Below, piece after piece: positions 1 through 64,000 of a DNA stretch of 64,000 nucleotides. Numbering within the stretch: the first letter of the stretch is position 1; each line of letters starts with the position of its first letter. The stretch spans positions 2,422-66,421 of the forward strand of contig CAZMTU010000001.1 in NCBI GenBank assembly GCA_964569225.1. Direction: 5' to 3'. The DNA comes from an uncultured Lachnospiraceae bacterium. Its GTDB lineage: Bacteria; Bacillota; Clostridia; Oscillospirales; CAG-272. The position numbers were made by a program, and so were the translations under genes. The notes under the pieces are model-generated. The model searched no databases and was not told where the DNA came from. It worked only from the letters and a program-made list of their open reading frames with translations.

Positions 1-115
1 TCTCCCATTTTGAGATAGCTTGCGCGGAAATATTCAATTGTTCGGCAAGTTCTTCTTGCGTAAGATTTTGTTCTTTTCGTAGACGCTTAATAATCTGTCC
101 CATATTTTCTTTCAT
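1..115 (-). CDS. XRE-family helix-turn-helix transcriptional regulator, N-terminal part (gene runs off the left edge)
   Basis: Reverse translation from the ATG at 115-113 gives MKENMGQIIKRLRKEQNLTQEELAEQLNISAQAISKWE, a classic Cro/C1 HTH signature. GGAGGG RBS (rc of 121-126) lies 5 nt upstream. Confidence 0.8.
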   Translation of the reverse strand, partial: MKENMGQIIKRLRKEQNLTQEELAEQLNISAQAISKWE

Positions 116-153
116 AGGAACCCTCCAAAACATTATTTCGGTACCGTGTACTT

Positions 154-162
154 ATTATAACA
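154..162 (-). promoter_or_regulatory. Extended -10 element (TGTTATAAT) for the XRE gene
   Basis: The reverse complement of 154-162 reads TGTTATAAT, about 40 nt upstream of the XRE start. No clear -35. Confidence 0.4.
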
Positions 163-404
163 GATTTTCGAGGGCTCGTGAAGATATTAAAAGGGAAGCT
201 TTTGTAAACCGGCAGTTGAATTTTGAGCTTTTCTGATAATCATACATAGATTTGTTTGCAAGCATGGTGTTACACCTCCGAAAGGTAGCGGAAGCATTCG
301 CCTCCGATCAATACCAAGAGATGCGTCTATCCATGCGTTCTAAGTCCCGGATTGGTTTTGATAAACCACTGATACGGGCTCTGTTTTGTACAGATCTGCC
401 AAAT

Positions 405-440
405 AAAACAACCGATTTTGATACAAAGTCGGTTGTTTTT
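405..440 (+). terminator. Rho-independent terminator-like hairpin
   Basis: AAAACAACCGA (405-415) pairs perfectly with TCGGTTGTTTT (429-439). A-run and T-run flanks make it look bidirectional. Confidence 0.6.
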
Positions 441-492
441 GACTAAAAAGTCCTTATTTCAAGGTTTTTCGATTTTTGGAGTTTGTGAAAAT

Positions 493-529
493 GACCGCTG
501 CGGAGGTTTTCCGCGGCGGTCGCTTTTTT
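493..529 (+). terminator. Rho-independent terminator
   Basis: GACCGCTGCGG (493-503) pairs with CCGCGGCGGTC (511-521) with one G.U, followed by GCTTTTTT. Confidence 0.65.
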
Positions 530-1248
530 GGTGCTTATCTGCTCCTTTCTGAACTGCATATGGTGTGATTATTGCGGCTTGGCGTGATTGTTGACTATCT
601 GTGTCTGACTGTTTTGATAATGGCGTCGACACCTTCGAAAGCCTTAATTGATGCCTTATTAAAAAGTAGCCGCATCTATACACAGACAGGACAGCGTATC
701 CATTCGGTTAGGGGGTTAATCTTATCAGGCATTTAATAAACGCCTTCGGCTTTTCTGTGTGGATTCCATGTTCGCGGTCAAAACGCACAACTTGAAAAAC
801 GGCAATCAATTCCGATACACTTTTCAAATCCTCCTTGCTAAGTGCGGCATTAATATCCCGTCCTCGCAAACATTCACTTTAGCTTTCATATAAATGTTTC
901 ATTTATAAATGCATCGATTTTCAACCGTTCCGTTTTTTGAGCCTGTGCGTCTATGCATTAATTTGGGCGGGCTTTGCTAAAAACGAAAAGCCAAGCGCAA
1001 GAGGGTTGGCTTTATAGGAAGTACCTTCTCCCTTCGGTTGGTGAGCAGCGTTCCGATACAGAATAATCAGTTCTGGGAGCGGGTTAGAATAATCCTACCG
1101 TTTTTTCTTGAACAGGGCATTTTGTTTTTTGTGATTTTGTGGTATAATTATTTTGATTTGAACCAAAACCGCAATTATTATCAATTATACATACGCAATT
1201 TGTAATATACTATTTGTGTAATTGCATACCGCAAACTGCCATGGAAAA

Positions 1249-1841
1249 ATGTTGACGATTGAAAAAAGCAATTGATTATATTAAAGAGGAGCTTAGAAAC
1301 AACATAAGTGTGAGGCGGGCTTCATCCGCGGCAGGATATTCCGAGTATCATTTTTGCGTATTTTCAAGCAATTGGGTGGTCTTGCTTCTGCCAACTACAT
1401 AAGAAAGCGCCTTAGCTTTCAGCTTGCCGAGCCATGGAGAATCAACGCGGCAAACGCCTGATTAGCGATATTGTATGTGAGTACGGCTTTAACTCAAAGA
1501 AAATTTTTACGCGCGCATTTAAAGCGGCGCATTAAATATTCCCAACTGAGTATCGCCGCTACAGCAACAGTCTTAAACTGTATGCCCGCTTTGGGCTTGT
1601 TCCTGCTCGCTATGAGTTAGAATGCCACATAGTCGAGCTTAATCCGTTCCGCATCGTCGCGGATCCGAGCAATGAGGAAAATCCGACGAATTTCTGAAGC
1701 AGGTATAATACCAAGGGATTATCGAAGCGCTTATCCGGCGGTCGCAACGTTATCGATTACAGCGTTTGCCGCTGAAATGCTGTGTCCATACGCTTCGACT
1801 ACTGAATTGGTGCTTCCGAGCATTTCCGCTTGACCTTATAA
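1249..1841 (+). pseudogene. AraC-family regulator with GyrI-like effector domain, disrupted
   Basis: Pieces in three frames read IEKAIDYIKEELRNNISVRRASSAAGYSEYHFC / RIFKQLGGLASANYIRKR / EYGFNSKKIFTRAFKAAH(stop)IFPTEYRR / YELECHIVELNPFRIV. There are at least 3 frameshifts (one in an A6 run) and one in-frame TAA. No ORF of 60 aa or more in the track covers 700-1970. Confidence 0.7.
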
Positions 1842-1937
1842 ATCTGATTCTTTTGCGGCACAATAAAAGCGCGTGAAGCACAAGCGAACACAGAAGGCGC
1901 TTTTACTGAACATCAATTTTGCCGGCTTGCGCCGTCA

Positions 1938-1959
1938 TTTTTCTGACCTGTCAGAAAAA
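1938..1959. promoter_or_regulatory. Perfect 22-nt palindrome (candidate operator) upstream of the Y-family polymerase gene
   Basis: TTTTTCTGAC-CT-GTCAGAAAAA. The 2-nt centre argues for a protein-binding site rather than an RNA hairpin. It lies 60 nt upstream of the ATG at 2019. Confidence 0.4.
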
Positions 1960-2018
1960 ACGATCTATTTTCAATGCATCGCGCCGCATTCGGCTGTAAA
2001 GAGGAGGAGAATCGAGAC

Positions 2019-3542
2019 ATGAAAAACAGAACCTACATCGCTATTGATCTGAAATCGTTTTATGCTTCGGTGGAATGCGTAGAGCGGGGACTTGATCCCA
2101 TGACAACGAATCTGGTAGTCGCCGATGAGGAACGCACTCAAAAAACCATTTGTCTTGCTGTTTCCCCCTCTCTGAAAAGCTATGGTATTTCGGGAAGAGC
2201 AAGACTGTTTGAGGTCGTTCAGAAAGTGAAAGAAGCAAATACCCAAAGACGGCAAAGCGCGCCGGGACATCAATTCATCGGTGAATCATACAATGACACT
2301 GCGCTGAAATCCAATCCCGCACTGTCCGTCGGGTATATTGTGGCGCCGCCTCGTATGGCGTACTATATGGAATACAGCACGAGGATCTACCATATCTACC
2401 TGCGGTATGTTGCGCCCGAAGATATTCATGTATATTCCATAGATGAAGTGTTTATGGATGTTACATCGTATCTGAATCATTATAGCCTTTCCCCTTACGA
2501 TCTGGCAATGAAAATCATACGGGAGGTTCTGAAGGAAACCGGTATAACCGCCACCGCCGGAATCGGCACCAATCTCTATCTTTGTAAAATTGCCATGGAT
2601 ATTGTTGCAAAACACATCCCAGCCGACAGGGACGGCGTTCGTATTGCGGAATTGGATGAGCTAAGCTATCGGGAACAGCTTTGGACGCACCGTCCCCTTA
2701 CAGATTTCTGGCGAGTTGGGGAAGGCTATGCCAAAAAACTGGAAGCCAACGGTCTTTTCACAATGGGAGATATAGCCCGCTGCTCTCTCGGTAAAGCGTC
2801 CGATCCCTGTAATGAGGACTTGCTCTACAAATTATTCGGAATCAACGCCGAATTGCTGATCGATCACGCATGGGGATGGGAGCCCTGTACGATCAAGGAT
2901 ATCAAAGCATATAAACCCGCCTCTAACAGTTTAGGCTCCGGTCAGGTGCTCCAATCTCCCTATACCTTTGAAAAGGCAAAGCTGATCGTAAGGGAAATGA
3001 CGGATTTACTGGTTCTCAGTTTAGTGGATAAGGGGCTGGTTACCGATCAGATGGTTCTTACGGTCGGCTATGATACAGAAAGCCTGACAGATCCTGACAT
3101 CTGCAGACAGTATGACGGGGCGGTAACCAAAGACCGTTACGGGCGCGCGGTTCCAAAGTCGGTACACGGCTCCGCCAATTTTGAAAGACCGACCTCCTCC
3201 ACTAAGCTTGTCACCAATGCGATTATGGAACTGTATGACCGTATTGTGGACAAGCGCCTTCTGGTGCGGCGAATCGGTATCACAGCGAACCGCGTGGTTG
3301 AGGAAAGCAGCGTTAAAACGCGGTTTGCTTTTGAGCAGCTCGATCTTTTTACCGATTACGCAGCAGAGCAGGCAAAGCAAGCGGCAGAAAACGCGGAGCT
3401 TGAACGGGAAAAAAGAGTACAGAAAACTGTACTGAAGCTCAAGAAAAAATTCGGCAGAAACGCCATCCTGAAGGGTATGGATCTTGAGGAGGGCGCCACT
3501 ACTAAGGACAGAAACAATCAGATAGGCGGGCATAAAGCGTAA
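2019..3542 (+). CDS. Y-family (DinB/UmuC/UvrX-like) translesion DNA polymerase
   Basis: N-terminus MKNRTYIAIDLKSFYASVECVERGLDP and SIDEVFMDVT motifs. AGGAGGAG RBS before the ATG at 2019, an internal Met of track ORF 1974-3542. Confidence 0.9.
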   Translation: MKNRTYIAIDLKSFYASVECVERGLDPMTTNLVVADEERTQKTICLAVSPSLKSYGISGRARLFEVVQKVKEANTQRRQSAPGHQFIGESYNDTALKSNPALSVGYIVAPPRMAYYMEYSTRIYHIYLRYVAPEDIHVYSIDEVFMDVTSYLNHYSLSPYDLAMKIIREVLKETGITATAGIGTNLYLCKIAMDIVAKHIPADRDGVRIAELDELSYREQLWTHRPLTDFWRVGEGYAKKLEANGLFTMGDIARCSLGKASDPCNEDLLYKLFGINAELLIDHAWGWEPCTIKDIKAYKPASNSLGSGQVLQSPYTFEKAKLIVREMTDLLVLSLVDKGLVTDQMVLTVGYDTESLTDPDICRQYDGAVTKDRYGRAVPKSVHGSANFERPTSSTKLVTNAIMELYDRIVDKRLLVRRIGITANRVVEESSVKTRFAFEQLDLFTDYAAEQAKQAAENAELEREKRVQKTVLKLKKKFGRNAILKGMDLEEGATTKDRNNQIGGHKA

Positions 3543-3581
3543 AATCCTGCCGCGAAGTTAAATCGGCAGAAAGGAGGCTAA

Positions 3582-4025
3582 ATGATGAAATATAAACAGC
3601 AAAACGCTTATCCCTATGATGATATCATCAATCTTCCCCATCATGTATCCTCTACCCATCCGCAGATGCCGTTGTATGACCGTGCCGCGCAATTCTCCCC
3701 CTTCGCGGCGCTGACCGGCTACGATGCCGTTATAAAAGAAACGGAAAGACACACCGCGCAAAGGATAACGCTTAACGAGGACGCCATCGCGGAATTGGAC
3801 ATGAAGCTGCGAATGATAGCCGATTGGGCTGACAGTCCTCCGGAAGTGGCGGTCACTTATTTTTTGCCGGACGTCAGAAAACAAGGCGGCGCTTATGTTA
3901 CAGCGACCGGTACAGTCCGGAAAGTCGATGAATCAGAGCAAGTCATTTATATGGCGGACGGAACCAAGATTCCTCTGAATGATCTTATCGGAATTGACAG
4001 TCAAATATTTAACACCATATTTTAA
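3582..4025 (+). CDS. YolD-like protein (usual partner of UvrX/UmuC-type polymerases)
   Basis: 147 aa, located 40 nt after the polymerase. Contains ...PHHVSSTHPQMPLYDRAAQFSPFAALTGYD..., typical of the YolD-like family. AAAGGAGG RBS. Confidence 0.75.
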   Translation: MMKYKQQNAYPYDDIINLPHHVSSTHPQMPLYDRAAQFSPFAALTGYDAVIKETERHTAQRITLNEDAIAELDMKLRMIADWADSPPEVAVTYFLPDVRKQGGAYVTATGTVRKVDESEQVIYMADGTKIPLNDLIGIDSQIFNTIF

Positions 4026-4339
4026 CACGGACCTGTATAAAGCGTTGTTCTTGCGAAGCCAACGCATATAAAAGGGCGGCAGGCTTCCCCGCAAGGAAGA
4101 TCTGTCGCCCTATCGTTTCAGTTTACTCAGGGAGGAAATCCGTCATGATGGCTGTGGTCTGTAATAATAGGTTACAGCTGCGGGTTTCATATGACAACAC
4201 CAAAATAATTTGAGAAAAATATGGGAAATAACGACTGAGAGAAAAAACGCATGTTAATTTAAGCCGCTTAAGTAGGGCTTTTTTGGATTTTGATGATCAT
4301 AAGGTACCGTAAGAAAATCGAAAACTGTAGCATAGATAT

Positions 4340-4369
4340 ATTGACAAACGCGCACCCCGTATGCTATAA
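4340..4369 (+). promoter_or_regulatory. Sigma-A promoter: TTGACA, 18-nt spacer, TGcTATAAT
   Basis: TTGACA at 4340-4345 and extended -10 TGCTATAAT at 4361-4369, upstream of the 4.4-12.2 kb operon. Confidence 0.65.
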
Positions 4370-4379
4370 TATGGTTTGT

Positions 4380-4397
4380 AAGTTAGTTAAAACTAAC
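4380..4397. promoter_or_regulatory. Palindromic operator AGTTAG-N6-CTAACT (site 1)
   Basis: AGTTAGTTAAAACTAACT sits about +4 to +21 relative to the predicted start. The same half-sites recur at 12252-12269 and 12310-12327. Confidence 0.5.
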
Positions 4398-4470
4398 TAT
4401 CGAAAAAGCATGTATAGTAAGCGAGCCGAGCATGGCATACTATCTTCTGCTTGGGAAAGGAATTTTCGGA

Positions 4471-5136
4471 ATGGACGAACAGGAACAAAAAGTACAGTCA
4501 TATGAAGCGCAGGCGGAAATTACCCGTAAAGGAAATCCCAGAAAGCCGCAAGGCGAGGAAGGCAGGCAGATGCTGCGCCGCATGAACGAAAGCCATTCCG
4601 CGGTAACAGAATGGGCACTTAGCTTCCTTCATTTTAATGAAAGCGATTGGGTCCTTGAAATCGGCTGCGGAGGCGGCGCGACGCTTACGCGAATAGCCAA
4701 GCAGATTCAAACGGGCCATCTGATCGGCGTTGATTATTCAGAGATTTCTGTCGAACTGTCGCAAAAGCAGAACGCAGATGATATCCGGAACGGAAAAATA
4801 GAAATTTTGGAAGCATCGGTGGAAAAACTGCCGTTTGAGAACAAGATATTCGATAAAATCGTCACTGTAGAGAGCTTTTACTTCTGGCCCGATCCCATTG
4901 AAAATCTGAAAGAGGTCTATCGGGTACTGAAAACGGGCGGCGAGTTTCTGCTGGTCGCGGATATCTATCAGAAAGACGGTCTGAGAAAGGAAGCACTGGA
5001 AGCCATTAAACAGTATCAATTACTGAATCCAACACCGGATCAGTTTAAAACCATGTTTGAACGGGCGGGCTTTTCGAATATACAGTTAAAAACTAAACAG
5101 GGAACCGACTGGATATGCGTAAAAGGCAGCGGATAA
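4471..5136 (+). CDS. Class I SAM-dependent methyltransferase
   Basis: Motif I VLEIGCGGGA and the Methyltransf_11-like pattern DKIVTVESFYFWPD...VLKTGGEFLL. Start taken at an internal Met with an AAGGA RBS. Confidence 0.85.
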   Translation: MDEQEQKVQSYEAQAEITRKGNPRKPQGEEGRQMLRRMNESHSAVTEWALSFLHFNESDWVLEIGCGGGATLTRIAKQIQTGHLIGVDYSEISVELSQKQNADDIRNGKIEILEASVEKLPFENKIFDKIVTVESFYFWPDPIENLKEVYRVLKTGGEFLLVADIYQKDGLRKEALEAIKQYQLLNPTPDQFKTMFERAGFSNIQLKTKQGTDWICVKGSG

Positions 5137-5157
5137 TAATTCAAGGAGGGGATTATA

Positions 5158-5946
5158 ATGTCGGCGGGGTTAGAAATATTCAGAGGAATATTGATTCCTT
5201 TTATCGGAACCACATTAGGATCCGCTTGTGTATTTTTTATGAAAAAATCTCTGAATTCTGCCGTTCAGAGAGTGCTCACCGGCTTTGCGGCGGGCGTTAT
5301 GGTAGCGGCTTCGGTTTGGAGTCTGCTGATTCCGGCAATGGAGCAGGCCGCCTCAATGGAAAAATGGTCGTTTCTGCCGGCGGTTGCGGGCTTTTGGCTG
5401 GGTATTTTCTTTTTGCTGCTGCTGGATCGTCTGGTTCCGCACCTGCATCAGGGCAGTGAGGAACCGGAAGGCCCTCATGTAAAGCTGAAAAGAACGACTA
5501 TGCTGGTGCTTGCCGTTACACTTCACAATATTCCGGAAGGGATGGCGGTGGGCGTGTTGTTCGCGGGCTGGCTGGCAGGCAGCGGAACGGTTACAATGGC
5601 AGGCGCTTTAACTCTGTCAATCGGTATCGCTATTCAGAATTTTCCGGAGGGTGCGATCATCTCAATGCCGCTTCGAGCGGAGGGTGTGAAAAAAAGCAAG
5701 GCATTTTTATACGGAACCCTGTCCGGTATAGTGGAACCGCTGGCGGCGGCGCTCACCGTATCAGCTTCCCGATTTATTGTGCCGGTCCTGCCCTACCTGC
5801 TGAGCTTTGCCGCGGGCGCCATGGTGTATGTGGTAGTGGAGGAATTGATACCGGAAATGTCCGCGGGACGTCACTCCAATTTAGGGACGGTTTCATTTGC
5901 CTTGGGATTTACGGTTATGTTGGCGTTGGATGTGGCGTTGGGGTAA
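5158..5946 (+). CDS. ZIP-family divalent metal transporter (ZupT-like)
   Basis: HNIPEGMAVG and QNFPEGAI signatures, 8 predicted TM segments, AGGAGG RBS. Confidence 0.9.
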   Translation: MSAGLEIFRGILIPFIGTTLGSACVFFMKKSLNSAVQRVLTGFAAGVMVAASVWSLLIPAMEQAASMEKWSFLPAVAGFWLGIFFLLLLDRLVPHLHQGSEEPEGPHVKLKRTTMLVLAVTLHNIPEGMAVGVLFAGWLAGSGTVTMAGALTLSIGIAIQNFPEGAIISMPLRAEGVKKSKAFLYGTLSGIVEPLAAALTVSASRFIVPVLPYLLSFAAGAMVYVVVEELIPEMSAGRHSNLGTVSFALGFTVMLALDVALG

Positions 5947-6218
5947 AAGAAGCGATTTGTGAAGTGCTGTTATTTACGCTCAATCGGAATAGAAAGCAAT
6001 TTTCTTTGCTTTGCGAAAAATATGCCGCTCAGCGTATTTCCGGAAAGAAAGCTCAACGGCTGCACCTGCCCTCGCCCCAAACAGGCACTTGCACTTCCCT
6101 GCGGCGCGTTTTCTGCTCACTATTCTTGACGGCGCATAATGGCGGTACCATACCGCTTTAACATTGAAGTATCCGCCCGGTTTGCCAAATCCGGCTATGC
6201 ATAAGAGGAGATAAGAGA

Positions 6219-7001
6219 ATGAAATTTTACACATTCGGAGATTCCGAGAAACCGACTATTTTGCTGCTTCCGGGCACCTGTTGTCACTGGAAAGCGAATT
6301 TTAAATCGGTAATCCCACTGTTGGAGAAGGATTTCAATACTGTATGCGTTTCCTATGACGGATTTGACGAAACAGAAGAAAGTATTTTTCCGAACATGAT
6401 CAAAGAAACAGAGCAGATCGAAGCATACATAAGAGAAAAGTTTGAGGGAAGAATTTACGCCGCCTACGGCTGCTCTATGGGGGGCTCTTTTGTAGGATTG
6501 CTTATTCAGAGAAGAAGGATTCATATTGAACATGGGATTTTGGGAAGCTCGGACTTGGATCAGGAAAAGGGGCTGTCCGCAAAGCTGAAAGCAAATATTG
6601 TCAGTAAACTGCTGTATGGTATTTTGCAAAAAGGTCAATTGCCCAAATGGATGCAAAAAAGAGTAAATAAAAAGAATCCTGAAGCGCAAGCGTTTTATCG
6701 GAAAATGCTGGAGATGTTCGGAGTAGGAAACGATGGGATGACCTTTGTAAATAGGCAAAGCATCTACAATCAATTCTACTATGATTTGGTAACACCGCTT
6801 CAAAATAATATCTTTGTACCCGGCACATCGGTACATTGCTTTTACGCGGCTAAAATGGGAGAAAAGTATCTTACACGGTACCGACAGCATTTTAAAAATC
6901 CGGATATTCGCCGTTATGATCTGCAGCACGAGGAGCTGTTGGTTTGCCGTCCTGAACAGTGGATAGAGGAAATTAAACGCTGCTGCGACATTCCGCTATA
7001 A
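6219..7001 (+). CDS. Alpha/beta-fold hydrolase
   Basis: N-terminal LLLPG oxyanion-type strand and nucleophile elbow GCSMGG. GAGGAG RBS. Confidence 0.75.
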   Translation: MKFYTFGDSEKPTILLLPGTCCHWKANFKSVIPLLEKDFNTVCVSYDGFDETEESIFPNMIKETEQIEAYIREKFEGRIYAAYGCSMGGSFVGLLIQRRRIHIEHGILGSSDLDQEKGLSAKLKANIVSKLLYGILQKGQLPKWMQKRVNKKNPEAQAFYRKMLEMFGVGNDGMTFVNRQSIYNQFYYDLVTPLQNNIFVPGTSVHCFYAAKMGEKYLTRYRQHFKNPDIRRYDLQHEELLVCRPEQWIEEIKRCCDIPL

Positions 7002-7063
7002 GAAAATTTACAGGAAAAGCCATTAATATGCAAGGTAAAACTATGTAAGGAGAAATTTGCTTT

Positions 7064-7762
7064 ATGTTTATCAGTCTAAAAGATGCTGTAAAAAAATACG
7101 GAAGCGGCGAAACCGCAGTCTATGCCCTTGATCACGCCTCTCTTGAACTGGAAGAAGGTAAAATATGCGTTATTCTCGGTCCCTCCGGCTCAGGAAAAAG
7201 CACGCTTTTAAATATGCTGGGCGGTCTGGATACGCTGGACAGCGGGGAACTGACCGTAGCCGGAAGAAAGGTGACCGGACTTTCAAAGGAGCAGCGTACC
7301 GATTACAGAAAAGAGGACGTCGGCTTTGTTTTTCAGTTCTACAATCTGATTCCCGATTTGACGGTAGAGGAAAATATAGAGGTAGTATCCGATATTTCTG
7401 CCCATTCGCTTGACATGGAGGAGGTACTTGAGGCGCTGGATATCGCAAAATACCGCCGGCGCTTTCCGAGAGAGCTTTCCGGCGGTCAGCAGCAGCGGGT
7501 AGCGATCGCCCGCGCTATGATCAAAAATCCAAAGCTGCTGCTCTGCGACGAGCTGACCGGCGCGCTGGATACCAAGTCCTCCCGCAGCGTACTGAAATTT
7601 GTAGAAAAAATGAACCGTCAGTTTGGTACTACGGTAGCAATCATTACCCATAATGAAGCCATTGCAGGCATGGCGGACCAGGTCGTCCGACTGAAGGACG
7701 GTCGGATTTTTGAAAACCGTCTGAACGGGCAGAAGTGTTCAGCCGCAGAGCTGGTCCTGTAG
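7064..7762 (+). CDS. ABC transporter ATP-binding protein (MacB/LolD/FtsE-like)
   Basis: Walker A GPSGSGKST, signature LSGGQQQR, Walker B LLLCDE. Confidence 0.9.
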   Translation: MFISLKDAVKKYGSGETAVYALDHASLELEEGKICVILGPSGSGKSTLLNMLGGLDTLDSGELTVAGRKVTGLSKEQRTDYRKEDVGFVFQFYNLIPDLTVEENIEVVSDISAHSLDMEEVLEALDIAKYRRRFPRELSGGQQQRVAIARAMIKNPKLLLCDELTGALDTKSSRSVLKFVEKMNRQFGTTVAIITHNEAIAGMADQVVRLKDGRIFENRLNGQKCSAAELVL

Positions 7763-7870
7763 AAATGCGTTTAAAGGCTGCTCCTTCAAACGACATATGC
7801 CCTGACGGTCAAGCGCCGTCATTTCGGCAAGCCGAATTGGTGACTCGGCAGAAAGGGATGATTAATTTAT

Positions 7871-10093
7871 ATGAAGCTGAACAGGCGATATGCCCGGAGC
7901 ATCCGGGAAAATCTGTCATTTTACATATCCGCCGCCGTACTGACGGTGGCAACGCTGCTGATGTTTTATCTGTTTAATATTGCGGGAAACGCAATCCTCG
8001 AATTTTCGGCTGATTTCTATCCGGCGCACCGCCTTGAAGACGCAAACTTTACAACCTATTTGCCCATCCCCGACGGGGTGCTCGCGGAGCTTGAAACGGA
8101 TTATAACCTTACGTTGGAGGAAGAACACTACCTCAACATTCAAACCGACGGAACAACGGCACGAATATTTAAAAAAACAGACAAAATTGACCTTTATGAA
8201 ATAACCGAAGGCACGGATGTTAAAAGCGATGATGAAATTATCATTTCCGAGGGCTATGCGGTCAATATGGCGGTTCATCTTGGAGACAGCTTGAAAATTG
8301 GGGACAAAACATATACAGTTGCCGGATTTTTTCAACGCCCCGATTACCTTTATATGCTGGAAAACGAGGATGATTCTTATAAAAATATTTCCACCTTTTA
8401 TCTTGCCTATATGACAGACAGCGCGTTTGAGGCGCTGGGCGACAGCGGCTTTCACTATCTCGTGCGCTACAATGAGGACAACAGCACCGATTTCCGCAAA
8501 GCCGTTCATGAGACCTACATCATGCGCAGCTATTTGTCCAAAGAAGAAAATCCCCGTATTACGATGGTGGATACGCAGGCACAGATGTTTATTGTCATGT
8601 CCTATGTGATTCTATGCGTTTTGCCGCTGATCGCGGTGGCGCTGGTCAGTATCATTATCAGTCGGAAAGTCAAAAGCGAACAGCGGATGATCGGGACGCT
8701 TTCGGCGCTTGGTTATAAAAAAAGGCAGCTTATGCGTCATTACGCCGGCTTTGCCGCGCTTCCCGGACTGACCGGCGGTATTCTAACAGCGGTTTTATCG
8801 GCTATCCTTGCGCAGCCCTACAGCGAACTGGGGCTGCAGGATTATGAACCGATGCGTGTTCACGGCCATTTGAATCCGTTGATTGCCGTACTGGGCATTA
8901 TTGTTCCGACGGCAATGTATGTCATCGCCGCCCTGTTATCGGTCAGACGGTTACTTCAAAAAGATACGGTTTTGCTGCTTGCCGCCAATGCCGACGCATC
9001 AGACAAAAAAAGAAAGCGGATATTGGCGGACAAAAAAATGTCTTTCAGAAAAAAATATGCCATTCGTTCGGTAATCGGCAATCCAATGCGCAGCTTTGTG
9101 GTGCTGCTTGGCGTTTTTCTCGGTTGCTTTATCATGCTGTTCGGTTATGCGGTATTCGACTCGATACAGGCTATGATGGATACCGCGTCTGATACATTGG
9201 GCAGCTACGAATACCAATATATACTCAGTGAATTAATGGAGGAGAATCCTTACGGCGGCGAAAAGCTGCTGGTCGCATCAGCGGAAGACGCGAACGGCGC
9301 TGCTTTGACGCTGCTGGGAACCGAAACAAGCAATCCGTATTTAAATTTTCTTGATGAAAGCGGAAATAAAGTGGATATTGGGGATAAGTACTATATTACT
9401 TCCCTATATGCTACAATTCACGGTTTACAGGAGGGCGACAGTATCACCCTATATAATCCGCTGTCCATGGAAAAAAAGGAGATCATTATCAGCGGTATTT
9501 TACAAAATGATACAATGAAAGCCGTTTTTACATCGCTTGACAATACGGCAGAAATTATCGGCGTAAAGGCAGGTGTATACAACGCGCTGATAAGCGACAG
9601 GAAGTTGGATATTCCGCAGGAAAAGATAGCGAAGGAAATCCGGAAGTCTTCGCTCAATGAGCAGATGCAGACCATGCTCGATCAAATGGGGATTATGATC
9701 GTTCTTATGATCGTACTTGGCGTGATAATTTGTATTGCCTCCATTTATGTGGCGATCAATATGCTGGTGACCGAAAACCGAAGCAGCATTTCTATGCTTA
9801 AGGTGCTCGGTTACAAGGATCGACAAATCGACCGAATTGTGCTGGCTGCCAACCATATTTTCCTTCCGATCGGAATTCTGCTTTCGATTCCGGCCGCTTA
9901 TGCCGTATGCGCCACCTTTTACCGGTCGTTCGCGGATATGTTCAGTATGCTGATAACCGCGTCAATTGCTCCGAAAAGCTATGTCATATCGATTCTTCTG
10001 ACTGCTGCCAGTTATTTTGCTTCCTTGGCGCTCGCCCGCCGAAAGGTTAAACGGGTAGATATGATCGAAAGTCTGAAGGATAATAGAGAATAA
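7871..10093 (+). CDS. ABC transporter permease with two FtsX-type modules
   Basis: 740 aa. Each TM1 is followed by a large extracytoplasmic domain, then a 3-TM FtsX-like block (residues about 250-370 and 620-740). Adjacent to the ATPase. Confidence 0.85.
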   Translation: MKLNRRYARSIRENLSFYISAAVLTVATLLMFYLFNIAGNAILEFSADFYPAHRLEDANFTTYLPIPDGVLAELETDYNLTLEEEHYLNIQTDGTTARIFKKTDKIDLYEITEGTDVKSDDEIIISEGYAVNMAVHLGDSLKIGDKTYTVAGFFQRPDYLYMLENEDDSYKNISTFYLAYMTDSAFEALGDSGFHYLVRYNEDNSTDFRKAVHETYIMRSYLSKEENPRITMVDTQAQMFIVMSYVILCVLPLIAVALVSIIISRKVKSEQRMIGTLSALGYKKRQLMRHYAGFAALPGLTGGILTAVLSAILAQPYSELGLQDYEPMRVHGHLNPLIAVLGIIVPTAMYVIAALLSVRRLLQKDTVLLLAANADASDKKRKRILADKKMSFRKKYAIRSVIGNPMRSFVVLLGVFLGCFIMLFGYAVFDSIQAMMDTASDTLGSYEYQYILSELMEENPYGGEKLLVASAEDANGAALTLLGTETSNPYLNFLDESGNKVDIGDKYYITSLYATIHGLQEGDSITLYNPLSMEKKEIIISGILQNDTMKAVFTSLDNTAEIIGVKAGVYNALISDRKLDIPQEKIAKEIRKSSLNEQMQTMLDQMGIMIVLMIVLGVIICIASIYVAINMLVTENRSSISMLKVLGYKDRQIDRIVLAANHIFLPIGILLSIPAAYAVCATFYRSFADMFSMLITASIAPKSYVISILLTAASYFASLALARRKVKRVDMIESLKDNRE

Positions 10094-10107
10094 GAACGGT
10101 AGACGGT

Positions 10108-10899
10108 ATGGAAAAAATCAATATACAAGGCGTACCGGAAACGATGCTGCAAACGCTCTATGCCCGCGCCGCCTATTCTGAACAAAAAGGGCATCTATTT
10201 TATGACGCCAAAGCAATTGAGCTTGTTTCGCGCATAGATTACAATTTCACACACGCGGCGAGTGACGCCATGATGTCCAACGGCGTCATTGCCCGAACGG
10301 TTCTGCTGGACCGCATGGTCTGTGACTTTATCAAAATGCATCCGGACGGAACGGTGATTAACATTACCTGCGGACTGGACACTCGGTTTTATAGGGTCGA
10401 TAATGGGAAAATACGCTGGTACAATCTCGATCTTCCCGAAACAGCCGCTCTTCGCGAACGGCTGCTTCAGGAATCCGGACGGATATCCGTGATTGCAAAA
10501 TCAGCTATGGACGGCACCTGGGCTGATGAAATAGAGCCGCCCAAGGACAAAACGCTGGTACTTATTGAAGGTCTTGTCATGTATCTGACCGAACCGGATG
10601 TAAGGCAGATCCTATCGATCATCGACCGCCGCTTCACGGAGGCGGAAATTATCATGGAAATAATGAATCCGTGGGTTGTGAAGCACATGAAGGAACGTTC
10701 CATTGAGTCAACCGGTGCGAAATTCACTTGGGGACTGAAATCCGGCAGGGCACTGAAGCCGATAGCGCCAAACCTCACTTGGATAAAAGACGTTAGTTTG
10801 GCGGAAGGAATGAAGCTCATTTACCCGGCTTACCGGCTATTCGGATGGATTCCGGCAGTTAAATCCATCTCAAACAAGCTTGTCCTATTGAAAAAGTAA
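10108..10899 (+). CDS. SAM-dependent O-methyltransferase (leucine carboxyl MT / TcmP-like family)
   Basis: N-terminus GVPETMLQTLYARAAYS and INITCGLDTRFYR resemble the LCM/TcmP family, judged by eye. Confidence 0.7.
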   Translation: MEKINIQGVPETMLQTLYARAAYSEQKGHLFYDAKAIELVSRIDYNFTHAASDAMMSNGVIARTVLLDRMVCDFIKMHPDGTVINITCGLDTRFYRVDNGKIRWYNLDLPETAALRERLLQESGRISVIAKSAMDGTWADEIEPPKDKTLVLIEGLVMYLTEPDVRQILSIIDRRFTEAEIIMEIMNPWVVKHMKERSIESTGAKFTWGLKSGRALKPIAPNLTWIKDVSLAEGMKLIYPAYRLFGWIPAVKSISNKLVLLKK

Positions 10900-10908
10900 A
10901 GTGAAACG

Positions 10909-11109
10909 GTGAAACATGAAAAACAAACCGGTGACGGCGAACAGAAAAAAGCGCTATGCCTGCTGCTATCTGCCGTATTCATCTACATGCTGATTACCAT
11001 AGGGATTGTGCTCGTTTACAGACAGAATGGCGTCAGTAATACAGTCAAGAAAATTGTACAAAACGGGTACCTATCTGCTGCTTTTGGCATTATCACTAAT
11101 GCTGATTAG
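10909..11109 (+). CDS. Small TM ORF, possibly the detached N-terminus of the downstream CPBP protease
   Basis: GTG-start 66-aa ORF with one TM (ALCLLLSAVFIYMLITIGIVLVY). It overlaps the next ORF in another frame. An ATG at 10916 opens frame 2 (MKNKPVTANRKK) just before an A6 run. Confidence 0.3.
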   Translation: MKHEKQTGDGEQKKALCLLLSAVFIYMLITIGIVLVYRQNGVSNTVKKIVQNGYLSAAFGIITNAD

Positions 11110-11536
11110 ATTCTCAAAGAAACCGCCGGCGCACTTCGGACTGTTTTTTCGAAAGCTGCCAATGCAGATAATGACCGGCGCCGCTATCGGGGCAGGACTG
11201 ACCGTGCTTATGATGATCTTCGGAAGCTTCCCAGCCTTTCCGAACCGCTTTGCATATATTCTGTTCAGTCAGCTTCTGGTGGGACTATCCGAGGAAACCT
11301 TCTGGCGCGGGTTTGTATTACAGTCGGTCTGGGATATTTCAGCCTCGAAAGACCAAGCGATATTCTTCTCCTCACTACTGTTCGGGCTCAGCCATTTCCC
11401 CATAGGCGGAAGCGTCGCGCAGGTAATAGCCGCCTTTCTGATCGGTATTCTTCTCGCCGTACTGCGTACTGAATTTAAGGAAACGGTAGGCATTCCCGCT
11501 GTTGCGGTGGGACATGCTATTTCCAATATATTTTAA
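11006..11536 (+). CDS. CPBP-family intramembrane glutamic endopeptidase (Abi/CAAX-protease-like); N-terminus uncertain
   Basis: Motifs LSEETFWRGF (EExxxR), FGLSHF and HAISN. See the frameshift finding. Confidence 0.7.
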   Translation: MCSFTDRMASVIQSRKLYKTGTYLLLLALSLMLIRFSKKPPAHFGLFFRKLPMQIMTGAAIGAGLTVLMMIFGSFPAFPNRFAYILFSQLLVGLSEETFWRGFVLQSVWDISASKDQAIFFSSLLFGLSHFPIGGSVAQVIAAFLIGILLAVLRTEFKETVGIPAVAVGHAISNIF

Positions 11537-11555
11537 TAAATAAGGGAGCAGACTT

Positions 11556-12191
11556 ATGAAAGACTATGAAGCGCTTTCCAAAAAGCATTTTAATGAGCAG
11601 GCGGCAGAGTATGACGCCAGAAATACTGCCTACTATTCCAAATATCCGAAGCTGAGCTGCAAAGATGCAGCCAACCGTCTGCAAAAAATAACCTATAGCA
11701 GTCTGCTGGATGTAGGATGCGGAACAGGATATCTCATCGGGCTGCTGCGAAAGCAGAAACAGGCGGCGTATTACGGTTTAGATCTGTCGCCGGAGATGCT
11801 GAAAATGGCGCGTGCAAAATTTGATAATACCGTTGTACTGACAGAAGGCTCGGCGGATTGTCTGCCTTATGCCGACGGTACCTTTGACGTGGTGACCTGT
11901 ATCCAAAGCTTCCATCACTATCCCTATCCCGAAAAGGCAATGTCAGAGGCATATCGCGTGTTAAAGCCGGGCGGACTGTACATGCTTTCCGATACTGGCA
12001 TGGGTGGATTGATGAAGTGGATATACAATCATCTTTTACTGAAGATAGCCAGTTCTGGCGACTATGCTGTTGCGTCCCGAAAAGATATTGAACGCATGAT
12101 GAAAACAGCCGGCTTTCAGATTGCCGATGCACATCAAGTATCTAGGGTTATCTATACGGTTACAGGAAAAAAGCCGTCAAAAAAAAGTTAA
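11556..12191 (+). CDS. Class I SAM-dependent methyltransferase (UbiE/Methyltransf_11-like)
   Basis: LLDVGCGTGY motif I, DVVTCIQSFHHYP, VLKPGGLYML. AAGGGAG RBS. Confidence 0.85.
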   Translation: MKDYEALSKKHFNEQAAEYDARNTAYYSKYPKLSCKDAANRLQKITYSSLLDVGCGTGYLIGLLRKQKQAAYYGLDLSPEMLKMARAKFDNTVVLTEGSADCLPYADGTFDVVTCIQSFHHYPYPEKAMSEAYRVLKPGGLYMLSDTGMGGLMKWIYNHLLLKIASSGDYAVASRKDIERMMKTAGFQIADAHQVSRVIYTVTGKKPSKKS

Positions 12192-12216
12192 GCTGAGAAA
12201 AATTTCCGAAATAGTA

Positions 12217-12245
12217 TTGACAAATACCTACAGATATGCTATGAT
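12217..12245 (+). promoter_or_regulatory. Sigma-A promoter: TTGACA, 17-nt spacer, TGcTATGAT
   Basis: TTGACA at 12217-12222 and TGCTATGAT at 12237-12245. Confidence 0.6.
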
Positions 12246-12251
12246 AAATGC

Positions 12252-12269
12252 AGTTAGCTTGATCTAACC
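12252..12269. promoter_or_regulatory. Operator AGTTAG-N6-CTAACc (site 2a), overlapping the predicted start
   Basis: AGTTAGCTTGATCTAACC immediately follows the -10. Confidence 0.4.
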
Positions 12270-12309
12270 GCGTTTATTATAGCGGGTATGATTATTTTTT
12301 AATTTCTTT

Positions 12310-12327
12310 AGTTAGTTTAGACTAACT
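12310..12327. promoter_or_regulatory. Operator AGTTAG-N6-CTAACT (site 2b)
   Basis: AGTTAGTTTAGACTAACT. Half-sites are identical to site 1 at 4380-4397. Confidence 0.5.
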
Positions 12328-12366
12328 TAAAGGCATTGTAAAACATTTAAAGAAAGGATTCCATGT

Positions 12367-12654
12367 ATGAGTGTTGTAATTGTAGGCGGAAACGAAAGAA
12401 TGGAATGTCAGTATGCAGATATATGTAAAAATTACGGCTGCAAGGCTAAAATTTTTACAAAAGAAAACGGTTCCCTGAAAAAGAAAATGGGATGTCCTGA
12501 CTTACTGATTCTGTTCACAGGAACGGTATCTCACAAAATGGTAATCAGCGCCGCGCAGGAAGCCAAACGAAACAATGTTCCCATCGCTCGCGTACACACC
12601 AGCAGTGTTGCGGCACTTCACAGCGTTCTTTCAGAGCATTTCGCGGCAAACTGA
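12367..12654 (+). CDS. DUF2325-like small protein
   Basis: 95 aa: MSVVIVGGNERMECQYADICKNYGCKAKIF...LILFTGTVSHKMV. This resembles the DUF2325 family from memory. AAAGGA RBS with 8-nt spacing. Confidence 0.65.
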   Translation: MSVVIVGGNERMECQYADICKNYGCKAKIFTKENGSLKKKMGCPDLLILFTGTVSHKMVISAAQEAKRNNVPIARVHTSSVAALHSVLSEHFAAN

Positions 12655-12910
12655 TCGAATTAGCTGTAGTTTGACTGAGCGCGCTTTTGATCTGATACCT
12701 GAAATTCCGCATGACAGCTGCATTCTTTCCGCTTTCGGCGGCTGCCAACAACCCTATCCCTGAAAGCAGTCAAAAAAACGGAACGGTTTCTGCGCGGTCT
12801 CTCAAGGATCAATCAGCGCTTTAAAAGCAAGACAGGCGCGCTTCGCGTTCATAACGGTTTAGCATATATTTATATATATATAAATTTTATAGAAAAGAGG
12901 GTTTACAAAT

Positions 12911-13333
12911 ATGAGTAAAATTGCAGTGGTTTATTGGAGCGGTACCGGAAACACCGAACTGATGGCGTCAAAGGTTGCGGAAGGCGCAGCCGCGGCTGGC
13001 GCGGAGGTTACTTCCTTTACCGCCTCACAGTTTAGCGCGGATCTGATGGACCAGTTTGACGCGATCGCGTTTGGCTGCCCTTCTATGGGGGTAGAACAGT
13101 TGGAGGACAGCGAGTTTGAACCGATGTTCACCGGCTGTGAACCAAAGCTCAGCGGAAAAAAGATTGCGCTGTTCGGTTCCTACGGCTGGGGAGACGGCGA
13201 ATGGATGCGCAACTGGGAAGAAACCTGCACCGGCGACGGCGCCGTATTTGCCTGCGACAGTGTCATCTGCAATGACGCGCCTGATGCGGATGCGGAAGCC
13301 GCCTGCATTGCGCTTGGAAAAGCATTGGCATAA
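12911..13333 (+). CDS. Short-chain flavodoxin
   Basis: MSKIAVVYWSGTGNTE FMN-phosphate loop and GSYGWGDGEWM. Confidence 0.9.
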   Translation: MSKIAVVYWSGTGNTELMASKVAEGAAAAGAEVTSFTASQFSADLMDQFDAIAFGCPSMGVEQLEDSEFEPMFTGCEPKLSGKKIALFGSYGWGDGEWMRNWEETCTGDGAVFACDSVICNDAPDADAEAACIALGKALA

Positions 13334-13374
13334 TTATATATTTCATAAATAAGAGGACGCATTATGCGCCCTCT

Positions 13375-13540
13375 TAGACTGAAGATAAAGCCCAATTAGC
13401 GCTTTTTTCTTTGGAGGTTTACTCCAACCGCTTATTAAGGGAGCTTTTTAAAAAAGTTCCCTTAATAACCTTCAAAAACGCTTGAATACTGACTTGCTTC
13501 TATGTTTTAGATTGTAAAACATAAATTTATCTACACTTTA
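13375..13540. repeat. Intergenic repeat module 'beta', copy A
   Basis: Alignable by eye with 28623-28770 (same orientation), and with 52958-53112 and 57455-57600 (inverted). Approximate edges. Confidence 0.7.
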
Positions 13541-13756
13541 AGCGCGCGCTTTATACCGCTTCTTAAGATGCAGACAAAGCTAAATTGGGACTTTTTGTCT
13601 AAAATTTTACGCTAATCGAAGCTTTATTTACCCCCTAAAAGCTTCTAAAAAGCTATAGGGTATGCGCGGCGTGCTTTGCCTTTGCTTTTACAGGCATACA
13701 AAGCGTCCGCCAGTGGGTTCTAAATCCGTTTGACCCGCTGAAACAATTAAAAACCG

Positions 13757-14527
13757 CTAACAAGCTGTACTTGTTTGCCCTGTCAGATCCTTAATGACCT
13801 CTCCGGCAATGATCAGCCCTACTACCGACGGCACAAAAGCATTGCTGCCGGGTACCTGCCGGCGCTGCGTACACTTGCGAGCGGTTCCGGGCGGGCATAT
13901 ACAGTGTGATTTGCAGCTAATCGCCGCATCTTCATAGGGAATGATCGGTTTTTCTCTGGAATAGACCACCTTCAGGCGGTCTATTTTTCTTTTTCTCAGT
14001 TCATACCGCATAACTCTTGCCAGCGGGCAGACTGAGGTTTCATAAATATCAGCTACTTCAAACGCGGTAGGATCCAGCTTATTTCCGGCGCCCATTGAAC
14101 TGATAATTTGCGTTCCGGCTGCTTGGGCATTCACTGCCAATGCGATCTTACCGGTCACCGTATCTATAGCGTCAATAATGTAGTCATATTCATAAAAATT
14201 AAACTGACCGGCGGTTTCGGGCATGTAAAAGGTCTTGTAAACGCGCACTTTTGCGTCCGGATTGATTTCGGCGATCCGTTCTGCCGCTACATCAACTTTA
14301 TACCTGCCTACCGTTTTCCGGGTAGCGTAAAGCTGTCGGTTAAGATTAGTCAGGCATACCTTATCATCGTCAATCAAATCGACAGCGCCTATTCCGCTGC
14401 GGATCAGTGCTTCGGTTGCATAACCGCCTACACCGCCGATCCCAAAAATCGCTACCCTTGAGGAGGCCAGCCTTTGCATAGCTTCCGCTCCTAAAAGAAG
14501 CTGCGTTCTGGAAAACTGATTCAGCAT
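13757..14527 (-). CDS. tcdA: ThiF/MoeB-family E1-like enzyme, TcdA (tRNA t6A dehydratase)-like
   Basis: FSRTQLLLG...VAIFGIGGVGGYATEAL...DDDKVCLTNLNRQ. Start moved to the ATG at 14527 (GGGG RBS, 8-nt spacing). The track ORF starts at the GTG at 14536. Confidence 0.8.
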   Translation of the reverse strand: MLNQFSRTQLLLGAEAMQRLASSRVAIFGIGGVGGYATEALIRSGIGAVDLIDDDKVCLTNLNRQLYATRKTVGRYKVDVAAERIAEINPDAKVRVYKTFYMPETAGQFNFYEYDYIIDAIDTVTGKIALAVNAQAAGTQIISSMGAGNKLDPTAFEVADIYETSVCPLARVMRYELRKRKIDRLKVVYSREKPIIPYEDAAISCKSHCICPPGTARKCTQRRQVPGSNAFVPSVVGLIIAGEVIKDLTGQTSTAC

Positions 14528-14553
14528 TCGATTCACCCCTGCCTTTTTATGTC

Positions 14554-15294
14554 TTATTCAAACAGCCTGCTGAAGAAATAAGGAAGCTGCTTCTGCCACC
14601 AGCACCAATCATGGCTGACGTCGTTTCCCCAATAATCTACCCAAGCCGGAATGCTTTTTTGCCGAAGGATCTGATCCATATGGCGGGTGCCCGCAAGCAA
14701 TTCATCTTCCCAAGCGCCCTGTCCGACGCAAAGAATGATCCGGCTTTGCCGATAAAGCGTCATATAAGGGTGATCTTCGGGCATCCCCTGCAAAAAATGA
14801 ACAGGCGAATTATCGTATACCAGCGGCTCCATGTAGCTGTGGAAAAAGTAGGAAGCGTCAAACAGCCCGCTGAGCGAAACAATAACGTCAAACAGATCGG
14901 GACGGCGAAAGAAAAAGTTGCCTGAATGGACGCCGCCCATACTGCACCCGGTGACGATCGCTTTGCCGGTACTGCCGGTCAGCGCTTTGACTCGCGGAAC
15001 CAGCTCCTCGGTGATATAACGGAACCAATGCTCGTGCAGCAGAATCCGTTCATGAGGGTCGCCGCCCTCGTAAGACCATGTTTCATTGTCAATGCTGTCC
15101 GGACAGATTAGTGCCAGTCTGCCGCTCTCGATCCAGGGCGAAAGGGTATTCACCATTCCGAAGTTTTCAAAATCAAAAAATCGTCCGTCCTGAGGAGGAA
15201 AGGCAAAACAGAGCTTTCCACTGCTCCCATAGAGCTTGAATTCCATTTCCCTGCCCAAATTCTGACTGTATTCCTTAAAATATCGGATATTCAT
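14554..15294 (-). CDS. Esterase-family alpha/beta hydrolase (PF00756-like)
   Basis: GCSMGG nucleophile elbow and esterase-D-like layout. ATGA overlap with the upstream ATP-grasp gene. Confidence 0.8.
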   Translation of the reverse strand: MNIRYFKEYSQNLGREMEFKLYGSSGKLCFAFPPQDGRFFDFENFGMVNTLSPWIESGRLALICPDSIDNETWSYEGGDPHERILLHEHWFRYITEELVPRVKALTGSTGKAIVTGCSMGGVHSGNFFFRRPDLFDVIVSLSGLFDASYFFHSYMEPLVYDNSPVHFLQGMPEDHPYMTLYRQSRIILCVGQGAWEDELLAGTRHMDQILRQKSIPAWVDYWGNDVSHDWCWWQKQLPYFFSRLFE

Positions 15295-16499
15295 TGCCTA
15301 TCCTCCGCAGACTTTTTTTCGTGAATAAATCGGATAAACGCCAATGTTTCCTCCAAATCGGCGGCATGGGCGGTATACATCTGATTGCCCATAGAAGGGA
15401 CCATAATTTCAGGCATTCGCTCGCACATTACTATCCGATCGCCGTATTTTGCCAAGATTTCCTCATGAGTGTGTGCATAGATGTAAATATCCCGCCGGCT
15501 GGCATAGACGCAGTAATGATCTTCCTGCCGGTCAGGCAGCAAACGTCTGTCAGCCGTGACCATATCTGCCCAAATTTGATAAACGTCAGTGGAATGCGCA
15601 TAGTTCATCATGTCGGGCGTATAGCCGCCTGCAGGCCGCATGTTGACCTCCAGCCCAACGAAATCACCCGCTTCGCCCAGTCCTGCCCTTGCCTTGGTCA
15701 GACGGAAAAATTCCAAATGCACGAACCGGCTCTTTACATTGAACGCCCTGACAGTAGCCCGCCCCGCCTTTTGCAGCGCCTCCGGCAGCTTGGCTGCCGT
15801 ATAGTAGGCTAAATCGATCTGACGGTTTACAATATCCATTATGGAAGGCGGCCAAACAGTCATCGACTCAAATAAAGGATTGCAGGTACTGTCAGTAATG
15901 GCGTCATAAGAGCAGATATCCCCCTCTACAAATTCCTCCATTACATAAGCCGCGGCAGGCAAATCCGCAAAAAAGCGTACCAGATCGGCGTCATTTTCCA
16001 GCTTATAGGTATGAGTAGCCCCAACGCCGTTATCCGGCTTCACGATGACAGGATACCCCACCTCCGCAAGAAACGCTTCAGCCGCCGCCTGAGTAGTGAC
16101 CTTATGACATCTTGCCGTCGGCACACCTGCCAGCGCATAGTACTGCTTCATTGCAAATTTGCTTTTGTATTTGCCGACCTCGTCAAGCGAGGCGCCGGTA
16201 GTGATATGAAAATCAGTCCGCAGCCGCGCGTCCTGCTCCAGCCAATATTCATTGTTAGATTCCAGCCAGTCGATCCTTCCGTATTTAAATGAAAAAAAGG
16301 CGACCGCGCGGTAAACCTGATCGTAATCTCCCAGATCGCTTACCCAATAGTATTCGGTCAGCGCCGCCTTCAGATGATCCTCCAGCATATCATAGGGCGC
16401 ATCTCCAATCCCCAGCACATTTACACCGCTTTTCCTCAGTCGTTCACAGAAATTCCAATAGGTGTGGGGAAAGCTGGGTGAAATAAAGATAAAATTCAT
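15291..16499 (-). CDS. ATP-grasp domain carboxylate-amine ligase, substrate unknown
   Basis: VIVKPDNGVGA, EEFVEGD, and GLEVNMRPAGG (the E-x-N metal site) are characteristic of the ATP-grasp fold. Confidence 0.8.
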   Translation of the reverse strand: MNFIFISPSFPHTYWNFCERLRKSGVNVLGIGDAPYDMLEDHLKAALTEYYWVSDLGDYDQVYRAVAFFSFKYGRIDWLESNNEYWLEQDARLRTDFHITTGASLDEVGKYKSKFAMKQYYALAGVPTARCHKVTTQAAAEAFLAEVGYPVIVKPDNGVGATHTYKLENDADLVRFFADLPAAAYVMEEFVEGDICSYDAITDSTCNPLFESMTVWPPSIMDIVNRQIDLAYYTAAKLPEALQKAGRATVRAFNVKSRFVHLEFFRLTKARAGLGEAGDFVGLEVNMRPAGGYTPDMMNYAHSTDVYQIWADMVTADRRLLPDRQEDHYCVYASRRDIYIYAHTHEEILAKYGDRIVMCERMPEIMVPSMGNQMYTAHAADLEETLAFIRFIHEKKSAEDRQ

Positions 16500-16516
16500 C
16501 TGATTACTTCCTTTGT

Positions 16517-17323
16517 TTATAAAGTTCTATTCATGCTGCCGGTCTGATAGCCGCCCAAATCAAGGGTTACATAATCGAATCCAATTGCGCGGAACATGCG
16601 ATCCAATCTTTCAGGCAGCGCGTCCCGCAGCAGCCTCGGAAATTCCGAGGGCGCTATTTCAATTCGGGCAAGCCTTCCGTGAATACGTACCCTCACCTGA
16701 TGAAAGCCTAAATCCAATAAAATTTGCTCAGCGTGGTCCACCATAGAAAGCTTTTCTTCGGTAATGGTTTCTCCGTATACAAACCGGGAGGACAGGCAGG
16801 CAAAGGATTGCTTATTCCATGTGGGGAGTCCCAGCTCCCTCGATAATTGCCGGATATCCGATTTGGTCAGTCCGGCATACCGCAAGGGGCTTTTGACACC
16901 CAGCTCCGCTACCGCGGTCAGTCCGGGTCTGTAATCGCCGGTATCGTCCAGATTAGAGCCTTCCGCAACATAGGGCAATCCATGGGCTTTAGCGATCTCG
17001 CCGATTTTCGTAAACAACTCTTTTTTACAAAGATAGCAGCGATTTTTTGGATTCTGCCGAAATCCCTCAATCGAAAGCTCTTCCGATTCACAAATAATAT
17101 GGCGGATTCCTTCCTGCCGACAGAAGGCGATCGCCTCATCCAGCTCCCGCTTAGGGAACGTACATGAACGGGCCGTCACCGCAAGCACCCGATCGCCCAA
17201 CAGATCATGCGCGCGTTTGAGCAGAAGGGTTGAGTCCACACCGGATGAAAAGGCGACCGCAACGCCGCCAAGCTGCTTCAAATAATCGTCCAGCTTAACC
17301 TTTTTCTGATAAAGTTCATCCAT
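16517..17323 (-). CDS. LarE-like PP-loop ATP-dependent sulfur transferase (TIGR00268-type)
   Basis: PP-loop AFSSGVDS, CxxC in NRCYLCKKELF, and a LarE-type cysteine in FACLSSRF. Start taken at the ATG at 17323 (GGAGG RBS), 1 nt from the upstream stop. Confidence 0.8.
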   Translation of the reverse strand: MDELYQKKVKLDDYLKQLGGVAVAFSSGVDSTLLLKRAHDLLGDRVLAVTARSCTFPKRELDEAIAFCRQEGIRHIICESEELSIEGFRQNPKNRCYLCKKELFTKIGEIAKAHGLPYVAEGSNLDDTGDYRPGLTAVAELGVKSPLRYAGLTKSDIRQLSRELGLPTWNKQSFACLSSRFVYGETITEEKLSMVDHAEQILLDLGFHQVRVRIHGRLARIEIAPSEFPRLLRDALPERLDRMFRAIGFDYVTLDLGGYQTGSMNRTL

Positions 17324-17324
17324 T

Positions 17325-18542
17325 TCAGACCTCCTGAGACAGCAATCCTGTTTTTTCAAGAGCCTGCTTCAGATCCGCAATGATATCCTCCGCATCCTCG
17401 ATTCCCACGCTGAAGCGGAAAAATCCACCATGAAACTCCTCAGGGAATAAATACTGCCGTTCATCGTTCTCGCCAAGAAAGACAATTAGGCTTTCGTCAT
17501 GTCCAAGCGATACAGCAGAAGTAATTACTCGCAGATAACTGACAAAACGGTTGTGTGTATCATGATCGGCATTCAAACCAAAGGAAAGCACGCCGCCGAA
17601 GCCGGGAGCCATCTGTTTTTTCGCGATCTCATATTCCCTGCGACTAGGCAGTCCGGGATAGGCCACAAAGCGCACGCAAGGCAGGGTTTCCAGCCATTCC
17701 GCAACCTTCAGCGCGTTTGCATTGTGCTGTCTCATCCGTAAGGGAAGGGTAACGGATCCCCGCATGATCAGCCATGCGTTGAAAGGACTGATGGTACCGC
17801 CTAAATTAACCTGTGACTGAGCGCGAATAAGGTCTAAGTATTCTTTTTTGCCGATAATGGCGCCGCCCATTGCGTCACCGTGACCGTTTATATACTTGGT
17901 CAGGCTTTCCACCGTAAAATCCGCTCCCAATTCCAGCGGCCGCTGATTAAAGGGAGAAGCAAAAGTATTATCCACTGACAGCATAGCCCCGTTTTCATGA
18001 GCAATTTGAGCCATTTCGGTAATATCAGTAATCGTTAGAGTAGGATTGCCGGGGGTTTCAATATGAATCAGCTTGGTATTTGGCCGGATAGCAGATCTGA
18101 CTTTTTCAGGATCAGAGGTGTCTACAATGGTGGTTTCCACGCCGAACTTCTGATTAAACAGCTCATGGAGCAGCCGGTAAACGGCAATATAGGTAACGCT
18201 GGAGAAAATCACATGATCGCCGCTTTTCAACAGCGCGAAAAACAGCCCGGAAAGGGCTGCAACACCGCTCGCCAGTACAATGCAGTCCTCGCCGCCCTCC
18301 AGCGACGCCAGCTTTTCCTGCAAATACTGCTGATTGGAACCGCCGTTGCGGGTATACAGATTTTTACCGGCGCTGCTCCAGTTAAGATCGCTGGGATCAT
18401 AGGGCAGTTCGTAGCTGTTTGCCATCGTAATCGGACGCTTGATCGCGCCGGTTTCGCTATCCACATCATTTCCGGCATGAACCGCTCTGGTTTGAAATCC
18501 CAGTTCGTTGCCGTAAGTTCTTTTATTCATTTTCAGCTTCAT
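17325..18542 (-). CDS. PLP-dependent Cys/Met-metabolism (trans-sulfuration / gamma-lyase family) enzyme
   Basis: FQTRAVHAG and SLTKYINGHGD (PLP lysine). The usual YxRxxNPT is divergent (YTRNGGSNQ). The start could be 18530 instead. Confidence 0.85.
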   Translation of the reverse strand: MKLKMNKRTYGNELGFQTRAVHAGNDVDSETGAIKRPITMANSYELPYDPSDLNWSSAGKNLYTRNGGSNQQYLQEKLASLEGGEDCIVLASGVAALSGLFFALLKSGDHVIFSSVTYIAVYRLLHELFNQKFGVETTIVDTSDPEKVRSAIRPNTKLIHIETPGNPTLTITDITEMAQIAHENGAMLSVDNTFASPFNQRPLELGADFTVESLTKYINGHGDAMGGAIIGKKEYLDLIRAQSQVNLGGTISPFNAWLIMRGSVTLPLRMRQHNANALKVAEWLETLPCVRFVAYPGLPSRREYEIAKKQMAPGFGGVLSFGLNADHDTHNRFVSYLRVITSAVSLGHDESLIVFLGENDERQYLFPEEFHGGFFRFSVGIEDAEDIIADLKQALEKTGLLSQEV

Positions 18543-18595
18543 TTCCTTCTAACATTAAATTAACGGAATCATAACCTACCTATTTGATATGCTTT

Positions 18596-18624
18596 ATCAT
18601 ACACGAAAAAAACGCGTTTGTCAA
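18596..18624 (-). promoter_or_regulatory. Sigma-A promoter: TTGACA, 17-nt spacer, TATGAT, for the 18.5-13.8 kb operon
   Basis: rc of 18619-18624 is TTGACA and rc of 18596-18601 is TATGAT. This leaves a 5' UTR of about 47 nt. Confidence 0.55.
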
Positions 18625-18728
18625 TAGAAACAGCAAATAATCGTCACTTTTCAGATTTGTTTCAAATAGACGGTTAAAAACAGAGGTTTAAGCGGTAAAA
18701 ATTCTTTTTACTTTTCACAATTTATCAC

Positions 18729-18757
18729 TTGACAAGCCATTTTTCCGCTGTTATAAT
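18729..18757 (+). promoter_or_regulatory. Sigma-A promoter: TTGACA, 17-nt spacer, TATAAT
   Basis: TTGACA at 18729-18734 and TATAAT at 18752-18757, divergent from the previous promoter. Confidence 0.6.
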
Positions 18758-18802
18758 AAAACTTACTATATAGATAGAGATTATAGGGATTAGTGAAAGA
18801 AA

Positions 18803-20296
18803 ATGGGAAAAACCATTCAAACGGCAGCATTGCAAATCGGAGGAATGAGCTGCGCAAATTGCCGGAGCAAGATTGAAGAAAAGCTGCGAAATACGCAGGG
18901 GGTGAAGCAGGCAGCAGTCAGCTTTCGTACCGGAATCGCCAATATCACCTATGACGCTGAGCAGATCGAGCTGAAGGAATTGATTTACGCTATTGAATCT
19001 TTGGGCTATACTGTATCCGCTCAAGGACAGCGCATCGTGAAAACCGGCAGGACCGTTTTGCTGGCGCTCGTTATTCTGCTGCTGTACGGCGGGCTTGATC
19101 ACTTCGGATTTCTCAACCTGCTGGCGCCCTCTACGCTTGCAAATACCACTATGGGCTACAGCATGCTCTTTGTCACCGGACTTTTGACCTCAGCGCACTG
19201 TATGGCGATGTGCGGCGGCATTAATCTTTCCCAAAGCATCGGCGCCCAGCAGGGGGCGGTCCATCCAAAGCCTCACCGGTCTGCCGTTTTAATCCCAACC
19301 TTTCTTTATAATACGGGACGAATTCTTTCTTATGGGGCAACCGGACTGATTTTAGGCTTTATAGGTATGCTGGTCGGCGGTCAGAATGCCGGTCTGCCCA
19401 CTGTATGGCAGGGAATGCTGAAAATATTGGCAGGCGTCTGGATGGTAGGAATGGGCGTCAATATGCTGAATATTTTCCCGCCGCTTCGAAAACTCCATAT
19501 CGGACCGCCCAAAAAAATCGTGCAAACCATCGGCAAGGCTGGATACAATAGCAAAAAGCCATTTGTAATCGGTCTGCTGAACGGTCTGATGCCCTGCGGA
19601 CCGCTGCAATCCATGCAGATCGTTGCACTGGCAAGCGGAAACCCGCTTACCGGAATGCTGTCCATGCTGTTTTTCGGATTGGGCACACTTCCATTGATGG
19701 CGGGATTTGGTATTTGTGTGTCTTGGCTGGGCAAGAAATTCACCCATGCCGTTACGCAAATCGGCTCCGTTTTGGTAGTCGTATTAGGATTTGCTATGCT
19801 TTCACAGGGGGGCAATTTATCAGGCTGGTTTGGGGGAGCGCAATTATTCGGCGTCCTACTGGCACTTAGTGTTCTTTGCGTTTTTTTGACCGTTCCCTAC
19901 CGAAAACCGCTTCAAAAAAGAGTATGTATCGCTGTTTCCTTCTGCCTTGCGCTTACCGTTTTACTGACATGGCATTTTCTGTACCCGAATTTGGCTGGCA
20001 GCGATCAGCATTCGGCTGTTCAGATCATTGACGGTCAGCAGATCGTTTACAGCACGCTGTCTCCGGGACAGTATCCGAATATTACAGTACAGGCAGGCAT
20101 GCCGGTAAAATGGATCATTGAAGCCCCCAAAGGATCTATTAACGGCTGTAATAATCGGATGATCATTTTAGATTACGGAATTGAATATACCTTTCAGATC
20201 GGGAAAAATATCATTACATTCACACCCGAAACGGTCGGAACAGTGGATTATAGCTGCTGGATGGGCATGATACACGGAACAATAACCGTACAATAA
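18803..20296 (+). CDS. Fusion membrane protein: HMA domain, DsbD_2/TauE-like TM core, C-terminal cupredoxin-like domain
   Basis: GMSCANC (MxCxxC) at the N-terminus. TM core carries AHCMAMCGG and LMPCGPLQ. C-terminal NGCNN...YSCWMGMIHG resembles a cupredoxin-like metal site. Confidence 0.8.
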   Translation: MGKTIQTAALQIGGMSCANCRSKIEEKLRNTQGVKQAAVSFRTGIANITYDAEQIELKELIYAIESLGYTVSAQGQRIVKTGRTVLLALVILLLYGGLDHFGFLNLLAPSTLANTTMGYSMLFVTGLLTSAHCMAMCGGINLSQSIGAQQGAVHPKPHRSAVLIPTFLYNTGRILSYGATGLILGFIGMLVGGQNAGLPTVWQGMLKILAGVWMVGMGVNMLNIFPPLRKLHIGPPKKIVQTIGKAGYNSKKPFVIGLLNGLMPCGPLQSMQIVALASGNPLTGMLSMLFFGLGTLPLMAGFGICVSWLGKKFTHAVTQIGSVLVVVLGFAMLSQGGNLSGWFGGAQLFGVLLALSVLCVFLTVPYRKPLQKRVCIAVSFCLALTVLLTWHFLYPNLAGSDQHSAVQIIDGQQIVYSTLSPGQYPNITVQAGMPVKWIIEAPKGSINGCNNRMIILDYGIEYTFQIGKNIITFTPETVGTVDYSCWMGMIHGTITVQ

Positions 20297-20311
20297 ATAA
20301 GGAGAATAATC

Positions 20312-20815
20312 ATGAAAAAAACGAACAAAAGCCTGCTTTGCCGTTTGGGCGCATTGCTGATGGCGCTTGCGATTTTGCCCGCATTAGGGGGATGCGAAGA
20401 CGAAACGGCAGGCGGCGCCCCTAAGCAATTGATTGAACAGGGAGAGGATTTGGTGATCCCGCTTAACGAATTGTCCGCCACCGCTTGCTTTTACAGCGTA
20501 GAGGTAAACGGCACACTAATGGAGATCATTGCTGTAGAGGATACGGACGGCAATATTCGGACCGCTTTCAATACCTGTCAGATTTGCTATGATTCAGGCA
20601 GGGGCTACTATAAACAGGAGGGAAATGTGCTGGTCTGTCAAAACTGCGGCAATCGCTTTACGGTGGATCAGGTAGGCATTGAAGCGGGCGGATGCAATCC
20701 GTGGCCGATTTTTGAACAGGACAGAACGATCACCGACAGTTCGCTGCTGCTGTCTTATGACTATTTGAACAATTCCCGCGGTATTTTTGCCAGTTGGAAA
20801 TCGTCGGGTCGGTAA
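20312..20815 (+). CDS. DUF2318-like lipoprotein with a 4-Cys ribbon
   Basis: Lipobox LGGC after a signal peptide. CQICYDSGRGYYKQEGNVLVCQNCGNRF. AAGGAG RBS. Confidence 0.7.
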   Translation: MKKTNKSLLCRLGALLMALAILPALGGCEDETAGGAPKQLIEQGEDLVIPLNELSATACFYSVEVNGTLMEIIAVEDTDGNIRTAFNTCQICYDSGRGYYKQEGNVLVCQNCGNRFTVDQVGIEAGGCNPWPIFEQDRTITDSSLLLSYDYLNNSRGIFASWKSSGR

Positions 20816-20904
20816 TATTTATGAGGATCCTTCTCCCCTTTTGAAGCTTTTTCGACCGCTTTAAGAAAAAATCGCTGTGGTGTATTTCAAGCGTACAATT
20901 GAAT

Positions 20905-20945
20905 AATCGGCAGAGCCGGAACAAATAGTTCCGGCTCTGCCGATT
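20905..20945. terminator. Bidirectional terminator hairpin (18-bp perfect stem)
   Basis: AATCGGCAGAGCCGGAAC-aaata-GTTCCGGCTCTGCCGATT, between convergent genes. Confidence 0.7.
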
Positions 20946-20978
20946 CATATGCCATTCCAAGTGCTGTTCGAAAGATAT

Positions 20979-21416
20979 TCAGATTACATAATCGTTAGCA
21001 TAGCGCGCCTGCTGCTGATCTACAATATCCTGAAGAGTGATCCCGTCCAGATATTCATTGATGACCCGTTCTAATCCCTGCCATATCGGAAGAGTCGGGC
21101 ATTCATCTCTGCGTGCGCAGATATTGGGCTGGCGCTCTAAACAGGCAACCGGCGCAAGAGAACCTTCGGTCAGACGCAGAATTTCGCCGACCGTGTACTT
21201 TTCAGGCGTCCTTGCCAGCCGGTACCCGCCCTGAAAACCCCGATTGGTCAAAAGAATGTCCGAACGGTTCAGAACCGGTACGATTTGTTCCAGATATTTT
21301 TTGGAGATATTCTGCCGCTCGGCAATATCCTTCAGCGCAATATAACCTTCATTTCCGTGTTCGGCGAGATCGATCAGCATCCGAAGCGCGTAACGTCCCT
21401 TAGTTGAAATTTTCAT
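20979..21416 (-). CDS. Rrf2-family transcriptional regulator with three-Cys cluster motif (IscR/CymR-like)
   Basis: MKISTKGRYALRMLIDLA winged helix. C-x7-C-x5-C in ACLERQPNICARRDEC. Start taken at an internal Met with a GGGGGA RBS. Confidence 0.9.
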   Translation of the reverse strand: MKISTKGRYALRMLIDLAEHGNEGYIALKDIAERQNISKKYLEQIVPVLNRSDILLTNRGFQGGYRLARTPEKYTVGEILRLTEGSLAPVACLERQPNICARRDECPTLPIWQGLERVINEYLDGITLQDIVDQQQARYANDYVI

Positions 21417-21531
21417 GACAGTTCCCCCCATTTCATATCCTAATAATACCATATTTTCAATAGGATTTCAAGCGCAAACAAACCAATTAAATCAATAAAA
21501 CACCCTCTGGCAGCTCGGATGAGCGCATTAT

Positions 21532-21879
21532 TTACGGTTTGACGGCTTTTACCGCAAAAATAAGCCCTGTAATATCCTCCGGCTGTTCTTCCAAATATCC
21601 GCTTATTAAAAATCCTGCGCAGATCAGCCCGCCTAAATAGTCCTCCATTGCATGTCCAAACTCGATCCACGTCCCCTGATCGGCATGTTTATACGATTTA
21701 TAGGGCATACGATGGCAGGCTTTATAATCATTGCCGTTCGATATATATTCACATAGATAATTAACCGGTGCCGGCACGGCTGTAATCAATGTCCCGCCGC
21801 GCTTCAGAATATGTCCGCATTCATAAAAAACAGTTGAAACATCCGGACGAGCTTGGCATGATCCAATCTTTTCAGCCAA
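21532..21879 (-). pseudogene. Truncated class I methyltransferase (C-terminal part only)
   Basis: The 115-aa ORF holds the post-motif-I region (ILKRGGTLI...). No GxGxG SAM motif is present. The upstream 165 nt is broken by stops. Confidence 0.5.
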
Positions 21880-22044
21880 GGGGCATCTTTACGGCAATGC
21901 CGCAGGGAATGTTTTTTCAAATATCTGAAATCAGAAGAAACGGACCAAAGGGGCTATGCCTCTTTTTGGGATTTGAAATTCGCTGTTTTCAAATATATCA
22001 TCGGCTTTTCCAATTCTGTCAGATCTCACTCTCACAATCATGGC

Positions 22045-22449
22045 TTACCCCCCTAATCTCGTGAACACTTGTATTTGATTCTCTGTCTTTTTTTGACTAT
22101 GGTCCACTTCCCTTGTCCCGAATCTGCGTATTTTCATTGCCTCATAAATTAGATCGAGCATCATGGGTGAAACGAGGTTTGCATCAGTAAGATCGGCAAT
22201 AATCAGATGACTTGCACCGTGGTACAAATCTTCAGCAGCAGAAAGCAAAAGGTATGCACATTCGGTGCTGTCCTTCCGCTTCATCTTGTCAAAGTGAATC
22301 TCATTTCGCTCTGCGTATCTGCCCACTCTATTCCAGAGTTGATGATCGGCAGTAAGCCAAAAGGCTGCCGTCAAGACACGGTTGTTCTGATCCATTCGAT
22401 TGGCAGCTTCGGTAAAGACTGTTCTGTGCTTTTCATTTCGATAGTTCAT
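22045..22449 (-). CDS. Hypothetical protein (134 aa)
   Basis: Clean ORF with no motif I can name confidently. Neighbours are a truncated gene and a tRNA. Confidence 0.55.
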   Translation of the reverse strand: MNYRNEKHRTVFTEAANRMDQNNRVLTAAFWLTADHQLWNRVGRYAERNEIHFDKMKRKDSTECAYLLLSAAEDLYHGASHLIIADLTDANLVSPMMLDLIYEAMKIRRFGTREVDHSQKKTENQIQVFTRLGG

Positions 22450-22502
22450 GGGGATTCTTTCTGAAAATATTTATAATACCTTTTGAAAAGGCAAAATGGC
22501 AA

Positions 22503-22548
22503 TAAAAAAGACAGATAGAATTTTTCGCAGCATCTTGCGTTCTATCTG
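22503..22548 (-). terminator. Terminator-like hairpin with T-run (minus strand)
   Basis: CAGATAGAA (22512-22520) pairs with TTCTATCTG (22540-22548). The plus-strand A-run at 22503-22509 gives the T-run. Confidence 0.5.
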
Positions 22549-22669
22549 CCCAAAGCATGTTGTATTCAGTTGTACATGAGTTCGAGACTACTCGCAAAGG
22601 GAAAATAACTGAAAAATATCTACGGAATTTAACTGATTTATTCAAACCCAGTGACTTTAAAAAAACGAG

Positions 22670-22704
22670 AAAAACGCCGAAAATCCAAGATATTCGGCGT
22701 TTTT
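22670..22704. terminator. Bidirectional terminator-like hairpin
   Basis: AAAACGCCGAA pairs with TTCGGCGTTTT, with A- and T-runs on both sides. Confidence 0.55.
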
Positions 22705-22778
22705 GGGGACACATCTTTTGTATCCACTTTATGTCCGTAGGGTACGAAAAAGATATTTCCCATCTTCGGGCGAAAAGC

Positions 22779-22809
22779 AAAAAAGTATCGCATAGCAAAA
22801 TGCGATACT
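22779..22809 (-). terminator. Terminator of tRNA-Ser
   Basis: GTATCGCAT pairs with ATGCGATAC in a 9-bp stem, followed by T6 on the minus strand, 20 nt after the tRNA 3' end. Confidence 0.7.
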
Positions 22810-22829
22810 CGGCTGCGGCAGCTTGCCGC

Positions 22830-22918
22830 TGGCGGAGGGAAAGGGATTCGAACCCTTGTGGGCTTGCGCCCAAACGGTTTTCAAGACCGCCTCGTTATGA
22901 CCGCTTCGATATCCCTCC
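22830..22918 (-). tRNA. tRNA-Ser (anticodon UGA), CCA encoded
   Basis: The reverse complement reads GGAGGGA...GCGGT-CTTGAAA-ACCGT...long variable arm...GGGTTCGAATCCC...TCCCTCCGCCA. It has a 7-bp acceptor stem, a T-loop and an 89-nt class II layout. Confidence 0.9.
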
Positions 22919-22948
22919 GTAATTTGGATAACCATCTCGAACAATAAT

Positions 22949-22977
22949 AGTGTAGCACATTTTTGTGTCCCTGTCAA
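22949..22977 (-). promoter_or_regulatory. Sigma-A promoter: TTGACA, 17-nt spacer, TGcTACACT, for tRNA-Ser
   Basis: rc of 22972-22977 is TTGACA and rc of 22949-22954 is TACACT with TG at -15/-14. Confidence 0.55.
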
Positions 22978-23172
22978 GGGGGTCAAAACGTTTTTTTGCT
23001 GACGCACGGTGTGATGATGGTTTGGAGCGCTTTTGAAAATTTACGGCAAATTCATGAATATCCATATTTTATTTCATAAAGTTTCTGCATTTTGGCTTGA
23101 TTTCAGTAGGCTATTTATGATATAATAAATCATTAATTCTAAGCAAATTTCACAAAAAACGGAGGATTATCC

Positions 23173-24159
23173 ATGAACAGCATCGACAATTCAACCCAAA
23201 CATTTGATTTGATGGACACTGCCGAAACCGCAAGAAACCTGACGGTAGAGGTGGAAAAGGTGGTGGTAGGTAAGCAAAACGAAATCAGACTGCTGATCTG
23301 CGCGCTGCTTGCAGGCGTACATGTCCTGATCGAGGACGTTCCCGGCGTGGGCAAGACAACGCTGGCTTCCGCGCTGGCAAAGGCAGCCGGTCTTTCCTTC
23401 AAGCGGGCGCAGTTTACTCCCGATATCATGGCATCGGATATCACCGGTTTCAATATTTACAACCGTCAGACTGAACAATTTGAGTTTCGGGAAGGACTGG
23501 TTATGTGTAATCTGCTGCTGGGCGATGAGATCAACCGGGCTTCCCCAAAAACACAGTCCGCTTTGCTGGAGGCAATGGAGGAAGGCAAGGTTACGGTAGA
23601 CGGTAAAACCTATTCGCTGCCTTCTCCCTTTATGGTGATCGCGACTCAAAATCCCCATGGCTTTGTCGGTACCTATCCGCTGCCTGAAGCCCAGCTGGAC
23701 CGTTTCGCCATTAAGCTGAGCATGGGCTATCCTACCGAGGAACAGGAAACCGAAATTCTGATGGGCCGCAGAGGAAATAATCCGCTGGACCGCGTGAAGG
23801 CGATTACCGATGTGGATTGCGTGGCAAAAATGCGCCGCACTACCGCTTCGGTTACGGTTGATGAAGAAGTTTGCAAATATATTGTCCGATTGGTTGCCGC
23901 TACCCGTAAAAATCCGGGGCTGTCCAGAGGCGCTTCTCCCCGCGCTTCATTGGCGCTTATGCGTATGACACAGGCGTATGCCGTTTTGCATGAGCGGGAT
24001 TTTGTGGTGCCTGAGGATGTAAAGGCGGTATTCGTCCGCACGATTGCTCACCGTCTGGTGCTGACGCAGGAGGCAAAGCTCGCCCGCACCACCCCTGAGT
24101 CTGTTTTGCAGGATATTCTTCAGCGCACGGAAGTTCCTTACCGTGGCTCCAGAATATAA
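23173..24159 (+). CDS. MoxR-family AAA+ ATPase
   Basis: Walker A DVPGVGKT, Walker B LLGDEINR, ATQNP sensor region. Confidence 0.9.
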   Translation: MNSIDNSTQTFDLMDTAETARNLTVEVEKVVVGKQNEIRLLICALLAGVHVLIEDVPGVGKTTLASALAKAAGLSFKRAQFTPDIMASDITGFNIYNRQTEQFEFREGLVMCNLLLGDEINRASPKTQSALLEAMEEGKVTVDGKTYSLPSPFMVIATQNPHGFVGTYPLPEAQLDRFAIKLSMGYPTEEQETEILMGRRGNNPLDRVKAITDVDCVAKMRRTTASVTVDEEVCKYIVRLVAATRKNPGLSRGASPRASLALMRMTQAYAVLHERDFVVPEDVKAVFVRTIAHRLVLTQEAKLARTTPESVLQDILQRTEVPYRGSRI

Positions 24160-24165
24160 GCTGCC

Positions 24166-25506
24166 GTGAAGCCCTTCCTGATTCGCTGCCAAAATGCGCT
24201 TCGGCGCTTTTGGACTGATTTGAAGCAGAATAAATTACCGCAGCCCGCTTTTATGCCTCAGCGTAATTTCTGGGTTTATCTGATCCTGATTTTGCTGGCG
24301 CTGATCTTTACACAGGCGCTTCGCTCCCCTGTATCGGGAGTTATCTTCCTGTTCGTGCTGTTTTTGCCGGTAATTTGCCTGCTTTACCTATTGCTGGAGG
24401 TTCTGACGATCAAGCTCTATCTGAACACCAGCGCAACCGAAACTGAAAAATACTCGCCGGTGGAGTTTTCACTGGCGCTCTCCAATGAATCACCGATTCC
24501 CTTCCCCTTTGTGGAAGCGGTCATCACAGTTCCTTCCGATGATGCGGTTCGCTGTGAAAGTCAGCGCACCAAGCTGTCGCTGATTCCCTTCGGCAGCTAT
24601 ATCATTGAAAAAAAACTGGCGTTTTCCTATCGGGGCAGCTATGAGATCGGTGTAAGCGATGTTTATTGCTATGATTTTTTCCGCATGTTCCGTTATCGGG
24701 TAAGTGTTAATCTCTTTCGGGAGTTGTTTGTACTTCCCCGCCGATTGATGATGGCGCAGGAAAGCGCGGGAGAACGGGTACAGGAAGAAACTGAAACCAC
24801 TGTTTTGCAAAAGGGACAGGACCATACCGAAATGAGCGATATCCGGAGCTATCAGCCCGGCGACAGTCTGCGCTCGGTTCACTGGAAGCTGTCCAGCAAA
24901 ACGCAGGATATGATGGTGCGCCAGTACGCCCGAAACGCTGAGCAGCAGACTTATGTTTTTGTGGATACCGGTCGGCGTTTTGACAGTTCGGACAAGCGCT
25001 GGATGCCGGATATTAATGAATTTGCCGCTGACGGTGTGATCGAATCTTCACTGGCGGTGACGGCGCATATTCTGCAAAAAGGCGGGCAGTCGGTTACGCT
25101 TACTTGGTATGATTCCCGCGGCACCGATGATTATTGCTCCGTGCGGCTTTATTCGGCCGCTGATCTTGATCAGATTTTCAAGCTATTCGCTACCGCGCCG
25201 ATTACAGATACGCCTTATCCGGTTACGGAACTGGCATCGCTGACGGAAGATAATACCGACGGCGTTTCTTATATTTTTGTGAGCGGTTCGTTGGATGATC
25301 GGCTGGCAGCGTCGCTGACCAGTCTGGAGCTCCCCTCCAGCGCCAGCGTAGAGCTTTATACCTTTGATCCTTATGAACAGGTAGCGCCTGAAGCGCGTTC
25401 CGCTTATTTTGACGAACTGGAGGTGCGCCGATCTGAGCTTGTCCGGTACGGCATCCATCTTCATGACGCACGCACTTCTATTCTGCAAAAGGAGGAGCGC
25501 ATATGA
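24166..25506 (+). CDS. DUF58 domain protein (membrane-anchored, vWA-like)
   Basis: Two N-terminal TM segments. DUF58 signature DIRSYQPGDSLRSVHWKLSSK...VRQY. GTG start 7 nt after moxR. Confidence 0.85.
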   Translation: MKPFLIRCQNALRRFWTDLKQNKLPQPAFMPQRNFWVYLILILLALIFTQALRSPVSGVIFLFVLFLPVICLLYLLLEVLTIKLYLNTSATETEKYSPVEFSLALSNESPIPFPFVEAVITVPSDDAVRCESQRTKLSLIPFGSYIIEKKLAFSYRGSYEIGVSDVYCYDFFRMFRYRVSVNLFRELFVLPRRLMMAQESAGERVQEETETTVLQKGQDHTEMSDIRSYQPGDSLRSVHWKLSSKTQDMMVRQYARNAEQQTYVFVDTGRRFDSSDKRWMPDINEFAADGVIESSLAVTAHILQKGGQSVTLTWYDSRGTDDYCSVRLYSAADLDQIFKLFATAPITDTPYPVTELASLTEDNTDGVSYIFVSGSLDDRLAASLTSLELPSSASVELYTFDPYEQVAPEARSAYFDELEVRRSELVRYGIHLHDARTSILQKEERI

Positions 25507-28430
25507 GAACGCAATACGGCACACTGAACAAACCCTCCAAAGAGGAACGAAAACAGAAGCGAATTCAAAAAAAAGCGGTTAGAAAAAAGAAAAAAGAGCA
25601 AAAAGCGAACAAAAGAAACGGCGGTATTCTGTACAGCCCTGAAAAAATGAAGGGATTTCCCTGTTCAGTGCTCATTGGGTATCTGCTTCGCTTTTTTGCT
25701 ATTGCGTTTTCGCTTTTCGGAGTTCTTTGGCTGTTCTGCGACGCCTTTTTACTGAAGGAAATTTCTGCCGGCTATCTGCTTCTCTACTGTTTTGGCGCGG
25801 TGACGGCGTTTTCTCTGATTTTTATCGGAAAATGGTTTATCCTTGCCGGTATCGGGATTATCGGCGCGTATCTTGGCGCTTTTTATCTGATGATAGGCAG
25901 TCCGCTGACCTTTTTCGTTTCCGGCGTGGAAGAAGTGATCAACCGCATTATGATCCGACTGTCGGACGCGGGGTTTGCAGCCTCCGGCGGTATTGATCTG
26001 CCTTATCTGGGCAGCGGACTTACCTATGCCGTTTCCCGTCAGCAGACATTGACTTACGGCGGTATTTTTGCACTGGCAACAGTGCTGGCGCTGATTTTTG
26101 CCGCTTTTTCCGCTAAACGGACCAGATTGCTGCCTATGATTATCACCGGCGGCGGACTGTGTACCTTCTGCTTTACTTATAATCTCTGCGAAACCAACTG
26201 GGGAATCGCCTGTGTTCTGGCAGGGTTGTGCTCGGCGGCGGTTCTGTCCGCCTATGACAAGACTTACAAGGCGCACAAGCATTCCAAAAAATCCAGAGCC
26301 TATTCGGGCTACTCCGCGGCCTTGGCCGGGGTATTGGCACTTCTTATTTTGCTGATCCCCGCCGCTAATATGACCGAACCGTGGGGCGAGATCGGTTTTA
26401 TTTCTAAACCAATGAGGCAGGCAAGAACGGTCATGACCACCATTCTTACCGGCGGCAACCCTGAATACAACCGGATGAATTCGCTTACGGATCAGCGTTC
26501 AAATGCTTTGGAGGAAGTAAAATTCAATAATGTTCAGCTTTTTGAAGTGCACTCTTACTCCAAGCGTGCCATTTACCTGCGATCGTGGATTGCCAAAGAT
26601 TACGATTACAGCAAGACGGCGTGGAATCAGCTCAGCAGCATTGATTACGATGAAATGGTCCGGGTGCTTCAGAATGAAAGTAAGGGATTTACCGGCGATC
26701 AGATCGCTTACGATCGGTATACTTTGCTGGACGAGCGGCTGTCAGAGCAGCAATTCCCTTCCGAAGCCTATGTCAGCAGTTCCACTTTGGGCTATGTGGG
26801 AACCTTCGTGGATATTGATTATATTAACAATTCAGGGCTGCTTTATGTACTTCCTTCCTCTTATATTTCGTCCTTAGGATTATTTGAGTTTGAATCGAGA
26901 ATTGAAGGGTATCATAACAGCTATGATCTTTATTCCGACGGTATGTACACCTCCGGCTGGTTCAATCTCTTCAAATCATATACTGCCGCGGCGATTTTAC
27001 CCAATTACATGATCGACAACTACGGTCAGGTGTCCGCGCAGACAGTCCTATATTTCGATAAACTGATTGATTTTATCGAAAATCTGAACAGCTACGGAAC
27101 CGATAATTCCGCCGAGCTGATTAGTCTGTTCCGTAATGAACTGGATCAGGCAGGGCTGGTTTCCAGCCGCTATTCCACTGCGGCGTTGGAAAATTACCTG
27201 TCGCTGAGTAATAATGAACGCACAAGGTGGTATAACCGATATGTCCGACTATACCGTGAATATACAGAGTATGTTCACTCGGCTTATACCTCTGTTCCGT
27301 CGGATAGCGAAGGCATTAATCGAATTTATGATGAAATTGAGGATAAGTTAGACGCTGCTGCCAATGACCATGACAAGATCATGGTGATTATCAATTACCT
27401 TGCTTCTAATTATACCTATTCCACCAGTCCTGCCGTCAGCGACAGTAGAACCTATGAAAACGATTTGGATTATTTTCTGTTAGAAGGCAAGGAAGGATAT
27501 TGCGTACAGTTTGCCTCTGCCGCCGCGCTGCTGCTGCGGAAGGCGGGCTTTCCTACCCGCTATGTACAAGGATATATTGCTGACAATTTTGAACGAACCA
27601 CTGACGCGGACGGTTCTATCAATTATACCTCTGCCGTCTATGATAATGCCGCTCACGCTTGGGTAGAAGTATATATTGACGGTTTGGGATGGCGAACTTA
27701 TGAAACTACTCCCGCTTATTATGATTCGCTTTACTTTATTGAGGAAGCTTCAGAAGATCCGAACGCGCCTGTTATCACGACTCCGTCGATCACTACGTCC
27801 GATGTAACGCTCCCGCCTGTGACCGATTCGGATACGGTTACTACAAATCACAATGATCTCGTTCAAACTGCCGGTCAGAATAATTCGGACAACTTGGGCG
27901 GTGCTTCCGGAAAAATTTCTTTTGATGCCGCAAGGTTGGTTAAGATCGCGTTGCTTCTCATCGCTGTGGCGTTGGTAATCGCGTTAGTGATCTGGCAGCT
28001 CCGGCGTGCTAAAAAGATTTCCGATGGGCGAAGCTACTTTATTGATCGGGCAGAGTATGGCAGTTTTGAGGAAAAAGCTGATTTTGATCAGGTAGCAGGC
28101 GTTCTATGCGACAGCATTTATGAAGTGCATTATATCATTGGCAACCGACCGAAACAGGGCGAACTGCCCACGGAATTTGCTGCCCGTATTGAACAGTCGC
28201 CTCCGGCAGATGACAGAAGGGCTCAAAAGATGTATAATCGTATGGCGATGCTGCCTTCTTCCTTAAGCGAGATTACCCCGCTGATCGAAAAGCAGGAATT
28301 TGGCAAGGTTATGAATCGTTCTGAACTGGCGGCGCTTGGCAGCTATCTGCGGGCGCTGATCAACAGTGAATATCCGCATCTTCCCTTCTGGAAAAAGCTT
28401 TGGTACCGTTATATTCGTTTTATGATCTGA
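25503..28430 (+). CDS. Transglutaminase-like polytopic membrane protein
   Basis: Cys-His-Asp core GYCVQFASAAALLLR...HAWVEVY...YETTP. Several N-terminal TM segments plus one late TM. ATGA overlap with the DUF58 gene. Confidence 0.85.
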   Translation: MRTQYGTLNKPSKEERKQKRIQKKAVRKKKKEQKANKRNGGILYSPEKMKGFPCSVLIGYLLRFFAIAFSLFGVLWLFCDAFLLKEISAGYLLLYCFGAVTAFSLIFIGKWFILAGIGIIGAYLGAFYLMIGSPLTFFVSGVEEVINRIMIRLSDAGFAASGGIDLPYLGSGLTYAVSRQQTLTYGGIFALATVLALIFAAFSAKRTRLLPMIITGGGLCTFCFTYNLCETNWGIACVLAGLCSAAVLSAYDKTYKAHKHSKKSRAYSGYSAALAGVLALLILLIPAANMTEPWGEIGFISKPMRQARTVMTTILTGGNPEYNRMNSLTDQRSNALEEVKFNNVQLFEVHSYSKRAIYLRSWIAKDYDYSKTAWNQLSSIDYDEMVRVLQNESKGFTGDQIAYDRYTLLDERLSEQQFPSEAYVSSSTLGYVGTFVDIDYINNSGLLYVLPSSYISSLGLFEFESRIEGYHNSYDLYSDGMYTSGWFNLFKSYTAAAILPNYMIDNYGQVSAQTVLYFDKLIDFIENLNSYGTDNSAELISLFRNELDQAGLVSSRYSTAALENYLSLSNNERTRWYNRYVRLYREYTEYVHSAYTSVPSDSEGINRIYDEIEDKLDAAANDHDKIMVIINYLASNYTYSTSPAVSDSRTYENDLDYFLLEGKEGYCVQFASAAALLLRKAGFPTRYVQGYIADNFERTTDADGSINYTSAVYDNAAHAWVEVYIDGLGWRTYETTPAYYDSLYFIEEASEDPNAPVITTPSITTSDVTLPPVTDSDTVTTNHNDLVQTAGQNNSDNLGGASGKISFDAARLVKIALLLIAVALVIALVIWQLRRAKKISDGRSYFIDRAEYGSFEEKADFDQVAGVLCDSIYEVHYIIGNRPKQGELPTEFAARIEQSPPADDRRAQKMYNRMAMLPSSLSEITPLIEKQEFGKVMNRSELAALGSYLRALINSEYPHLPFWKKLWYRYIRFMI

Positions 28431-28622
28431 CCCTCTTCGTCGGGCAGACGGGTAGCCTGTCCGGCGAACCCGTCAGCCCGGCGAAATTTTATATATGAAA
28501 TTCCCTTTTTTAAAAGCTGCGTTATGCTGAAAAATAGGCATAAGTATTTTGGGGGAAGGCTTACCTTCCTTTTTGAAAACAGTCTTATGCTGAAAAGCCG
28601 GGAATAAAATATTCTTGAAGCT

Positions 28623-28770
28623 GCAGATAAAATCCAAGGGGGCTTGGTCTTTGGAAGTTTATTCTAATCCCGTTTTCGGGGATTTTGAAAAAATCCTCGA
28701 AATTTTTAAAATCGCTTAAATATTAATTTGTTTTTATGATTTAGATTTTAAATTAGAATTTGTCTGCACC
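28623..28770. repeat. Intergenic repeat module 'beta', copy B
   Basis: AGATAAAATCCAA...CTTTGGAAGTTTATTCTAA...TATGATTTAGATTTTAAATTAGAATTTGTCTGCAC aligns with 13381-13535. Confidence 0.65.
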
Positions 28771-28858
28771 CTATATTCTTTTATAAAAGTTTTTAAGAAG
28801 GTTTGGAACCTTTTTTTCAGAAGGGGTTCCAAATATAAATAAAAAAGGAGAAAATATT

Positions 28859-29494
28859 ATGGAAGCCGTATTTGAACGAAATCAAAAGCTGATTGAAACA
28901 ACCGCGTCGGCGCTGCGCAGGCGGCATTTTGAAGTATATACCTGTGCTGCCGCTGAAGAGGCGCGGGAAATTGCGCTGGAACTCATTGATCCTTCAGAGG
29001 TTGTTTCGTGGGGCGGGTCCGCTACTGTTCAGGCGTGCGGTCTGATAGACGCGCTATATGCCAGAGGACAGCAGATGATCGACCGCTCTACCGCTCGGTC
29101 AAAGGAGGAAGCGCAGGCGATTATGCGATCAGCGTTGTTCGCGGACAGCTATCTTATGAGCGCCAATGCGATTTCGGTGGACGGGCAGCTAATAAATATT
29201 GACGGAAACGGAAATCGGTTAGCGGCGCTGCTCTTTGGTCCGAGGCAAGTGATTGTTATTGCGGGCGCTAATAAAATCGCGGGCGATTTTAAGTCCGCGC
29301 TCAATCGGGCAAGATTGATCGCGGCGCCTACCAATGCGCAGCGATTTGATATAGATACCCCTTGCCGTAAGCTGGGGACTTGCGGCGACTGTATTAGTCT
29401 CGACGGTATCTGTGCCCAAATTGTTACTACTCGCATATGCCGTCCTGCCGGGCGAATTAAGCTGATTCTGACTGCCGAATCACTGGGCTTTTGA
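28859..29494 (+). CDS. LUD-domain (LutC/YkgG-like) lactate-utilization-family protein
   Basis: 211 aa. Overall pattern ...SWGGS.T....G....L......NAIS.DG.L.N.DG.GNR.., judged by eye. AAGGAG RBS. Confidence 0.75.
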   Translation: MEAVFERNQKLIETTASALRRRHFEVYTCAAAEEAREIALELIDPSEVVSWGGSATVQACGLIDALYARGQQMIDRSTARSKEEAQAIMRSALFADSYLMSANAISVDGQLINIDGNGNRLAALLFGPRQVIVIAGANKIAGDFKSALNRARLIAAPTNAQRFDIDTPCRKLGTCGDCISLDGICAQIVTTRICRPAGRIKLILTAESLGF

Positions 29495-29572
29495 TTGATT
29501 TCTGTTTTCCGGGCAATACTGTAATTATTACCTCGGACGGCGCTTGTCCGTCCGCAAACGACGGAGTTGGAT

Positions 29573-30559
29573 ATGTGGCTTGTTTTTGCATTGGCGTCCG
29601 CCGGATTTGCAGGCGCAACTTCTGTACTTGCTAAATACGGTATTCAAAAGGTGGATTCCAATTTAGCGGTGGCGCTGCGTACAGTGGTAATTCTCGCCTT
29701 TGCGTGGCTAATGGTGCTAATCACCGGCGGCTGGGCGGATATTGGAAACGCTATCGGATTGAATTTGCTTTTTCTCATTTTGTCTGGCGTCGCCACGGGG
29801 CTTTCATGGCTCTGCTATTTCAAAGCGCTGCAAATGGGATCCGTCAATCAGGTCGCGCCGGTAGACAAATCCAGTACGGCGCTTACAATGATCGGAGGAT
29901 GGCTGTTTTTAGATGAGCCAATGACAGCGGCAAAAATTTTTTCCATTGTACTGATTTTGGTCGGTATGCTGCTGATGCTGGAAAAAAAGACTCTTGGAAA
30001 TCCACAAATTCTTTCGGAAGCTGCTTCTGGCGCCGCGTCTGCCGCTTCACCGGGGACTAACGGTTTAAACGCTGCGGCGAGCGATTCTGATTCCCAAACG
30101 GCAGGATGCTCAAAGAGGAGAGGCGCGCTGAATCGTAAGGGATGGCTTTTTTGGGCAATTGCTTCGGTGGTATTTGCCGCCGCAACCACTCTTCTCTCTA
30201 AAGCCGGCGTACAGAATTTAAATTCCGATCTTGCTTTAGCGATTCGGACAGGGATTGTGCTCATCATGGCATGGCTGATCGTATTCAGTCAGGGGACTCA
30301 AAAACAGATCGGGAAGATCGAGCGAAAATCCATGCTGTTTATCGGGCTGTCCGGGCTGTCCACGGGACTTTCTTGGCTTTGCTATTTTCGGGCGCTTGCC
30401 GACAAACATGCACAGGCGGGCATTGTTCAGCCCATTGATAAGCTGAGCATTCTGGTCAGCGTTGTGCTGGCGCGTATTTTCTTTGGCGAAAAGCTGTCGT
30501 GGCGTGCCAGAATTGGGCTGCTGATATTGGTTGCAGGTATTTTAATTTTATTAATATAG
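29573..30559 (+). CDS. EamA-family (DMT) transporter, two EamA halves joined by an Ala/Ser-rich linker
   Basis: Two similar 4-5 TM halves, each ending in SWLCYF(K/R)AL. ATG at 29573 preferred over the TTG at 29567. Confidence 0.8.
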   Translation: MWLVFALASAGFAGATSVLAKYGIQKVDSNLAVALRTVVILAFAWLMVLITGGWADIGNAIGLNLLFLILSGVATGLSWLCYFKALQMGSVNQVAPVDKSSTALTMIGGWLFLDEPMTAAKIFSIVLILVGMLLMLEKKTLGNPQILSEAASGAASAASPGTNGLNAAASDSDSQTAGCSKRRGALNRKGWLFWAIASVVFAAATTLLSKAGVQNLNSDLALAIRTGIVLIMAWLIVFSQGTQKQIGKIERKSMLFIGLSGLSTGLSWLCYFRALADKHAQAGIVQPIDKLSILVSVVLARIFFGEKLSWRARIGLLILVAGILILLI

Positions 30560-30752
30560 AATCTGTTTGTTTTATGCGGCGGAGAAAGAACGTATGTTCT
30601 TTCTCCGCTTATTTTCCTTGCATTAAAATAGATGCATGTATTTTTTTGTCAGTATTGTCTATTGAAATAGACAATACTTTTTTATAAGCGACAAATAATG
30701 CGATTTTTTGCGCACGCGTTGTGTTATAGTGAGAAAAAAGGAGGAAATTCGT

Positions 30753-31841
30753 ATGAATATGCAGGAAATATTTGAAAAATGGATGATGAATGACCGGGAC
30801 AGCACTCCCTTATGGCGGCTGCCAATTAATGAAATTGAATACAGCTTATTAGAGGATCCTACGGAAGGCGTTGAAATTGCCGCGTTAGCGGAAAACATTC
30901 GGCAATGCGGATTAATTCATCCAATTTTGGTTGAAAAGCAAAAAAAGGGGAAAAAATATAAACTAATTTCCGGAAGACGGCGAATAGAGGCGGTTAAATT
31001 ATTAGGGCGAACACATATTTCTTCTATTTTGGTCAAAGACGGAGGACAGTCTGCTTTAAAACTGGCGCTATCTGAAAATTTTATGCGTAAACAACCTCAT
31101 TTTCTGGATTTCGCGGCTAATTTGCAATCTCTTTTGGAATTTCTCTCATTAAAAGAATTGGCGCAATTATTTTCAGTGAAAGAAGATTTTTTGCAGCAAA
31201 TGCTTTCGCTGCTTACGCTGACGCCATATGAAATGCGCCTTGTTCGATTGCTTCGACTGTCAGAAGCGGACACAATTAATCTGCTTTCAATTCAAAATTT
31301 GTCTTTGCGTAAATTATTGCTGGAAAAGATGCTGCAGGAGGGAAAAAATTGCGATCGTGGCGAGCTAATCCGGCAAGCAGTGGAAACGCCTGATGTACGG
31401 TTAACTCAGTCAGAGAAAATTTGTGTAAAGGACATTCGGGTTTTTTTAAATTCAGTAGAACGCGCCGCTTGCATGATGAAGCAAGCGGGATTCGATACTC
31501 GTATTGATCGAGAAAACAGAAATGAGAGCTATCGATTTGTTATTACGGTTTCCAAAGTACAATATACGCCGCTTAAGCAAGTGAACAAACAAGCACCGGC
31601 TGCAAGCAAAGTTAAACAAATGGGTCCTAATCGTTTTACGGACGCTTTGTTTGAAGATGTTTCACGTGAAACAGTAGAAAGAAATGATGAAAACACTCAA
31701 AAAAACGGTTCACCAAAGTCCGACATGACAGCAATATTTAAATGCAATGACGAAATAAATCAAACAAGCACGCCAAACAAAGAGGTTTTGCTTGGTAATG
31801 TTTCACGTGAAACAAATGAAAATACCATAAATGTCTATTGA
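30753..31841 (+). CDS. ParB/Noc-like N-terminal-domain protein (second ParB paralog upstream of soj-spo0J)
   Basis: ParB box IHPILVEKQ...YKLISGRRRIEAVKLLG. AAGGAGGA RBS before the ATG at 30753. Position is equivalent to noc in Firmicutes. Confidence 0.8.
   Translation: MNMQEIFEKWMMNDRDSTPLWRLPINEIEYSLLEDPTEGVEIAALAENIRQCGLIHPILVEKQKKGKKYKLISGRRRIEAVKLLGRTHISSILVKDGGQSALKLALSENFMRKQPHFLDFAANLQSLLEFLSLKELAQLFSVKEDFLQQMLSLLTLTPYEMRLVRLLRLSEADTINLLSIQNLSLRKLLLEKMLQEGKNCDRGELIRQAVETPDVRLTQSEKICVKDIRVFLNSVERAACMMKQAGFDTRIDRENRNESYRFVITVSKVQYTPLKQVNKQAPAASKVKQMGPNRFTDALFEDVSRETVERNDENTQKNGSPKSDMTAIFKCNDEINQTSTPNKEVLLGNVSRETNENTINVY
31658..31673. promoter_or_regulatory. parS site (perfect TGTTTCACGTGAAACA)
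   Basis: Exact 16-bp palindrome matching the Firmicute parS consensus. It lies inside the noc-like CDS and encodes VSRET. Confidence 0.85.
31799..31814. promoter_or_regulatory. parS site (perfect TGTTTCACGTGAAACA)
   Basis: Second identical copy 141 bp downstream, again in frame as VSRET. Confidence 0.85.
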
Positions 31842-32038
31842 CGGAGCAAGCGATGTGTGGTATAATAAAAACATTAAGGCGCTAAAGCTATAGGCGATTG
31901 GCAAAAAAAGCGGGATGGAAAACTGTAGCCGACTGGAAAGCACGGATTTTACTGCCATATCACTTTATGGACATGCGTTATTCACGCTTGAAATCATTGA
32001 GACACTATTGCAAATAAATTCGCAAAGGATGTGGGGAA

Positions 32039-32800
32039 TTGGGGAAAATAATTGCGTTTTCAAATCAAAAAGGTGGAATAGGTAAAACAACATCGGCGGT
32101 TAATTTGGCGGCATGTATAGCGCAAAAAGGGAAAAAGGTACTGCTGATAGATTTAGATCCTCAAGGAAATGCCACTACCGGCGTCGGAGTTCGAAAAAAC
32201 AGCGATATAAAAACGGCATATGATTTGCTGATCGGCAGTACGGATGCTAAAGATTCGCTCATTAAGACGGAATTCGACAATTTATGGATAATCCCGACTA
32301 ATATTGCGTTGGCTGGGGCAGAATACGAATTGGTTTCCACGGAAAATCGCGAGCGAATTCTGTCAAATAAGCTTGCGGAATTGAAAAAAGAATTCGATTA
32401 CATATTGATTGATTGTCCGCCTTCTCTTGGCTTGCTTACACTAAACGCATTAACCGCGGCGGACGGTATTGTAATTCCGATGATTTGCGAATTTTACGCA
32501 TTAGAGGGACTTTCTCAGCTTATGATGACCGTTCGCAAGGTAAAAAAACATTTTAATCCATCTATTGAAATCACCGGGATTTTAATTACAATGTATGACA
32601 AACGGTTAAATCTGTCGGCGCAGGTAAAGGCTGAATTGGAAAAATACTATGCGGACAAGCTTTTTGAAACAATTGTTGTGAGAAATGTAAAGCTCAGCGA
32701 AGCGCCCAGCTATGGAATGCCTGTTGTCTATTATGATAAATCATCCAAGGGAGCGCAGGCATATAAATCGCTGGCGGATGAGCTTATGAACCGCATTTAA
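32039..32800 (+). CDS. soj: ParA/Soj chromosome partitioning ATPase
   Basis: Deviant Walker A NQKGGIGKTT. TTG start. Confidence 0.9.
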   Translation: MGKIIAFSNQKGGIGKTTSAVNLAACIAQKGKKVLLIDLDPQGNATTGVGVRKNSDIKTAYDLLIGSTDAKDSLIKTEFDNLWIIPTNIALAGAEYELVSTENRERILSNKLAELKKEFDYILIDCPPSLGLLTLNALTAADGIVIPMICEFYALEGLSQLMMTVRKVKKHFNPSIEITGILITMYDKRLNLSAQVKAELEKYYADKLFETIVVRNVKLSEAPSYGMPVVYYDKSSKGAQAYKSLADELMNRI

Positions 32801-32836
32801 TTGCTTGACTAAACAAAAGACAGAAAGGAAGTACTT

Positions 32837-33715
32837 ATGGCAAAACAAAGCGGACTCGGAAGAGGCTTGGATTCACTCTTTGTTGATAATACGGCGCCTG
32901 AAAGCGAATCAGGTGTGCATACCCTTCGCTTAAGCGAATTGCAGCCAAGAGCTGATCAGCCCAGAAAGGCGTTTGACAGCGAAGCGCTTTCACAGCTTGC
33001 GGATTCCATTGCCACGCACGGGTTGATTCAACCTATTATTGTTCGCAAATCAATGGGCGATTTATATGAAATTATTGCCGGTGAGCGTCGATGGCGGGCA
33101 TCCAAAATGGCTGGACTTATTGAAGTGCCGGTAATTGTAATTGAGGCCGACGATCAAAAAACCGCTGAGCTGTCATTGATTGAAAACATACAGCGTGAAA
33201 ACCTCAACGCCATCGAGGAATCGCTGGCTTATAAGGCGTTATTGGAGGAATATAATCTTACGCAGGAAACAGTGGCCGCGCGTGTAGGAAAATCCCGAAG
33301 TACAGTGACCAATTCCCTGCGGCTGTTAGATCTGCCGGAAAGCGTAATCAAAATGGTATCCGAAGATCAGATCTCTGCCGGCCATGCGCGTACGCTGCTG
33401 GGACTAAAATACCGTTCCGATATTGAAGTGGCGGCGGCGACCGTAGTAGATAAGGGTTATTCAGTGCGCGCGACTGAGGAATTGGTTCGCAGAATGAATC
33501 TGAGAGCCGAAAAAGGCAACGAACAAATTAAAAAAACGGATTCGGGTGTGGATTATACTGCGGAATTGGAGAAAAAAGTGCGCAATTTGCTGGGACGAAA
33601 AGTGAAAATCGTTGAAGGCGCGCGCGTAAAAAAGCTCGAATTGGAATACAGTGACAACGACGATCTGCAAAAGCTGCTGATTCAGCTTTGCGGGGAAGAA
33701 ATTACAAAGGATTGA
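32837..33715 (+). CDS. spo0J: ParB/Spo0J chromosome partitioning protein
   Basis: GLGRGLDSLF N-terminus and IIAGERRWRA ParB box. Confidence 0.9.
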   Translation: MAKQSGLGRGLDSLFVDNTAPESESGVHTLRLSELQPRADQPRKAFDSEALSQLADSIATHGLIQPIIVRKSMGDLYEIIAGERRWRASKMAGLIEVPVIVIEADDQKTAELSLIENIQRENLNAIEESLAYKALLEEYNLTQETVAARVGKSRSTVTNSLRLLDLPESVIKMVSEDQISAGHARTLLGLKYRSDIEVAAATVVDKGYSVRATEELVRRMNLRAEKGNEQIKKTDSGVDYTAELEKKVRNLLGRKVKIVEGARVKKLELEYSDNDDLQKLLIQLCGEEITKD

Positions 33716-33728
33716 CAGGGAGAAGAAA

Positions 33729-35009
33729 ATGCTGGACATTAAATATATTGTAGAAAAACCGGATGAAGTAATTGCACGGCTTGCCAAAAAGGGCAAGGAT
33801 GCTAAAGAAGATATAGCACTAATACTGAAATTAAATAAAGAGCGCAAATCGTTGATACAGGAAACGGAAGCGCTGAAAGCGGAAAAAAATAAAACCTCAA
33901 AGCTGATTCCGCAATATAAGAAGGAACAAAAGGATACCGGTGAAATTTTTGCGAGAATGAAAGCAATTTCCGCCACTATTGACAGTATTGATGCCAAATT
34001 AAAGGAAGTAGAGGGTCAATTGACCGCCACTATGCTGGGGCTGCCTAATTTGCCTGATGAGGACCTGCTGCCGGGCGGAAAGGAAAACAATCAGCCGCTT
34101 CGTTACTTTGGGGAACCTCATAAATTTGATTTTACGCCCAAAAATCATGTTGATCTCTGCACTGATTTGGGATTGATAGACTATGACAGAGGAACAAAAC
34201 TGGCGGGTTCAGGCTTCTGGATCTACCGCGGTTTGGGCTCGCGGCTTGAGTGGGCGCTGCTAAACTATTTTATTGACTGCCATTTGGCGGACGGCTATGA
34301 GCTGATTCTGCCGCCGCACATGCTGGAGTATGAATGCGGTCTTACAGCGGGTCAGTTCCCTAAATTCGCGGATGAAGTCTACAAAATTGAGAATCCGACC
34401 GATAACCGAATTCATTACATGCTGCCTACCGCAGAGGCTGCGTTAGCGTCTATTTATCGAAATGAAATTCTAAGTGAGGCTGATTTGCCTAAAAAAATGA
34501 TGAGTTATACACCCTGCTTCCGTCGCGAGGCGGGTTCCTATCGCTCTGATGAACGCGGAATGGTGCGGGGGCATCAATTTAATAAGGTAGAAATGTTCCA
34601 GTACACCCTGCCTGAGAAGTCTGACGAGGCCTTTGAGGAATTGGTTACAAAGGCAGAGAATCTGGTGAAAGGACTGGGATTTCACTTCCGTACCGTAAAG
34701 CTTGCCGCTGAAGACTGCTCCGCTTCCATGGCGCGCACCTATGATATTGAAATTAATATTCCTTCCATGAACGGATATAAGGAGGTATCGTCAGTGTCCA
34801 ATGCCCGGGATTATCAGGCGCGCAGAGGAATGATGCGGGTAAAACGTGCGGATGGCAGTATTCAGTTCCTGCATACGTTGAATGGATCGGGGCTGGCTAC
34901 TTCTCGTATTCTTCCCGCATTGGTGGAACAAAATCAAAATGCAGACGGCTCAGTTACTGTCCCTGAGGTGCTGCGAAAGTATATCGGCGTAGATATTATT
35001 AAAAAATAA
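33729..35009 (+). CDS. serS: Seryl-tRNA synthetase
   Basis: Class II motifs FRREAGS, GHQFNKVE, GSGLATSR, and an N-terminal coiled-coil arm. Confidence 0.95.
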   Translation: MLDIKYIVEKPDEVIARLAKKGKDAKEDIALILKLNKERKSLIQETEALKAEKNKTSKLIPQYKKEQKDTGEIFARMKAISATIDSIDAKLKEVEGQLTATMLGLPNLPDEDLLPGGKENNQPLRYFGEPHKFDFTPKNHVDLCTDLGLIDYDRGTKLAGSGFWIYRGLGSRLEWALLNYFIDCHLADGYELILPPHMLEYECGLTAGQFPKFADEVYKIENPTDNRIHYMLPTAEAALASIYRNEILSEADLPKKMMSYTPCFRREAGSYRSDERGMVRGHQFNKVEMFQYTLPEKSDEAFEELVTKAENLVKGLGFHFRTVKLAAEDCSASMARTYDIEINIPSMNGYKEVSSVSNARDYQARRGMMRVKRADGSIQFLHTLNGSGLATSRILPALVEQNQNADGSVTVPEVLRKYIGVDIIKK

Positions 35010-35011
35010 AA

Positions 35012-35045
35012 AAGAGGAACTTCTTTCAAGAAGTTCCTCTTTAAT
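35012..35045 (+). terminator. serS terminator hairpin
   Basis: AAGAGGAACTTC-tttcaa-GAAGTTCCTCTT, a 12-bp perfect stem with a weak T tail. Confidence 0.6.
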
Positions 35046-35336
35046 TAATAAACTAATCAATGAATGAGAATTTAAATTAAACTGACTTACATAAAAAGAA
35101 ATTTAAACAGCTTTAAAACAATTACTTTAAAGTTATTAAAAATTTAAGGCGCTTTTTAAAAGTCAAAAAATAAAATTAAAGCTAAAACAGCAAAACTACA
35201 TTTATATTTGAGTTGAGGGGAGAATTTTTTAGCTCTCCCCTTTTTGGTTTGCCTATTAAACCGTTTAAAAAAGTTTTTATAAATCATGTGATTGAATTCA
35301 GAAGTAAATTTGACTTTCACTATTAAAAAATTTGGT

Positions 35337-37154
35337 TTAAACCAATTTTATGTTTCTTCCTTCTAACCATGCAGATAACTGAAGCATCCAGGCAATAAGC
35401 TGCGGACGCGCCATAAGCTGCCCGTACCAGGTTGTATTTTCACCTTCCATAAATGCAGAAAGGGCTTTTCGATCAATTAGCGAAGTAAAAAGCGAGTCCT
35501 TTTTCAGCTCGTTTGCCAGCTTTTCCCGAACCAACTTCTCATAAAGCGGATTATGGGTTTTGGGATAGGGCGATTTCTTTCGATTTAAAATATAATCAGG
35601 CAGAAAATCGCCTGCAGCCGCTCGCAGCAATGATTTTTCTCTTCCTCCGGCAAACTTGTATGACCATGGCAGGTTATATACATACTCAATAAAGCGATGA
35701 TCCGCAAACGGAACACGCACTTCGACTGACGCAGCCATACTCATACGGTCTTTGCGCATCAGCAGATTTTGCATAAAATAGCGTACAGACAGGCAGGTGG
35801 CGAGCCGCGCGGTCCGATCTTCTTCGGCTTCTCCTTCAATTACCGGACAGGTACTAAGAAAATTTTGGTAAACATCGGACAGCCAATGATATCCCTCGTT
35901 CGGAAGAACACGTTCAGCGCGGAAAAGCTGAATTCGGGCGAACGGATCATGAATCCACGGGAAGAAATCGCGGTAAAGCATTTCCGGACGATAAAACCAA
36001 GGATATCCGCCAAAAATTTCATCCGAGCATTCACCAGACAGCGCTACTGTGTGGCACTCTTTAACTTTTCGACAGTAGTAAAGCAAGGAGGAGTCGATGT
36101 CTGATTGCCCTGGCATGTCACGAAAGAGAGCCGCTTCGGTCAATAAATCCGCTACCACCATGGTCGGTGCGGTCAACACTGTATGTTTGGTGCCAAGATC
36201 TGATGCAAGACGCTGTGCAAATGCGTCATCCCCCTGGGGCTGAAAAAGCGTTGAATGAAAATTCTCTCGATTTCCCTCGTATTCAAAGGAATAGGTGGAA
36301 AGCTGTTCACCCTTTTCGCGCAAGCAGTCAGCGGCAATGGCAGTAATTACAGAAGAGTCCAATCCGCCTGATAAAAAGGTACAAAGCGGAACATCGCTGA
36401 TAATCTGCCGACTTACAGCATCTTTTAGCAGCATGGCGGTATAATGAACCGCTTCGTCTAAGGAATCATTGCAAATGGAGGCGATAAGCTGCCAATAATA
36501 ATCCCGCTTCGCGCCCTCAGGTGAAAGACAAAGCCGTTCGCCCGCTTTAATTTGATGAATATCGCGGAAAATAGCTGATTCTTCGGTAGTAACCGGCGCA
36601 AGAAAAAGCAGTTCCCACAACCCTTTCTGATCTATGATAGGACAAATTGCCGGATGAGCCAACAGGGCCTTGGGTTCGGAAGCAAACAGCCAGCGATCAC
36701 CGCTTTTAGCGTAATACAGCGGTTTTACACCCAGTCTGTCTCTTGCAACAAAGAGCGATTTGGCTGTATGATCATATACTAAAAAGGCAAAAATTCCATT
36801 TAGATAGCAGGGACAATCGGCGCCATAAAAAATATAGGACCAGAGGACTGCTTCTGTATCGCAGTGAGTGGTAAATACAGCCCCTTTTTCAGTCAAGTCT
36901 TTTTTTAATTCGTTGGTGTTATAGATTTCACCGTTATAAATGATGGTGTATTGTCTATTTTGATAGACAATACTCATTGGCTGACCGCCGCTGTAAGGAT
37001 CCATTACCGAAAGCCGGTTGTGGGCAAAGCAAATTGTTTCATCAAAGAAAACACCGCTTTGATCAGGGCCACGGTGCTGCATGGTGGCAGACATATTCCG
37101 GATATGAATTGCGTCCCCCGGATTCGGACGGTAAATAGCTGCAATTGAACACAT
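35337..37154 (-). CDS. asnB: Asparagine synthase (glutamine-hydrolysing)
   Basis: N-terminal MC nucleophile and PP-loop FLSGGLDSS. Confidence 0.9.
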   Translation of the reverse strand: MCSIAAIYRPNPGDAIHIRNMSATMQHRGPDQSGVFFDETICFAHNRLSVMDPYSGGQPMSIVYQNRQYTIIYNGEIYNTNELKKDLTEKGAVFTTHCDTEAVLWSYIFYGADCPCYLNGIFAFLVYDHTAKSLFVARDRLGVKPLYYAKSGDRWLFASEPKALLAHPAICPIIDQKGLWELLFLAPVTTEESAIFRDIHQIKAGERLCLSPEGAKRDYYWQLIASICNDSLDEAVHYTAMLLKDAVSRQIISDVPLCTFLSGGLDSSVITAIAADCLREKGEQLSTYSFEYEGNRENFHSTLFQPQGDDAFAQRLASDLGTKHTVLTAPTMVVADLLTEAALFRDMPGQSDIDSSLLYYCRKVKECHTVALSGECSDEIFGGYPWFYRPEMLYRDFFPWIHDPFARIQLFRAERVLPNEGYHWLSDVYQNFLSTCPVIEGEAEEDRTARLATCLSVRYFMQNLLMRKDRMSMAASVEVRVPFADHRFIEYVYNLPWSYKFAGGREKSLLRAAAGDFLPDYILNRKKSPYPKTHNPLYEKLVREKLANELKKDSLFTSLIDRKALSAFMEGENTTWYGQLMARPQLIAWMLQLSAWLEGRNIKLV

Positions 37155-37208
37155 AAAAAATCACCTTACCGTAATATATGCCGGTAAGGTGGTATAGGTT
37201 CCGAAAAA

Positions 37209-37868
37209 TCAGAGCGTAGCAAGCAGTCCTGCCAGACGAGCGGCAATTACTTCATGTCCTGCATCGTTGGGGTGAAGCCCATCGGGAATATACGCTATTC
37301 GCTGTGTTTCGATTCTCGGCTGCATACCTGACGCCTTAAAAAGATCCAACACAGGCAATGAGTATTGCTCGGCTGCCTTGCGAAGAATGTCTACATAAGT
37401 AGACAAAATGCCCACATCTGCTGATTTGTTGCCATCTCCTCTTGGATTCAGTTCATTGGTTCTGTGAAGCGGCGTCATCACCACAATGACAGCAGTGGGA
37501 TATTTCTCGATTAGCTTGGTAAACAGCAGATTGCATCCGCCCCAAAAACTGTCCGGCGTCTGATCCTCCGGTGATCCCAGCGGTGCGTCCCCATGACCGA
37601 AGTCATTGGTACCTCCGAAAACCACAATTACATCGGCATCGGGAGCCATTTCGTCTACACGAGTAGAAAAATATCGTTCCGCCCGATCGTTTGGATTATT
37701 TGGCGCCAACTGTCTTGCGATTCTTGAACCGCTGATGCCGTAATTGCGCGCAATGATGTTATAGCGTTTGGCAAGCAGATTCATAAAAACGCGGGACGGT
37801 TCGGAAACGCCTACTCCCTCGGTAATACTATCGCCTAAAAAATTTATTTTTAATCCACGAATATCCAT
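37209..37868 (-). CDS. SGNH/GDSL-family hydrolase
   Basis: Block I FLGDSITEG, block III GGTND, block V DGLHPN. AAGGAG RBS before the ATG at 37868. Confidence 0.85.
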   Translation of the reverse strand: MDIRGLKINFLGDSITEGVGVSEPSRVFMNLLAKRYNIIARNYGISGSRIARQLAPNNPNDRAERYFSTRVDEMAPDADVIVVFGGTNDFGHGDAPLGSPEDQTPDSFWGGCNLLFTKLIEKYPTAVIVVMTPLHRTNELNPRGDGNKSADVGILSTYVDILRKAAEQYSLPVLDLFKASGMQPRIETQRIAYIPDGLHPNDAGHEVIAARLAGLLATL

Positions 37869-37954
37869 ATTTTTCTCCTTACTAATAAGCAATTAAGACA
37901 GTTAAATTCATTTTAAATAAATAGCCTATTAAAAAGCCAGTGAAAAGCCCCATG

Positions 37955-38145
37955 ATAAAAGACACGTAAAATCGATTTTCGATAAAAGCGCCCTCTGTGT
38001 TCGCGCTTTTTTATGCGCTAAACAGCTATGATATGGCAATGGAAAATCGGCAATTACGAAATGAAAAATGAGGGGGAGAGCATAAAGCCGATTTTCGTTA
38101 AAAGCGCTATTTGTGTTAGCACTTTTTTTGTGCGCTTTTATTTGT
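37955..38145. repeat. Two direct copies of a 50-nt sub-module of the 'alpha' repeat
   Basis: 37968-38018 (AAATCGATTTTCGATAAAAGCGCCCTCTGTGTTCGCGCTTTTTTATGCGC) matches 38085-38135 (AAGCCGATTTTCGTTAAAAGCGCTATTTGTGTTAGCACTTTTTTTGTGCGC). Both resemble the reverse complement of part of the 60.8-61.4 kb unit. Confidence 0.7.
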
Positions 38146-38198
38146 GCCTTTATTATAACGTAGTTTTCAAAAAAAATCAATAAATTTAGATAAACTTA

Positions 38199-38227
38199 TT
38201 GACAGATTTCAAAAAAATGGCTACAAT
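38199..38227 (+). promoter_or_regulatory. Sigma-A promoter: TTGACA, 17-nt spacer, TACAAT
   Basis: TTGACA at 38199-38204 and TACAAT at 38222-38227. Confidence 0.6.
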
Positions 38228-38266
38228 GATAATATCTGTTATAGTTCTAATTTTAGGAGGAAAAAA

Positions 38267-38695
38267 ATGAAAAATGCACTGCTGAAGATCACGCTGCTTA
38301 CCTTGACGCTTTCCGCACTGATTGCGCTGTTGGTATATTTGTCTAAGCATAGGGAAGAAGTGAAGACCGCAGCCAAAAAAAGCAAGGAAAAAGTGAAATC
38401 TGCGGCTGGCAAGGCTACCGCAAAAGGCAAAAAAACATCCGATAAGCTATTATCCAAGCTGAAAAAGAAAGATTGCGATGTTATGGAATTGGATACGGAT
38501 GGCGACGGTGAAACCGATGCGGTTCTGATGGACACTACCGGTGACGGCGAAATCGACACTATTTTAATGGACACTACCGGTGACGGTGAAATTGACACTA
38601 TTTTGGCGGACACTACCGGTGACGGTGAAATTGATACCGTTTTAGCGGACACTACCGGCGACGGCGAAATTGATACGGTAGTTACCGCTGACTGA
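38267..38695 (+). CDS. Small membrane-anchored protein with a polybasic linker and five DxxGDGExD repeats
   Basis: AGGAGG RBS, N-terminal TM (LLKITLLTLTLSALIALLVYL), K-rich segment, then LDTDGDGETDAVLM followed by 4 x DTTGDGEIDT(I/V)L(M/A). Own promoter and strong terminator. Confidence 0.75.
   Translation: MKNALLKITLLTLTLSALIALLVYLSKHREEVKTAAKKSKEKVKSAAGKATAKGKKTSDKLLSKLKKKDCDVMELDTDGDGETDAVLMDTTGDGEIDTILMDTTGDGEIDTILADTTGDGEIDTVLADTTGDGEIDTVVTAD
38492..38686 (+). repeat. Five in-frame tandem 39-bp repeats
   Basis: 38492, 38531, 38570, 38609 and 38648 each start a 39-bp unit. Units 2-5 differ by only a few synonymous or conservative changes. Confidence 0.9.
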
Positions 38696-38714
38696 ATTTA
38701 ATTTTGTCTTTTTA

Positions 38715-38747
38715 TTTGCTCCTTCTTTCGGGAAGGAGCAAATTTTT
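38715..38747 (+). terminator. Rho-independent terminator
   Basis: TTTGCTCCTTC pairs with GAAGGAGCAAA, followed by TTTTT. Confidence 0.8.
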
Positions 38748-39065
38748 ATATTGATGCATGGTTTGAGTCACTTCCTCATTCAATCTGGCGCGAAGCTTTT
38801 TAACGGTTAACTGTTTATTCTATGCTTTGAAAGATAAAATATGCTCTTTAGGAATAGTTTTCCCTCGTCTATATTCGTCAAACTGTATCACAAGTAGTGA
38901 CAGAAGGCTTTTTTTTACTGAAATTCCTGCTTTTTCGATGGAAAAAATCATTTTATCATCTGCTTCCTTCGACTAAAAATATCTGTCTGTCCGAGTACAA
39001 TAAAGACAGGTGAAGCCTACCCTTTATATGTGAATTGTGAATGAAAAAAGGAAGGATGAAGGATC

Positions 39066-41414
39066 ATGGAATTTCGGATTAAAGCCAAAGAGCGACTGGA
39101 AGCGCTGCAAAAAAAGGCGGACGCTACTGTATCAGCGCTCCTTGGACGGGAAAGCGCGGCGCTGGATGAAGAAGATGCCGCGCGTTTGCGCCGAAGGGCG
39201 GCTGTTTGCGCGTTATGGTGTGGCGCGGGATTTTTGCTGCAAGGCGCGTCTGCTCTTTTTGGAACCTATCCGTTTGGATTAGCGCTGCTTAGCGCGGTCA
39301 GCCGCAGCGGGGCATTCTGTGTTTGGGCGGGGGCTGTGGCGGGCGCGTTGGCGACCGGTTCGTCGGCTGGAAGCAGCGCTTTTTGCTTTGTCGTGATTTT
39401 GTCTATGGTGCTGGGCGCGCGGATCCTGCTGTCCACTCACGGAGAAGAGGACAGTCCGCTGTTTGGCGAGCCGCTTCGGCTGAGGATCGCGGTCTGCACA
39501 TTAGCCGCGTTTCTTGCGGGCATGTATACCGTAATTGTAGATCAATTCAACTTTCAAGGCATACTTACACTGCTCTTTGGACTGATCGCCTCTCCGGTTG
39601 CAGCCGCTTTGTTTTATTGCGGATTGGAAAGCGATCTTTCGCTTTCTCTTCGGGAAGTGGGACGCTGCGCGCTGCTCTACGCGGTTATCTATGCTCTATC
39701 TGCTCATAGCCTGTTTGGACTTTCTCTAGCGCTTATTGCCTCCTCGCTGGTTATTTTGACCGCTGCGCTCAGCGGCGGCTTGGTGAGGGGCGTACTGGTA
39801 GGGCTGATCTGCGGACTGGCAAGCGGGCAGTCACCGCTGCTGTTAGCCATTGGCGGTCTTGCCGCAGGGGCGATCCGAATGTTCGGCAGCGGCAGCGCCA
39901 TGTTCTGCTATCTGGTGTTGACGGCAGGATTGAAAATTTGGGCGGATGGACTTTGGGGAGCGGTTCCGTTTATTGGGAATTTGCTGTTTGGTTCATTAAT
40001 TTTTCTTCCATTAGAAAAAACGGGCGTATTGGGGAAGCTGCATTTATTTCCCGCTGCAGAACAGCCGCAGATCACAGAAGAAACCCGTCGGGTTCAGGAC
40101 GAAAAAAAGCTGCGGCGATTGGCAGGAGCGTTTGATGAGCTGTCCGCGTTGATGTTGAAGCTTTCCCAGCAGCTTCGGAATCCGGGAGCAGGTGAAATGC
40201 GGGAACTGTGCGAAACAGTGTTTGAAAAGCATTGCCGCCGCTGCGCGCAAAATACCGTCTGCTGGCAGCAAGAATATGAAAGCACTCAAGAAGCAATAAA
40301 TAAGTTGGCGGAACAAATTCCGTTGAAGGGAATGCCTGATCGAAAGGACCTGCCTTCTTACTTTATAGAGCGCTGTCAGAAAATCGATAAAATACTTGCC
40401 GATGTTGGCAAAAGTGTTACGGAGCTGATTGAGGGTGCTGTTTTGAGAGATCGTACAGAACTGTTCGCGCTGGATTACGAAGCCATTTCGGAACTGCTTC
40501 GGGCTTCCGCTGAGGATGACGGCGATCTTCAGCCGGATGATGAACTGCGGCAACTGTTTGCCGAGGCGGTTCGTCAAATGGGCATTCAGGCGATCGGCTG
40601 CGGAGCATGGGGCAGACGGCAGAAAACGCTGATTGCTTCGGGCGTTACACTTTCCAGTATCAGTGACGCCGGTCGTGAGATCAGGCAGAAGTTAGAGGAA
40701 AAGACCGGCTTGCTGCTGACTGATCCTGAGTTTAAGTTTGCCGGTGAAAGCGTTAGTATGCAGTTAAGCAGCCGGATGAAGCTGAAGCTCACCACTGCCC
40801 GCGCCAGCAGCGTTAAGGCGCATGAAGCGGTCAGCGGAGATATGGCGCGTTCCTTTCCATCCGATGCGGGGTTTGGCTACGCCCTGATCTGTGACGGAAT
40901 GGGCAGCGGACGTATAGCCGCCACCGCGGCACAGGTAAGCGCGGTCTTTTTAGAGAAAATGCTTGGTGCAGGAAACGCGAAATCGGTAACGCTGAAGCTG
41001 CTGTCTAATTTTATCCGGGGCAGATCAGAGGAATGTCATTGTACAGTGGATCTGCTGGAAGTCGATCTTTACACCGGCAGCGCCAGCTTTATCAAATGCG
41101 GCGCGTCTCCCTCATATGTTTTGCGGGACGGAAATATTTTCAAAATAGATGTCAGCAGTATGCCGCTTGGACTAACCAGAGAAATCAACGCGGAGGAAAT
41201 CGGAATGGTTTTGAGAGAAGGGGATGTGATTCTGCAAACCTCCGACGGAGTAGCGGGCTGCTTAGAGGATGCGCTTTGGCTGCCTGAGCTGCTGGCGTCC
41301 CTTGCCGGAAAGGGCGTACAGGAGATCGCTGGCGCTATCCATTCCCGTACGCTTGCCGAAAATGGCAGCGGAGATGACATTAGCATTTTGGTTACCCGTG
41401 TGGAGGGCGTTTAA
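39066..41414 (+). CDS. spoIIE: Stage II sporulation protein E (PP2C phosphatase with polytopic N-terminal domain)
   Basis: About 10 TM segments, a central regulatory region, and a C-terminal PP2C (GDMARSF...ALICDGMGSG...TSDGV...DDISILV). Confidence 0.9.
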   Translation: MEFRIKAKERLEALQKKADATVSALLGRESAALDEEDAARLRRRAAVCALWCGAGFLLQGASALFGTYPFGLALLSAVSRSGAFCVWAGAVAGALATGSSAGSSAFCFVVILSMVLGARILLSTHGEEDSPLFGEPLRLRIAVCTLAAFLAGMYTVIVDQFNFQGILTLLFGLIASPVAAALFYCGLESDLSLSLREVGRCALLYAVIYALSAHSLFGLSLALIASSLVILTAALSGGLVRGVLVGLICGLASGQSPLLLAIGGLAAGAIRMFGSGSAMFCYLVLTAGLKIWADGLWGAVPFIGNLLFGSLIFLPLEKTGVLGKLHLFPAAEQPQITEETRRVQDEKKLRRLAGAFDELSALMLKLSQQLRNPGAGEMRELCETVFEKHCRRCAQNTVCWQQEYESTQEAINKLAEQIPLKGMPDRKDLPSYFIERCQKIDKILADVGKSVTELIEGAVLRDRTELFALDYEAISELLRASAEDDGDLQPDDELRQLFAEAVRQMGIQAIGCGAWGRRQKTLIASGVTLSSISDAGREIRQKLEEKTGLLLTDPEFKFAGESVSMQLSSRMKLKLTTARASSVKAHEAVSGDMARSFPSDAGFGYALICDGMGSGRIAATAAQVSAVFLEKMLGAGNAKSVTLKLLSNFIRGRSEECHCTVDLLEVDLYTGSASFIKCGASPSYVLRDGNIFKIDVSSMPLGLTREINAEEIGMVLREGDVILQTSDGVAGCLEDALWLPELLASLAGKGVQEIAGAIHSRTLAENGSGDDISILVTRVEGV

Positions 41415-41434
41415 AAAATGACTTATTTTATGGA

Positions 41435-41475
41435 AAAGGGATGCCGTATGGAAAATGCGGCATCTCCTTTTCTTT
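41435..41475 (+). terminator. spoIIE terminator hairpin (bulged)
   Basis: AAAGGGATGCCG pairs with CGGCATC-T-CCTTT, followed by a T-rich tail. Confidence 0.55.
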
Positions 41476-41756
41476 GAATCAGACTCGCTTAATCCGCTTA
41501 ATTAATAAGGCTTGTGAAAGCCGGACAAATGCTCGTCCGGTTGGGAAGGTATGATAACCGCTTTTACACCGTATATTCGCTGACGCGATTCTTAATAAAA
41601 ATACACGGAATTTTAGTTAGTGTAAGCAGGGATTGTTTGGGATTTTGAAAATACTTGACTATCCGCATAGCCTGTTTGCCGGGCAGACTGTTGAATGGGT
41701 TCAGACGGGGGAAATGCTTAGAAGCATTTGGGGCAAGCGGGAAAAGCAAATTTTCC

Positions 41757-41788
41757 GAAAAAAATAGAGCGCTTCCGAAGAAGCGCTC
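41757..41788 (-). terminator. Rho-independent terminator of the EIIC-like gene
   Basis: AGAGCGCTTC-cgaa-GAAGCGCTCT with T7 on the minus strand. Confidence 0.75.
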
Positions 41789-41796
41789 TTGTCTGA

Positions 41797-42903
41797 TTAA
41801 ACATCAATTTTCATATCGCCGGTTTTGACCCAGCCGATCCTGCGCAGAATTTCATTGAATATAAATGATAGGATCGCGGGGAGGACAATGCAAAGCAGCA
41901 GAACACCAATCCATGCGTTTGCCGACCAGTTCATATCAATCAAAATCTGCCAAGGGGAGAGCAAGCCGCAGGTACCCATGCCCGCGTTTACTCCGGAGCA
42001 GTGAAGTTTGAAGATCATTGTGGAAAGCGGACCGCAGATAGCAGCCGCAAGCGTAGGCGCGATCCAAATCTGAGGGCGGCGGCAAATATTGCCCATTTGA
42101 AGCATAGAGGTTCCAAGTCCCTGTGCAACCAATCCGCCCCATTTGTTTTCCCGAAAGGAGATTACTGCAAAGCCAACCATTTGACAACAGCATCCGACCG
42201 CCGCTGCGCCTGCGGCCAGCATCAGCGTCTGTGACAGTGTTTCGCCGGACGCGGCGGTGAAGATCATGGCGCACAGTGCCGCACTGGAAATCGGAAGCGT
42301 CAGCACCATTCCCACAATGACCGCAAGCAGAATCCCCATAATAAGCGGTGCTCTGCCGGTCGCATACTCAATAAACAACCGGAGATAGTAGATCAGTCTT
42401 GCAACCCAGGGGCAGAGCAGCCATGTTGCGCCGTAGCCTACAATAAGCGTAACGGCGGGTGTGACCAAAATATCAATTTTGGTGGTTTTAGATACCAGTT
42501 TACCAAATTCGCAGGCAAACAGCACCGCAATAAAGGAGCCAGCCGGTCCTGCCGAATAGCTTCCGCCCGCAATCGCTGTTGTAAACATACCGCCCATTGC
42601 GCCAATGGCCGCGCAGGCATAAGTTACTAACGGCGGGGCTTTTAGCTTGCAGGCAATGGCTACGCCGATCGCACCGCCGTATACATACGGTGAGGAGGCG
42701 TAGGCTGCGATCACATGAAACAGATCAGTGGTACTGTCCGCAAAGAAAGCATTTCCCAATGCCTTAAAAATGGTTCCGATCAGCAGTGTGGCGAACAGTC
42801 CCAGCGCCATTGCGCCCATGGCGTCAATAAAGTACACCTTAGCGCTGATTCGGATCTGCTTCCGTTCAAGGAAGGCTTTGATTTTGCCCAGTTTAGTTGT
42901 CAT
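41797..42903 (-). CDS. Stand-alone PTS EIIC-like polytopic membrane protein (PF13303-type)
   Basis: 368 aa with about 10 TM segments. The Gly/Ala-rich helices and N-terminus resemble the stand-alone EIIC_2 family from memory. No EIIA/EIIB partner nearby. Confidence 0.6.
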   Translation of the reverse strand: MTTKLGKIKAFLERKQIRISAKVYFIDAMGAMALGLFATLLIGTIFKALGNAFFADSTTDLFHVIAAYASSPYVYGGAIGVAIACKLKAPPLVTYACAAIGAMGGMFTTAIAGGSYSAGPAGSFIAVLFACEFGKLVSKTTKIDILVTPAVTLIVGYGATWLLCPWVARLIYYLRLFIEYATGRAPLIMGILLAVIVGMVLTLPISSAALCAMIFTAASGETLSQTLMLAAGAAAVGCCCQMVGFAVISFRENKWGGLVAQGLGTSMLQMGNICRRPQIWIAPTLAAAICGPLSTMIFKLHCSGVNAGMGTCGLLSPWQILIDMNWSANAWIGVLLLCIVLPAILSFIFNEILRRIGWVKTGDMKIDV

Positions 42904-43017
42904 TTTTTCTCTTTCTCCGCCGCCAAAAAGAAAATCTGAAAAAGTGCGGGCTTGCCTGCGGCGGCAGGCACTAATCCCCGAGGGTGATCTTTTTCGTAAA
43001 TTTTAGTCATTATATAA

Positions 43018-43046
43018 ATTATAACCGTAATTCTTTTTGGTGTCAA
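43018..43046 (-). promoter_or_regulatory. Sigma-A promoter: TTGACA, 17-nt spacer, TATAAT, for the EIIC-like gene
   Basis: rc of 43041-43046 is TTGACA and rc of 43018-43023 is TATAAT. This leaves a leader of about 105 nt. Confidence 0.6.
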
Positions 43047-43100
43047 TAGTGATTTCAACCAAAAAATACTGATGTTTGTCGATTTTATTTCCAAAAAACA

Positions 43101-43129
43101 TTGACAATTTCTAAGCAATGTGGTATAAT
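43101..43129 (+). promoter_or_regulatory. Sigma-A promoter: TTGACA, 17-nt spacer, TGgTATAAT
   Basis: TTGACA at 43101-43106 and TGGTATAAT at 43121-43129, divergent from the EIIC promoter. Confidence 0.65.
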
Positions 43130-43192
43130 GTGATTTGTAAAAAGATAAAAATGGACAAATATCCCGATTATTTTTTGAAAGGAAATCAGATC

Positions 43193-43615
43193 ATGGAAAT
43201 TGCAATCATAGCCGATGATACTAAAAAGGAACTCATGACGGAATTTTGTATCGCCTACTGCGGCATACTTAGTAAGCATTCCCTGTGCGCAACCTCTGTC
43301 ACCGGCAAATATATTTCCGAAGCCACCGGATTGCAGATTGAGCGCATGATGGCCGGTTCGCAGGGCGGAGCTGAACAAATCTCACTGCGCATCGCGTACA
43401 ATGAAATCGACCTTCTTCTCTTTTTCCGTGACACAGCGACCAAAATTCAGCCTAACGAAATCGATAACGATCTGCTTCGGATGTGCGATATGTACAATAT
43501 TCCGGTTGCTACCAATATTGCTACCGCGGAAGTGTTGGTCCGGGCGCTGGACAGAGGCGATCTTGACTGGCGTGAAATCGTAAATCCTAAAAACAATAAG
43601 CGTAAAAGGCTTTAA
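43193..43615 (+). CDS. Methylglyoxal synthase-like domain protein, catalytic residues apparently substituted
   Basis: MEIAIIADDTKKEL...CATSVTG...GSQGGAEQ...LLFFRDTATKIQPNEIDNDLLRM...NIPVATN aligns by eye with MgsA. Confidence 0.8.
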   Translation: MEIAIIADDTKKELMTEFCIAYCGILSKHSLCATSVTGKYISEATGLQIERMMAGSQGGAEQISLRIAYNEIDLLLFFRDTATKIQPNEIDNDLLRMCDMYNIPVATNIATAEVLVRALDRGDLDWREIVNPKNNKRKRL

Positions 43616-43628
43616 TTTTTGTGCCTTG

Positions 43629-43661
43629 AGCGCCTTTTACATCGGTAAAAGGCGCTGTTTT
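43629..43661 (+). terminator. Rho-independent terminator
   Basis: AGCGCCTTTTAC-atcg-GTAAAAGGCGCT followed by GTTTT. Confidence 0.8.
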
Positions 43662-43704
43662 ACTGTTTTAACCTGATTTTTCTATTTGTAATGAGGATAC
43701 CAAT

Positions 43705-45135
43705 ATGAATAAAAATAATATTCAGACCAAAATTGTCTGCACGATCGGTCCTGCCAGCAATAATGAGCAAACTATGGCGGCGCTAGTCAAAGCGGGCATG
43801 AATGTAGCCAGATTGAATTTCTCGCATAACTCTCATGAGGAGCATCTGAAATCGATTGAAATGCTTCGCGCGGTCCGAAGCAGGCTCCATGCCCCGCTTG
43901 CCATTCTGCTGGATACCAAAGGACCGGAAATCCGGCTGCGCACATTCAAGAACGGATCCGTTTTACTGCACAAGGGGGATCACTTTACGCTGACTACCCG
44001 TGAGGTCGTTGGGGACGAGAAGATTTGTTCTGTTTCTTATGCCGATCTTCCTCATCAGGTTCCTGTCGGTACTGAAATTTTGATTGACGATGGCAAAATT
44101 CACTTGTGCGTTGAAGCAGTCACGGATACGGAAATTAATTGTACGGTAGAAAACGGCGGACCGCTTTCTAACCGAAAATCTATTAATATTCCTAACGTGC
44201 ATTTGGATTTGCCTTATTTGTCCCCTGCGGATGAAGCAGATCTGATTTTTGGCATTCAAAATGATGTGGATTTTATAGCCGCGTCATTTGTACGCTCTAA
44301 AGAGGATATTATTGCGCTTCGTAAGTTTATCAATTATCACGGCGGACACAAAATTCGCATTATTTCCAAAATTGAAAATATTGAAGGCGTAGAAAATTTT
44401 GATGATATTCTCGCTCATTCCGATGGAATCATGGTAGCTCGGGGAGATATGGGAGTAGAGGTGGCCTTTGAAAAGTTGCCCGGTATTCAGAAAAAATTTA
44501 TCCGAAAATGCTATCTTGCCGGAAAAATGGTCATTACCGCCACTCAGATGCTGGAGTCAATGATTCATTCGCTTACGCCTACCCGTGCTGAGATTACCGA
44601 TGTCGCAAATGCGGTTTTTGACGGGACCTCTGCCATCATGCTTTCGGGGGAAACGGCAGTGGGGGAAAATCCTGTGCATGTTGTAGAAGTGATGGCGAAA
44701 ATTGCCCGTCAGGCTGAACGCGATGCCTTTGAGATGGGTGCGTATCGGGGATTTCAGCATGAATGTGACTATACCAGTACGACAAACGCCATCTGCGACG
44801 CGGCCTGTACTACCGCTTCCGATTTGGATGCGCAAGCCATTATTGCCGTAACAAAATCAGGTGAGACCGCCCGTCGGGTGTCGAAATTCCGTCCGAATGT
44901 GCCGATCGTAGCAGCCACGCCTGATGAGAAAACCTTTCATCAATTGGCGCTGTCATGGGGCGTATATCCTGTAATGGCGCTTGCCCAAAACGATACCGAC
45001 AGCCTTTTCCGTCATGCCATTGATTGCGCTAAGCAGATTGATTTAGTAAATACAGGCGATAAGGTGGTTATTACCGGCGGCGTTCCGCTGAACATACCCG
45101 GCAATACCAATATTCTGAAGGTGCAGATCGTTTAA
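43705..45135 (+). CDS. pyk: Pyruvate kinase
   Basis: NFSHNSHEEH, MVARGDMGVE, and typical A/B/C domain order. Confidence 0.95.
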   Translation: MNKNNIQTKIVCTIGPASNNEQTMAALVKAGMNVARLNFSHNSHEEHLKSIEMLRAVRSRLHAPLAILLDTKGPEIRLRTFKNGSVLLHKGDHFTLTTREVVGDEKICSVSYADLPHQVPVGTEILIDDGKIHLCVEAVTDTEINCTVENGGPLSNRKSINIPNVHLDLPYLSPADEADLIFGIQNDVDFIAASFVRSKEDIIALRKFINYHGGHKIRIISKIENIEGVENFDDILAHSDGIMVARGDMGVEVAFEKLPGIQKKFIRKCYLAGKMVITATQMLESMIHSLTPTRAEITDVANAVFDGTSAIMLSGETAVGENPVHVVEVMAKIARQAERDAFEMGAYRGFQHECDYTSTTNAICDAACTTASDLDAQAIIAVTKSGETARRVSKFRPNVPIVAATPDEKTFHQLALSWGVYPVMALAQNDTDSLFRHAIDCAKQIDLVNTGDKVVITGGVPLNIPGNTNILKVQIV

Positions 45136-45308
45136 AAAGCTTCAAGTAAATATATGAAATTCGGGAAGCCGCAGCTGGATGGGGCTTCCCGAAATATATT
45201 AATAACAGTTGATTGGGAATTACCCAAGGCTTTCTGTTATTAAAAACATTATAAAAGATATTTGTTTAAGGCTTGGGGCATTTAGAAGGGGCGTTTTAGA
45301 AACATTGA

Positions 45309-45344
45309 GGGAGCCGCATTGACAACGCGGCTCCCTGTTTTTTT
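45309..45344 (+). terminator. Rho-independent terminator
   Basis: GGGAGCCGC pairs with GCGGCTCCC, followed by TGTTTTTTT. Confidence 0.8.
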
Positions 45345-45362
45345 CGATAGGCTTTCCGAAAT

Positions 45363-48300
45363 TTATCCGTTGATTTTATTCTTTTTCTTTTTTACAATAA
45401 CAATTATGCAAACTGCTGCGACAATCAGAACTGCAGCGCCGATGCCGATCCAAAGCCATACGGAGGGGCTGTCAGTGGAATTAGAAGCAGCCGGATCGTT
45501 GGAATTGCTCGGTTCCTCAGGTGTTCCGACGGAATTGATCGGCGTTAGTTCCGCATCCTTTGCGGAATAGCCCAAAAATTCTATTTCCGCTACCTGCATA
45601 CTGCTGCCGCCAAAGGTCAGACGGTAATAAAGATAAGTACCGGCGGTATCCTCAGGAATCGCAAAGGCGCGGGTGTAGGTATCCCAGTTAAAGGTAAGCT
45701 CGCTTCGGCTGTCCAGCAGCTTCCATGTAACGCCGTCATTGGAGGCTTCCAATGTCAGGGACGTGGGAGCTTTTTTGCTGGCGTTGCAGGTAACCGTATA
45801 CATGCTGAGCTGTGAGGGAGTAGAAGAAGCATAAATAACGGAATCGCCATTGGAAACGGTCGCATAGGTTTTGCTGGTGTTGTCTGCCAGTTTGGAAATG
45901 CCTTCAATAGTGCTGTACAAACCGTTGGCGGCGCCGGGAGTAAATTCGCCTTGTACCTTTTTATAGCGGCTGGTCACCAAATCTTCAGCGGGGGTGGCAG
46001 CCGCGTCACCGGTAGTCAGGGATGTTGGCGTTTCAGAACAGCTCCAGTCAGAGGGCTGATCGCCCATCTTAAAGGAAAGCGTACCGCCTTCCATGAGGGT
46101 GGCATGATCAATGAAGCACTTATTGTAAGCTTCACCGTTCAGTGTTGCGGACTGGATGTATACATTATCCGCGGAATTATTTTCTGCTATAATGACTAAA
46201 TCTTTTCCGTTTTCCAAGTGAACGGTCGCTTTATCAAAGAGCGGAGAAGTAATTATATACTGACCGCTGCCCATATTCTGGGGATAAAGCCCCAGTGAGG
46301 AGAGAATGTACCAGCCGGACATTTCGCCGTTATCTTCGTCACCGCAGTAGCCCTGCCCAATCTCGCTGCCCACATAAAGTCTGGATAGTACATCCCGTGT
46401 CAGCGCCTGTGTTTTGTAAGGCTGACCGGCATATGCATACATGTAAGGAACGGCATGAGCGGGTTGATTGGAATGACCGTATTGACCCAGCCGAACCTCA
46501 CGGGCTTCCACCATTTCGTGAATCGTACCTGTCTGCACCTTCTTCATAGAAGAGATGCTGTTGTCAAAGTATTCATCCAGCTTCTTTGCCAGTGCATCCT
46601 TTCCGCCTAACAGATTAGCAAGTCCTACGCCGTCATATACCGGTACAAACATCATGGTCCAGCCGTTGGTTTCAGTATAGTCACCCCACCACCAGGACGC
46701 GCTGTAATCGTCTCCGTATGACCAGCTTCCGGAAGCGTTTTTGCCCATAAGGAAGCCTACCTTTTCATTGTACATGTTTACATAGAATTTGGCGCGATTG
46801 TAATAGTAAGCCGCTTCATCCTGATAGCCGAGCGCTTCTGACATTACGCCAATGCAGTAATCGGAGATGTAGTCCTCAACTGTCCATGAGAAGCCGGAAC
46901 CGGTGGCATTGGATACATATCCTATGAAGGGCGCCGTTTCATTTTCGGCGCGGCCGCCGTTCGTGGTATCTTGGGAAACGGTAGACGCGTTGCGCAGCAT
47001 TGATTCATAGGCGGTCTGATAGTCAAACTGTACGCCCTTTATGTAAGCGTCGGCAAAAATGATGTCCGAGCTGGTACCCAGCATGGAGTTGGCGCCGCCG
47101 GGAGCTACCCAACGGGGGATCCATCCGTTATCATTGTAGTGCTGGAGCAGCCCGTTCAGCAGATCGGTGTCGAGGGAGGGCGTGAGGAAGGCGTAAGCCG
47201 CCCAAGTGGTTCGGTAGGTATCCCAGAAACCGTTGTTTACATACAACTTGCCGGAGGTTTTTCTGCCGGTGTAAGGAGAGGCGTAAACCCATACAGGTTC
47301 CTCATTTGTGCCTTCATTTTCACTGTATAAATTGGGATAGGAGTAAAGCCTATACATATTGGAGTAGAAAGTGACCAGTTGAGTATAAGAAGCGCCCTCC
47401 AGTTCAATGATTCCGCAGACGTCATCCCAAGCCTTTTGCGCTTTTTCAAAAATACTGTCAAAGGTATCGGTTTCCGAAAATTCCAACGCCATATTGCGCT
47501 GGGCCTGTTTCTGACTGATGAAAGAGGTAGTCAGCTTCATTGTCACTTCGGTGGTGCCGGCGGGGAAGGTAACGATACCGGTTTTAGTGCCCGATTTCTG
47601 GAAGGATTCGGGCTTTTGGTCGAATTGACCGTATACCTGCATGGTGGCGGAGCCATTATTGGTGTGGCTGCTGGAAGCGGTGAAAACGCCGCTCTCCTGA
47701 ATGCTCAAACTGCCGGAAGCACGGACGCAGTCCAGTACGATATTTACATGCTCACTGTCTTTAGGAAAAGTAAACCGTACATAAACACCATGAGTAGTGG
47801 GCGTCATTTCTACCTGAACGCCGTCCGCTTTACTGCCCTCGTCAAAGGTGACGCTGTAATAGTGCGCTTTGGCGATCTCATTGGCGTGATCAAAGGAAGC
47901 GCCCAGATTATTAGCGGAGAGGTCGTCTGAGGTCATATTGTTAATATCTACAGAGGTATTGGCCATAAACTGCCATGTGCCGTAATCGCCTACCCATGTG
48001 GAAGGCACATGGGAAATACTGAACTGAGTGATCACCCGATTTTGATAGTGATAGGGTTGATTGGAGCCGGTTTCAGTTACAGGGGTATAGAAATTAAAGC
48101 CGTTCGGCATGGTGCAGAAGGGAGTTGTCAGACCGCGGGAAAAGGTAGTGGTACAGTTGGTGCCCCGGGTGGTGCAGATATAATCGGAAAGATGTTCATA
48201 ACTGACTGGCGCCTTGTCCTCAATGACAATATCGTCAAAATAGGCGAGAAATTTGGTTTTGGCAGTGGTAGAGTTCATGCGGAAGTACACATACAGACTG

Positions 48301-49415
48301 TCAATGGTTTTGCCCTCGGCAACATCGCCCAGACAGGATTCAATATAATTCCACTGCATGGTAAAGAGCGCGTCCGATTCACCTTTAGATACAGGATCCA
48401 TTCCGAATCCGTTTTGGTCTACTGCGCCCAGATCGGACAGATAAGTACCGTCCGTGAACTTTACATCAATAATAAAGTGCATGGAGGTATATTCGTAATC
48501 ATAAGTAGAGCCGTTATAGAGTGCGGGAAAATGTACATAGCTGAGCTGCGTATTTTTTGTAACCGGAATGTTTAAATTGGAATAAAGCAGGTTGCGGGCA
48601 TAGGTTTCCTTAGATGCCGACTGACTTCCGTAAACCGAAAGCGCTCGGGTTCCATCGAAGGCGCCCGACATATTCCACGAAGAATTAGGGCCTCCGTTGA
48701 CTATGCTGGTCATTGGAGAGTCCTGAGGCGCTTCTCCGCCGGCGGCAACGCCGGTTCCTAACCGCAGATCGGCCAACTGTGTCATACTGCTGCCGTTGTT
48801 CTCAGTAATTTCCAGCTTATAGTACTGATAGGCAACAGTGTTTTCTACATTATAAGTTACCATTTGACCGCGACCGGTAAATTTCTGACCGGAACGGGCA
48901 TCAAGCGCTGTATAAGTGTTTCCGTCAGATGAACCGTAAAGCGTCCATGATTTGGGATCCCGTCCGTCCTCATCGTTAGCAGAGGTAATGGCATATACGC
49001 CAAGCACCATCGGTTGAGACAGAGAAAAGGATACCCAGACCGGATTGGTTGAGGAAGGCTGAAGTTCTGTGAGGAATTTAGTGGAGGCGGCCTGATCGAA
49101 CAGCTTTACCTTGCTTTCCTCGTCCTTATAATCTTTGCTTCCCTGTACGCTGTCAAGTAGTACCTGATCGGTGAATTCGCCGTCGATATCGGTGACGATT
49201 TCATATGGCTCTACATTGGAGTAGTAGCCGTTATCCGAAACCGATTCGGCAGCCACGGGATCGCCCGATTCAAAGGAAGAGGCGAAAAGTACCTTGTCCG
49301 GAATAGATTCGGTGTTTCCGGTCGTCGCAAAGCTGCATAGCGCCGTGATCGGCAGCGCGGAGGCTGCCATCAACAGCGCCATCATCCATGCGCCTATTTT
49401 GGTCAATTTGTTCAT
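45363..49415 (-). CDS. Secreted, C-terminally membrane-anchored GH92-family alpha-mannosidase with discoidin (F5/8 type C)-like modules
   Basis: Signal peptide and GH92-type block GYCGDEDNGEMSGWYILSSLGLYP. Discoidin-like segments lie at the N- and C-termini. C-terminal TM plus KKKKNK stop-transfer. Start moved to the ATG at 49415 for RBS spacing. Confidence 0.8.
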   Translation of the reverse strand: MNKLTKIGAWMMALLMAASALPITALCSFATTGNTESIPDKVLFASSFESGDPVAAESVSDNGYYSNVEPYEIVTDIDGEFTDQVLLDSVQGSKDYKDEESKVKLFDQAASTKFLTELQPSSTNPVWVSFSLSQPMVLGVYAITSANDEDGRDPKSWTLYGSSDGNTYTALDARSGQKFTGRGQMVTYNVENTVAYQYYKLEITENNGSSMTQLADLRLGTGVAAGGEAPQDSPMTSIVNGGPNSSWNMSGAFDGTRALSVYGSQSASKETYARNLLYSNLNIPVTKNTQLSYVHFPALYNGSTYDYEYTSMHFIIDVKFTDGTYLSDLGAVDQNGFGMDPVSKGESDALFTMQWNYIESCLGDVAEGKTIDSLYVYFRMNSTTAKTKFLAYFDDIVIEDKAPVSYEHLSDYICTTRGTNCTTTFSRGLTTPFCTMPNGFNFYTPVTETGSNQPYHYQNRVITQFSISHVPSTWVGDYGTWQFMANTSVDINNMTSDDLSANNLGASFDHANEIAKAHYYSVTFDEGSKADGVQVEMTPTTHGVYVRFTFPKDSEHVNIVLDCVRASGSLSIQESGVFTASSSHTNNGSATMQVYGQFDQKPESFQKSGTKTGIVTFPAGTTEVTMKLTTSFISQKQAQRNMALEFSETDTFDSIFEKAQKAWDDVCGIIELEGASYTQLVTFYSNMYRLYSYPNLYSENEGTNEEPVWVYASPYTGRKTSGKLYVNNGFWDTYRTTWAAYAFLTPSLDTDLLNGLLQHYNDNGWIPRWVAPGGANSMLGTSSDIIFADAYIKGVQFDYQTAYESMLRNASTVSQDTTNGGRAENETAPFIGYVSNATGSGFSWTVEDYISDYCIGVMSEALGYQDEAAYYYNRAKFYVNMYNEKVGFLMGKNASGSWSYGDDYSASWWWGDYTETNGWTMMFVPVYDGVGLANLLGGKDALAKKLDEYFDNSISSMKKVQTGTIHEMVEAREVRLGQYGHSNQPAHAVPYMYAYAGQPYKTQALTRDVLSRLYVGSEIGQGYCGDEDNGEMSGWYILSSLGLYPQNMGSGQYIITSPLFDKATVHLENGKDLVIIAENNSADNVYIQSATLNGEAYNKCFIDHATLMEGGTLSFKMGDQPSDWSCSETPTSLTTGDAAATPAEDLVTSRYKKVQGEFTPGAANGLYSTIEGISKLADNTSKTYATVSNGDSVIYASSTPSQLSMYTVTCNASKKAPTSLTLEASNDGVTWKLLDSRSELTFNWDTYTRAFAIPEDTAGTYLYYRLTFGGSSMQVAEIEFLGYSAKDAELTPINSVGTPEEPSNSNDPAASNSTDSPSVWLWIGIGAAVLIVAAVCIIVIVKKKKNKING

Positions 49416-49713
49416 GGGTTTCATTCCTTTCTTGATTAACGGAGCTACCGTTGATACATTGGCAATCTGCCGGAAAAGCAGGCTGCTTTTCTTCGGTGTT
49501 GCTGAATTCAGAATATTTATATTATATCATAAGATGACCTTCGGATGCAATTAAAAATTGTACGAATCGGTCTTTTTTTTTAATGCTTTTTTAATTGTTA
49601 CAAATTATTAACATAAAGGGTTTGTATTTTCTAAAAATTCAGAAGAACAATTCAGATATTCAGCAAAAAAGAAAAAATTCTGCCAGTCAATTTTCGAAAC
49701 TGTTAAATGAAGC

Positions 49714-49745
49714 AAAAAACATACGGACGGTTTTCCGTCCGTATG
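49714..49745 (-). terminator. Rho-independent terminator
   Basis: CATACGGACGG-tttt-CCGTCCGTATG with T6 on the minus strand. Confidence 0.8.
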
Positions 49746-49803
49746 AGGTGAAGCTAATTTGAATAAATTAGACTATTGCAAGCAATATGGGGAAGGGGGA
49801 ATA

Positions 49804-50571
49804 TTATTTTTTTCGTTTAGTGTGAGTTGTGATAGCTTCCTTCAAGGCATGCTGCTTGACCTCCCAATTTTCTTTATATTTCTGAAGATATTCGCTTAGC
49901 GGACGGTCTGTAGAAAAGGCAAACAGAAATTTCGATTTTTGCCGGTGCGCCGCGCGGCCTGCCTTAATATGCAGCTTGAGCTGTTCAAAATGTACCGCGA
50001 GATGATTATCGGCGGCGAATTTCCGGATTTTGACTACAAGCTGCATAGAATAAATTACATCCAGTGTAAAAATTCCAAAGAAAAAGCCGATCACAAAAGA
50101 AAACGCTAAATTATTTGCGAGCCATTCCAGTGCCCGCAGGATATAGGGATCCACCAAAAAGTAATAAGCCGCGCCTAAAATACCCCAGAATAAGCTGAAC
50201 AGCGGGCAGATCAGTCCCATGAAATTGCCCCACTGGCTGGAATAATCCCAAAGCCGGACCTTCATACCGTGGATGAATATCAATCCGGCGATCAGTTCGA
50301 TCAGCGTCATTACAGCCGCCATAAACAGAACGATCACAATATTTCTCAGCAGTGCGTTGCCGATGAATGACCAGTTAAATCGGGCGAGCAGATAAAGGCT
50401 GCACAGTCCAAAGCCGTAGATGGGCAAATAGGGGCCTACCAAAAAACCGGGGTTTATCCATTTGTGCTCAGGATTATCTTCGGAGAAAAACTTTCGGAAG
50501 ATAAGCTCCAGTCCCCAGCCAAGCAGACTGCCCAGAAAAAATAAATAGGCAAGCGTCAAAAAGAAATTCAT
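49804..50571 (-). CDS. Polytopic membrane protein (PF06541 'putative ABC-transporter type IV'-like)
   Basis: MNFFLTLAYLFFLGSLLGWGLELIFRKFF... resembles that family from memory. Start taken at an internal Met. Confidence 0.6.
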   Translation of the reverse strand: MNFFLTLAYLFFLGSLLGWGLELIFRKFFSEDNPEHKWINPGFLVGPYLPIYGFGLCSLYLLARFNWSFIGNALLRNIVIVLFMAAVMTLIELIAGLIFIHGMKVRLWDYSSQWGNFMGLICPLFSLFWGILGAAYYFLVDPYILRALEWLANNLAFSFVIGFFFGIFTLDVIYSMQLVVKIRKFAADNHLAVHFEQLKLHIKAGRAAHRQKSKFLFAFSTDRPLSEYLQKYKENWEVKQHALKEAITTHTKRKK

Positions 50572-50792
50572 ACAGATTTTTGCCGCCGCGGCGGTCCTTT
50601 CCGTTATTGTTAATTTAACAATAACGCAAAAAATAGATTTTGTCAAGATTTTTTTAGTTTTTTTTCAGGCACAAGGCAAGTTTTCATTTAAAATAGTTGT
50701 TTCGTTCACAAATATTTGTTAAACTGAAGACACCGATGGTTTCGAAGCGCTTTTCGGATCGCGGCGCTATAATTAAGGAAGGAATTGTCCGC

Positions 50793-52799
50793 ATGAGAAA
50801 AGTAAAACAATTATTGGGTTTGCTGCTGCTTTTGCTTACATTAGTAAGCTGTGACACGGGGAAGGAATTTTCTGTCGCATTGCCGTCTGATCTGCTTTCG
50901 CAGGAAAAAGATGATACTTCCGCGCAAAGTCAATTGGATAATATGCCTGTCACTCAAAATACCGAGTCAGATCCGTCGATTACTGAAGCGCCGGTGACCG
51001 CGTATCCGGCGGTTTCGGATACATTTTTTCCGATCGTTACCGGAACGGGGCCGACGGTTGAATATACGCCGGTTAAAGATAATCCTTCTTTAAAGAGGAT
51101 CGCAAGCCTTGGCGAAAATGCTGTATCAACCGTAAGCCGTTATGGAGATTTGCTTCTGCTTGATTATTATGAGCTTACAGAGGATCCGAACGCTCCGCAG
51201 GATTTTCCCGCGTGTGATGAACGCTCTGTGATTGAGCTGCTTGATCTGCGAACCGGTCAAATTACCGGCAGCTATACATATGACGGATCGGCTACCGCGC
51301 TTTTTTTAGATAATGGCAATATTTGTATATACCAATATATGCCCCTATCTGTGCAGGTGTACGATTCAACCGGAAGCTGTATTTTTCGCTGTACACCGGA
51401 GGAGGACGGTCAGATCTGTATTGATCCCGCGGGGGAAGGGGCAGCGTGGTTTTGTCACTGGGACAGCCAAACGGTGCGGAGAGTTCCGTTTAACGGTGAA
51501 ACGCCGATAGAATTTCAAATGCCCGGCAACGGAACCGGTTATTTGCAGACGGTGATTGACAGCCATGCGTATTTGTCTGCTACCGATGATTTTGGCGCGG
51601 CTGCTGTTTATCGGCTTTCTCCGGACGGCGCAATGGAAGCGTATGCTTCACTTGGCAGCTATTATTTTCAGGATGATATTTACTATTTAGAGCTGGATGG
51701 AAGCTGGCGCTATGTTGACCCCCGGCAGACCGACCGCGTTGGCAGCTTTTATGTAGCTGAGGAGTATGCTTATCTGGTATCTGCAAGCCAAAAGCGTTTT
51801 TGTTTGCAGCAGTACAGCGAAGCTTCAAACGGGGAACCGCAGATAAAATTGATTCTATGTCTGCCGGAATCAGCGAAGCGTACGGAGCTGACGCTTTTCA
51901 ATCAATATGTACAGGCGATTTGTTGGAGTGAGGATGAGGATAGGCTTTACCTGATCATAACAGAGGAGGACGGCTACGGTCTTTACGCTTGGGATTATCA
52001 GGAGGCCTCTTTCGATCTGCTGGATACCAGTGTCCATACGCTGACCGATGCTGAAAAAGCCAATTTGGTTTTTGCTCAGGCGCTGCAAGCACAATGGGGG
52101 ATTTCAATTTATTTCAGCGCGGAGGATATGGTGCGGGCAGCGCCCGATTATACTGCCGCCCCGCTGAACGATCCCGCGCTGATCGCGCGGAAGCTGAAAG
52201 AGCTGTCTGAAACGCTTTCCGATTATCCGGATGGATTTTTTAAGGAACTGCCTTACGGGGATTTTGACCATTTGGAGATTTACCTCTGCGGAAGGCTCAC
52301 TCCGATAAATGAATATGGCATCAATACTGCCATTGCGCTCTCTAATACGCGGGGCAGTGCGCTGGTCATTGCACTGGATCTGAATTCGATTTCCGAGCTG
52401 TCCCAAACGTTGGCGCATGAGCTGATGCATATGATGGAGCGGCGAATCGAGCAGATCGACCCCAATCTGCTGGCAGATTGGGCGGAGCTGACGCCGGGCG
52501 GGGAAAGCGTTTACTATTATTCTTATCACGATGAAAACGGCAATGAAATGAGCGACGGAACGCATACATGGTTTTACGATTATGATCTGGAAGCTATTTA
52601 TTTTGTGGATCCCTATTCCAAGAGCTTTCCCGGAGAGGATCGGGCGAGGATTTTTGAATATCTGGTTGAATATGGCGGCGCTCCCCTGTTCTTAGAAGCG
52701 CCGGTACTAAGAGCGAAGGCAGAGCGGCTTTGTGAGATTATTCGCATTGCCTTTCCCAGCGTTGCGGCAGCAGAACAGGTTAGTTGGGAGATCAAATAA
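50793..52799 (+). CDS. Lipoprotein with C-terminal zincin (HEXXH) motif
   Basis: Signal and lipobox LLLLLTLVSC. LAHELMHMME near residue 560. AAGGAAGGA RBS before the ATG at 50793. Confidence 0.7.
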   Translation: MRKVKQLLGLLLLLLTLVSCDTGKEFSVALPSDLLSQEKDDTSAQSQLDNMPVTQNTESDPSITEAPVTAYPAVSDTFFPIVTGTGPTVEYTPVKDNPSLKRIASLGENAVSTVSRYGDLLLLDYYELTEDPNAPQDFPACDERSVIELLDLRTGQITGSYTYDGSATALFLDNGNICIYQYMPLSVQVYDSTGSCIFRCTPEEDGQICIDPAGEGAAWFCHWDSQTVRRVPFNGETPIEFQMPGNGTGYLQTVIDSHAYLSATDDFGAAAVYRLSPDGAMEAYASLGSYYFQDDIYYLELDGSWRYVDPRQTDRVGSFYVAEEYAYLVSASQKRFCLQQYSEASNGEPQIKLILCLPESAKRTELTLFNQYVQAICWSEDEDRLYLIITEEDGYGLYAWDYQEASFDLLDTSVHTLTDAEKANLVFAQALQAQWGISIYFSAEDMVRAAPDYTAAPLNDPALIARKLKELSETLSDYPDGFFKELPYGDFDHLEIYLCGRLTPINEYGINTAIALSNTRGSALVIALDLNSISELSQTLAHELMHMMERRIEQIDPNLLADWAELTPGGESVYYYSYHDENGNEMSDGTHTWFYDYDLEAIYFVDPYSKSFPGEDRARIFEYLVEYGGAPLFLEAPVLRAKAERLCEIIRIAFPSVAAAEQVSWEIK

Positions 52800-52918
52800 C
52801 GCCGTTATTCAAGAACATTCTGAAGCATTCGTCCCGAAAGCGGCACAAGCGCTTATATAAACTTGTTTTGGAGGAAATATTCAGTTGGCGCGAAGGCTTA
52901 AAATAGTTTTTATAATTA

Positions 52919-52950
52919 CAAGCTGCCGCGATTGAAATCGCGGCAGCTTG
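52919..52950. other. Perfect 14-bp hairpin without T-run
   Basis: CAAGCTGCCGCGAT-tgaa-ATCGCGGCAGCTTG, between convergent genes. Confidence 0.4.
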
Positions 52951-52957
52951 GCGTGTA

Positions 52958-53112
52958 GGCAAATTTGAGTTTTGAAATCTAAAACATAGAAATAAGTCAA
53001 TTTCTAATCATTTTTAAGGTTATTAGGGGGGAGTGTTCTAACAGGAGGATTGGGAATTGGAGTAAAACTCCGAGGGCAAGGCCCAAATTGGGTTTTATTT
53101 TTAGTCTTAGGA
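52958..53112. repeat. Intergenic repeat module 'beta', copy E (inverted relative to copy A)
   Basis: AAATTTGAGTTTTGAAATCTAAAACATAGAAATAAGTCA...TTGGAGTAAAACTCC...CCCAAATTGGGTTTTATTTTT aligns with the reverse complement of 13381-13535. Confidence 0.7.
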
Positions 53113-53129
53113 GCTGTAAAAAAGTTCGT

Positions 53130-53345
53130 TTAATTCATCATAGACTGTCTAAATGCGCAAATTTGTTAGCCGCTTTTTCTTTTGACCTAAATGCGCAAAA
53201 GAAGCGCTTGACAAAAAGAAAACGATAAATGGAATTTCCCGCTTGAAAGCAGGGGTAAGGGCGCGCAGCCCTTGCCCACCGCTTTTTTTTAATAGGTGAA
53301 AGCTTTTGCGCGAATTATTGATGAATTGAACTTTTTTACAACCTC
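53130..53345. repeat. Degenerate inverted copy of the 'alpha' (280-bp) repeat unit
   Basis: TAAATGCGCAAATTTGTTAGCCGCTTTTT...AAAAGAAGCGCTTGACAAAAAGAAAACG...GGTAAGGGCGCGCAGCCCTTGCC aligns with the reverse complement of the 60.8-61.4 kb unit. Confidence 0.6.
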
Positions 53346-53363
53346 TTTTTACGCGGATTTAGC

Positions 53364-56300
53364 TTAGCCCTTTGACGACAACTGAACCAACCGCTGACGG
53401 TGCAGCTTAGCCGCCTGCTCGGCGGCGGTCAGCAATTTTTCCGCTTCCTCCGGATTTTCCCGAACCAGACGGGCATAGCGGTTCTCGCTCAGCAGAAACG
53501 ACCGGAAATCACCCTTGGGAGAGGAACTGTCCAGCGTCAGCTTGCCGGCGCTCGGCGTGTCCAAATCAGTTTGCAGGCCCGGCATATAACGGAAAAGGGT
53601 AACATATCCGCATTCAACGGCCCGCTTCATTTGATTCTGACTTTCACCCATGCCGCCGCCGATGCCGTGCAGCTCGCAGGGGGAATAGGCAAGGATTAAA
53701 GACGGTCCCGGATAGGCTTCTGCTTCGGTAAATGCCGTTAAGGTTTGCTGCAGATCGGCGCCCATAGCTATCTGCGCTACATAGACATTTCCCAGTGTAA
53801 GGACAATTTCAGCTAAGCTTTTTTTACCTAACACCCGTCCCTTGCCCGCAAATCGGGCAACCTGCCCAATTCTGGAAGCACCGGACGCCTGTCCGCCGGT
53901 ATTAGAGTAAACTTCGGTGTCGAATACCAATACGTTTACATTCGCGCCGGAGGAAAGCACGTGCAGAAGGCCTCCCAGTCCGATGTCATATGCCCAGCCG
54001 TCGCCGCCGAACATCCACACCGATTTAGGGGCAAGTGAATCAACGCCGTTTATCAGTTCCTGCATCAAAGTAAGACGGCGGTTGGATTCAGCGCTTTTCT
54101 CATCCTGACAGTTCATGGCGGCATCTACCGCCGCCTGAATTTGTCCTACCAACCGATCGGCGGCGGATTGATTGGCTCTGCCGTCTTGGTAGGTGGCAAA
54201 ATAGCTGTCGATCGCCTCCAGCAGTACCCGATCGGTATTTTCAACACGGCGTGCTTTGTTTTCCGATTCTTTGATCATTCCGCGCAGACGCTCTAATTTT
54301 TGAGCAAGCGCCTGCCGTTGCGTTTTATGAGCAAGATAGATACCCAGTCCGTGTTCGGCGTTGTCTTCAAAGAGAGAATTGGCCCATGCCGGCCCCTTTC
54401 CGTCGGCGGGATGAGTGGTATAGGGCGAAACCGGCGCCGAGCCGCCCCAGATAGAGGAGCAGCCGGTGGCATTGGAAATGATCATGCGCCGGCCGAAGAG
54501 CTGTGTGGCGAGTCGGGCATAAGACGCCTGCGCGCATCCGGCGCAGGCCCCCGAAAATTCCAGCAGCGGACGGCTGAATTGAATCCCCTTTACGGTAGCA
54601 GGCGACCACGGAGTTGTTTTTTCGTTTACTTTGGATTGAGCATATTGGAAAATCGCCTGCTGAGGCTGTTCGTCCTCCCGTTTTTTCATGGACAGCGCAT
54701 GGGTGGGGCAAATCTTAGTGCAGAGGGTGCAGCCGGTGCAGTCTTCCGGCGAGATCACAATGGCAAAAGCAAGCTGCGCGGAATCTGCCGCTTCCGATTC
54801 GGAACCTGCGGAAGCGGCGGCTGTCTTCATCGGCAGCGCGGGACGGGCTGAGAATTTCATTTCTTTTGGCGCATTGTTTTTTTCTTCGGGATTCAGCAGG
54901 CAGGCACGAATCGCGGCATGAGGACAGACGAATGAGCATCTGCCGCATTGAATGCAGGGAATCGGATCCCATGAGGAAACCAGTTCCGCGATCCCGCGTT
55001 TTTCATAGGCGGACGTTCCGGCGGGCAAGCTGCCGTCGTCATAGGCTGCCAGCGCCGACACCGGCAGTTCATCTCCCCGCATTCGGCTGACTGGGCGAAG
55101 AATACGCTTTACATAATCGGGTGAATCGTCTTGTTTGCCGGCTTCGGATGCTTCATCTCTTAGGTCTGCCCATTCCTCCGGTACGGGCATGTGCAGGATC
55201 GTAAGCGAATGGGTGTTTGCGCTTTCAGATGTGTTTGAATCAGCGGAAAGCGCCATAGCAAAGGCGGCATGAATGGCGTCTGTGGTACGCTTCACCGCTT
55301 CGCCGCCTTTGGATGCATATGCCCGCGATGAAAGCGCGCAAAATTCCGTTTCCGCCTGATCGGGGGGAAGCAGTTTGCTCAGTGCCAGCATGGCGGATAC
55401 CAGCAGCATGCCTGTCCGTTTGCCGGTACCGTATTGCTCCGCCAGTGCCCGGACGGGGAAGAGGTAGAGCCTGATTTTGCGCTGTGCCAGCAGACGTTTT
55501 ACCGGAACGGCAAGCTGCATTGCCACTTTATCGGGAGAAAGACCGGTGGCGATCAGTAGAATGCCCCCTTCCTTCAGTGGATCTACTATTGGAAAATCGC
55601 TTCGAAGGTAGCCGATCTGACCGCAGATTGCCATATCCGCCTGTCTTACATAATAGCTGCTTCGAATAGGAGAGCGGGCGGTGCGCAGATGCGCAACGGT
55701 TACGCCGCCGGTTTTTTTGGAATCGTACTGAAAATACGCCTGTACATATCGGTCGCTTCCGTCCGCTTCAGGAGCGCCGCCTAATAATTTGGCGGCGCTT
55801 TTGACAGCGCTGACCATTCCGTCCCCGCCGATTCCCCAGCATTGACAGGCAAATTCTGTTTTCCCCATTTCTGCTTCGGAAGCGGCAGGCAGCGAAAGAT
55901 GAGTGACATCGTCAATAATGCCCAGCGTGAAAGGCGAATGAGGATGATCCTGCTTCAGGTGCTCAAAACAGGCCATGATCGCTGAAGGCGGAGTATCCTT
56001 GGATCCCAGCCCGTAGCGCCCTCCCAGAACCTCTATGGTCCTGTCAGAGCGGGATAAGGCGGCGGCGATTTCTAAATAAAGCGGTTCCCCAAAGGCACCG
56101 GGCTCTTTGCCTCTGTCTAGTACAGCCAATCTGCGGCAGGCTACCGGCAATGCCGTCAGAAAACGTTTTGAGTCAAACGGATGGTAAAGCCGAACCTGCA
56201 CAAGTCCGACCTTTTCACCCTTGCTTAAAAGATGATCTACCACCTCTTTAGCGCATTCACAAACCGAGCCCATGGCGGCGATCACCCGTTCGGCGTCGGG

Positions 56301-57095
56301 AGCGCCGTAATAGCCGAACAGCCGGTAATTCTGACCGGTCATGTCGTTCACACGGTCCATGATTTGTTGGGTAATGTCCGGCAGAGCGTTATATGCAGGA
56401 TTGGAGGCTTCCCGATGCTGGAAAAAGAGATCACCGTTTTCGGCGCTTCCTCGCAATATGGGATGAGAGGGGGACAGCGATCTTTGCCGAAAGTCCGCCA
56501 GCGCCTTGCAGTCGATCAGCGATCTCAGCTCTTCTTCTGACCATACCTCTATTTTTTGCAGCTCATGAGAGGTTCGGAATCCATCGAAGAAGGGCATAAA
56601 AGGAATTCGTCCGGTCAGTGCCGCGGCATGCGCCACAGGCGCAAGGTCCATGATCTCCTGCACAGAGGAAAGTGCCAGCAATGCCAAGCCTGCCGGTCGG
56701 GCAGCGTATACATCGGAATGATCTCCGAAAATCGACAGTGCGTGAGAAGCGATGCTTCTGGCTGCCACATATACCACAGCAGGCAGCCGCTCTCCTGCGA
56801 TCTTATAGAGATTGGGCAGCATAAGCAGCAAGCCCTGCGAGGAGGTGAAGGTAGTTGCCAGCGCGCCTGCTGACAGCGCGCCGTGCAGTACGCCCGCGGC
56901 ACCTCCTTCCGATTGCATTTCGGTCACACTGACCGGACTGCCCCACAGATTGGGCTTTCCTTCTGATGACCATGTATCTACCTGCTCTGCCATAGGCGAA
57001 GAGGGGGTAATAGGGTAGATCGCCGCCAATTCACTGAAAGCATAGGCTACATGTGCGGCGGCGGTATTTCCGTCCATTATTTTGGTTGAGCGCAT
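53364..57095 (-). CDS. nifJ: Pyruvate:ferredoxin/flavodoxin oxidoreductase
   Basis: Two ferredoxin motifs (CIQCGRCSFVCP, CTGCTLCTKICP) and the TPP motif GGDGWAYDIG. Start taken at the ATG at 57095 with a GGAGG RBS. Confidence 0.95.
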   Translation of the reverse strand: MRSTKIMDGNTAAAHVAYAFSELAAIYPITPSSPMAEQVDTWSSEGKPNLWGSPVSVTEMQSEGGAAGVLHGALSAGALATTFTSSQGLLLMLPNLYKIAGERLPAVVYVAARSIASHALSIFGDHSDVYAARPAGLALLALSSVQEIMDLAPVAHAAALTGRIPFMPFFDGFRTSHELQKIEVWSEEELRSLIDCKALADFRQRSLSPSHPILRGSAENGDLFFQHREASNPAYNALPDITQQIMDRVNDMTGQNYRLFGYYGAPDAERVIAAMGSVCECAKEVVDHLLSKGEKVGLVQVRLYHPFDSKRFLTALPVACRRLAVLDRGKEPGAFGEPLYLEIAAALSRSDRTIEVLGGRYGLGSKDTPPSAIMACFEHLKQDHPHSPFTLGIIDDVTHLSLPAASEAEMGKTEFACQCWGIGGDGMVSAVKSAAKLLGGAPEADGSDRYVQAYFQYDSKKTGGVTVAHLRTARSPIRSSYYVRQADMAICGQIGYLRSDFPIVDPLKEGGILLIATGLSPDKVAMQLAVPVKRLLAQRKIRLYLFPVRALAEQYGTGKRTGMLLVSAMLALSKLLPPDQAETEFCALSSRAYASKGGEAVKRTTDAIHAAFAMALSADSNTSESANTHSLTILHMPVPEEWADLRDEASEAGKQDDSPDYVKRILRPVSRMRGDELPVSALAAYDDGSLPAGTSAYEKRGIAELVSSWDPIPCIQCGRCSFVCPHAAIRACLLNPEEKNNAPKEMKFSARPALPMKTAAASAGSESEAADSAQLAFAIVISPEDCTGCTLCTKICPTHALSMKKREDEQPQQAIFQYAQSKVNEKTTPWSPATVKGIQFSRPLLEFSGACAGCAQASYARLATQLFGRRMIISNATGCSSIWGGSAPVSPYTTHPADGKGPAWANSLFEDNAEHGLGIYLAHKTQRQALAQKLERLRGMIKESENKARRVENTDRVLLEAIDSYFATYQDGRANQSAADRLVGQIQAAVDAAMNCQDEKSAESNRRLTLMQELINGVDSLAPKSVWMFGGDGWAYDIGLGGLLHVLSSGANVNVLVFDTEVYSNTGGQASGASRIGQVARFAGKGRVLGKKSLAEIVLTLGNVYVAQIAMGADLQQTLTAFTEAEAYPGPSLILAYSPCELHGIGGGMGESQNQMKRAVECGYVTLFRYMPGLQTDLDTPSAGKLTLDSSSPKGDFRSFLLSENRYARLVRENPEEAEKLLTAAEQAAKLHRQRLVQLSSKG

Positions 57096-57454
57096 AAAAA
57101 CCTCCGATTTGTTTTTTATAGTATGGACGAAAAAGCAGGAGAACATACCGTTCGGGATCTTTTCGGAGGATATTTCATTTGACAGCTTAATGGCTGCATG
57201 CTGCAATAAAGATAATGAAATTATGTGCGGACAATAAAGACGCTGTTTGTCGGAATTATGCTCTGACATTTGATAAAGATAGATAAAACGGAAAATTTTT
57301 TAAAGCTTTGGCGGAACGGTAAAATAATTATATTGCCGCGGAGCGCAGGCAAGCCAAGGCTTATGAAACTCAAAAAGGTAAAAAGTTAATGCTCAAAAGA
57401 TTGGTACCGGTTTTCGCTTAGCGCGAGATTGCGGGCGTGCAGAAAAATTTAAGC

Positions 57455-57600
57455 TTGAAAATGTAGAAAATCAGTCAAAATTTGAGGGTTTGGGAAGGCT
57501 TTTAAAAGACTTTTTTACATTTTCTAAATGTAAAGCTTGGAGAAATTCATAATTGGGCTTGTTCTTTGGCAAAGGTCCTCCGCAAAGGATGGCTTTAGAC
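57455..57600. repeat. Intergenic repeat module 'beta', copy F (partial)
   Basis: GTAGAAAATCAGTCAAAATTTGAGGG...CTTGGAGAAATTCATAATTGGGCTTGTTCTTT aligns with 52985-53105. Confidence 0.5.
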
Positions 57601-57735
57601 TGAAACGAATTATATTGCTGTTTATTTCATGAATATTGCGTATTTGAATGTACTTTGTTGACAACTTATAAAAGATGCTGATATAATTTATTTACCTTTT
57701 AGACATAAAAGAGAAAAAATGAAAAGGAACTGCTT

Positions 57736-59322
57736 ATGAAACAAGTTCTGAATATTGTAAATTTTATCCGCGCGGTAGAGCCGAGGGAAGGGGAAGATTG
57801 GGACTTGGCGCGGCCGGTAAAGGAGCAGATCAGGCTGATCGACCGGTACGGTTTTTCCGCTACCTTCCTGATACAGTATGACGCGCTGCTGATGCCCGAA
57901 TATCAGGCACTGCTCCGGTCGTTGGATCCTGCCCGTTATGAAATCGGTGTATGGTACGAAATTGTGGAGCCGCTCGCACGCGCCTGCAAAATTGATTGGC
58001 GGGGACGCTGGTCATGGGATCCTCACTGTCACTGCGGTTTTCCGGTAGGTTATCCGAAAGCGCAGCGGGAAATGCTGATCGACGAGCTTTTCCGCGCGTT
58101 CCGGGAAGTGTTTGGCTATTATCCCCGGGTGTTTGGCTCGTGGTTCTACGATTCCCATACGGTTCGCCATATATGCGATCGGTATGGGCTGGATGCACTC
58201 TGCAACTGCAAGGAACAGTATGGTACCGATGGCTATACCCTTTGGGGCGGCTATTATGGACAGGGATATTATCCCAGCCGCCGAAATGTGTTTATGCCTG
58301 CGGGTAGCGCGGAAATGAAGCTGCCGGTACCGCTTTTCCGAATGCTGGGTTCCGATCCGGTCTATCAGTATGATTTCGGAACGGACGCTCAAAACGGCGC
58401 CCGACCTGTACAGGGAGTGATCACGCTGGAACCGGTATACAAACGGGCAGGCGGCGGGCTGCCGGCATGGGTAGACTGGTTTTTAAGGGAAAACTACAAC
58501 GGCGAGTGCCTGTCTTTCGGATATGCGCAGGCCGGACAGGAAAATTCCTTTGGCTGGGAGGCTATGAGAGAGGGACTGACCTATCAGTTTGACTGCTTTT
58601 ATCGAATGGTATCGGAGGGGAAACTTATAGTAGAGCCGCTGGGCGCTACCGGACGCCGTTTTAAAGCCGATTATCCGGATACGCCCCCGTCCGCTATTAC
58701 CGCTCATTCCGCTTACGATGATCCCGATAAGGATTCGGTATGGTATTCCTCCAAATACTATCGGATCAATCTGTATGGAGAAAGGGGACAATGGCGTGTT
58801 CGGGACCTTCATGTGTTCAGTGACGCGCATCCCGATCCCTATGAAACGGAGATTTGTACCGGCAACGACGCCTGCTATGAAACGCTGCCGGCGGCGGATG
58901 GGAATTTGTTCAGCGGAAACGGAATTACAGCGGGCGTCTATCTCACTGATCTGAACGGCAATAAAATACCGGATTACCGGCAAATGCGGTTTACCGATTT
59001 AGGGAACGGACGGGCGCGCGTTTGGTTTGCCGGCGAGAATAATGGAAATGAGGAAAAGACGGAAATAATTCTATCAGAGGATAGCGTTGGAATTAGACGG
59101 TCATCAGATTTTCTGTTGACTAACCGTATCGGGACGAAGGGGACTCATCTGCCGGATGTGCTGTCGGTGAGTGAAAAGCAGTTGAAGCTTTGCTATAAGG
59201 GGACTGCCTATACCCTCACGTTGTCTGCGGGACGTTTTTTGGACGCCGCGCATATCCGCTCAGAAAGTGGAAAGGTGACGCTTTGCCTTCGGCAGGAACA
59301 GGCGTCGGATGATGTGACCTGA
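57736..59322 (+). CDS. Hypothetical protein (528 aa), possibly carbohydrate-active
   Basis: Clean ORF with an AAAGGA RBS. The N-terminal NIVNFIRAVEPR... pattern is reminiscent of DUF3863/deacetylase-like barrels, but I cannot confirm this. Confidence 0.6.
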   Translation: MKQVLNIVNFIRAVEPREGEDWDLARPVKEQIRLIDRYGFSATFLIQYDALLMPEYQALLRSLDPARYEIGVWYEIVEPLARACKIDWRGRWSWDPHCHCGFPVGYPKAQREMLIDELFRAFREVFGYYPRVFGSWFYDSHTVRHICDRYGLDALCNCKEQYGTDGYTLWGGYYGQGYYPSRRNVFMPAGSAEMKLPVPLFRMLGSDPVYQYDFGTDAQNGARPVQGVITLEPVYKRAGGGLPAWVDWFLRENYNGECLSFGYAQAGQENSFGWEAMREGLTYQFDCFYRMVSEGKLIVEPLGATGRRFKADYPDTPPSAITAHSAYDDPDKDSVWYSSKYYRINLYGERGQWRVRDLHVFSDAHPDPYETEICTGNDACYETLPAADGNLFSGNGITAGVYLTDLNGNKIPDYRQMRFTDLGNGRARVWFAGENNGNEEKTEIILSEDSVGIRRSSDFLLTNRIGTKGTHLPDVLSVSEKQLKLCYKGTAYTLTLSAGRFLDAAHIRSESGKVTLCLRQEQASDDVT

Positions 59323-59504
59323 TTTCGTTTTACAGCTTTGTTTGATCCCGGAAGATTTATTCCCTGACAAACAGCGAAGGTATCTCAAATAGCCGGTTTA
59401 GGCGCCGTAAGGGCAATCTTTGGGTTTATGATCAATTGATTGACCGCAAATGGGATATACTGAGCATAGCGTAATGCTTTGAAATTATTGTCAGGAGGAT
59501 AAAA

Positions 59505-60734
59505 ATGGCAAATAAAGAAGAGTGGCTTCGGGAAGCCGAACAGCTATTTGATATTCTTGTGGAAGAAAGGAGAACGCTGCACCGGAACGCGGAAATCGGC
59601 TTTGATTTGTGCCAAACGGTTTCATTTGTGAAGCAAGAACTGACGGCTATTGGGCTTCAGCCGGTCGATTGCGGCAGGGCGGGCGTTACCGCGCTGGCAG
59701 GCGGGCGGAAGCCAGGTAAGGTATTTTTACTGCGGGCGGATATGGACGCGCTTCCCATTCGGGAAGAATCGGATGTGACGTTCGCGTCCCGTAACGGTCA
59801 TATGCATGCCTGCGGTCACGATATGCATACTGCCATGCTGCTGGGTGCCGCCAGACTGCTAAAGGCCCATGAGGATGAAATCGAAGGTACTGTCAAGCTC
59901 ATGTTTCAGCCGGCCGAGGAGATTCTTGAGGGCGCTCGTGATATGATCGAGGCAGGCGTATTAGAAAATCCGAAAGCAGACGCGGCGCTAATGATCCATG
60001 TTATGGCGGGAATGCCCCTTCCAGCAGGAACCGCGGTTGTAGCCGCTCCGGGGGTCAGCGCGCCGGCGGCAGATTACTTTGAGATCAAGGTGCAGGGGAA
60101 AGGCTGTCACGGCTCTATGCCTAATGCCGGTGTAGATCCGCTGACGGCTGCCGCGCATATTTTAATCGGGTTACAGGCCATTCATGCCAGAGAATTGGCG
60201 TTGGACGAACGCGCGGTGCTGACTGTTGGCAGAATGGAGGCGGGAAATGCCGCTAATGTAATTCCGGATAGTGTTATAATGAATGGCGCTATTCGTGCTT
60301 TTGACGAAGAAACAAGGAATTTTATTAAGCAGCGGACGGTTGAGATTGCCGAAGGAACTGCCGCGATTTTTCGGGCGAAGGCTTCAGTCGATTTCGGAAG
60401 CGGCTGTCCGGCGCTTGTCAATGACAGCGCGTTGGCTGGCTGCGCTGAATCGTATGTCAGGGAATTGCTGGGAGGCGGGAGGGTTTATTCGGCTGCGCAG
60501 CTCAGCATCGTGGGCGGCGGAAGAGAAGCTAAGCCTGCCGGTTCGGAGGATTTTGCTTATATTAGTCAAAGAGTTCCGTCTGTTATGTTGGCGTTGGCAG
60601 CGGGCGAGTCGGAAAAGGGGTATGGCTATCCGCAGCATCATCCCATGGTAAAATTTGACGAGCGCGTGCTTCCGACTGGAAGCGCGGTTTACGCATATTC
60701 GGCGTTTCGCTGGCTGCAAACACATAGGAATTGA
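59505..60734 (+). CDS. M20-family amidohydrolase (N-acyl-amino-acid amidohydrolase-like)
   Basis: HACGHDMH metal site, FQPAEE, and a dimerisation-lid region. Confidence 0.9.
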   Translation: MANKEEWLREAEQLFDILVEERRTLHRNAEIGFDLCQTVSFVKQELTAIGLQPVDCGRAGVTALAGGRKPGKVFLLRADMDALPIREESDVTFASRNGHMHACGHDMHTAMLLGAARLLKAHEDEIEGTVKLMFQPAEEILEGARDMIEAGVLENPKADAALMIHVMAGMPLPAGTAVVAAPGVSAPAADYFEIKVQGKGCHGSMPNAGVDPLTAAAHILIGLQAIHARELALDERAVLTVGRMEAGNAANVIPDSVIMNGAIRAFDEETRNFIKQRTVEIAEGTAAIFRAKASVDFGSGCPALVNDSALAGCAESYVRELLGGGRVYSAAQLSIVGGGREAKPAGSEDFAYISQRVPSVMLALAAGESEKGYGYPQHHPMVKFDERVLPTGSAVYAYSAFRWLQTHRN

Positions 60735-60792
60735 ATGATAGGCGCTTTAAAACAGGCATAAGCGGCTCTTTTTCTGTAAAAGTAAAGATCAA

Positions 60793-61382
60793 GCGGGCTG
60801 TAACATTTAGATGTTACAACCCGCTTCAGGTCGTCGAAAAACTATAATTGTTTGGCAGCTTGCAAAAAAGTTTTGATCGACCTTTTCTCAAAAGGTCGTG
60901 GGTACTTAGGGCGAAGCCCTAAGCCGCCCTCCGCAGAGGGTGAAATGCCCGGCCTTTCTCTTTTTGAGCGCTTTTTTCTCTTGGGCCTTTTTAGGCAGGA
61001 AAAAAAAGCGAACAAACGATTTGCGCGTTTTAACGAACAGCGCAATTTATTCTGGAATTTCTCGACAGACCGGCGGGCTGTAACATTTAAATGTTACAGC
61101 CCGCTTCAGGCGGTCGAAAAACTATAATTGTTTGACAGCTTGCAAAAAAGTTTTGATCGACCTTTTTTCAAAAGGTCGTGGGTGCTTAGGGCGAAGCCCT
61201 AAGCCGCCCTTCGCAGGGGGGCGAAATACCCAGCCTTTCTCTTTTTGAGCGCTTTTTCTCTTGGGCCTTTTTAGGCAGGAAAAAAGCGAACAAACGATTT
61301 GCGCGTTTTAACGAACAGCGCAATTTATTCTGGAATTTCTTGACAGACCGGCGGGTTGTAGCATCTAAATGCTACAACCCGC
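60793..61382. repeat. Tandem repeat: two units (280 and 278 bp) delimited by three 32-nt hairpins
   Basis: Hairpins at 60793-60824, 61073-61104 and 61351-61382. Units are about 95% identical with small indels. Confidence 0.9.
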
Positions 61383-61426
61383 TTTTTGTGATGCGCAAAT
61401 AGAATGAATATATAAAAATGTGCGCT

Positions 61427-62191
61427 TTATATTTGTACGGTGTTTAATTCCCGCGGGCTGATCCCCATAATTTTTTGAAACGCCCGATTGAAGCTGCGGG
61501 GAGAAGAGAAGCCGCAGCGTCCGGAAATCTCAGTGACAGAAAGATCAGTCGTGCGCAGCAGGGTAAGCGCCAGATCAATACGGTAGCTGTTAAGCAGATT
61601 GCGGAAGTTCATCCCGAAGCTGGAATTAATGAAATCGGAAAGATAGCAGTAGTTATATCCCAGCTCTTTGGCAAGAGAATCCAAATTTATGTCGCTTTTG
61701 TAATGCTCGTAAATATAATCGGCGATCTTGTGCACCAGCAGGTCGTTCCGCTGTTCGGAAATAGTCGGTTCGCAGACCGCATATGCTTCAGCACAGATCC
61801 CGTAGAGTAGGCTCATGCAGTGAAAGGGCTGATCGGCGTTTAGTGACAGAAGCGCGTCATACGCTGCATAATCAAAAATCGGTTTCTGAAAGTCGCAGTT
61901 TCTGACAGCGGAATAGAAATCTTTTACATAATCAGTTGAAAAAATCACTGTAATATTCTCAGACTCTGCGCCCTCAGGCACAGAGAAATGATGTACCCGA
62001 TTGGGAAGAATCAACATGGCCTGTCCTGCCCGAAGTGTATAGGATACGCCGGAAAGCACGGCCTGTGTGACGCCTTTCGTCACCGTCATGAATTCAAAAC
62101 TGGAGTGCATATGGTCTCCAAAGGTGAGATTGCGGGTATATCCTACATAGAGATAGCGCTGCAATTCTGAGCGCGATCGTTCATATATCAT
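61427..62191 (-). CDS. AraC-family transcriptional regulator (cupin + HTH)
   Basis: C-terminal double HTH ...ISGRCGFSSPRSFNRAFQKIMGISPRE. GGGGAG RBS. Confidence 0.9.
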   Translation of the reverse strand: MIYERSRSELQRYLYVGYTRNLTFGDHMHSSFEFMTVTKGVTQAVLSGVSYTLRAGQAMLILPNRVHHFSVPEGAESENITVIFSTDYVKDFYSAVRNCDFQKPIFDYAAYDALLSLNADQPFHCMSLLYGICAEAYAVCEPTISEQRNDLLVHKIADYIYEHYKSDINLDSLAKELGYNYCYLSDFINSSFGMNFRNLLNSYRIDLALTLLRTTDLSVTEISGRCGFSSPRSFNRAFQKIMGISPRELNTVQI

Positions 62192-62305
62192 AATGCTCCC
62201 CTGTAAAACCTAAACTTTTGTCCTCTATTGTAAAACTTTTTTCTTGAAATGTCAAGTATGTTTTTGTTATAATGAAGGCAGAAACAGGGAAAGGACGGGA
62301 ATTTT

Positions 62306-64000
62306 ATGTCAAACCTGAACAAAAAACTGCTCTCTGCGTTGTTAGCGCTGGCAATGGCGGCTTCTCCCATTTTTTGTGGGCTTCCGTCAGCCGCCGCCGT
62401 AAATAACGGGGCGGAGGAGCAGAACAAAGAAGAGGAAAGCTATATGAGGATCAAAAATTTATCAGGGCCGTCGGGGGTAGCTTTGGGCGGCGCGGGCGTT
62501 GGCTATTACGAGATCGACCCTACCGGACGGGTTACCCGAAACTGCATTAACAACATTCATAAGTCTTTTGTAGATTCACCGGACGGCTTTTTGGTTGGCG
62601 TTTATGACGGATCTGCCGCTGTCCGCCTGCAGCGGGACAGCAGCACCGTTTACGGAATGAAGGGCTATAGCGACAGCTATTATACCGGTTTGTGGCCTAC
62701 TGTGACGATTGAATTTGAAAACAGCGCCGCTGGGGTGGCTGACATGGGCTTTTCCGCTTATTCCGGCGTAGTGGCGCAGGACGTGAAAAACAGCTCGCTG
62801 CCCGTAGTTTTTTATGAGGTAGAGCTTTACAATGACAGCGACAGCGCTAAGGAGATGAGTGCCATTCTCACTTGGGGGGATGTGATCGGCAGAGGCATTC
62901 GGGATACCTCTGTGAAAAATCCCTCTAATTTGGATGGCGAGTCCTCCGAGTGGTATGATATGGATGTGCCTGCCACCTATGCCAAGGGTGTAACTGTGGA
63001 GAATGGCGGCGTGACTTATGCCGGTGTGCTTCAATACGCGAAAGAGCAGATTCTCCCTCAAAAAGCCACTTTTCAGAACTACAACAACAGCTTTATGATT
63101 TTGGCTGAGCAGAGCGATGACTGCACAGTGACTATTTTAAAGAATTTTGATGTTAATGATTCATCCGCGCTAAATACGTACACGCAAAGCGGCGTACTGT
63201 CTGCATATGACGAGAGCGAAACGGAGCTTTCCGCGGCTGTGAAGGGCGGAAGTCGGTCCACTTCCAACGGCAGCGCCGTTTCGGTGATGACTACCGTGCC
63301 TGCCGGCAGCAGCCGCACTCTGCGCTTTATGGTATCCTGGTTTATGCCTGAAATTACCGAAGCTCAGTATGCTTCCATGAATAAAATGGAAGGCTGCGAT
63401 TACAACAAGTATTATCATAACAGCTTTTCAACTATTGAAGAATTGACAGCCTATGCCATCGGCGCAAGAGATGCCATTCAGGAAGGCATTAATCAATGGC
63501 AGCAGCCGCTGCTCAGCAGCTCACTGCCTGACTGGCTGATTTTTAAAGAGATCAACAGCGGCTATACCTTCTATACGAACGGTGTGTTGAACAAACGGGG
63601 AAATTTCTCCACCTTGGAAGGAGAAATGGGCGGCTATGGCGGTACAATGGACCAGAAAATGAGTTCGCATCCCTTTTATGAAAAGCTCTTTCCTTCATTA
63701 AATCTTGAGGAAAACCTTCAGTTTGCCAATGTTACTGGAGCGGACGGAGAGATTCAGCATTTTGATGTCCACTATTACCACGGCATGTCTGACTCAGATC
63801 CTGAAAATAAGGTCAATCCTACGCCCGCAGGCAGTATGATCGACAATGCCGGCGCGTGGATGGTGCAGATGTGGAATTATTACGCGCAAACCGGCGACAG
63901 GACCTATCTGGAGGCTTATTATGATGTAATGAAGACTTCCATGGCGTTTATCAGGAGCAAGTACGCTTCGGGTACGCATATTCCTAACTATAATACCACC
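62306..64000 (+). CDS. Secreted GH116-like (GBA2-type beta-glucosidase family) glycoside hydrolase, 5' part (continues beyond the window)
   Basis: Not in the ORF track because no stop is reached. I read an open frame of 565 codons from the ATG at 62306 (AAGGA RBS). It has a signal peptide (ALLALAMAASP) and GVALGGAGVGYYEIDPTGRV, typical of the GH116 N-terminal domain. Confidence 0.7.
   Translation, partial: MSNLNKKLLSALLALAMAASPIFCGLPSAAAVNNGAEEQNKEEESYMRIKNLSGPSGVALGGAGVGYYEIDPTGRVTRNCINNIHKSFVDSPDGFLVGVYDGSAAVRLQRDSSTVYGMKGYSDSYYTGLWPTVTIEFENSAAGVADMGFSAYSGVVAQDVKNSSLPVVFYEVELYNDSDSAKEMSAILTWGDVIGRGIRDTSVKNPSNLDGESSEWYDMDVPATYAKGVTVENGGVTYAGVLQYAKEQILPQKATFQNYNNSFMILAEQSDDCTVTILKNFDVNDSSALNTYTQSGVLSAYDESETELSAAVKGGSRSTSNGSAVSVMTTVPAGSSRTLRFMVSWFMPEITEAQYASMNKMEGCDYNKYYHNSFSTIEELTAYAIGARDAIQEGINQWQQPLLSSSLPDWLIFKEINSGYTFYTNGVLNKRGNFSTLEGEMGGYGGTMDQKMSSHPFYEKLFPSLNLEENLQFANVTGADGEIQHFDVHYYHGMSDSDPENKVNPTPAGSMIDNAGAWMVQMWNYYAQTGDRTYLEAYYDVMKTSMAFIRSKYASGTHIPNYNTT

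Follow-up and report, generated by a model that had tools for sequence, protein, structure and literature searches.

Sulfur insertion of the TtuA-TtuB-TtuC and ThiF-ThiS type combines an E1-like adenylase with a PP-loop Fe-S enzyme. In the LarE family of PP-loop proteins, CxxC-C is the majority type and no special feature, and the sulfur of [4Fe-4S] LarE comes from a cysteine desulfurase (PMC9283937). The known product of TcdA, ct6A, contains no sulfur (PMC4405576), and the Rrf2 regulators of clostridia are cysteine-responsive and adjoin cysK or iscSU-trmU (PMC2940859, PMC3828012). Here we analysed a 64 kb stretch of DNA ("the window") in which genes for a PLP enzyme, a LarE, an ATP-grasp protein, an esterase and a TcdA-like protein lie together. 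We consider it fairly likely that these are separately conserved modules, joined in one lineage as an operon of a CymR/IscR-like sulfur/Fe-S regulon, and not a fixed pathway to a new metabolite.

In operon order, the minus-strand ORFs encode the PLP enzyme (17325-18542), LarE (16517-17323), the ATP-grasp protein (15291-16499), the esterase (14554-15294) and the TcdA-like protein (13757-14536). ORF coordinates and a reading of the junctions confirmed the tight packing described in the earlier note, with gaps of 1-17 nt or overlap: 1 nt separates the PLP and LarE genes (TGA-A-ATG), 17 nt separate the LarE and ATP-grasp genes, an ATGA overlap couples the esterase gene translationally to the ATP-grasp gene, and the esterase gene is followed after 17 nt by a GTG or after 26 nt by an ATG as the TcdA start. 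A Shine-Dalgarno sequence is present at every junction, and translational coupling joins four of the five genes. The sigma-70-type promoter of the operon, TTGACA-17-TATGAT (18596..18624, minus strand; 11/12 matches), is the sole strong minus-strand promoter-like site in 13300-18900; the only other site with at least 11/12 matches in this interval is a divergent 12/12 promoter. Terminator-like matches in the same interval showed no excess (6, versus 6.8 in shuffles), and an Rfam scan of the whole window found no family apart from one tRNA. The near-consensus single promoter and the absence of a riboswitch leader were thus both as first described, and we infer that the five genes are co-transcribed as one unit from the promoter at 18624-18596.

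The PLP enzyme matches PF01053 (Cys_Met_Meta_PP) with 387 bits, and among PDB entries methionine gamma-lyase matches best (316 bits); the enzyme scores under all NCBIfam equivalog cut-offs. Its translation retains all catalytic motifs, namely KLIHIETPGNPTLTITD, VDNTFASP, SLTKYINGHGD and RFSVGIED. The NPT motif, previously thought to be replaced, is present as ETPGNPT within KLIHIETPGNPTLTITD. By these motifs and matches the protein is classed as a methionine-gamma-lyase-like enzyme of the Cys/Met family; its translation may start at the second ATG (18530), and the 405-aa product has no entry in the public protein collection. LarE scores 333.6 bits with TIGR00268 (cut-off 150), and the public gene call at NCBI agrees exactly with a 268-aa product starting from the ATG at 17323. 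In an end-to-end alignment with L. plantarum LarE, the equivalents of Cys176 (FACLSSRF) and of the P2CMN phosphate ligands Ser180, Arg212 and Arg214 are kept, and CYLCKK stands at the position of WYYAKK. The LarE-type cysteine and a CxxC (RCYLCK) therefore do coexist in one protein, as had been noticed, and we assign it on its motifs to the CxxC-C ([4Fe-4S]) type of the PP-loop sulfur insertase family. Domain scans likewise agreed with the reported lack of larA, larB and larC, since no LarA, LarB or LarC domain was found in any scanned ORF of the window. Most likely, the window LarE still makes the nickel-pincer precursor P2TMN.

Profile searches with the ATP-grasp protein returned weak generic ATP-grasp matches only; its close homologs number in the thousands, none specifically named, and its best PDB sequence match is 4wd3. 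An AlphaFold2 model (pLDDT 78) had RizA, YwfE/BacD and 3vot as leading Foldseek matches, with E values of 1e-19 to 1e-16 and TM-scores of 0.65-0.71 for L-amino acid ligases, and the modelled structure points to an ATP-grasp ligase of an uncharacterised family with an L-amino-acid-ligase-like fold. The esterase (PF00756, 48.5 bits) is an alpha/beta hydrolase with a GCSMG nucleophile elbow, for which a search found no close solved structure. The fifth protein matches E. coli TcdA with 147 bits versus about 56 bits for ThiF/MoeB, and the TcdA model is its best match, yet below cut-off (158 versus 304). We class it as a TcdA-like E1/ThiF-family enzyme (tRNA t6A dehydratase family); it carries a Cys4 insert specific to the clade, SCxxxCICPPGxxxKC (C-x3-C-x-C-x7-C), which is kept in 21 of 22 distinct orthologs.

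We compared the operon with about 170 related loci, many of them from metagenome bins or on redundant contigs, and the number of contigs is therefore not a number of independent events. Conservation of the five-gene order was not borne out: the complete order occurs in none of these loci. A single locus, that of the closest relative found (L167), repeats PLP>LarE>ATP-grasp, and orthologs of the PLP enzyme (60-84% identity) adjoin the ATP-grasp gene there and in L008, L009, L010 and L070. In 53 of 80 species the ATP-grasp and esterase genes lie side by side, 29 times in one order and 24 times in the other. This pair is 62-82% identical across several phyla and also occurs in phyla without LarE or TcdA nearby. 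Proteins encoded directly next to the ATP-grasp core show enrichment of Cys_Met_Meta_PP (5), HTS (2) and PALP (2) among 131 proteins. The pair does not, as had been wondered, always accompany the LarE-like gene; LarE lies within 10 kb of it in just one of the 80 species. Mixed operons also occur, with LarE>TcdA>FtrD-like>DsbD_2 plus an Rrf2 gene in L011 and ATP-grasp>esterase>DsbD_2>FtrD-like>TcdA in L023.

These data bear directly on the proposal of the earlier note that the five proteins act sequentially on one small molecule to make a new metabolite or cofactor that contains a thiocarboxylate or thioamide. Under this proposal, the PLP lyase would give sulfide; adenylation of carboxylates and sulfur insertion would fall to LarE and the E1-like enzyme, amide formation to the ATP-grasp enzyme, and trimming to the esterase. 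The tight translational coupling, the gene order kept in L167, the PLP-ATP-grasp adjacency in four further loci, the absence of lar genes from the 64 kb, and the reappearance of every component, variously combined, with the same membrane pair all favour such a pathway. However, the proposal fails the test of linkage in relatives because the five-gene order is absent and the modules occur apart: the ATP-grasp/esterase pair lacks an accompanying LarE in 79 of 80 species, and none of the 80 LarE contigs carries an ATP-grasp, esterase or PLP gene. Moreover, LarE retains the phosphate-binding residues for its known substrate (PMC9283937), the E1-like protein is far nearer to TcdA than to the carrier-protein-activating ThiF/MoeB, and the operon is packed too tightly for a ubiquitin-like or ThiS-like sulfur carrier gene. 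We therefore regard a single pathway as unlikely; the order kept in L167 and the coupling of four of the five genes nevertheless make a biochemical link among some of the products possible.

TcdA adjoins LarE in 28 of the 80 LarE contigs, in both orders and in at least seven flanking contexts, one of them between sufBD-sufS-sufU and metF, a rhodanese-PP-loop gene and nifS. As a recurrent neighbour of the window-type LarE clade, TcdA is not the mere housekeeping passenger that it had been suspected to be. LarE and TcdA could instead work together functionally, either upon each other or upon tRNA, and the LarE-like Fe-S enzyme would then be the clostridial counterpart of the CsdA-CsdE sulfur relay on which E. 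coli TcdA depends in vivo; its task would be either to transfer sulfur to the Cys4 insert of TcdA or to introduce it into a nucleoside of the t6A/ct6A type. The conserved pairing, the insert in 21 of 22 distinct orthologs (a Cys4 site is reportedly missing from E. coli TcdA; PMC4405576), and the rhodanese-PP-loop, NifS and SUF genes among the neighbours are consistent with this. The dependence of ct6A on CsdA/CsdE has been called enigmatic (PMC4405576), the role of the TcdA cysteines was still unproven in 2026 (PMC13139853), and we found no paper that unites LarE, ThiF and nickel-pincer. Nonetheless, we judge a dedicated pair to be quite improbable: LarE is far above the LarE cut-off and keeps its P2CMN phosphate ligands, TcdA is absent near LarE in 16 of the 44 informative contigs (these 16 extend 1 kb or more to either side), a TcdA that adjoins LarE in L133 lacks all four insert cysteines, and co-regulation alone could explain the adjacency.

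Upstream of the operon, a divergent promoter with an extended TG (TTGACA-17-TATAAT; 18729..18757, plus strand; 12/12 matches) serves two plus-strand genes. The first encodes a membrane protein in which domain searches found an N-terminal HMA domain, a DsbD_2 core and an extra C-terminal domain (18803..20296), and the second an FtrD-like lipoprotein (20312..20815; PF10080, 92.7 bits) with CxxC...CxxC and a lipobox seen in the translation. In L008, L009, L011 and L023, genes for HMA-DsbD_2 homologs stand in one operon with ATP-grasp, LarE or TcdA genes, and the FtrD-like gene is linked to these modules in the same loci and in L087. A bidirectional terminator with a perfect 18-nt inverted repeat (20905..20945) lies between the FtrD-like gene and a minus-strand gene for an Rrf2-family regulator (20979..21452; likely start ATG 21416) with three cysteines (C-x7-C-x5-C). 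Searches and translations thus upheld both the DsbD_2-type and the 3-Cys Rrf2 neighbours. The regulator scores 127.7 bits with Rrf2, 114 with the IscR model and 111 with the CymR model, the latter two each below their own cut-offs; we infer that it is a candidate repressor of the five-gene operon.

The modules in related loci have in common a palindromic operator with the consensus aACCTAyTGACAnnrTAGGt, whose half-site ATAGGAAT presumably resembles the B. subtilis CymR box. We built a matrix from 19 sites of other genomes, with the window excluded; the motif was first noticed partly in the window and in L008/L009, and its discovery is not fully independent. At a threshold of at least 16 bits, the matrix gave 72 matches in 2.12 Mb of loci versus 2 in shuffled sequence, although the motif contains TTGACA and part of the signal is therefore simply a -35 box. 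Nearly all matches are intergenic, and 22 distinct sites are outside the training set. They precede LarE, TcdA-LarE, esterase/ATP-grasp, cysK (CysK-like), O-acetylhomoserine-sulfhydrylase-like, nifS (NifS-like), FtrD-like/DsbD_2 and Rrf2 genes, with strong sites (24-34 bits) ahead of LarE, TcdA-LarE and esterase/ATP-grasp genes in other genomes; at ATP-grasp loci, only about 11 of 80 have a site of at least 16 bits. The top score in the window belongs to a candidate Rrf2-type operator, AAGCATATCAAATAGGTAGGTTAT (18571..18594, minus strand), which begins 2 nt past the operon -10 box; its 17.4 bits are fewer than those of the training sites (21-35 bits), and the maxima in 50 window shuffles averaged 12.3 and reached 17.1. 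The second-best match (21444..21467, minus strand) overlaps the Rrf2 promoter, where autoregulation is possible, and its 12.1 bits are alone not significant against the mean shuffle maximum. A weak operator-like site, CTTACTATATAGATAGA (18762..18778, plus strand), lies 4 nt past the divergent -10 box and is the only exact CYTAYYN6RTAGR match in the window (0.41 expected by chance); its matrix score is just 4.8 bits (rank 17 of 127,954 positions). With matches at the operon, the FtrD-like/DsbD_2 pair and the Rrf2 gene, the sulfur/Fe-S theme of the neighbourhood proved stronger than previously thought.

The same data might be read as unrelated housekeeping genes brought together by neutral rearrangement without shared regulation, the motif matches in the window being chance. 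LarE would then serve a lar system elsewhere, TcdA would make ct6A, and the PLP enzyme and the ATP-grasp/esterase pair would have roles of their own. This reading suits the restriction of the five-gene order to this lineage, the modest operator scores in the window (the second and third sites are individually not significant), and three LarE contexts without any related neighbour. We consider it unlikely, however, given the persistence of LarE-TcdA adjacency across contexts, the strong operators in other genomes, and the placement of the two best matrix matches among about 128,000 window positions in two promoters expected beforehand.

In the modular regulon that we favour, the neighbouring Rrf2-family (CymR/IscR-like) regulator probably represses the operon through the palindromic operator, which would cover the transcription start. 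The modules would be the methionine-gamma-lyase-like PLP enzyme, with the ATP-grasp gene as its recurrent partner; the [4Fe-4S]-type LarE sulfur insertase, with TcdA as its recurrent partner; the L-amino-acid-ligase-like ATP-grasp protein and PF00756 esterase, a self-contained pair across several phyla; and TcdA. Low cysteine or Fe-S supply, the presumed inducing signal, would release the repressor, and sulfur-mobilising and sulfur-consuming enzymes, acting on substrates that we likewise presume, would be co-expressed with cysK, O-acetylhomoserine-sulfhydrylase-like and nifS/suf genes. What stands out is an undescribed LarE-TcdA pairing and an uncharacterised ligase-esterase pair.

Among known systems, the [4Fe-4S] LarE of Thermotoga maritima (PMC9283937) resembles the window LarE in TIGR00268 membership, PP-loop, CxxC plus distal Cys, and Ser180/Arg212/Arg214 equivalents, and the window LarE is expected to draw on sulfide from a cysteine desulfurase, bound at an open iron site. 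Unlike it, the window LarE has no larA, larB or larC within 64 kb, and its type neighbours TcdA and has a CymR/IscR-like operator upstream; among 82 orthologs examined for motif conservation, 69 have the PP-loop SSGVDS rather than SGGxDS. The csdA-csdE/tcdA (csdL) locus of E. coli (PMC4405576) also ties a TcdA-family enzyme genomically to sulfur trafficking, but the partner in the window is a LarE-family PP-loop Fe-S enzyme and not a SufE-like acceptor, the window TcdA has the Cys4 insert, and TcdA-LarE partners elsewhere also include NifS, SUF and a rhodanese-PP-loop gene. In the CymR/IscR regulons of Firmicutes (B. subtilis/S. aureus CymR; clostridial Rrf2-iscS-iscU-trmU and cymR-cysK; PMC2940859, PMC3828012), an Rrf2 gene similarly lies beside its targets, which include cysK, cysteine desulfurases and tRNA-modification genes. 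By contrast, LarE, TcdA, ATP-grasp/esterase and HMA-DsbD_2/FtrD-like genes are not described as members (PMC2940859, PMC3828012), and the window regulator has three cysteines like IscR but is below both equivalog cut-offs. As in the TtuA-TtuB-TtuC and ThiF-ThiS systems, the window encodes an E1-like enzyme together with a tri-Cys PP-loop ATPase, an analogy that gave rise to the earlier thiocarboxylate idea; the differences are the lack of space for a carrier gene and the TcdA-type, not ThiF/MoeB-type, E1-like protein. Finally, the L-amino acid ligases RizA, YwfE/BacD and BL00235 (ATP-grasp) are the best structural matches of the window ATP-grasp model at only 13-17% identity, whereas the window protein is paired with an esterase rather than placed in an antibiotic gene cluster, is extremely conserved (62-82%) among anaerobes from gut and rumen that span several phyla, and belongs to a type often encoded beside Cys/Met genes.

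The ORF listing and the junction sequences confirmed that the operon consists of five packed genes on the minus strand, as described in the earlier note. In order of transcription, these encode a PLP enzyme (17325-18542), LarE (16517-17359), an ATP-grasp protein (15291-16499), an esterase (14554-15294), and TcdA (13757-14536). The public NCBI gene call for LarE coincides exactly with a product of 268 aa that begins at ATG 17323. A single nucleotide lies between the PLP enzyme stop codon and the LarE ATG (GGAGGTCTGAAATG), the LarE and ATP-grasp genes are spaced by 17 nt with a ribosome-binding site (AAGGAAG), an ATGA overlap joins the ATP-grasp and esterase genes, and the spacing between the esterase gene and tcdA is 17 nt for a GTG start or 26 nt for an ATG start. 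This packing is too tight to hold a gene for a ThiS-like carrier, and we therefore ruled out such a gene within the operon. A scan of positions 13300-18900 for promoter matches of at least 11/12 returned only the operon promoter, TTGACA-17-TATGAT at 18624..18596 on the minus strand (11/12), and a divergent promoter at 18729-18757 (12/12). Rfam, at the gathering threshold, identified no family in the whole window except one tRNA; riboswitch or leader control was rejected because neither the window nor a set of 20 ATP-grasp loci gave a corresponding match. The promoter scan and the Rfam data thus agree with the previously proposed shared promoter and riboswitch-free leader. Terminator-like matches showed no excess over shuffled sequence (6 versus 6.8). 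Between tcdA and a convergent flavodoxin gene there is a ~420-nt gap (13334-13756) that lacks both ORFs of 60 aa or more and Rfam matches, containing hairpin-like palindromes at ~13360-13395 and 13440-13470.

The PLP enzyme matched Cys_Met_Meta_PP (PF01053) in Pfam with 387 bits. Searching its translation for the motifs of this family (ETPxNP, the Asp of DNTF, the Schiff-base Lys in S-x-T-K, and the C-terminal Arg), we found a complete set of catalytic motifs (ETPGNPT, VDNTFASP, SLTKYINGHGD, and RFSVGIED); the NPT motif, previously thought to be replaced, is normal. The best PDB matches were methionine gamma-lyases (Citrobacter freundii; 316 bits). The enzyme reached no NCBIfam equivalog cut-off, scoring 345 bits for cystathionine gamma-synthase (cut-off 513) and 332 bits for methionine gamma-lyase (cut-off 550). 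LarE scored 333.6 bits against TIGR00268 in NCBIfam (cut-off 150) and aligned over its full length with L. plantarum LarE (5udq; 187-189 bits). Its PP-loop reads SSGVDS, retaining the Asp and Ser of the family motif SGGxDS; the first Gly is replaced by Ser in 69 of 82 LarE orthologs, with SGGVDS in the other 13. The LarE sulfur donor is either Cys176, in sacrificial enzymes, or a CxxC plus a distal Cys, in [4Fe-4S] enzymes (PMC9283937). The window LarE retains the Cys176 equivalent and has CYLCKK at the position of WYYAKK in the sacrificial enzyme, and the sulfur-donor motifs NPKNRCYLCK and FACLSSRF are near-invariant across the 82 orthologs. The CxxC and LarE-type Cys singled out in the earlier note are therefore present, but they mark the common rather than a special type of enzyme, since the CxxC-C pattern, which holds a [4Fe-4S] cluster in T. 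maritima LarE, is found in most LarE homologs (PMC9283937). Ser180, Arg212, and Arg214 of L. plantarum LarE, which bind the phosphate of the nickel-pincer cofactor precursor P2CMN (PMC9283937), align with the Ser in CLSSRF and with both Arg residues in VRVR. Because the sequence features of the family are kept, with the PP-loop in its variant form, the window LarE most probably still makes P2TMN. We detected no LarA, LarB, or LarC domain (PF09861, PF00731, PF01969) in any window ORF scanned, in agreement with the earlier claim that larA, larB, and larC are missing, and no lar genes among the immediate LarE neighbors examined.

We compared gene order in 80 species-representative loci anchored on the ATP-grasp gene, with 10-kb flanks in which homologs of all window proteins were located by tblastn, and in 80 partly redundant metagenome contigs anchored on LarE. 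Metagenome bins account for many of the loci. All adjacency counts were taken from tblastn, because long antisense ORFs (families f6 and f22) misled a simple greedy ORF caller. The esterase gene adjoins the ATP-grasp gene in 53 of the 80 ATP-grasp loci, following it in 29 and preceding it in 24; 19 loci lack the esterase gene, and eight are uninformative. LarE lies within 10 kb of the ATP-grasp gene in a single locus of the 80, a negative answer to the earlier question of whether the ATP-grasp/esterase pair always accompanies a LarE-like gene; two loci have a TcdA ortholog within the same 10 kb, and a PLP enzyme ortholog is present in four. Likewise, tblastn located ATP-grasp, esterase, and PLP genes in none of the 80 LarE contigs. 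TcdA directly adjoins LarE in 28 of these contigs (26 TcdA-LarE, two LarE-TcdA), is absent from 16 contigs with 1 kb or more on each side, and cannot be scored in the 36 contigs that end too early. The LarE-TcdA pairing occurs in at least seven distinct flanking contexts, one of which has sufBD-sufS-sufU on one side and metF, a rhodanese-PP-loop gene, and nifS on the other. Recurrence of the pair in both orders argues against TcdA being a mere passenger, as had been allowed for. It is also hard to reconcile with a purely accidental adjacency of the operon genes, an explanation that we consider unlikely.

The order of the five genes is not conserved across these two sets of 80 loci, and the idea that the five enzymes constitute a single pathway making one new thio-metabolite is not upheld. 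The tight coupling of the genes favors such a pathway, as does the closest relative found (L167; 81% identity for ATP-grasp, 84% for the PLP enzyme, and 70% for LarE), in which, at 9241-13834, PLP enzyme, LarE, and ATP-grasp genes occur in this order, followed by an XdhC-like gene and metNIQ. With the lack of conserved order set beside these points, we regard a single pathway as quite improbable. The metNIQ genes of L167 encode a methionine-type ABC transporter (NIL domain, permease, Lipoprotein_9). Mixed operons were found in other genomes: LarE-TcdA-FtrD-like-DsbD_2 with an Rrf2 gene (L011), ATP-grasp-esterase-DsbD_2-FtrD-like-TcdA (L023), and FtrD-like-DsbD_2-ATP-grasp-PLP (L008 and L009). 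The modules thus make up a recurring pool, of which the window operon represents one combination, and in this lineage the ATP-grasp/esterase pair is placed between LarE and TcdA. The membrane pair encoded divergently from the operon (18803-20815, plus strand) recurs in operons with ATP-grasp, esterase, LarE, or TcdA genes (L008, L009, L011, L023, and L087); its HMA-DsbD_2 protein has an extra C-terminal domain, and its FtrD-like lipoprotein has a CxxC...CxxC pattern. A nickel-uptake role for this pair, by analogy with larMNQO, was dropped because we found nothing supporting it.

The ATP-grasp protein scored at the Pfam thresholds (24.8 versus 23.2 for ATP-grasp_3; 24.8 versus 27 for ATP-grasp_4) and has no specific model in Pfam or NCBIfam. 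The closest folds to its AlphaFold2 model (pLDDT 78) were RizA, YwfE/BacD, and 3vot, with PurK and biotin carboxylases ranking behind the L-amino acid ligases; RizA, BacD, and 3vot are thus the best matches to the predicted fold, but at an identity of only 13-17%. The esterase (PF00756) has the nucleophile elbow GCSMG and no informative solved homolog. Proteins 62-82% identical to the ATP-grasp protein occur in Clostridia, Negativicutes, Spirochaetota (including the isolate Bullifex porci), Bacteroidales, Anaerolineae, and one Planctomycetes bin, an unusually high cross-phylum identity that suggests either horizontal spread or very strong constraint. The carriers among the ATP-grasp-anchored loci (L007-L086) are gut and rumen genomes of Bacillota, Spirochaetota, Bacteroidota, Chloroflexota, and Planctomycetota. 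Esterase partners group by identity at either 55-69% or 41-48%, and these two classes track the two gene orders. The immediate neighbors of the ATP-grasp core comprise 121 Pfam families among 131 proteins, the commonest being Cys_Met_Meta_PP (five), DsbD_2 with HMA (three), the homoserine O-succinyltransferase family (two), and PALP (two); Cys/Met genes beside ATP-grasp far exceed the expectation from their genome share. Antisense ORFs of families f6 and f22 lie opposite the ATP-grasp and esterase genes (15294-15812 and 14108-14461, plus strand), reaching 172 aa in the window and ~900 aa in some loci, and probably arise simply from the codon composition that these conserved genes have. Our searches returned no relevant literature on the ATP-grasp/esterase pair and no curated model for it. 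Few unnamed gene pairs in these comparisons are as highly conserved as this one, and assigning its substrate would annotate thousands of genes.

Comparing promoter regions across loci revealed a palindrome, aACCTAyTGACAnnrTAGGt, as a candidate Rrf2-type operator. Its half-site, ATAGGAAT, presumably resembles the B. subtilis CymR box. Matches on both strands to the degenerate form CYTAYYN6RTAGR were confined to intergenic DNA. A matrix built from 19 sites, none from the window, gave 72 matches scoring 16 bits or more across 2.12 Mb of locus sequence compared with two in shuffled sequence, for a motif that includes a -35 hexamer. These matches represent ~40 distinct sites, of which only two are not intergenic and 22 lie outside the training set. 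Sites were found upstream of TcdA-LarE (L110, L122, L139, and L154), LarE (L133 and the L142 group), esterase/ATP-grasp (L009, L016, L028, L052, L057, L065, L072, L075, and L083), nifS followed by ATP-grasp (L021), O-acetylhomoserine-sulfhydrylase-like and CysK-like genes (L001, L011, and L035), nifS (L057), FtrD-like/DsbD_2 genes (L008 and L009), and Rrf2 genes (L011 and L075); a strong site is present at only ~11 of the 80 ATP-grasp loci. Among 128,000 window positions, the top-scoring one was 18571-18594 on the minus strand, beginning 2 nt past the operon -10 box; it scored 17.4 bits, compared with a mean of 12.3 and a highest value of 17.1 for the maxima of 50 shuffles, for a motif found partly through inspection of the window itself. 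The second-best match (12.1 bits) overlaps the Rrf2 promoter, and a pattern match at the divergent promoter (18762-18778) scored only 4.8 bits by matrix; window matches are weaker than the strong sites in other loci. An inverted-repeat tool reported no palindrome in the divergent intergenic region because the operator there is too degenerate; it emerged only by cross-genome comparison.

The Rrf2 protein encoded at 20979..21452 (minus strand) scored 127.7 bits against PF02082, and fell below cut-off for both the IscR model (114 bits; cut-off 207) and the CymR model (111 bits; cut-off 195). Clostridial Rrf2 regulators reportedly respond to cysteine and adjoin cysK or iscSU-trmU (PMC2940859, PMC3828012). 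The sulfur theme of the earlier note is thus upheld, with one candidate operator common to cysK, nifS, LarE, TcdA-LarE, and esterase/ATP-grasp promoters; these operator data, too, are difficult to square with accidental adjacency. Judged by sequence, the locus appears to be a CymR/IscR-type sulfur regulon with new members. We propose that the five genes would form one transcript from the operon promoter, which the neighboring CymR/IscR-like Rrf2 protein would repress at the start site. Falling cysteine or Fe-S supply may then relieve repression, giving co-expression of enzymes of predicted function, namely a C-S lyase, a sulfide-dependent Fe-S LarE, a sulfur-amino-acid-linked ligase-hydrolase pair, and TcdA, with the membrane pair expressed alongside. 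Overall, the thio-metabolite pathway, attractive but unsupported, gives way to a testable regulatory picture in which a widely conserved Rrf2-type operator would tie LarE, TcdA, the uncharacterized ligase-esterase pair, and a putative metal- or thiol-handling membrane pair to cysK, O-acetylhomoserine-sulfhydrylase-like, and nifS/suf genes across Clostridia, Negativicutes, and at least one Treponema bin.

Several other features of these loci were recorded. The convergent FtrD-like and Rrf2 genes are separated by a probable bidirectional terminator, a perfect inverted repeat of 18 nt whose loop measures 5 nt (20905-20945). In Selenomonas ruminantium (L001-L003) the esterase/ATP-grasp pair directly follows a nitrogenase-like cluster (NifH-like, two Oxidored_nitro, radical SAM, and Nitro_FeMo-Co genes) and has on its flanks an LCM methyltransferase gene together with several genes of the Cys_Met_Meta_PP and PALP families; strong operator sites lie at 478, 15132, and 21102 of L001. 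A PF04072 leucine-carboxyl-methyltransferase-family gene lies 3 kb from the window operon (10108-10899, plus strand), and the same family heads an operator-preceded Cys/Met cluster in Selenomonas (L001, 616-1602), which may be coincidence. The nearest relatives of the window are Oscillospiraceae and Eubacteriales bins. The plus strand carries a three-gene cluster for a MoxR-type AAA ATPase, a DUF58 protein, and a 975-aa transglutaminase-domain protein (23173-28430), a ParB-like gene followed by a likely parA/parB pair and a likely serS (30708-35009; the last three from translations only), and spoIIE (39066-41414). The par, serS, and spoIIE genes suggest that this region lies near the replication origin and that the organism is a spore former within the Clostridia. 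Two very large minus-strand ORFs encode 1353 and 1301 aa (45363-49424 and 53364-57269), and plus-strand ORFs of 700 aa (50697-52799) and 528 aa (57736-59322) had no Pfam match.

The leads most worth pursuing are the ATP-grasp/esterase pair and the LarE-TcdA pair. The E1-like protein is closer to E. coli TcdA (147 bits) than to ThiF/MoeB (~56 bits), and its best model is NF011696 (TcdA; 158 bits, below the 304-bit cut-off); its Rossmann GxGxxG segment, FGIGGVGGYA, aligns with VGIGGVGSWA of E. coli TcdA. At about residues 205-222 it contains an insert, C-x3-C-x-C-x7-C, with a spacing unlike that of the MoeB/ThiF zinc site. This Cys4 insert, SC(R/K)xxCICPPGxxxKC, is present in 21 of 22 distinct clostridial TcdA orthologs (L011-L165); the TcdA of L133 lacks all four cysteines. 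One further reading is that LarE and the Cys4-containing TcdA form a dedicated two-enzyme system, while the ATP-grasp/esterase pair separately performs a step, unrecognized and widely transferred, by which gut anaerobes metabolize sulfur amino acids. The LarE-like enzyme would then pass sulfur to TcdA or to a t6A-type nucleoside, and its substrate would therefore be other than the nickel-pincer precursor. We found no literature linking LarE with TcdA or ThiF, and we hold this reading to be very much an outside chance beside the regulon described here. In its favor, the role of the TcdA cysteines is still unproven (PMC13139853), and the dependence of the TcdA product ct6A on CsdA-CsdE in E. coli has been termed enigmatic (PMC4405576); the LarE-TcdA system would be the clostridial equivalent of that unexplained requirement. 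The pairing offers a new handle on why a sulfur-free tRNA modification depends on a sulfur relay in vivo (PMC4405576), a point still unsettled in PMC13139853. E. coli TcdA reportedly has no Cys4 metal site in its C-terminal half and uses K+ (PMC4405576), whereas the window TcdA, as judged from its translation, carries the Cys4 insert.

Follow-up and report, generated by a model that had tools for sequence, protein, structure and literature searches.

The block at positions 60793-61382 of the window, the whole 64-kb stretch of DNA analysed here, is, as judged from its sequence, a tandem pair of copies of a repeat family that is non-coding, rich in hairpins and previously unnamed, and that occurs at several places in this and in a second gut-type Clostridia genome. 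Our preferred reading, which we hold with moderate confidence, is that the block represents one member, in the form of a tandem dimer, of a dispersed family of modular non-coding repeats, that the three hairpins bounding its copies (H1, H2 and H3) are copies of the bidirectional terminator of the flanking M20/AraC gene pair, and that the repeat itself is probably a selfish, non-autonomous element.

Organization of the block

The block is located between an M20 peptidase gene (59505..60734, plus strand), the upstream member of a convergent pair, and an AraC-family regulator gene (61427..62191, minus strand). It is co-oriented with the M20 gene and would be its 3' extension. The block has the structure H-U-H-U-H, in which three 32-nt palindromes separate units of 248 and 246 nt. 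Each palindrome and the TT that follows it form one copy of a 34-nt direct repeat on the plus strand: 60793..60826 (H1, 60793-60824), 61073..61106 (H2, 61073-61104) and 61351..61384 (H3, 61351-61382). Without the TT, unit 1 spans 60827..61072 (plus strand) and consists of a leader (CAGGTCGTCGAAAAACTATAAT...), a family core (60853..61038, plus strand) homologous to units from JGI metagenomes, and a tail; unit 2 spans 61107..61350 (plus strand), with its core at 61134-61316. Aligned over 312 nt, the two periods share 93% identity and are separated by three indel events (+1, -1 and -2 nt); between units 1 and 2 there are 11 substitutions, of which 10 are transitions, and 3 indel events. These indels disrupt all open reading frames (ORFs) longer than about 45 aa, and the units are therefore non-coding.

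H2 and H3 are perfect palindromes with 14-bp arms. H1 has a single C/A mismatch on the plus strand, which is a G.U pair on the minus strand, and its predicted RNA folding energy is -20.2 kcal/mol on the plus and -24.5 kcal/mol on the minus strand. Compared with H2, H3 has both partners changed in two pairs (C-G to T-A and A-T to G-C) and one changed loop base. By arm, the left arm of H1 and both arms of H2 are of type C6/A11, the right arm of H1 is T6/A11 and both arms of H3 are T6/G11. The 5' flank of H1 is A-rich (GTAAAAGTAAAGATCAA). H1 and H2 are followed on the plus strand by TTCAGG, without a T tract, and H3 is followed by TTTTTG (TTTTTGTG), the sole copy with a T tract on that strand. 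The H palindrome did not occur in shuffles of the window, is confined to the block within the 64-kb window and, searched with N at the variable sites, was not found in the GTDB representatives (one genome for each of 185,579 species). Folding of each unit is 7-9 SD better than that of shuffled sequences on either strand (z -7 to -9). An earlier note on this DNA had described the hairpin-unit-hairpin-unit-hairpin architecture, the perfect H2 and H3, the strand-dependent mismatch in H1, the T run after H3 and the loss of ORFs in the second copy; sequence reading together with a repeat finder confirmed the architecture, and the other features are present as it claimed.

Regarding known RNA genes, a search of the block against Rfam with E values up to 10 returned at best chance-level miRNA models (E at least 0.2, far below the gathering thresholds), the JGI arrays gave no Rfam match, and ARAGORN detected no tRNA or tmRNA. 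The absence of a match to a named RNA family holds for both the block and the JGI arrays. Matches were also absent when the block and a JGI array were compared by blastn with plasmids and phages and in five pattern scans of viral contigs, and word-indexed protein searches with the 91-aa ORF and a six-frame concatenate gave no relatives.

These first searches of plasmids, phages, viral contigs, GTDB representatives and word-indexed proteins were empty, as would be expected of a purely local tandem duplication without relatives or of an assembly artefact. Such an origin is nevertheless hardly credible, given the homologues at five other loci, the 7% divergence of the copies and the behaviour of an independent k-mer assembly, which breaks where a two-copy model predicts. 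A Logan unitig from SRR10165007 matches 61311-62761 exactly, its first 31-mer being the earliest one that is specific to copy 2, with the preceding 31-mer present at both 61032 and 61310. This break point indicates that both diverged copies exist in the reads and hence that the tandem is not an artefact, and copies 7% apart could not result from collapse or duplication during assembly. The misassembly that had been considered as an explanation can thus be set aside.

A dispersed repeat family

The relatives of the block were found through a translation of the unit. An exhaustive phmmer search with the plus-frame translation matched one protein, P0015 (E 7.5e-7), which has an internal repeat. 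P0015 and the proteins that cluster with it are spurious, their ORFs overlying homologous tandem arrays in JGI metagenome contigs. A family HMM built from the JGI units alone matched the window at 60856-61025 (E 7e-19) and 61135-61303 (E 4e-17), that is, within the two units, and also at 53158-53306 on the minus strand (E 4e-11). The JGI arrays belong to three loci, which are found together in the same samples. At locus A (L124-L131) the array lies between a GFO/IDH/MocA oxidoreductase gene (plus) and an LRR protein gene (minus), at locus B (L132-L134 and L136-L142) between a GtaA-type glycoside hydrolase gene (plus) and a PALP enzyme gene (minus), and at locus C (L135) it is followed by a gyrase-B-like gene (minus), the left side being cut. 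The JGI units are about 190 nt long and abut directly, without a hairpin between them, in arrays of two to at least three copies. Further copies, for which the earlier note had proposed a scan, exist at a third position in the window (about 53115-53340), identified with the HMM, and at the three JGI loci. Copy number varies at locus A, where L124 has at least three units and L125 has two.

An alignment of the core (A3) contains three lineages. Core identity is 87-96% among the JGI units, 66-68% between the window units and the JGI units, and 54-60% between the third window copy and all others (54% against units 1 and 2). This third member, single and diverged, occupies 53115..53340 on the minus strand between a 700-aa ORF (plus) and the PFOR gene (minus) and begins 23 nt past the PFOR stop codon. 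It has 27-nt terminal inverted repeats, TGTAAAAAAGTTCAATTCATCAATAAT (53340-53314) and ATGATGAATTAAACGAACTTTTTTACA (53141-53115), which are 78% complementary and give TGT...ACA ends; neither a short target duplication nor a hairpin duplication was found in its flanks. A local hairpin with 15-bp arms is present at this second window locus (52919..52950, minus strand), followed on the minus strand by TAATTATAAAAACTAT..GCCTTCGCGCC. This stretch is similar in sequence to the leader motif found after the left hairpins elsewhere, and it may be a leader remnant.

No further members were detected in about 1.2 Mb of other loci retrieved, and the known carriers of the family are two genomes or populations, namely the window genome and the JGI population. 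A metagenome scan with hairpin B of the core (CTTAGGGCGAAGCCCTAAG) returned 36 loci that share just the hairpin and a few flanking bases, and these were not counted as members; the homology of their flanks to the unit is weak, and L019 alone stands out (z 4.7 and 3.5). A look-alike AAAACTAT/CTTCGCGCCA region at 38.8 kb in the window is at chance level. With respect to annotation, the arrays break short-read assemblies, with several contigs ending inside them, and yield spurious ORF calls such as P0015-P0019.

Bounding hairpins and local terminators

Both ends of the array are visible at three loci, L125, L132 and the window block. At each of these the array is bracketed by a direct repeat of 34-40 nt that consists of the local hairpin and a few additional bases. 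In L125 the direct repeat is 35-36 nt long (7930-7964 and 8389-8424) and contains the hairpin GGGGCG(G/A)TCTC-AAAC-GAGATCGCCCC. In L132 it is 38-40 nt long (7819-7856 and 8414-8451), with the hairpin GAGCCGCCGTATC.../GAACCGCCGCATC... and one compensated pair (G-C to A-T). In the window it is the 34-nt H plus TT, present in three copies. The array starts 1-2 nt past the stem of a terminator-like hairpin that is specific to the locus, and a repeated copy of this hairpin closes it. The left hairpin copy lies 14-58 nt past the stop codon of the upstream gene and has an A-rich 5' flank, and at all three complete loci a T tract is found only after the last hairpin. The hairpins themselves are unrelated between loci (GGGGCGATCTC.., GAGCCGCCGTATC.., GGGAGGAGCTTT.., GCGGGCTGTAACAT..) while the cores are alike, which argues that they are copies of local terminators and not element ends. 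For the window block in particular, the sequence evidence indicates that H1-H3 are most likely a duplicated host terminator rather than the ends of an element, and that the H-U-H-U-H arrangement most likely arose by unequal exchange between H copies. The proposal of a recombination substrate is retained in this form, with the hairpins as the likely substrate of the tandem duplication.

In a terminator scan, H3 is terminator-like on the plus strand and H1 on the minus strand, and H1 and H2 on the plus and H2 and H3 on the minus strand are without a tract; the right hairpin of L125 is terminator-like on both strands, and the hairpins of L132 on the minus strand. The outer flanks of the block, A-rich before H1 and TTTTTG after H3, resemble the two halves of a bidirectional terminator. 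Usual terminators in the window are hairpins with 10-16-bp stems.

The pattern of arm types, in which changes are shared within a hairpin, supports the view that each hairpin evolves as a unit. It speaks against hybrids formed by crossing-over in the loop and against half-hairpins acting as inverted repeats of individual units. A model of abutting MITE inverted repeats, in which the centre of the hairpin would be a TA or TTAA duplication, was rejected for the same reason, since the arms co-vary within the hairpin and not within the unit, and also because the outer half-hairpins would be unexplained. Integration of a circle by site-specific recombination at H was rejected as well, the same site being needed at every locus. 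The compensatory changes show that the palindrome matters as a hairpin. The covariation of H3 on which the earlier note placed weight is thus real, with the palindrome kept as a unit, but it was overstated as an argument for a special RNA. Compensatory switches are routine in intrinsic terminators (PMC5381666), and template switching during replication can produce compensated changes, even in one step, without selection (PMC8794818), so the changes in H3 are no argument for a special RNA or for a transposon end.

Genomic context and orientation

The window represents an ordinary chromosome of a spore-forming member of the Clostridia, with noc/soj/spo0J/serS, spoIIE, PFOR and pyruvate kinase genes. 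All six loci of the family (three JGI loci, L135 with its left side cut, and two in the window) separate convergent genes, and wherever the upstream gene is visible the repeat has the orientation of that gene. The neighbouring genes are functionally unrelated and encode an M20 peptidase, PFOR, an oxidoreductase and a glycoside hydrolase. A Pfam scan of about 40 window ORFs found no transposase (including Y1), recombinase or integrase, and no transposase was present in the retrieved flanks of the JGI arrays. A search for promoter-like sites inside the arrays of the window, L125 and L132 found none. The two window loci are on opposite strands and the GC skew has one sign throughout, as in a single replichore, a combination that is a poor fit to elements oriented by replication.

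These observations bear on the suggestion of an IS200/IS605 PATE or a REP/RAYT element, in which the bounding hairpins would be recognition structures of a transposase. Such an element could be non-coding and intergenic, as the block is, and its hairpins would bound the units, as they do in the window. Even so, we regard this suggestion as very improbable. The hairpins are wholly different between loci, where they match local terminators, and the JGI units abut without hairpins; no GTAG-type head is found beside the hairpins; H occurs nowhere else in the 64-kb window and in none of the representative genomes of 185,579 species; the two window loci are opposite in orientation within one replichore; and the window has no Y1 transposase. 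The hairpins are moreover perfect, flush with the unit borders and locus-specific, and a flanking duplication is present, whereas PATEs have imperfect, conserved hairpins in subterminal position at both ends, produce no duplication and are oriented according to the replication strand.

An empty site was sought among relatives of the flanking genes and was not found among the loci of M20 and AraC relatives. At 80 loci with M20 relatives, none of which exceeds 73% identity, neither an AraC neighbour nor the repeat is present, and the DNA downstream of the AraC relative nearest in sequence (88%, L118) is unrelated. At 90% identity among 15 billion proteins, the flanking proteins remain singletons.

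Core structure and a possible RNA function

The core of unit 1 folds into hairpins A (60878-60898), B (60905-60923), C (60925-60942), D (60963-61016) and E (61021-61045), all given on the plus strand. Hairpin D is long and pairs a T-rich with an A-rich tract, and hairpin E starts in the core and runs just beyond the core match. Of the three internal stems reported earlier as perfect in both copies, CGACCTTTT/AAAAGGTCG and CTTAGGGC/GCCCTAAG are so. In the third the 3' arm is GCGCAATT, and mismatch-free pairing is limited to TTGCGC/GCGCAA (6 bp, 61021-61026 with 61040-61045); a true GCGCAAAT is found at 61393-61400, outside the block. The positions of hairpins A, B and C are the same in three lineages with only 54-68% identity, and changes occur on both sides of the stems: CGACC/GGTCG versus CAAAC/GTTTG in hairpin A, TTA/TAA versus GGA/TCC versus AA/TT in the outer pairs of hairpin B, and CGCTCTC/GAGAGCG versus CCTGCTT/AAGCGGG versus CGCCCTC/GAGGGTG in hairpin C. 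Non-Watson-Crick pairs in the core are mostly G.U on the sense strand, and C/A mismatches on that strand occur in H1 and in unit 1 of L125. Substitutions between units 1 and 2 spare the structure weakly (P 0.03-0.25), without a clear strand preference, and their clustering in hairpin C is also weak (P 0.07).

One alternative to a selfish repeat is a functional structured RNA, transcribed together with the upstream gene up to the last hairpin and acting either in cis as a 3'UTR module or as a processed small RNA, in which the tandem copies and paired terminators would serve RNA stability or dosage. It would be compatible with a mobile origin. The both-sided changes in hairpins A, B and C at constant positions, the predominance of G.U among the irregular pairs of the sense strand, the folding z-scores of -7 to -9 and an orientation that tracks the upstream gene and not replication all fit such a role. 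However, both strands fold equally well, the substitutions between the two units spare the structure only weakly, and C/A mismatches fall on the strand that would be transcribed in H1 and in L125 unit 1. In addition, palindromes of DNA repeats can covary through template switching (PMC8794818), the repeat has neither a promoter of its own nor an Rfam match, and the genes beside it have no common function. We therefore consider a functional RNA unlikely, and the selfish, non-autonomous repeat remains the most likely nature of the element itself.

Origin of the arrays

In the preferred reading, the ancestral M20/AraC gene pair would have shared a bidirectional terminator composed of an A-rich flank, a hairpin and a T tract. 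In the first step, one element would have entered just 3' of the terminator stem with duplication of about 34 nt of target, including the whole hairpin; this step is inferred. Unequal exchange between the two hairpin copies would then have produced H-U-H-U-H, and the copies would subsequently have diverged by 4-7%, with the pairing of the palindrome kept either by selection on the terminator or by palindrome-templated repair. In the JGI arrays, amplification would have taken place between units instead of between hairpin copies. Because H1 and H2 are without a U tract on the plus strand, M20 transcripts would read through to H3; they would pass both units and stop there, acquiring a structured 3' tail of about 650 nt. 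Two candidate processes for the terminator duplication are transposition with a long target duplication and template switching during replication.

Several observations count against the preferred reading. Loci of flanking-gene relatives yielded no empty site, and duplication of the hairpin upon insertion is hence deduced and not seen. The segment inserted between the direct repeats starts and stops at internal positions of the unit, with AAAACTA(T) in its leader and a tail that ends near TTGGA, and its ends beside these repeats have no consistent terminal inverted repeats; a test for inverted repeats at the unit ends gave a weak 14-nt gapped match for unit 1 (P 0.017) and P 0.68 for unit 2. 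Clear 27-nt TGT...ACA inverted repeats are found in one copy alone (53115-53340), and there the hairpin is not duplicated in the flanks. Direct repeats of 34-38 nt are longer than any target duplication known to us, those of the IS1202 group reaching 27-28 bp (bioRxiv 10.1101/2022.12.17.520857). Finally, the family is known from just two genomes or populations.

The second candidate process, taken as a complete explanation, would be an insertion by template switching without any transposase. With the fork stalled at the terminator hairpin, the nascent strand would copy an array of another locus through A/T-rich microhomology and, upon returning upstream of the hairpin, re-copy about 35 nt. This would explain why the borders of the inserted segment vary by locus and are without inverted repeats, why arrays start and end at internal positions and are thus circular permutations of the unit, and why duplications range between 34 and 40 nt in length. 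The right border, furthermore, is always in the A-rich TTGGATAAAAG region of the unit, beside the A tract of the target. On the other hand, the same entry point, 1-2 nt past the stem, is used at three independent loci and the orientation is constant at every locus, which fits a targeted mechanism better than replication accidents, and proper inverted repeats, such as a derivative of a transposon would have, bound the copy at 53 kb. We regard insertion by template switching alone as quite unlikely.

A broader and more tentative proposal, which is possible although we would not call it probable, is that the family represents a class of terminator-nesting elements of gut and rumen Clostridia. Such elements would enter in the sense orientation 1-2 nt past the stem, generate a duplication of about 35 bp spanning the hairpin, and be amplified in tandem, either between hairpin copies or between the element's own units. 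The original hairpin would become a read-through structure, and a fresh terminator would close the new 3'UTR. If true, this would point to a structure-guided integration with widely staggered cuts on either side of the hairpin, and an RNA role for the conserved multi-hairpin core could be implied; the closest formal parallel would be the duplication of the repeat during CRISPR spacer integration.

In practical terms, the data point to a new interspersed-repeat family of uncultured Clostridia that would add hundreds of structured nucleotides to 3'UTRs. Should the paired hairpins be target duplications, there would be an insertion mechanism that recognizes terminator hairpins and copies them whole. 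To our knowledge, no such insertion has been described for bacterial repeats. Reading the hairpins as target duplications would also explain how selfish DNA can settle at the 3' ends of genes without abolishing termination. If the duplication is incidental, the finding would be that of an ordinary BOX-like repeat.

Comparison with known systems

Two recombination systems that involve folded or inverted DNA do not correspond to the block. Integron attC sites are imperfect, 57-141 bp long, contain extrahelical bases and a GTTRRRY core and lie near an IntI integrase, whereas in H, a perfect 32-bp palindrome, this core is missing, and no integrase was found in the window; invertons have inverted repeats around a promoter, precede the gene that they regulate and come with a recombinase, whereas the block has no promoter-like site, is positioned at gene 3' ends and has no recombinase in the window.

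Intrinsic bidirectional terminators (PMC5381666) are similar to H in the GC-rich base, the 14-bp stem and the outer A and T tracts, and their Watson-Crick switches pass through G.U or mismatch intermediates, as in H1. They are normally single, whereas here three copies are separated by repeat units. The REP/BIME sequences of enterobacteria are likewise palindromic extragenic repeats at gene 3' ends, often between convergent genes and sometimes in tandem, with roles in stabilising mRNA 3' ends or in termination and as substrates of recombination (PMC3184786). REP, however, is one conserved palindrome of 20-40 nt in hundreds of copies and is linked to RAYT (PMC3184786); the present family conserves a long multi-hairpin core, and its short palindrome is locus-specific.

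Among insertion sequences, the IS1202 subgroup has unusually long target duplications of 27-28 bp, and TGT is found at the start both of the ends of this family and of the inverted repeats in the 53-kb copy (bioRxiv 10.1101/2022.12.17.520857). In contrast, no transposase was found in the window, the repeats described here are 34-40 nt long, and the arrays flanked by long repeats do not have TGT...ACA ends. A link between IS1202 and the present family is, from this analysis, only a lead.

The BrickBuilt MITE of Porphyromonas gingivalis has leader, tandem units and tail, is always intergenic and occurs in several copies per genome, as in the present family, but its bricks are 23 nt long compared with units of about 190 nt here, and it carries promoters, none of which were detected in the present family (PMC4596501). 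The present family is represented by two loci in 64 kb and three in a second population, and no transposase of a related autonomous element was found in the window or in the retrieved flanks. Differences from MITEs such as BrickBuilt are that inverted-repeat ends are clear in one copy only and that, instead of a short target duplication, the arrays are flanked by 34-40-nt direct repeats containing the whole hairpin.

Two pneumococcal repeats are also comparable. SPRITE is found at gene 3' ends between convergent genes and has a terminator-like hairpin, but this hairpin is part of the repeat consensus, whereas that of the present family differs at each locus and looks host-derived (PMC3049150). 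The BOX element of Streptococcus pneumoniae (boxA, tandem boxB and boxC) is modular, non-coding, interspersed and strongly folded, with an internal module in one to several tandem copies between a leader and a tail, a variable copy number and an enrichment between convergent genes, all of which are shared by the family described here (PMC3049150). The BOX modules are 45-60 nt long, compared with about 190-250 nt and four to six hairpins in the present family, and there is no sequence similarity between them; BOX produces short target duplications, and a position between duplicate host terminators is not reported for it (PMC3049150). Overall, its sequence organization suggests that the family resembles BOX or MITE elements, its unusual feature being the apparent nesting inside a duplicated host terminator.

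Units 1 and 2 and their bounding hairpins

Units 1 and 2, the tandem copies of the non-coding, hairpin-rich repeat in the interval between the M20 peptidase and AraC genes, show 14 differences. Around hairpin C (60925-60951 in unit 1 and 61205-61232 in unit 2), six of the 14 fall inside 22 nt, a clustering that is only marginal (P 0.07). Apart from a 1-nt insertion, these six consist of transitions, and pairing on the + strand accommodates every one of them.

Regarding the 32-nt palindromes around the units, the TTAG loop of H1 (60807-60810) is the reverse complement of the CTAA loop of H3 (61365-61368), H2 has the symmetric loop TTAA, and the central TA is invariant in all three. The mirror pattern of H1 and H3 has a chance probability of about 1 in 12 and would be relevant only if these two hairpins acted as an inverted pair. 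Immediately past H3, GCGCAAAT (61393-61400) is the exact complement of ATTTGCGC within unit 2 (approximately 61298-61305); their pairing would enclose H3, and the complementarity is probably due to chance.

Homologous arrays and the AraC neighbourhood

Homologous arrays on JGI metagenome contigs contain units with mutually exclusive alternative folds (locus A, L125:8080-8160; locus B, L132:8090-8180; locus C, L135:70-140). A single A-rich arm, CAAAAGAAAAAGC, can pair with either adjacent T-rich arm, CGCTTTTCTTTTTG or GCTTTTTCTTTTG, and hairpins B and C of some units have the alternative of folding together as a single long hairpin, GAGGGCGCGGAG/CTCCTCGCTCTC. Many metagenome contigs end within the repeat arrays (L124, L131, L135, L137 and L139-L142), and gene callers place ORFs of 50-122 aa on them (P0015-P0019); the repeat family is therefore a source of both assembly breaks and spurious proteins.

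The closest relative found, L118 (GCA_964527575.1), has an AraC 88% identical to that of the window. Synteny stops directly past the AraC stop codon (L118:4290-4720), and where the window has the repeat and the M20 gene, L118 has a WYL-domain gene cluster.

The 19-mer hairpin in other contexts

Copies of the 19-mer hairpin CTTAGGGCGAAGCCCTAAG, whose loop is the very stable mini-hairpin GCGAAGC, are carried by about 15 unrelated metagenome contexts (loci L004, L005, L010, L014, L019, L025, L031; L007, L011, L017, L018, L023, L028, L032; L008, L026; L013; L020; L036). Homology between its flanks and the window unit is weak. Six of these contexts have identical added flanks, (G)GGTT on the 5' side and C(C/G)G on the 3' side, giving a motif of 24-29 nt in apparently different phyla. 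This motif, for which Rfam gave no match, is found for example at Treponema-type MCP genes, at their 3' ends, and in the DNA preceding a class I lysyl-tRNA synthetase. A tandem array at a contig end (L024:10440-10894 and L030:2780-2872) has a period close to 105 nt, and every unit of it contains three small hairpins, one of which is the same 19-mer.

Paired palindromes elsewhere in the window

Two further palindromes of the window have common arms, GTATTGTCTAT/ATAGACAATAC. One (30651-30678) immediately precedes the ParB/Noc-like gene at 30708, and the other (36948-36973) is near the start of the asparagine synthase gene (35337-37154, - strand). As candidate operators, the two may belong to a single regulator.
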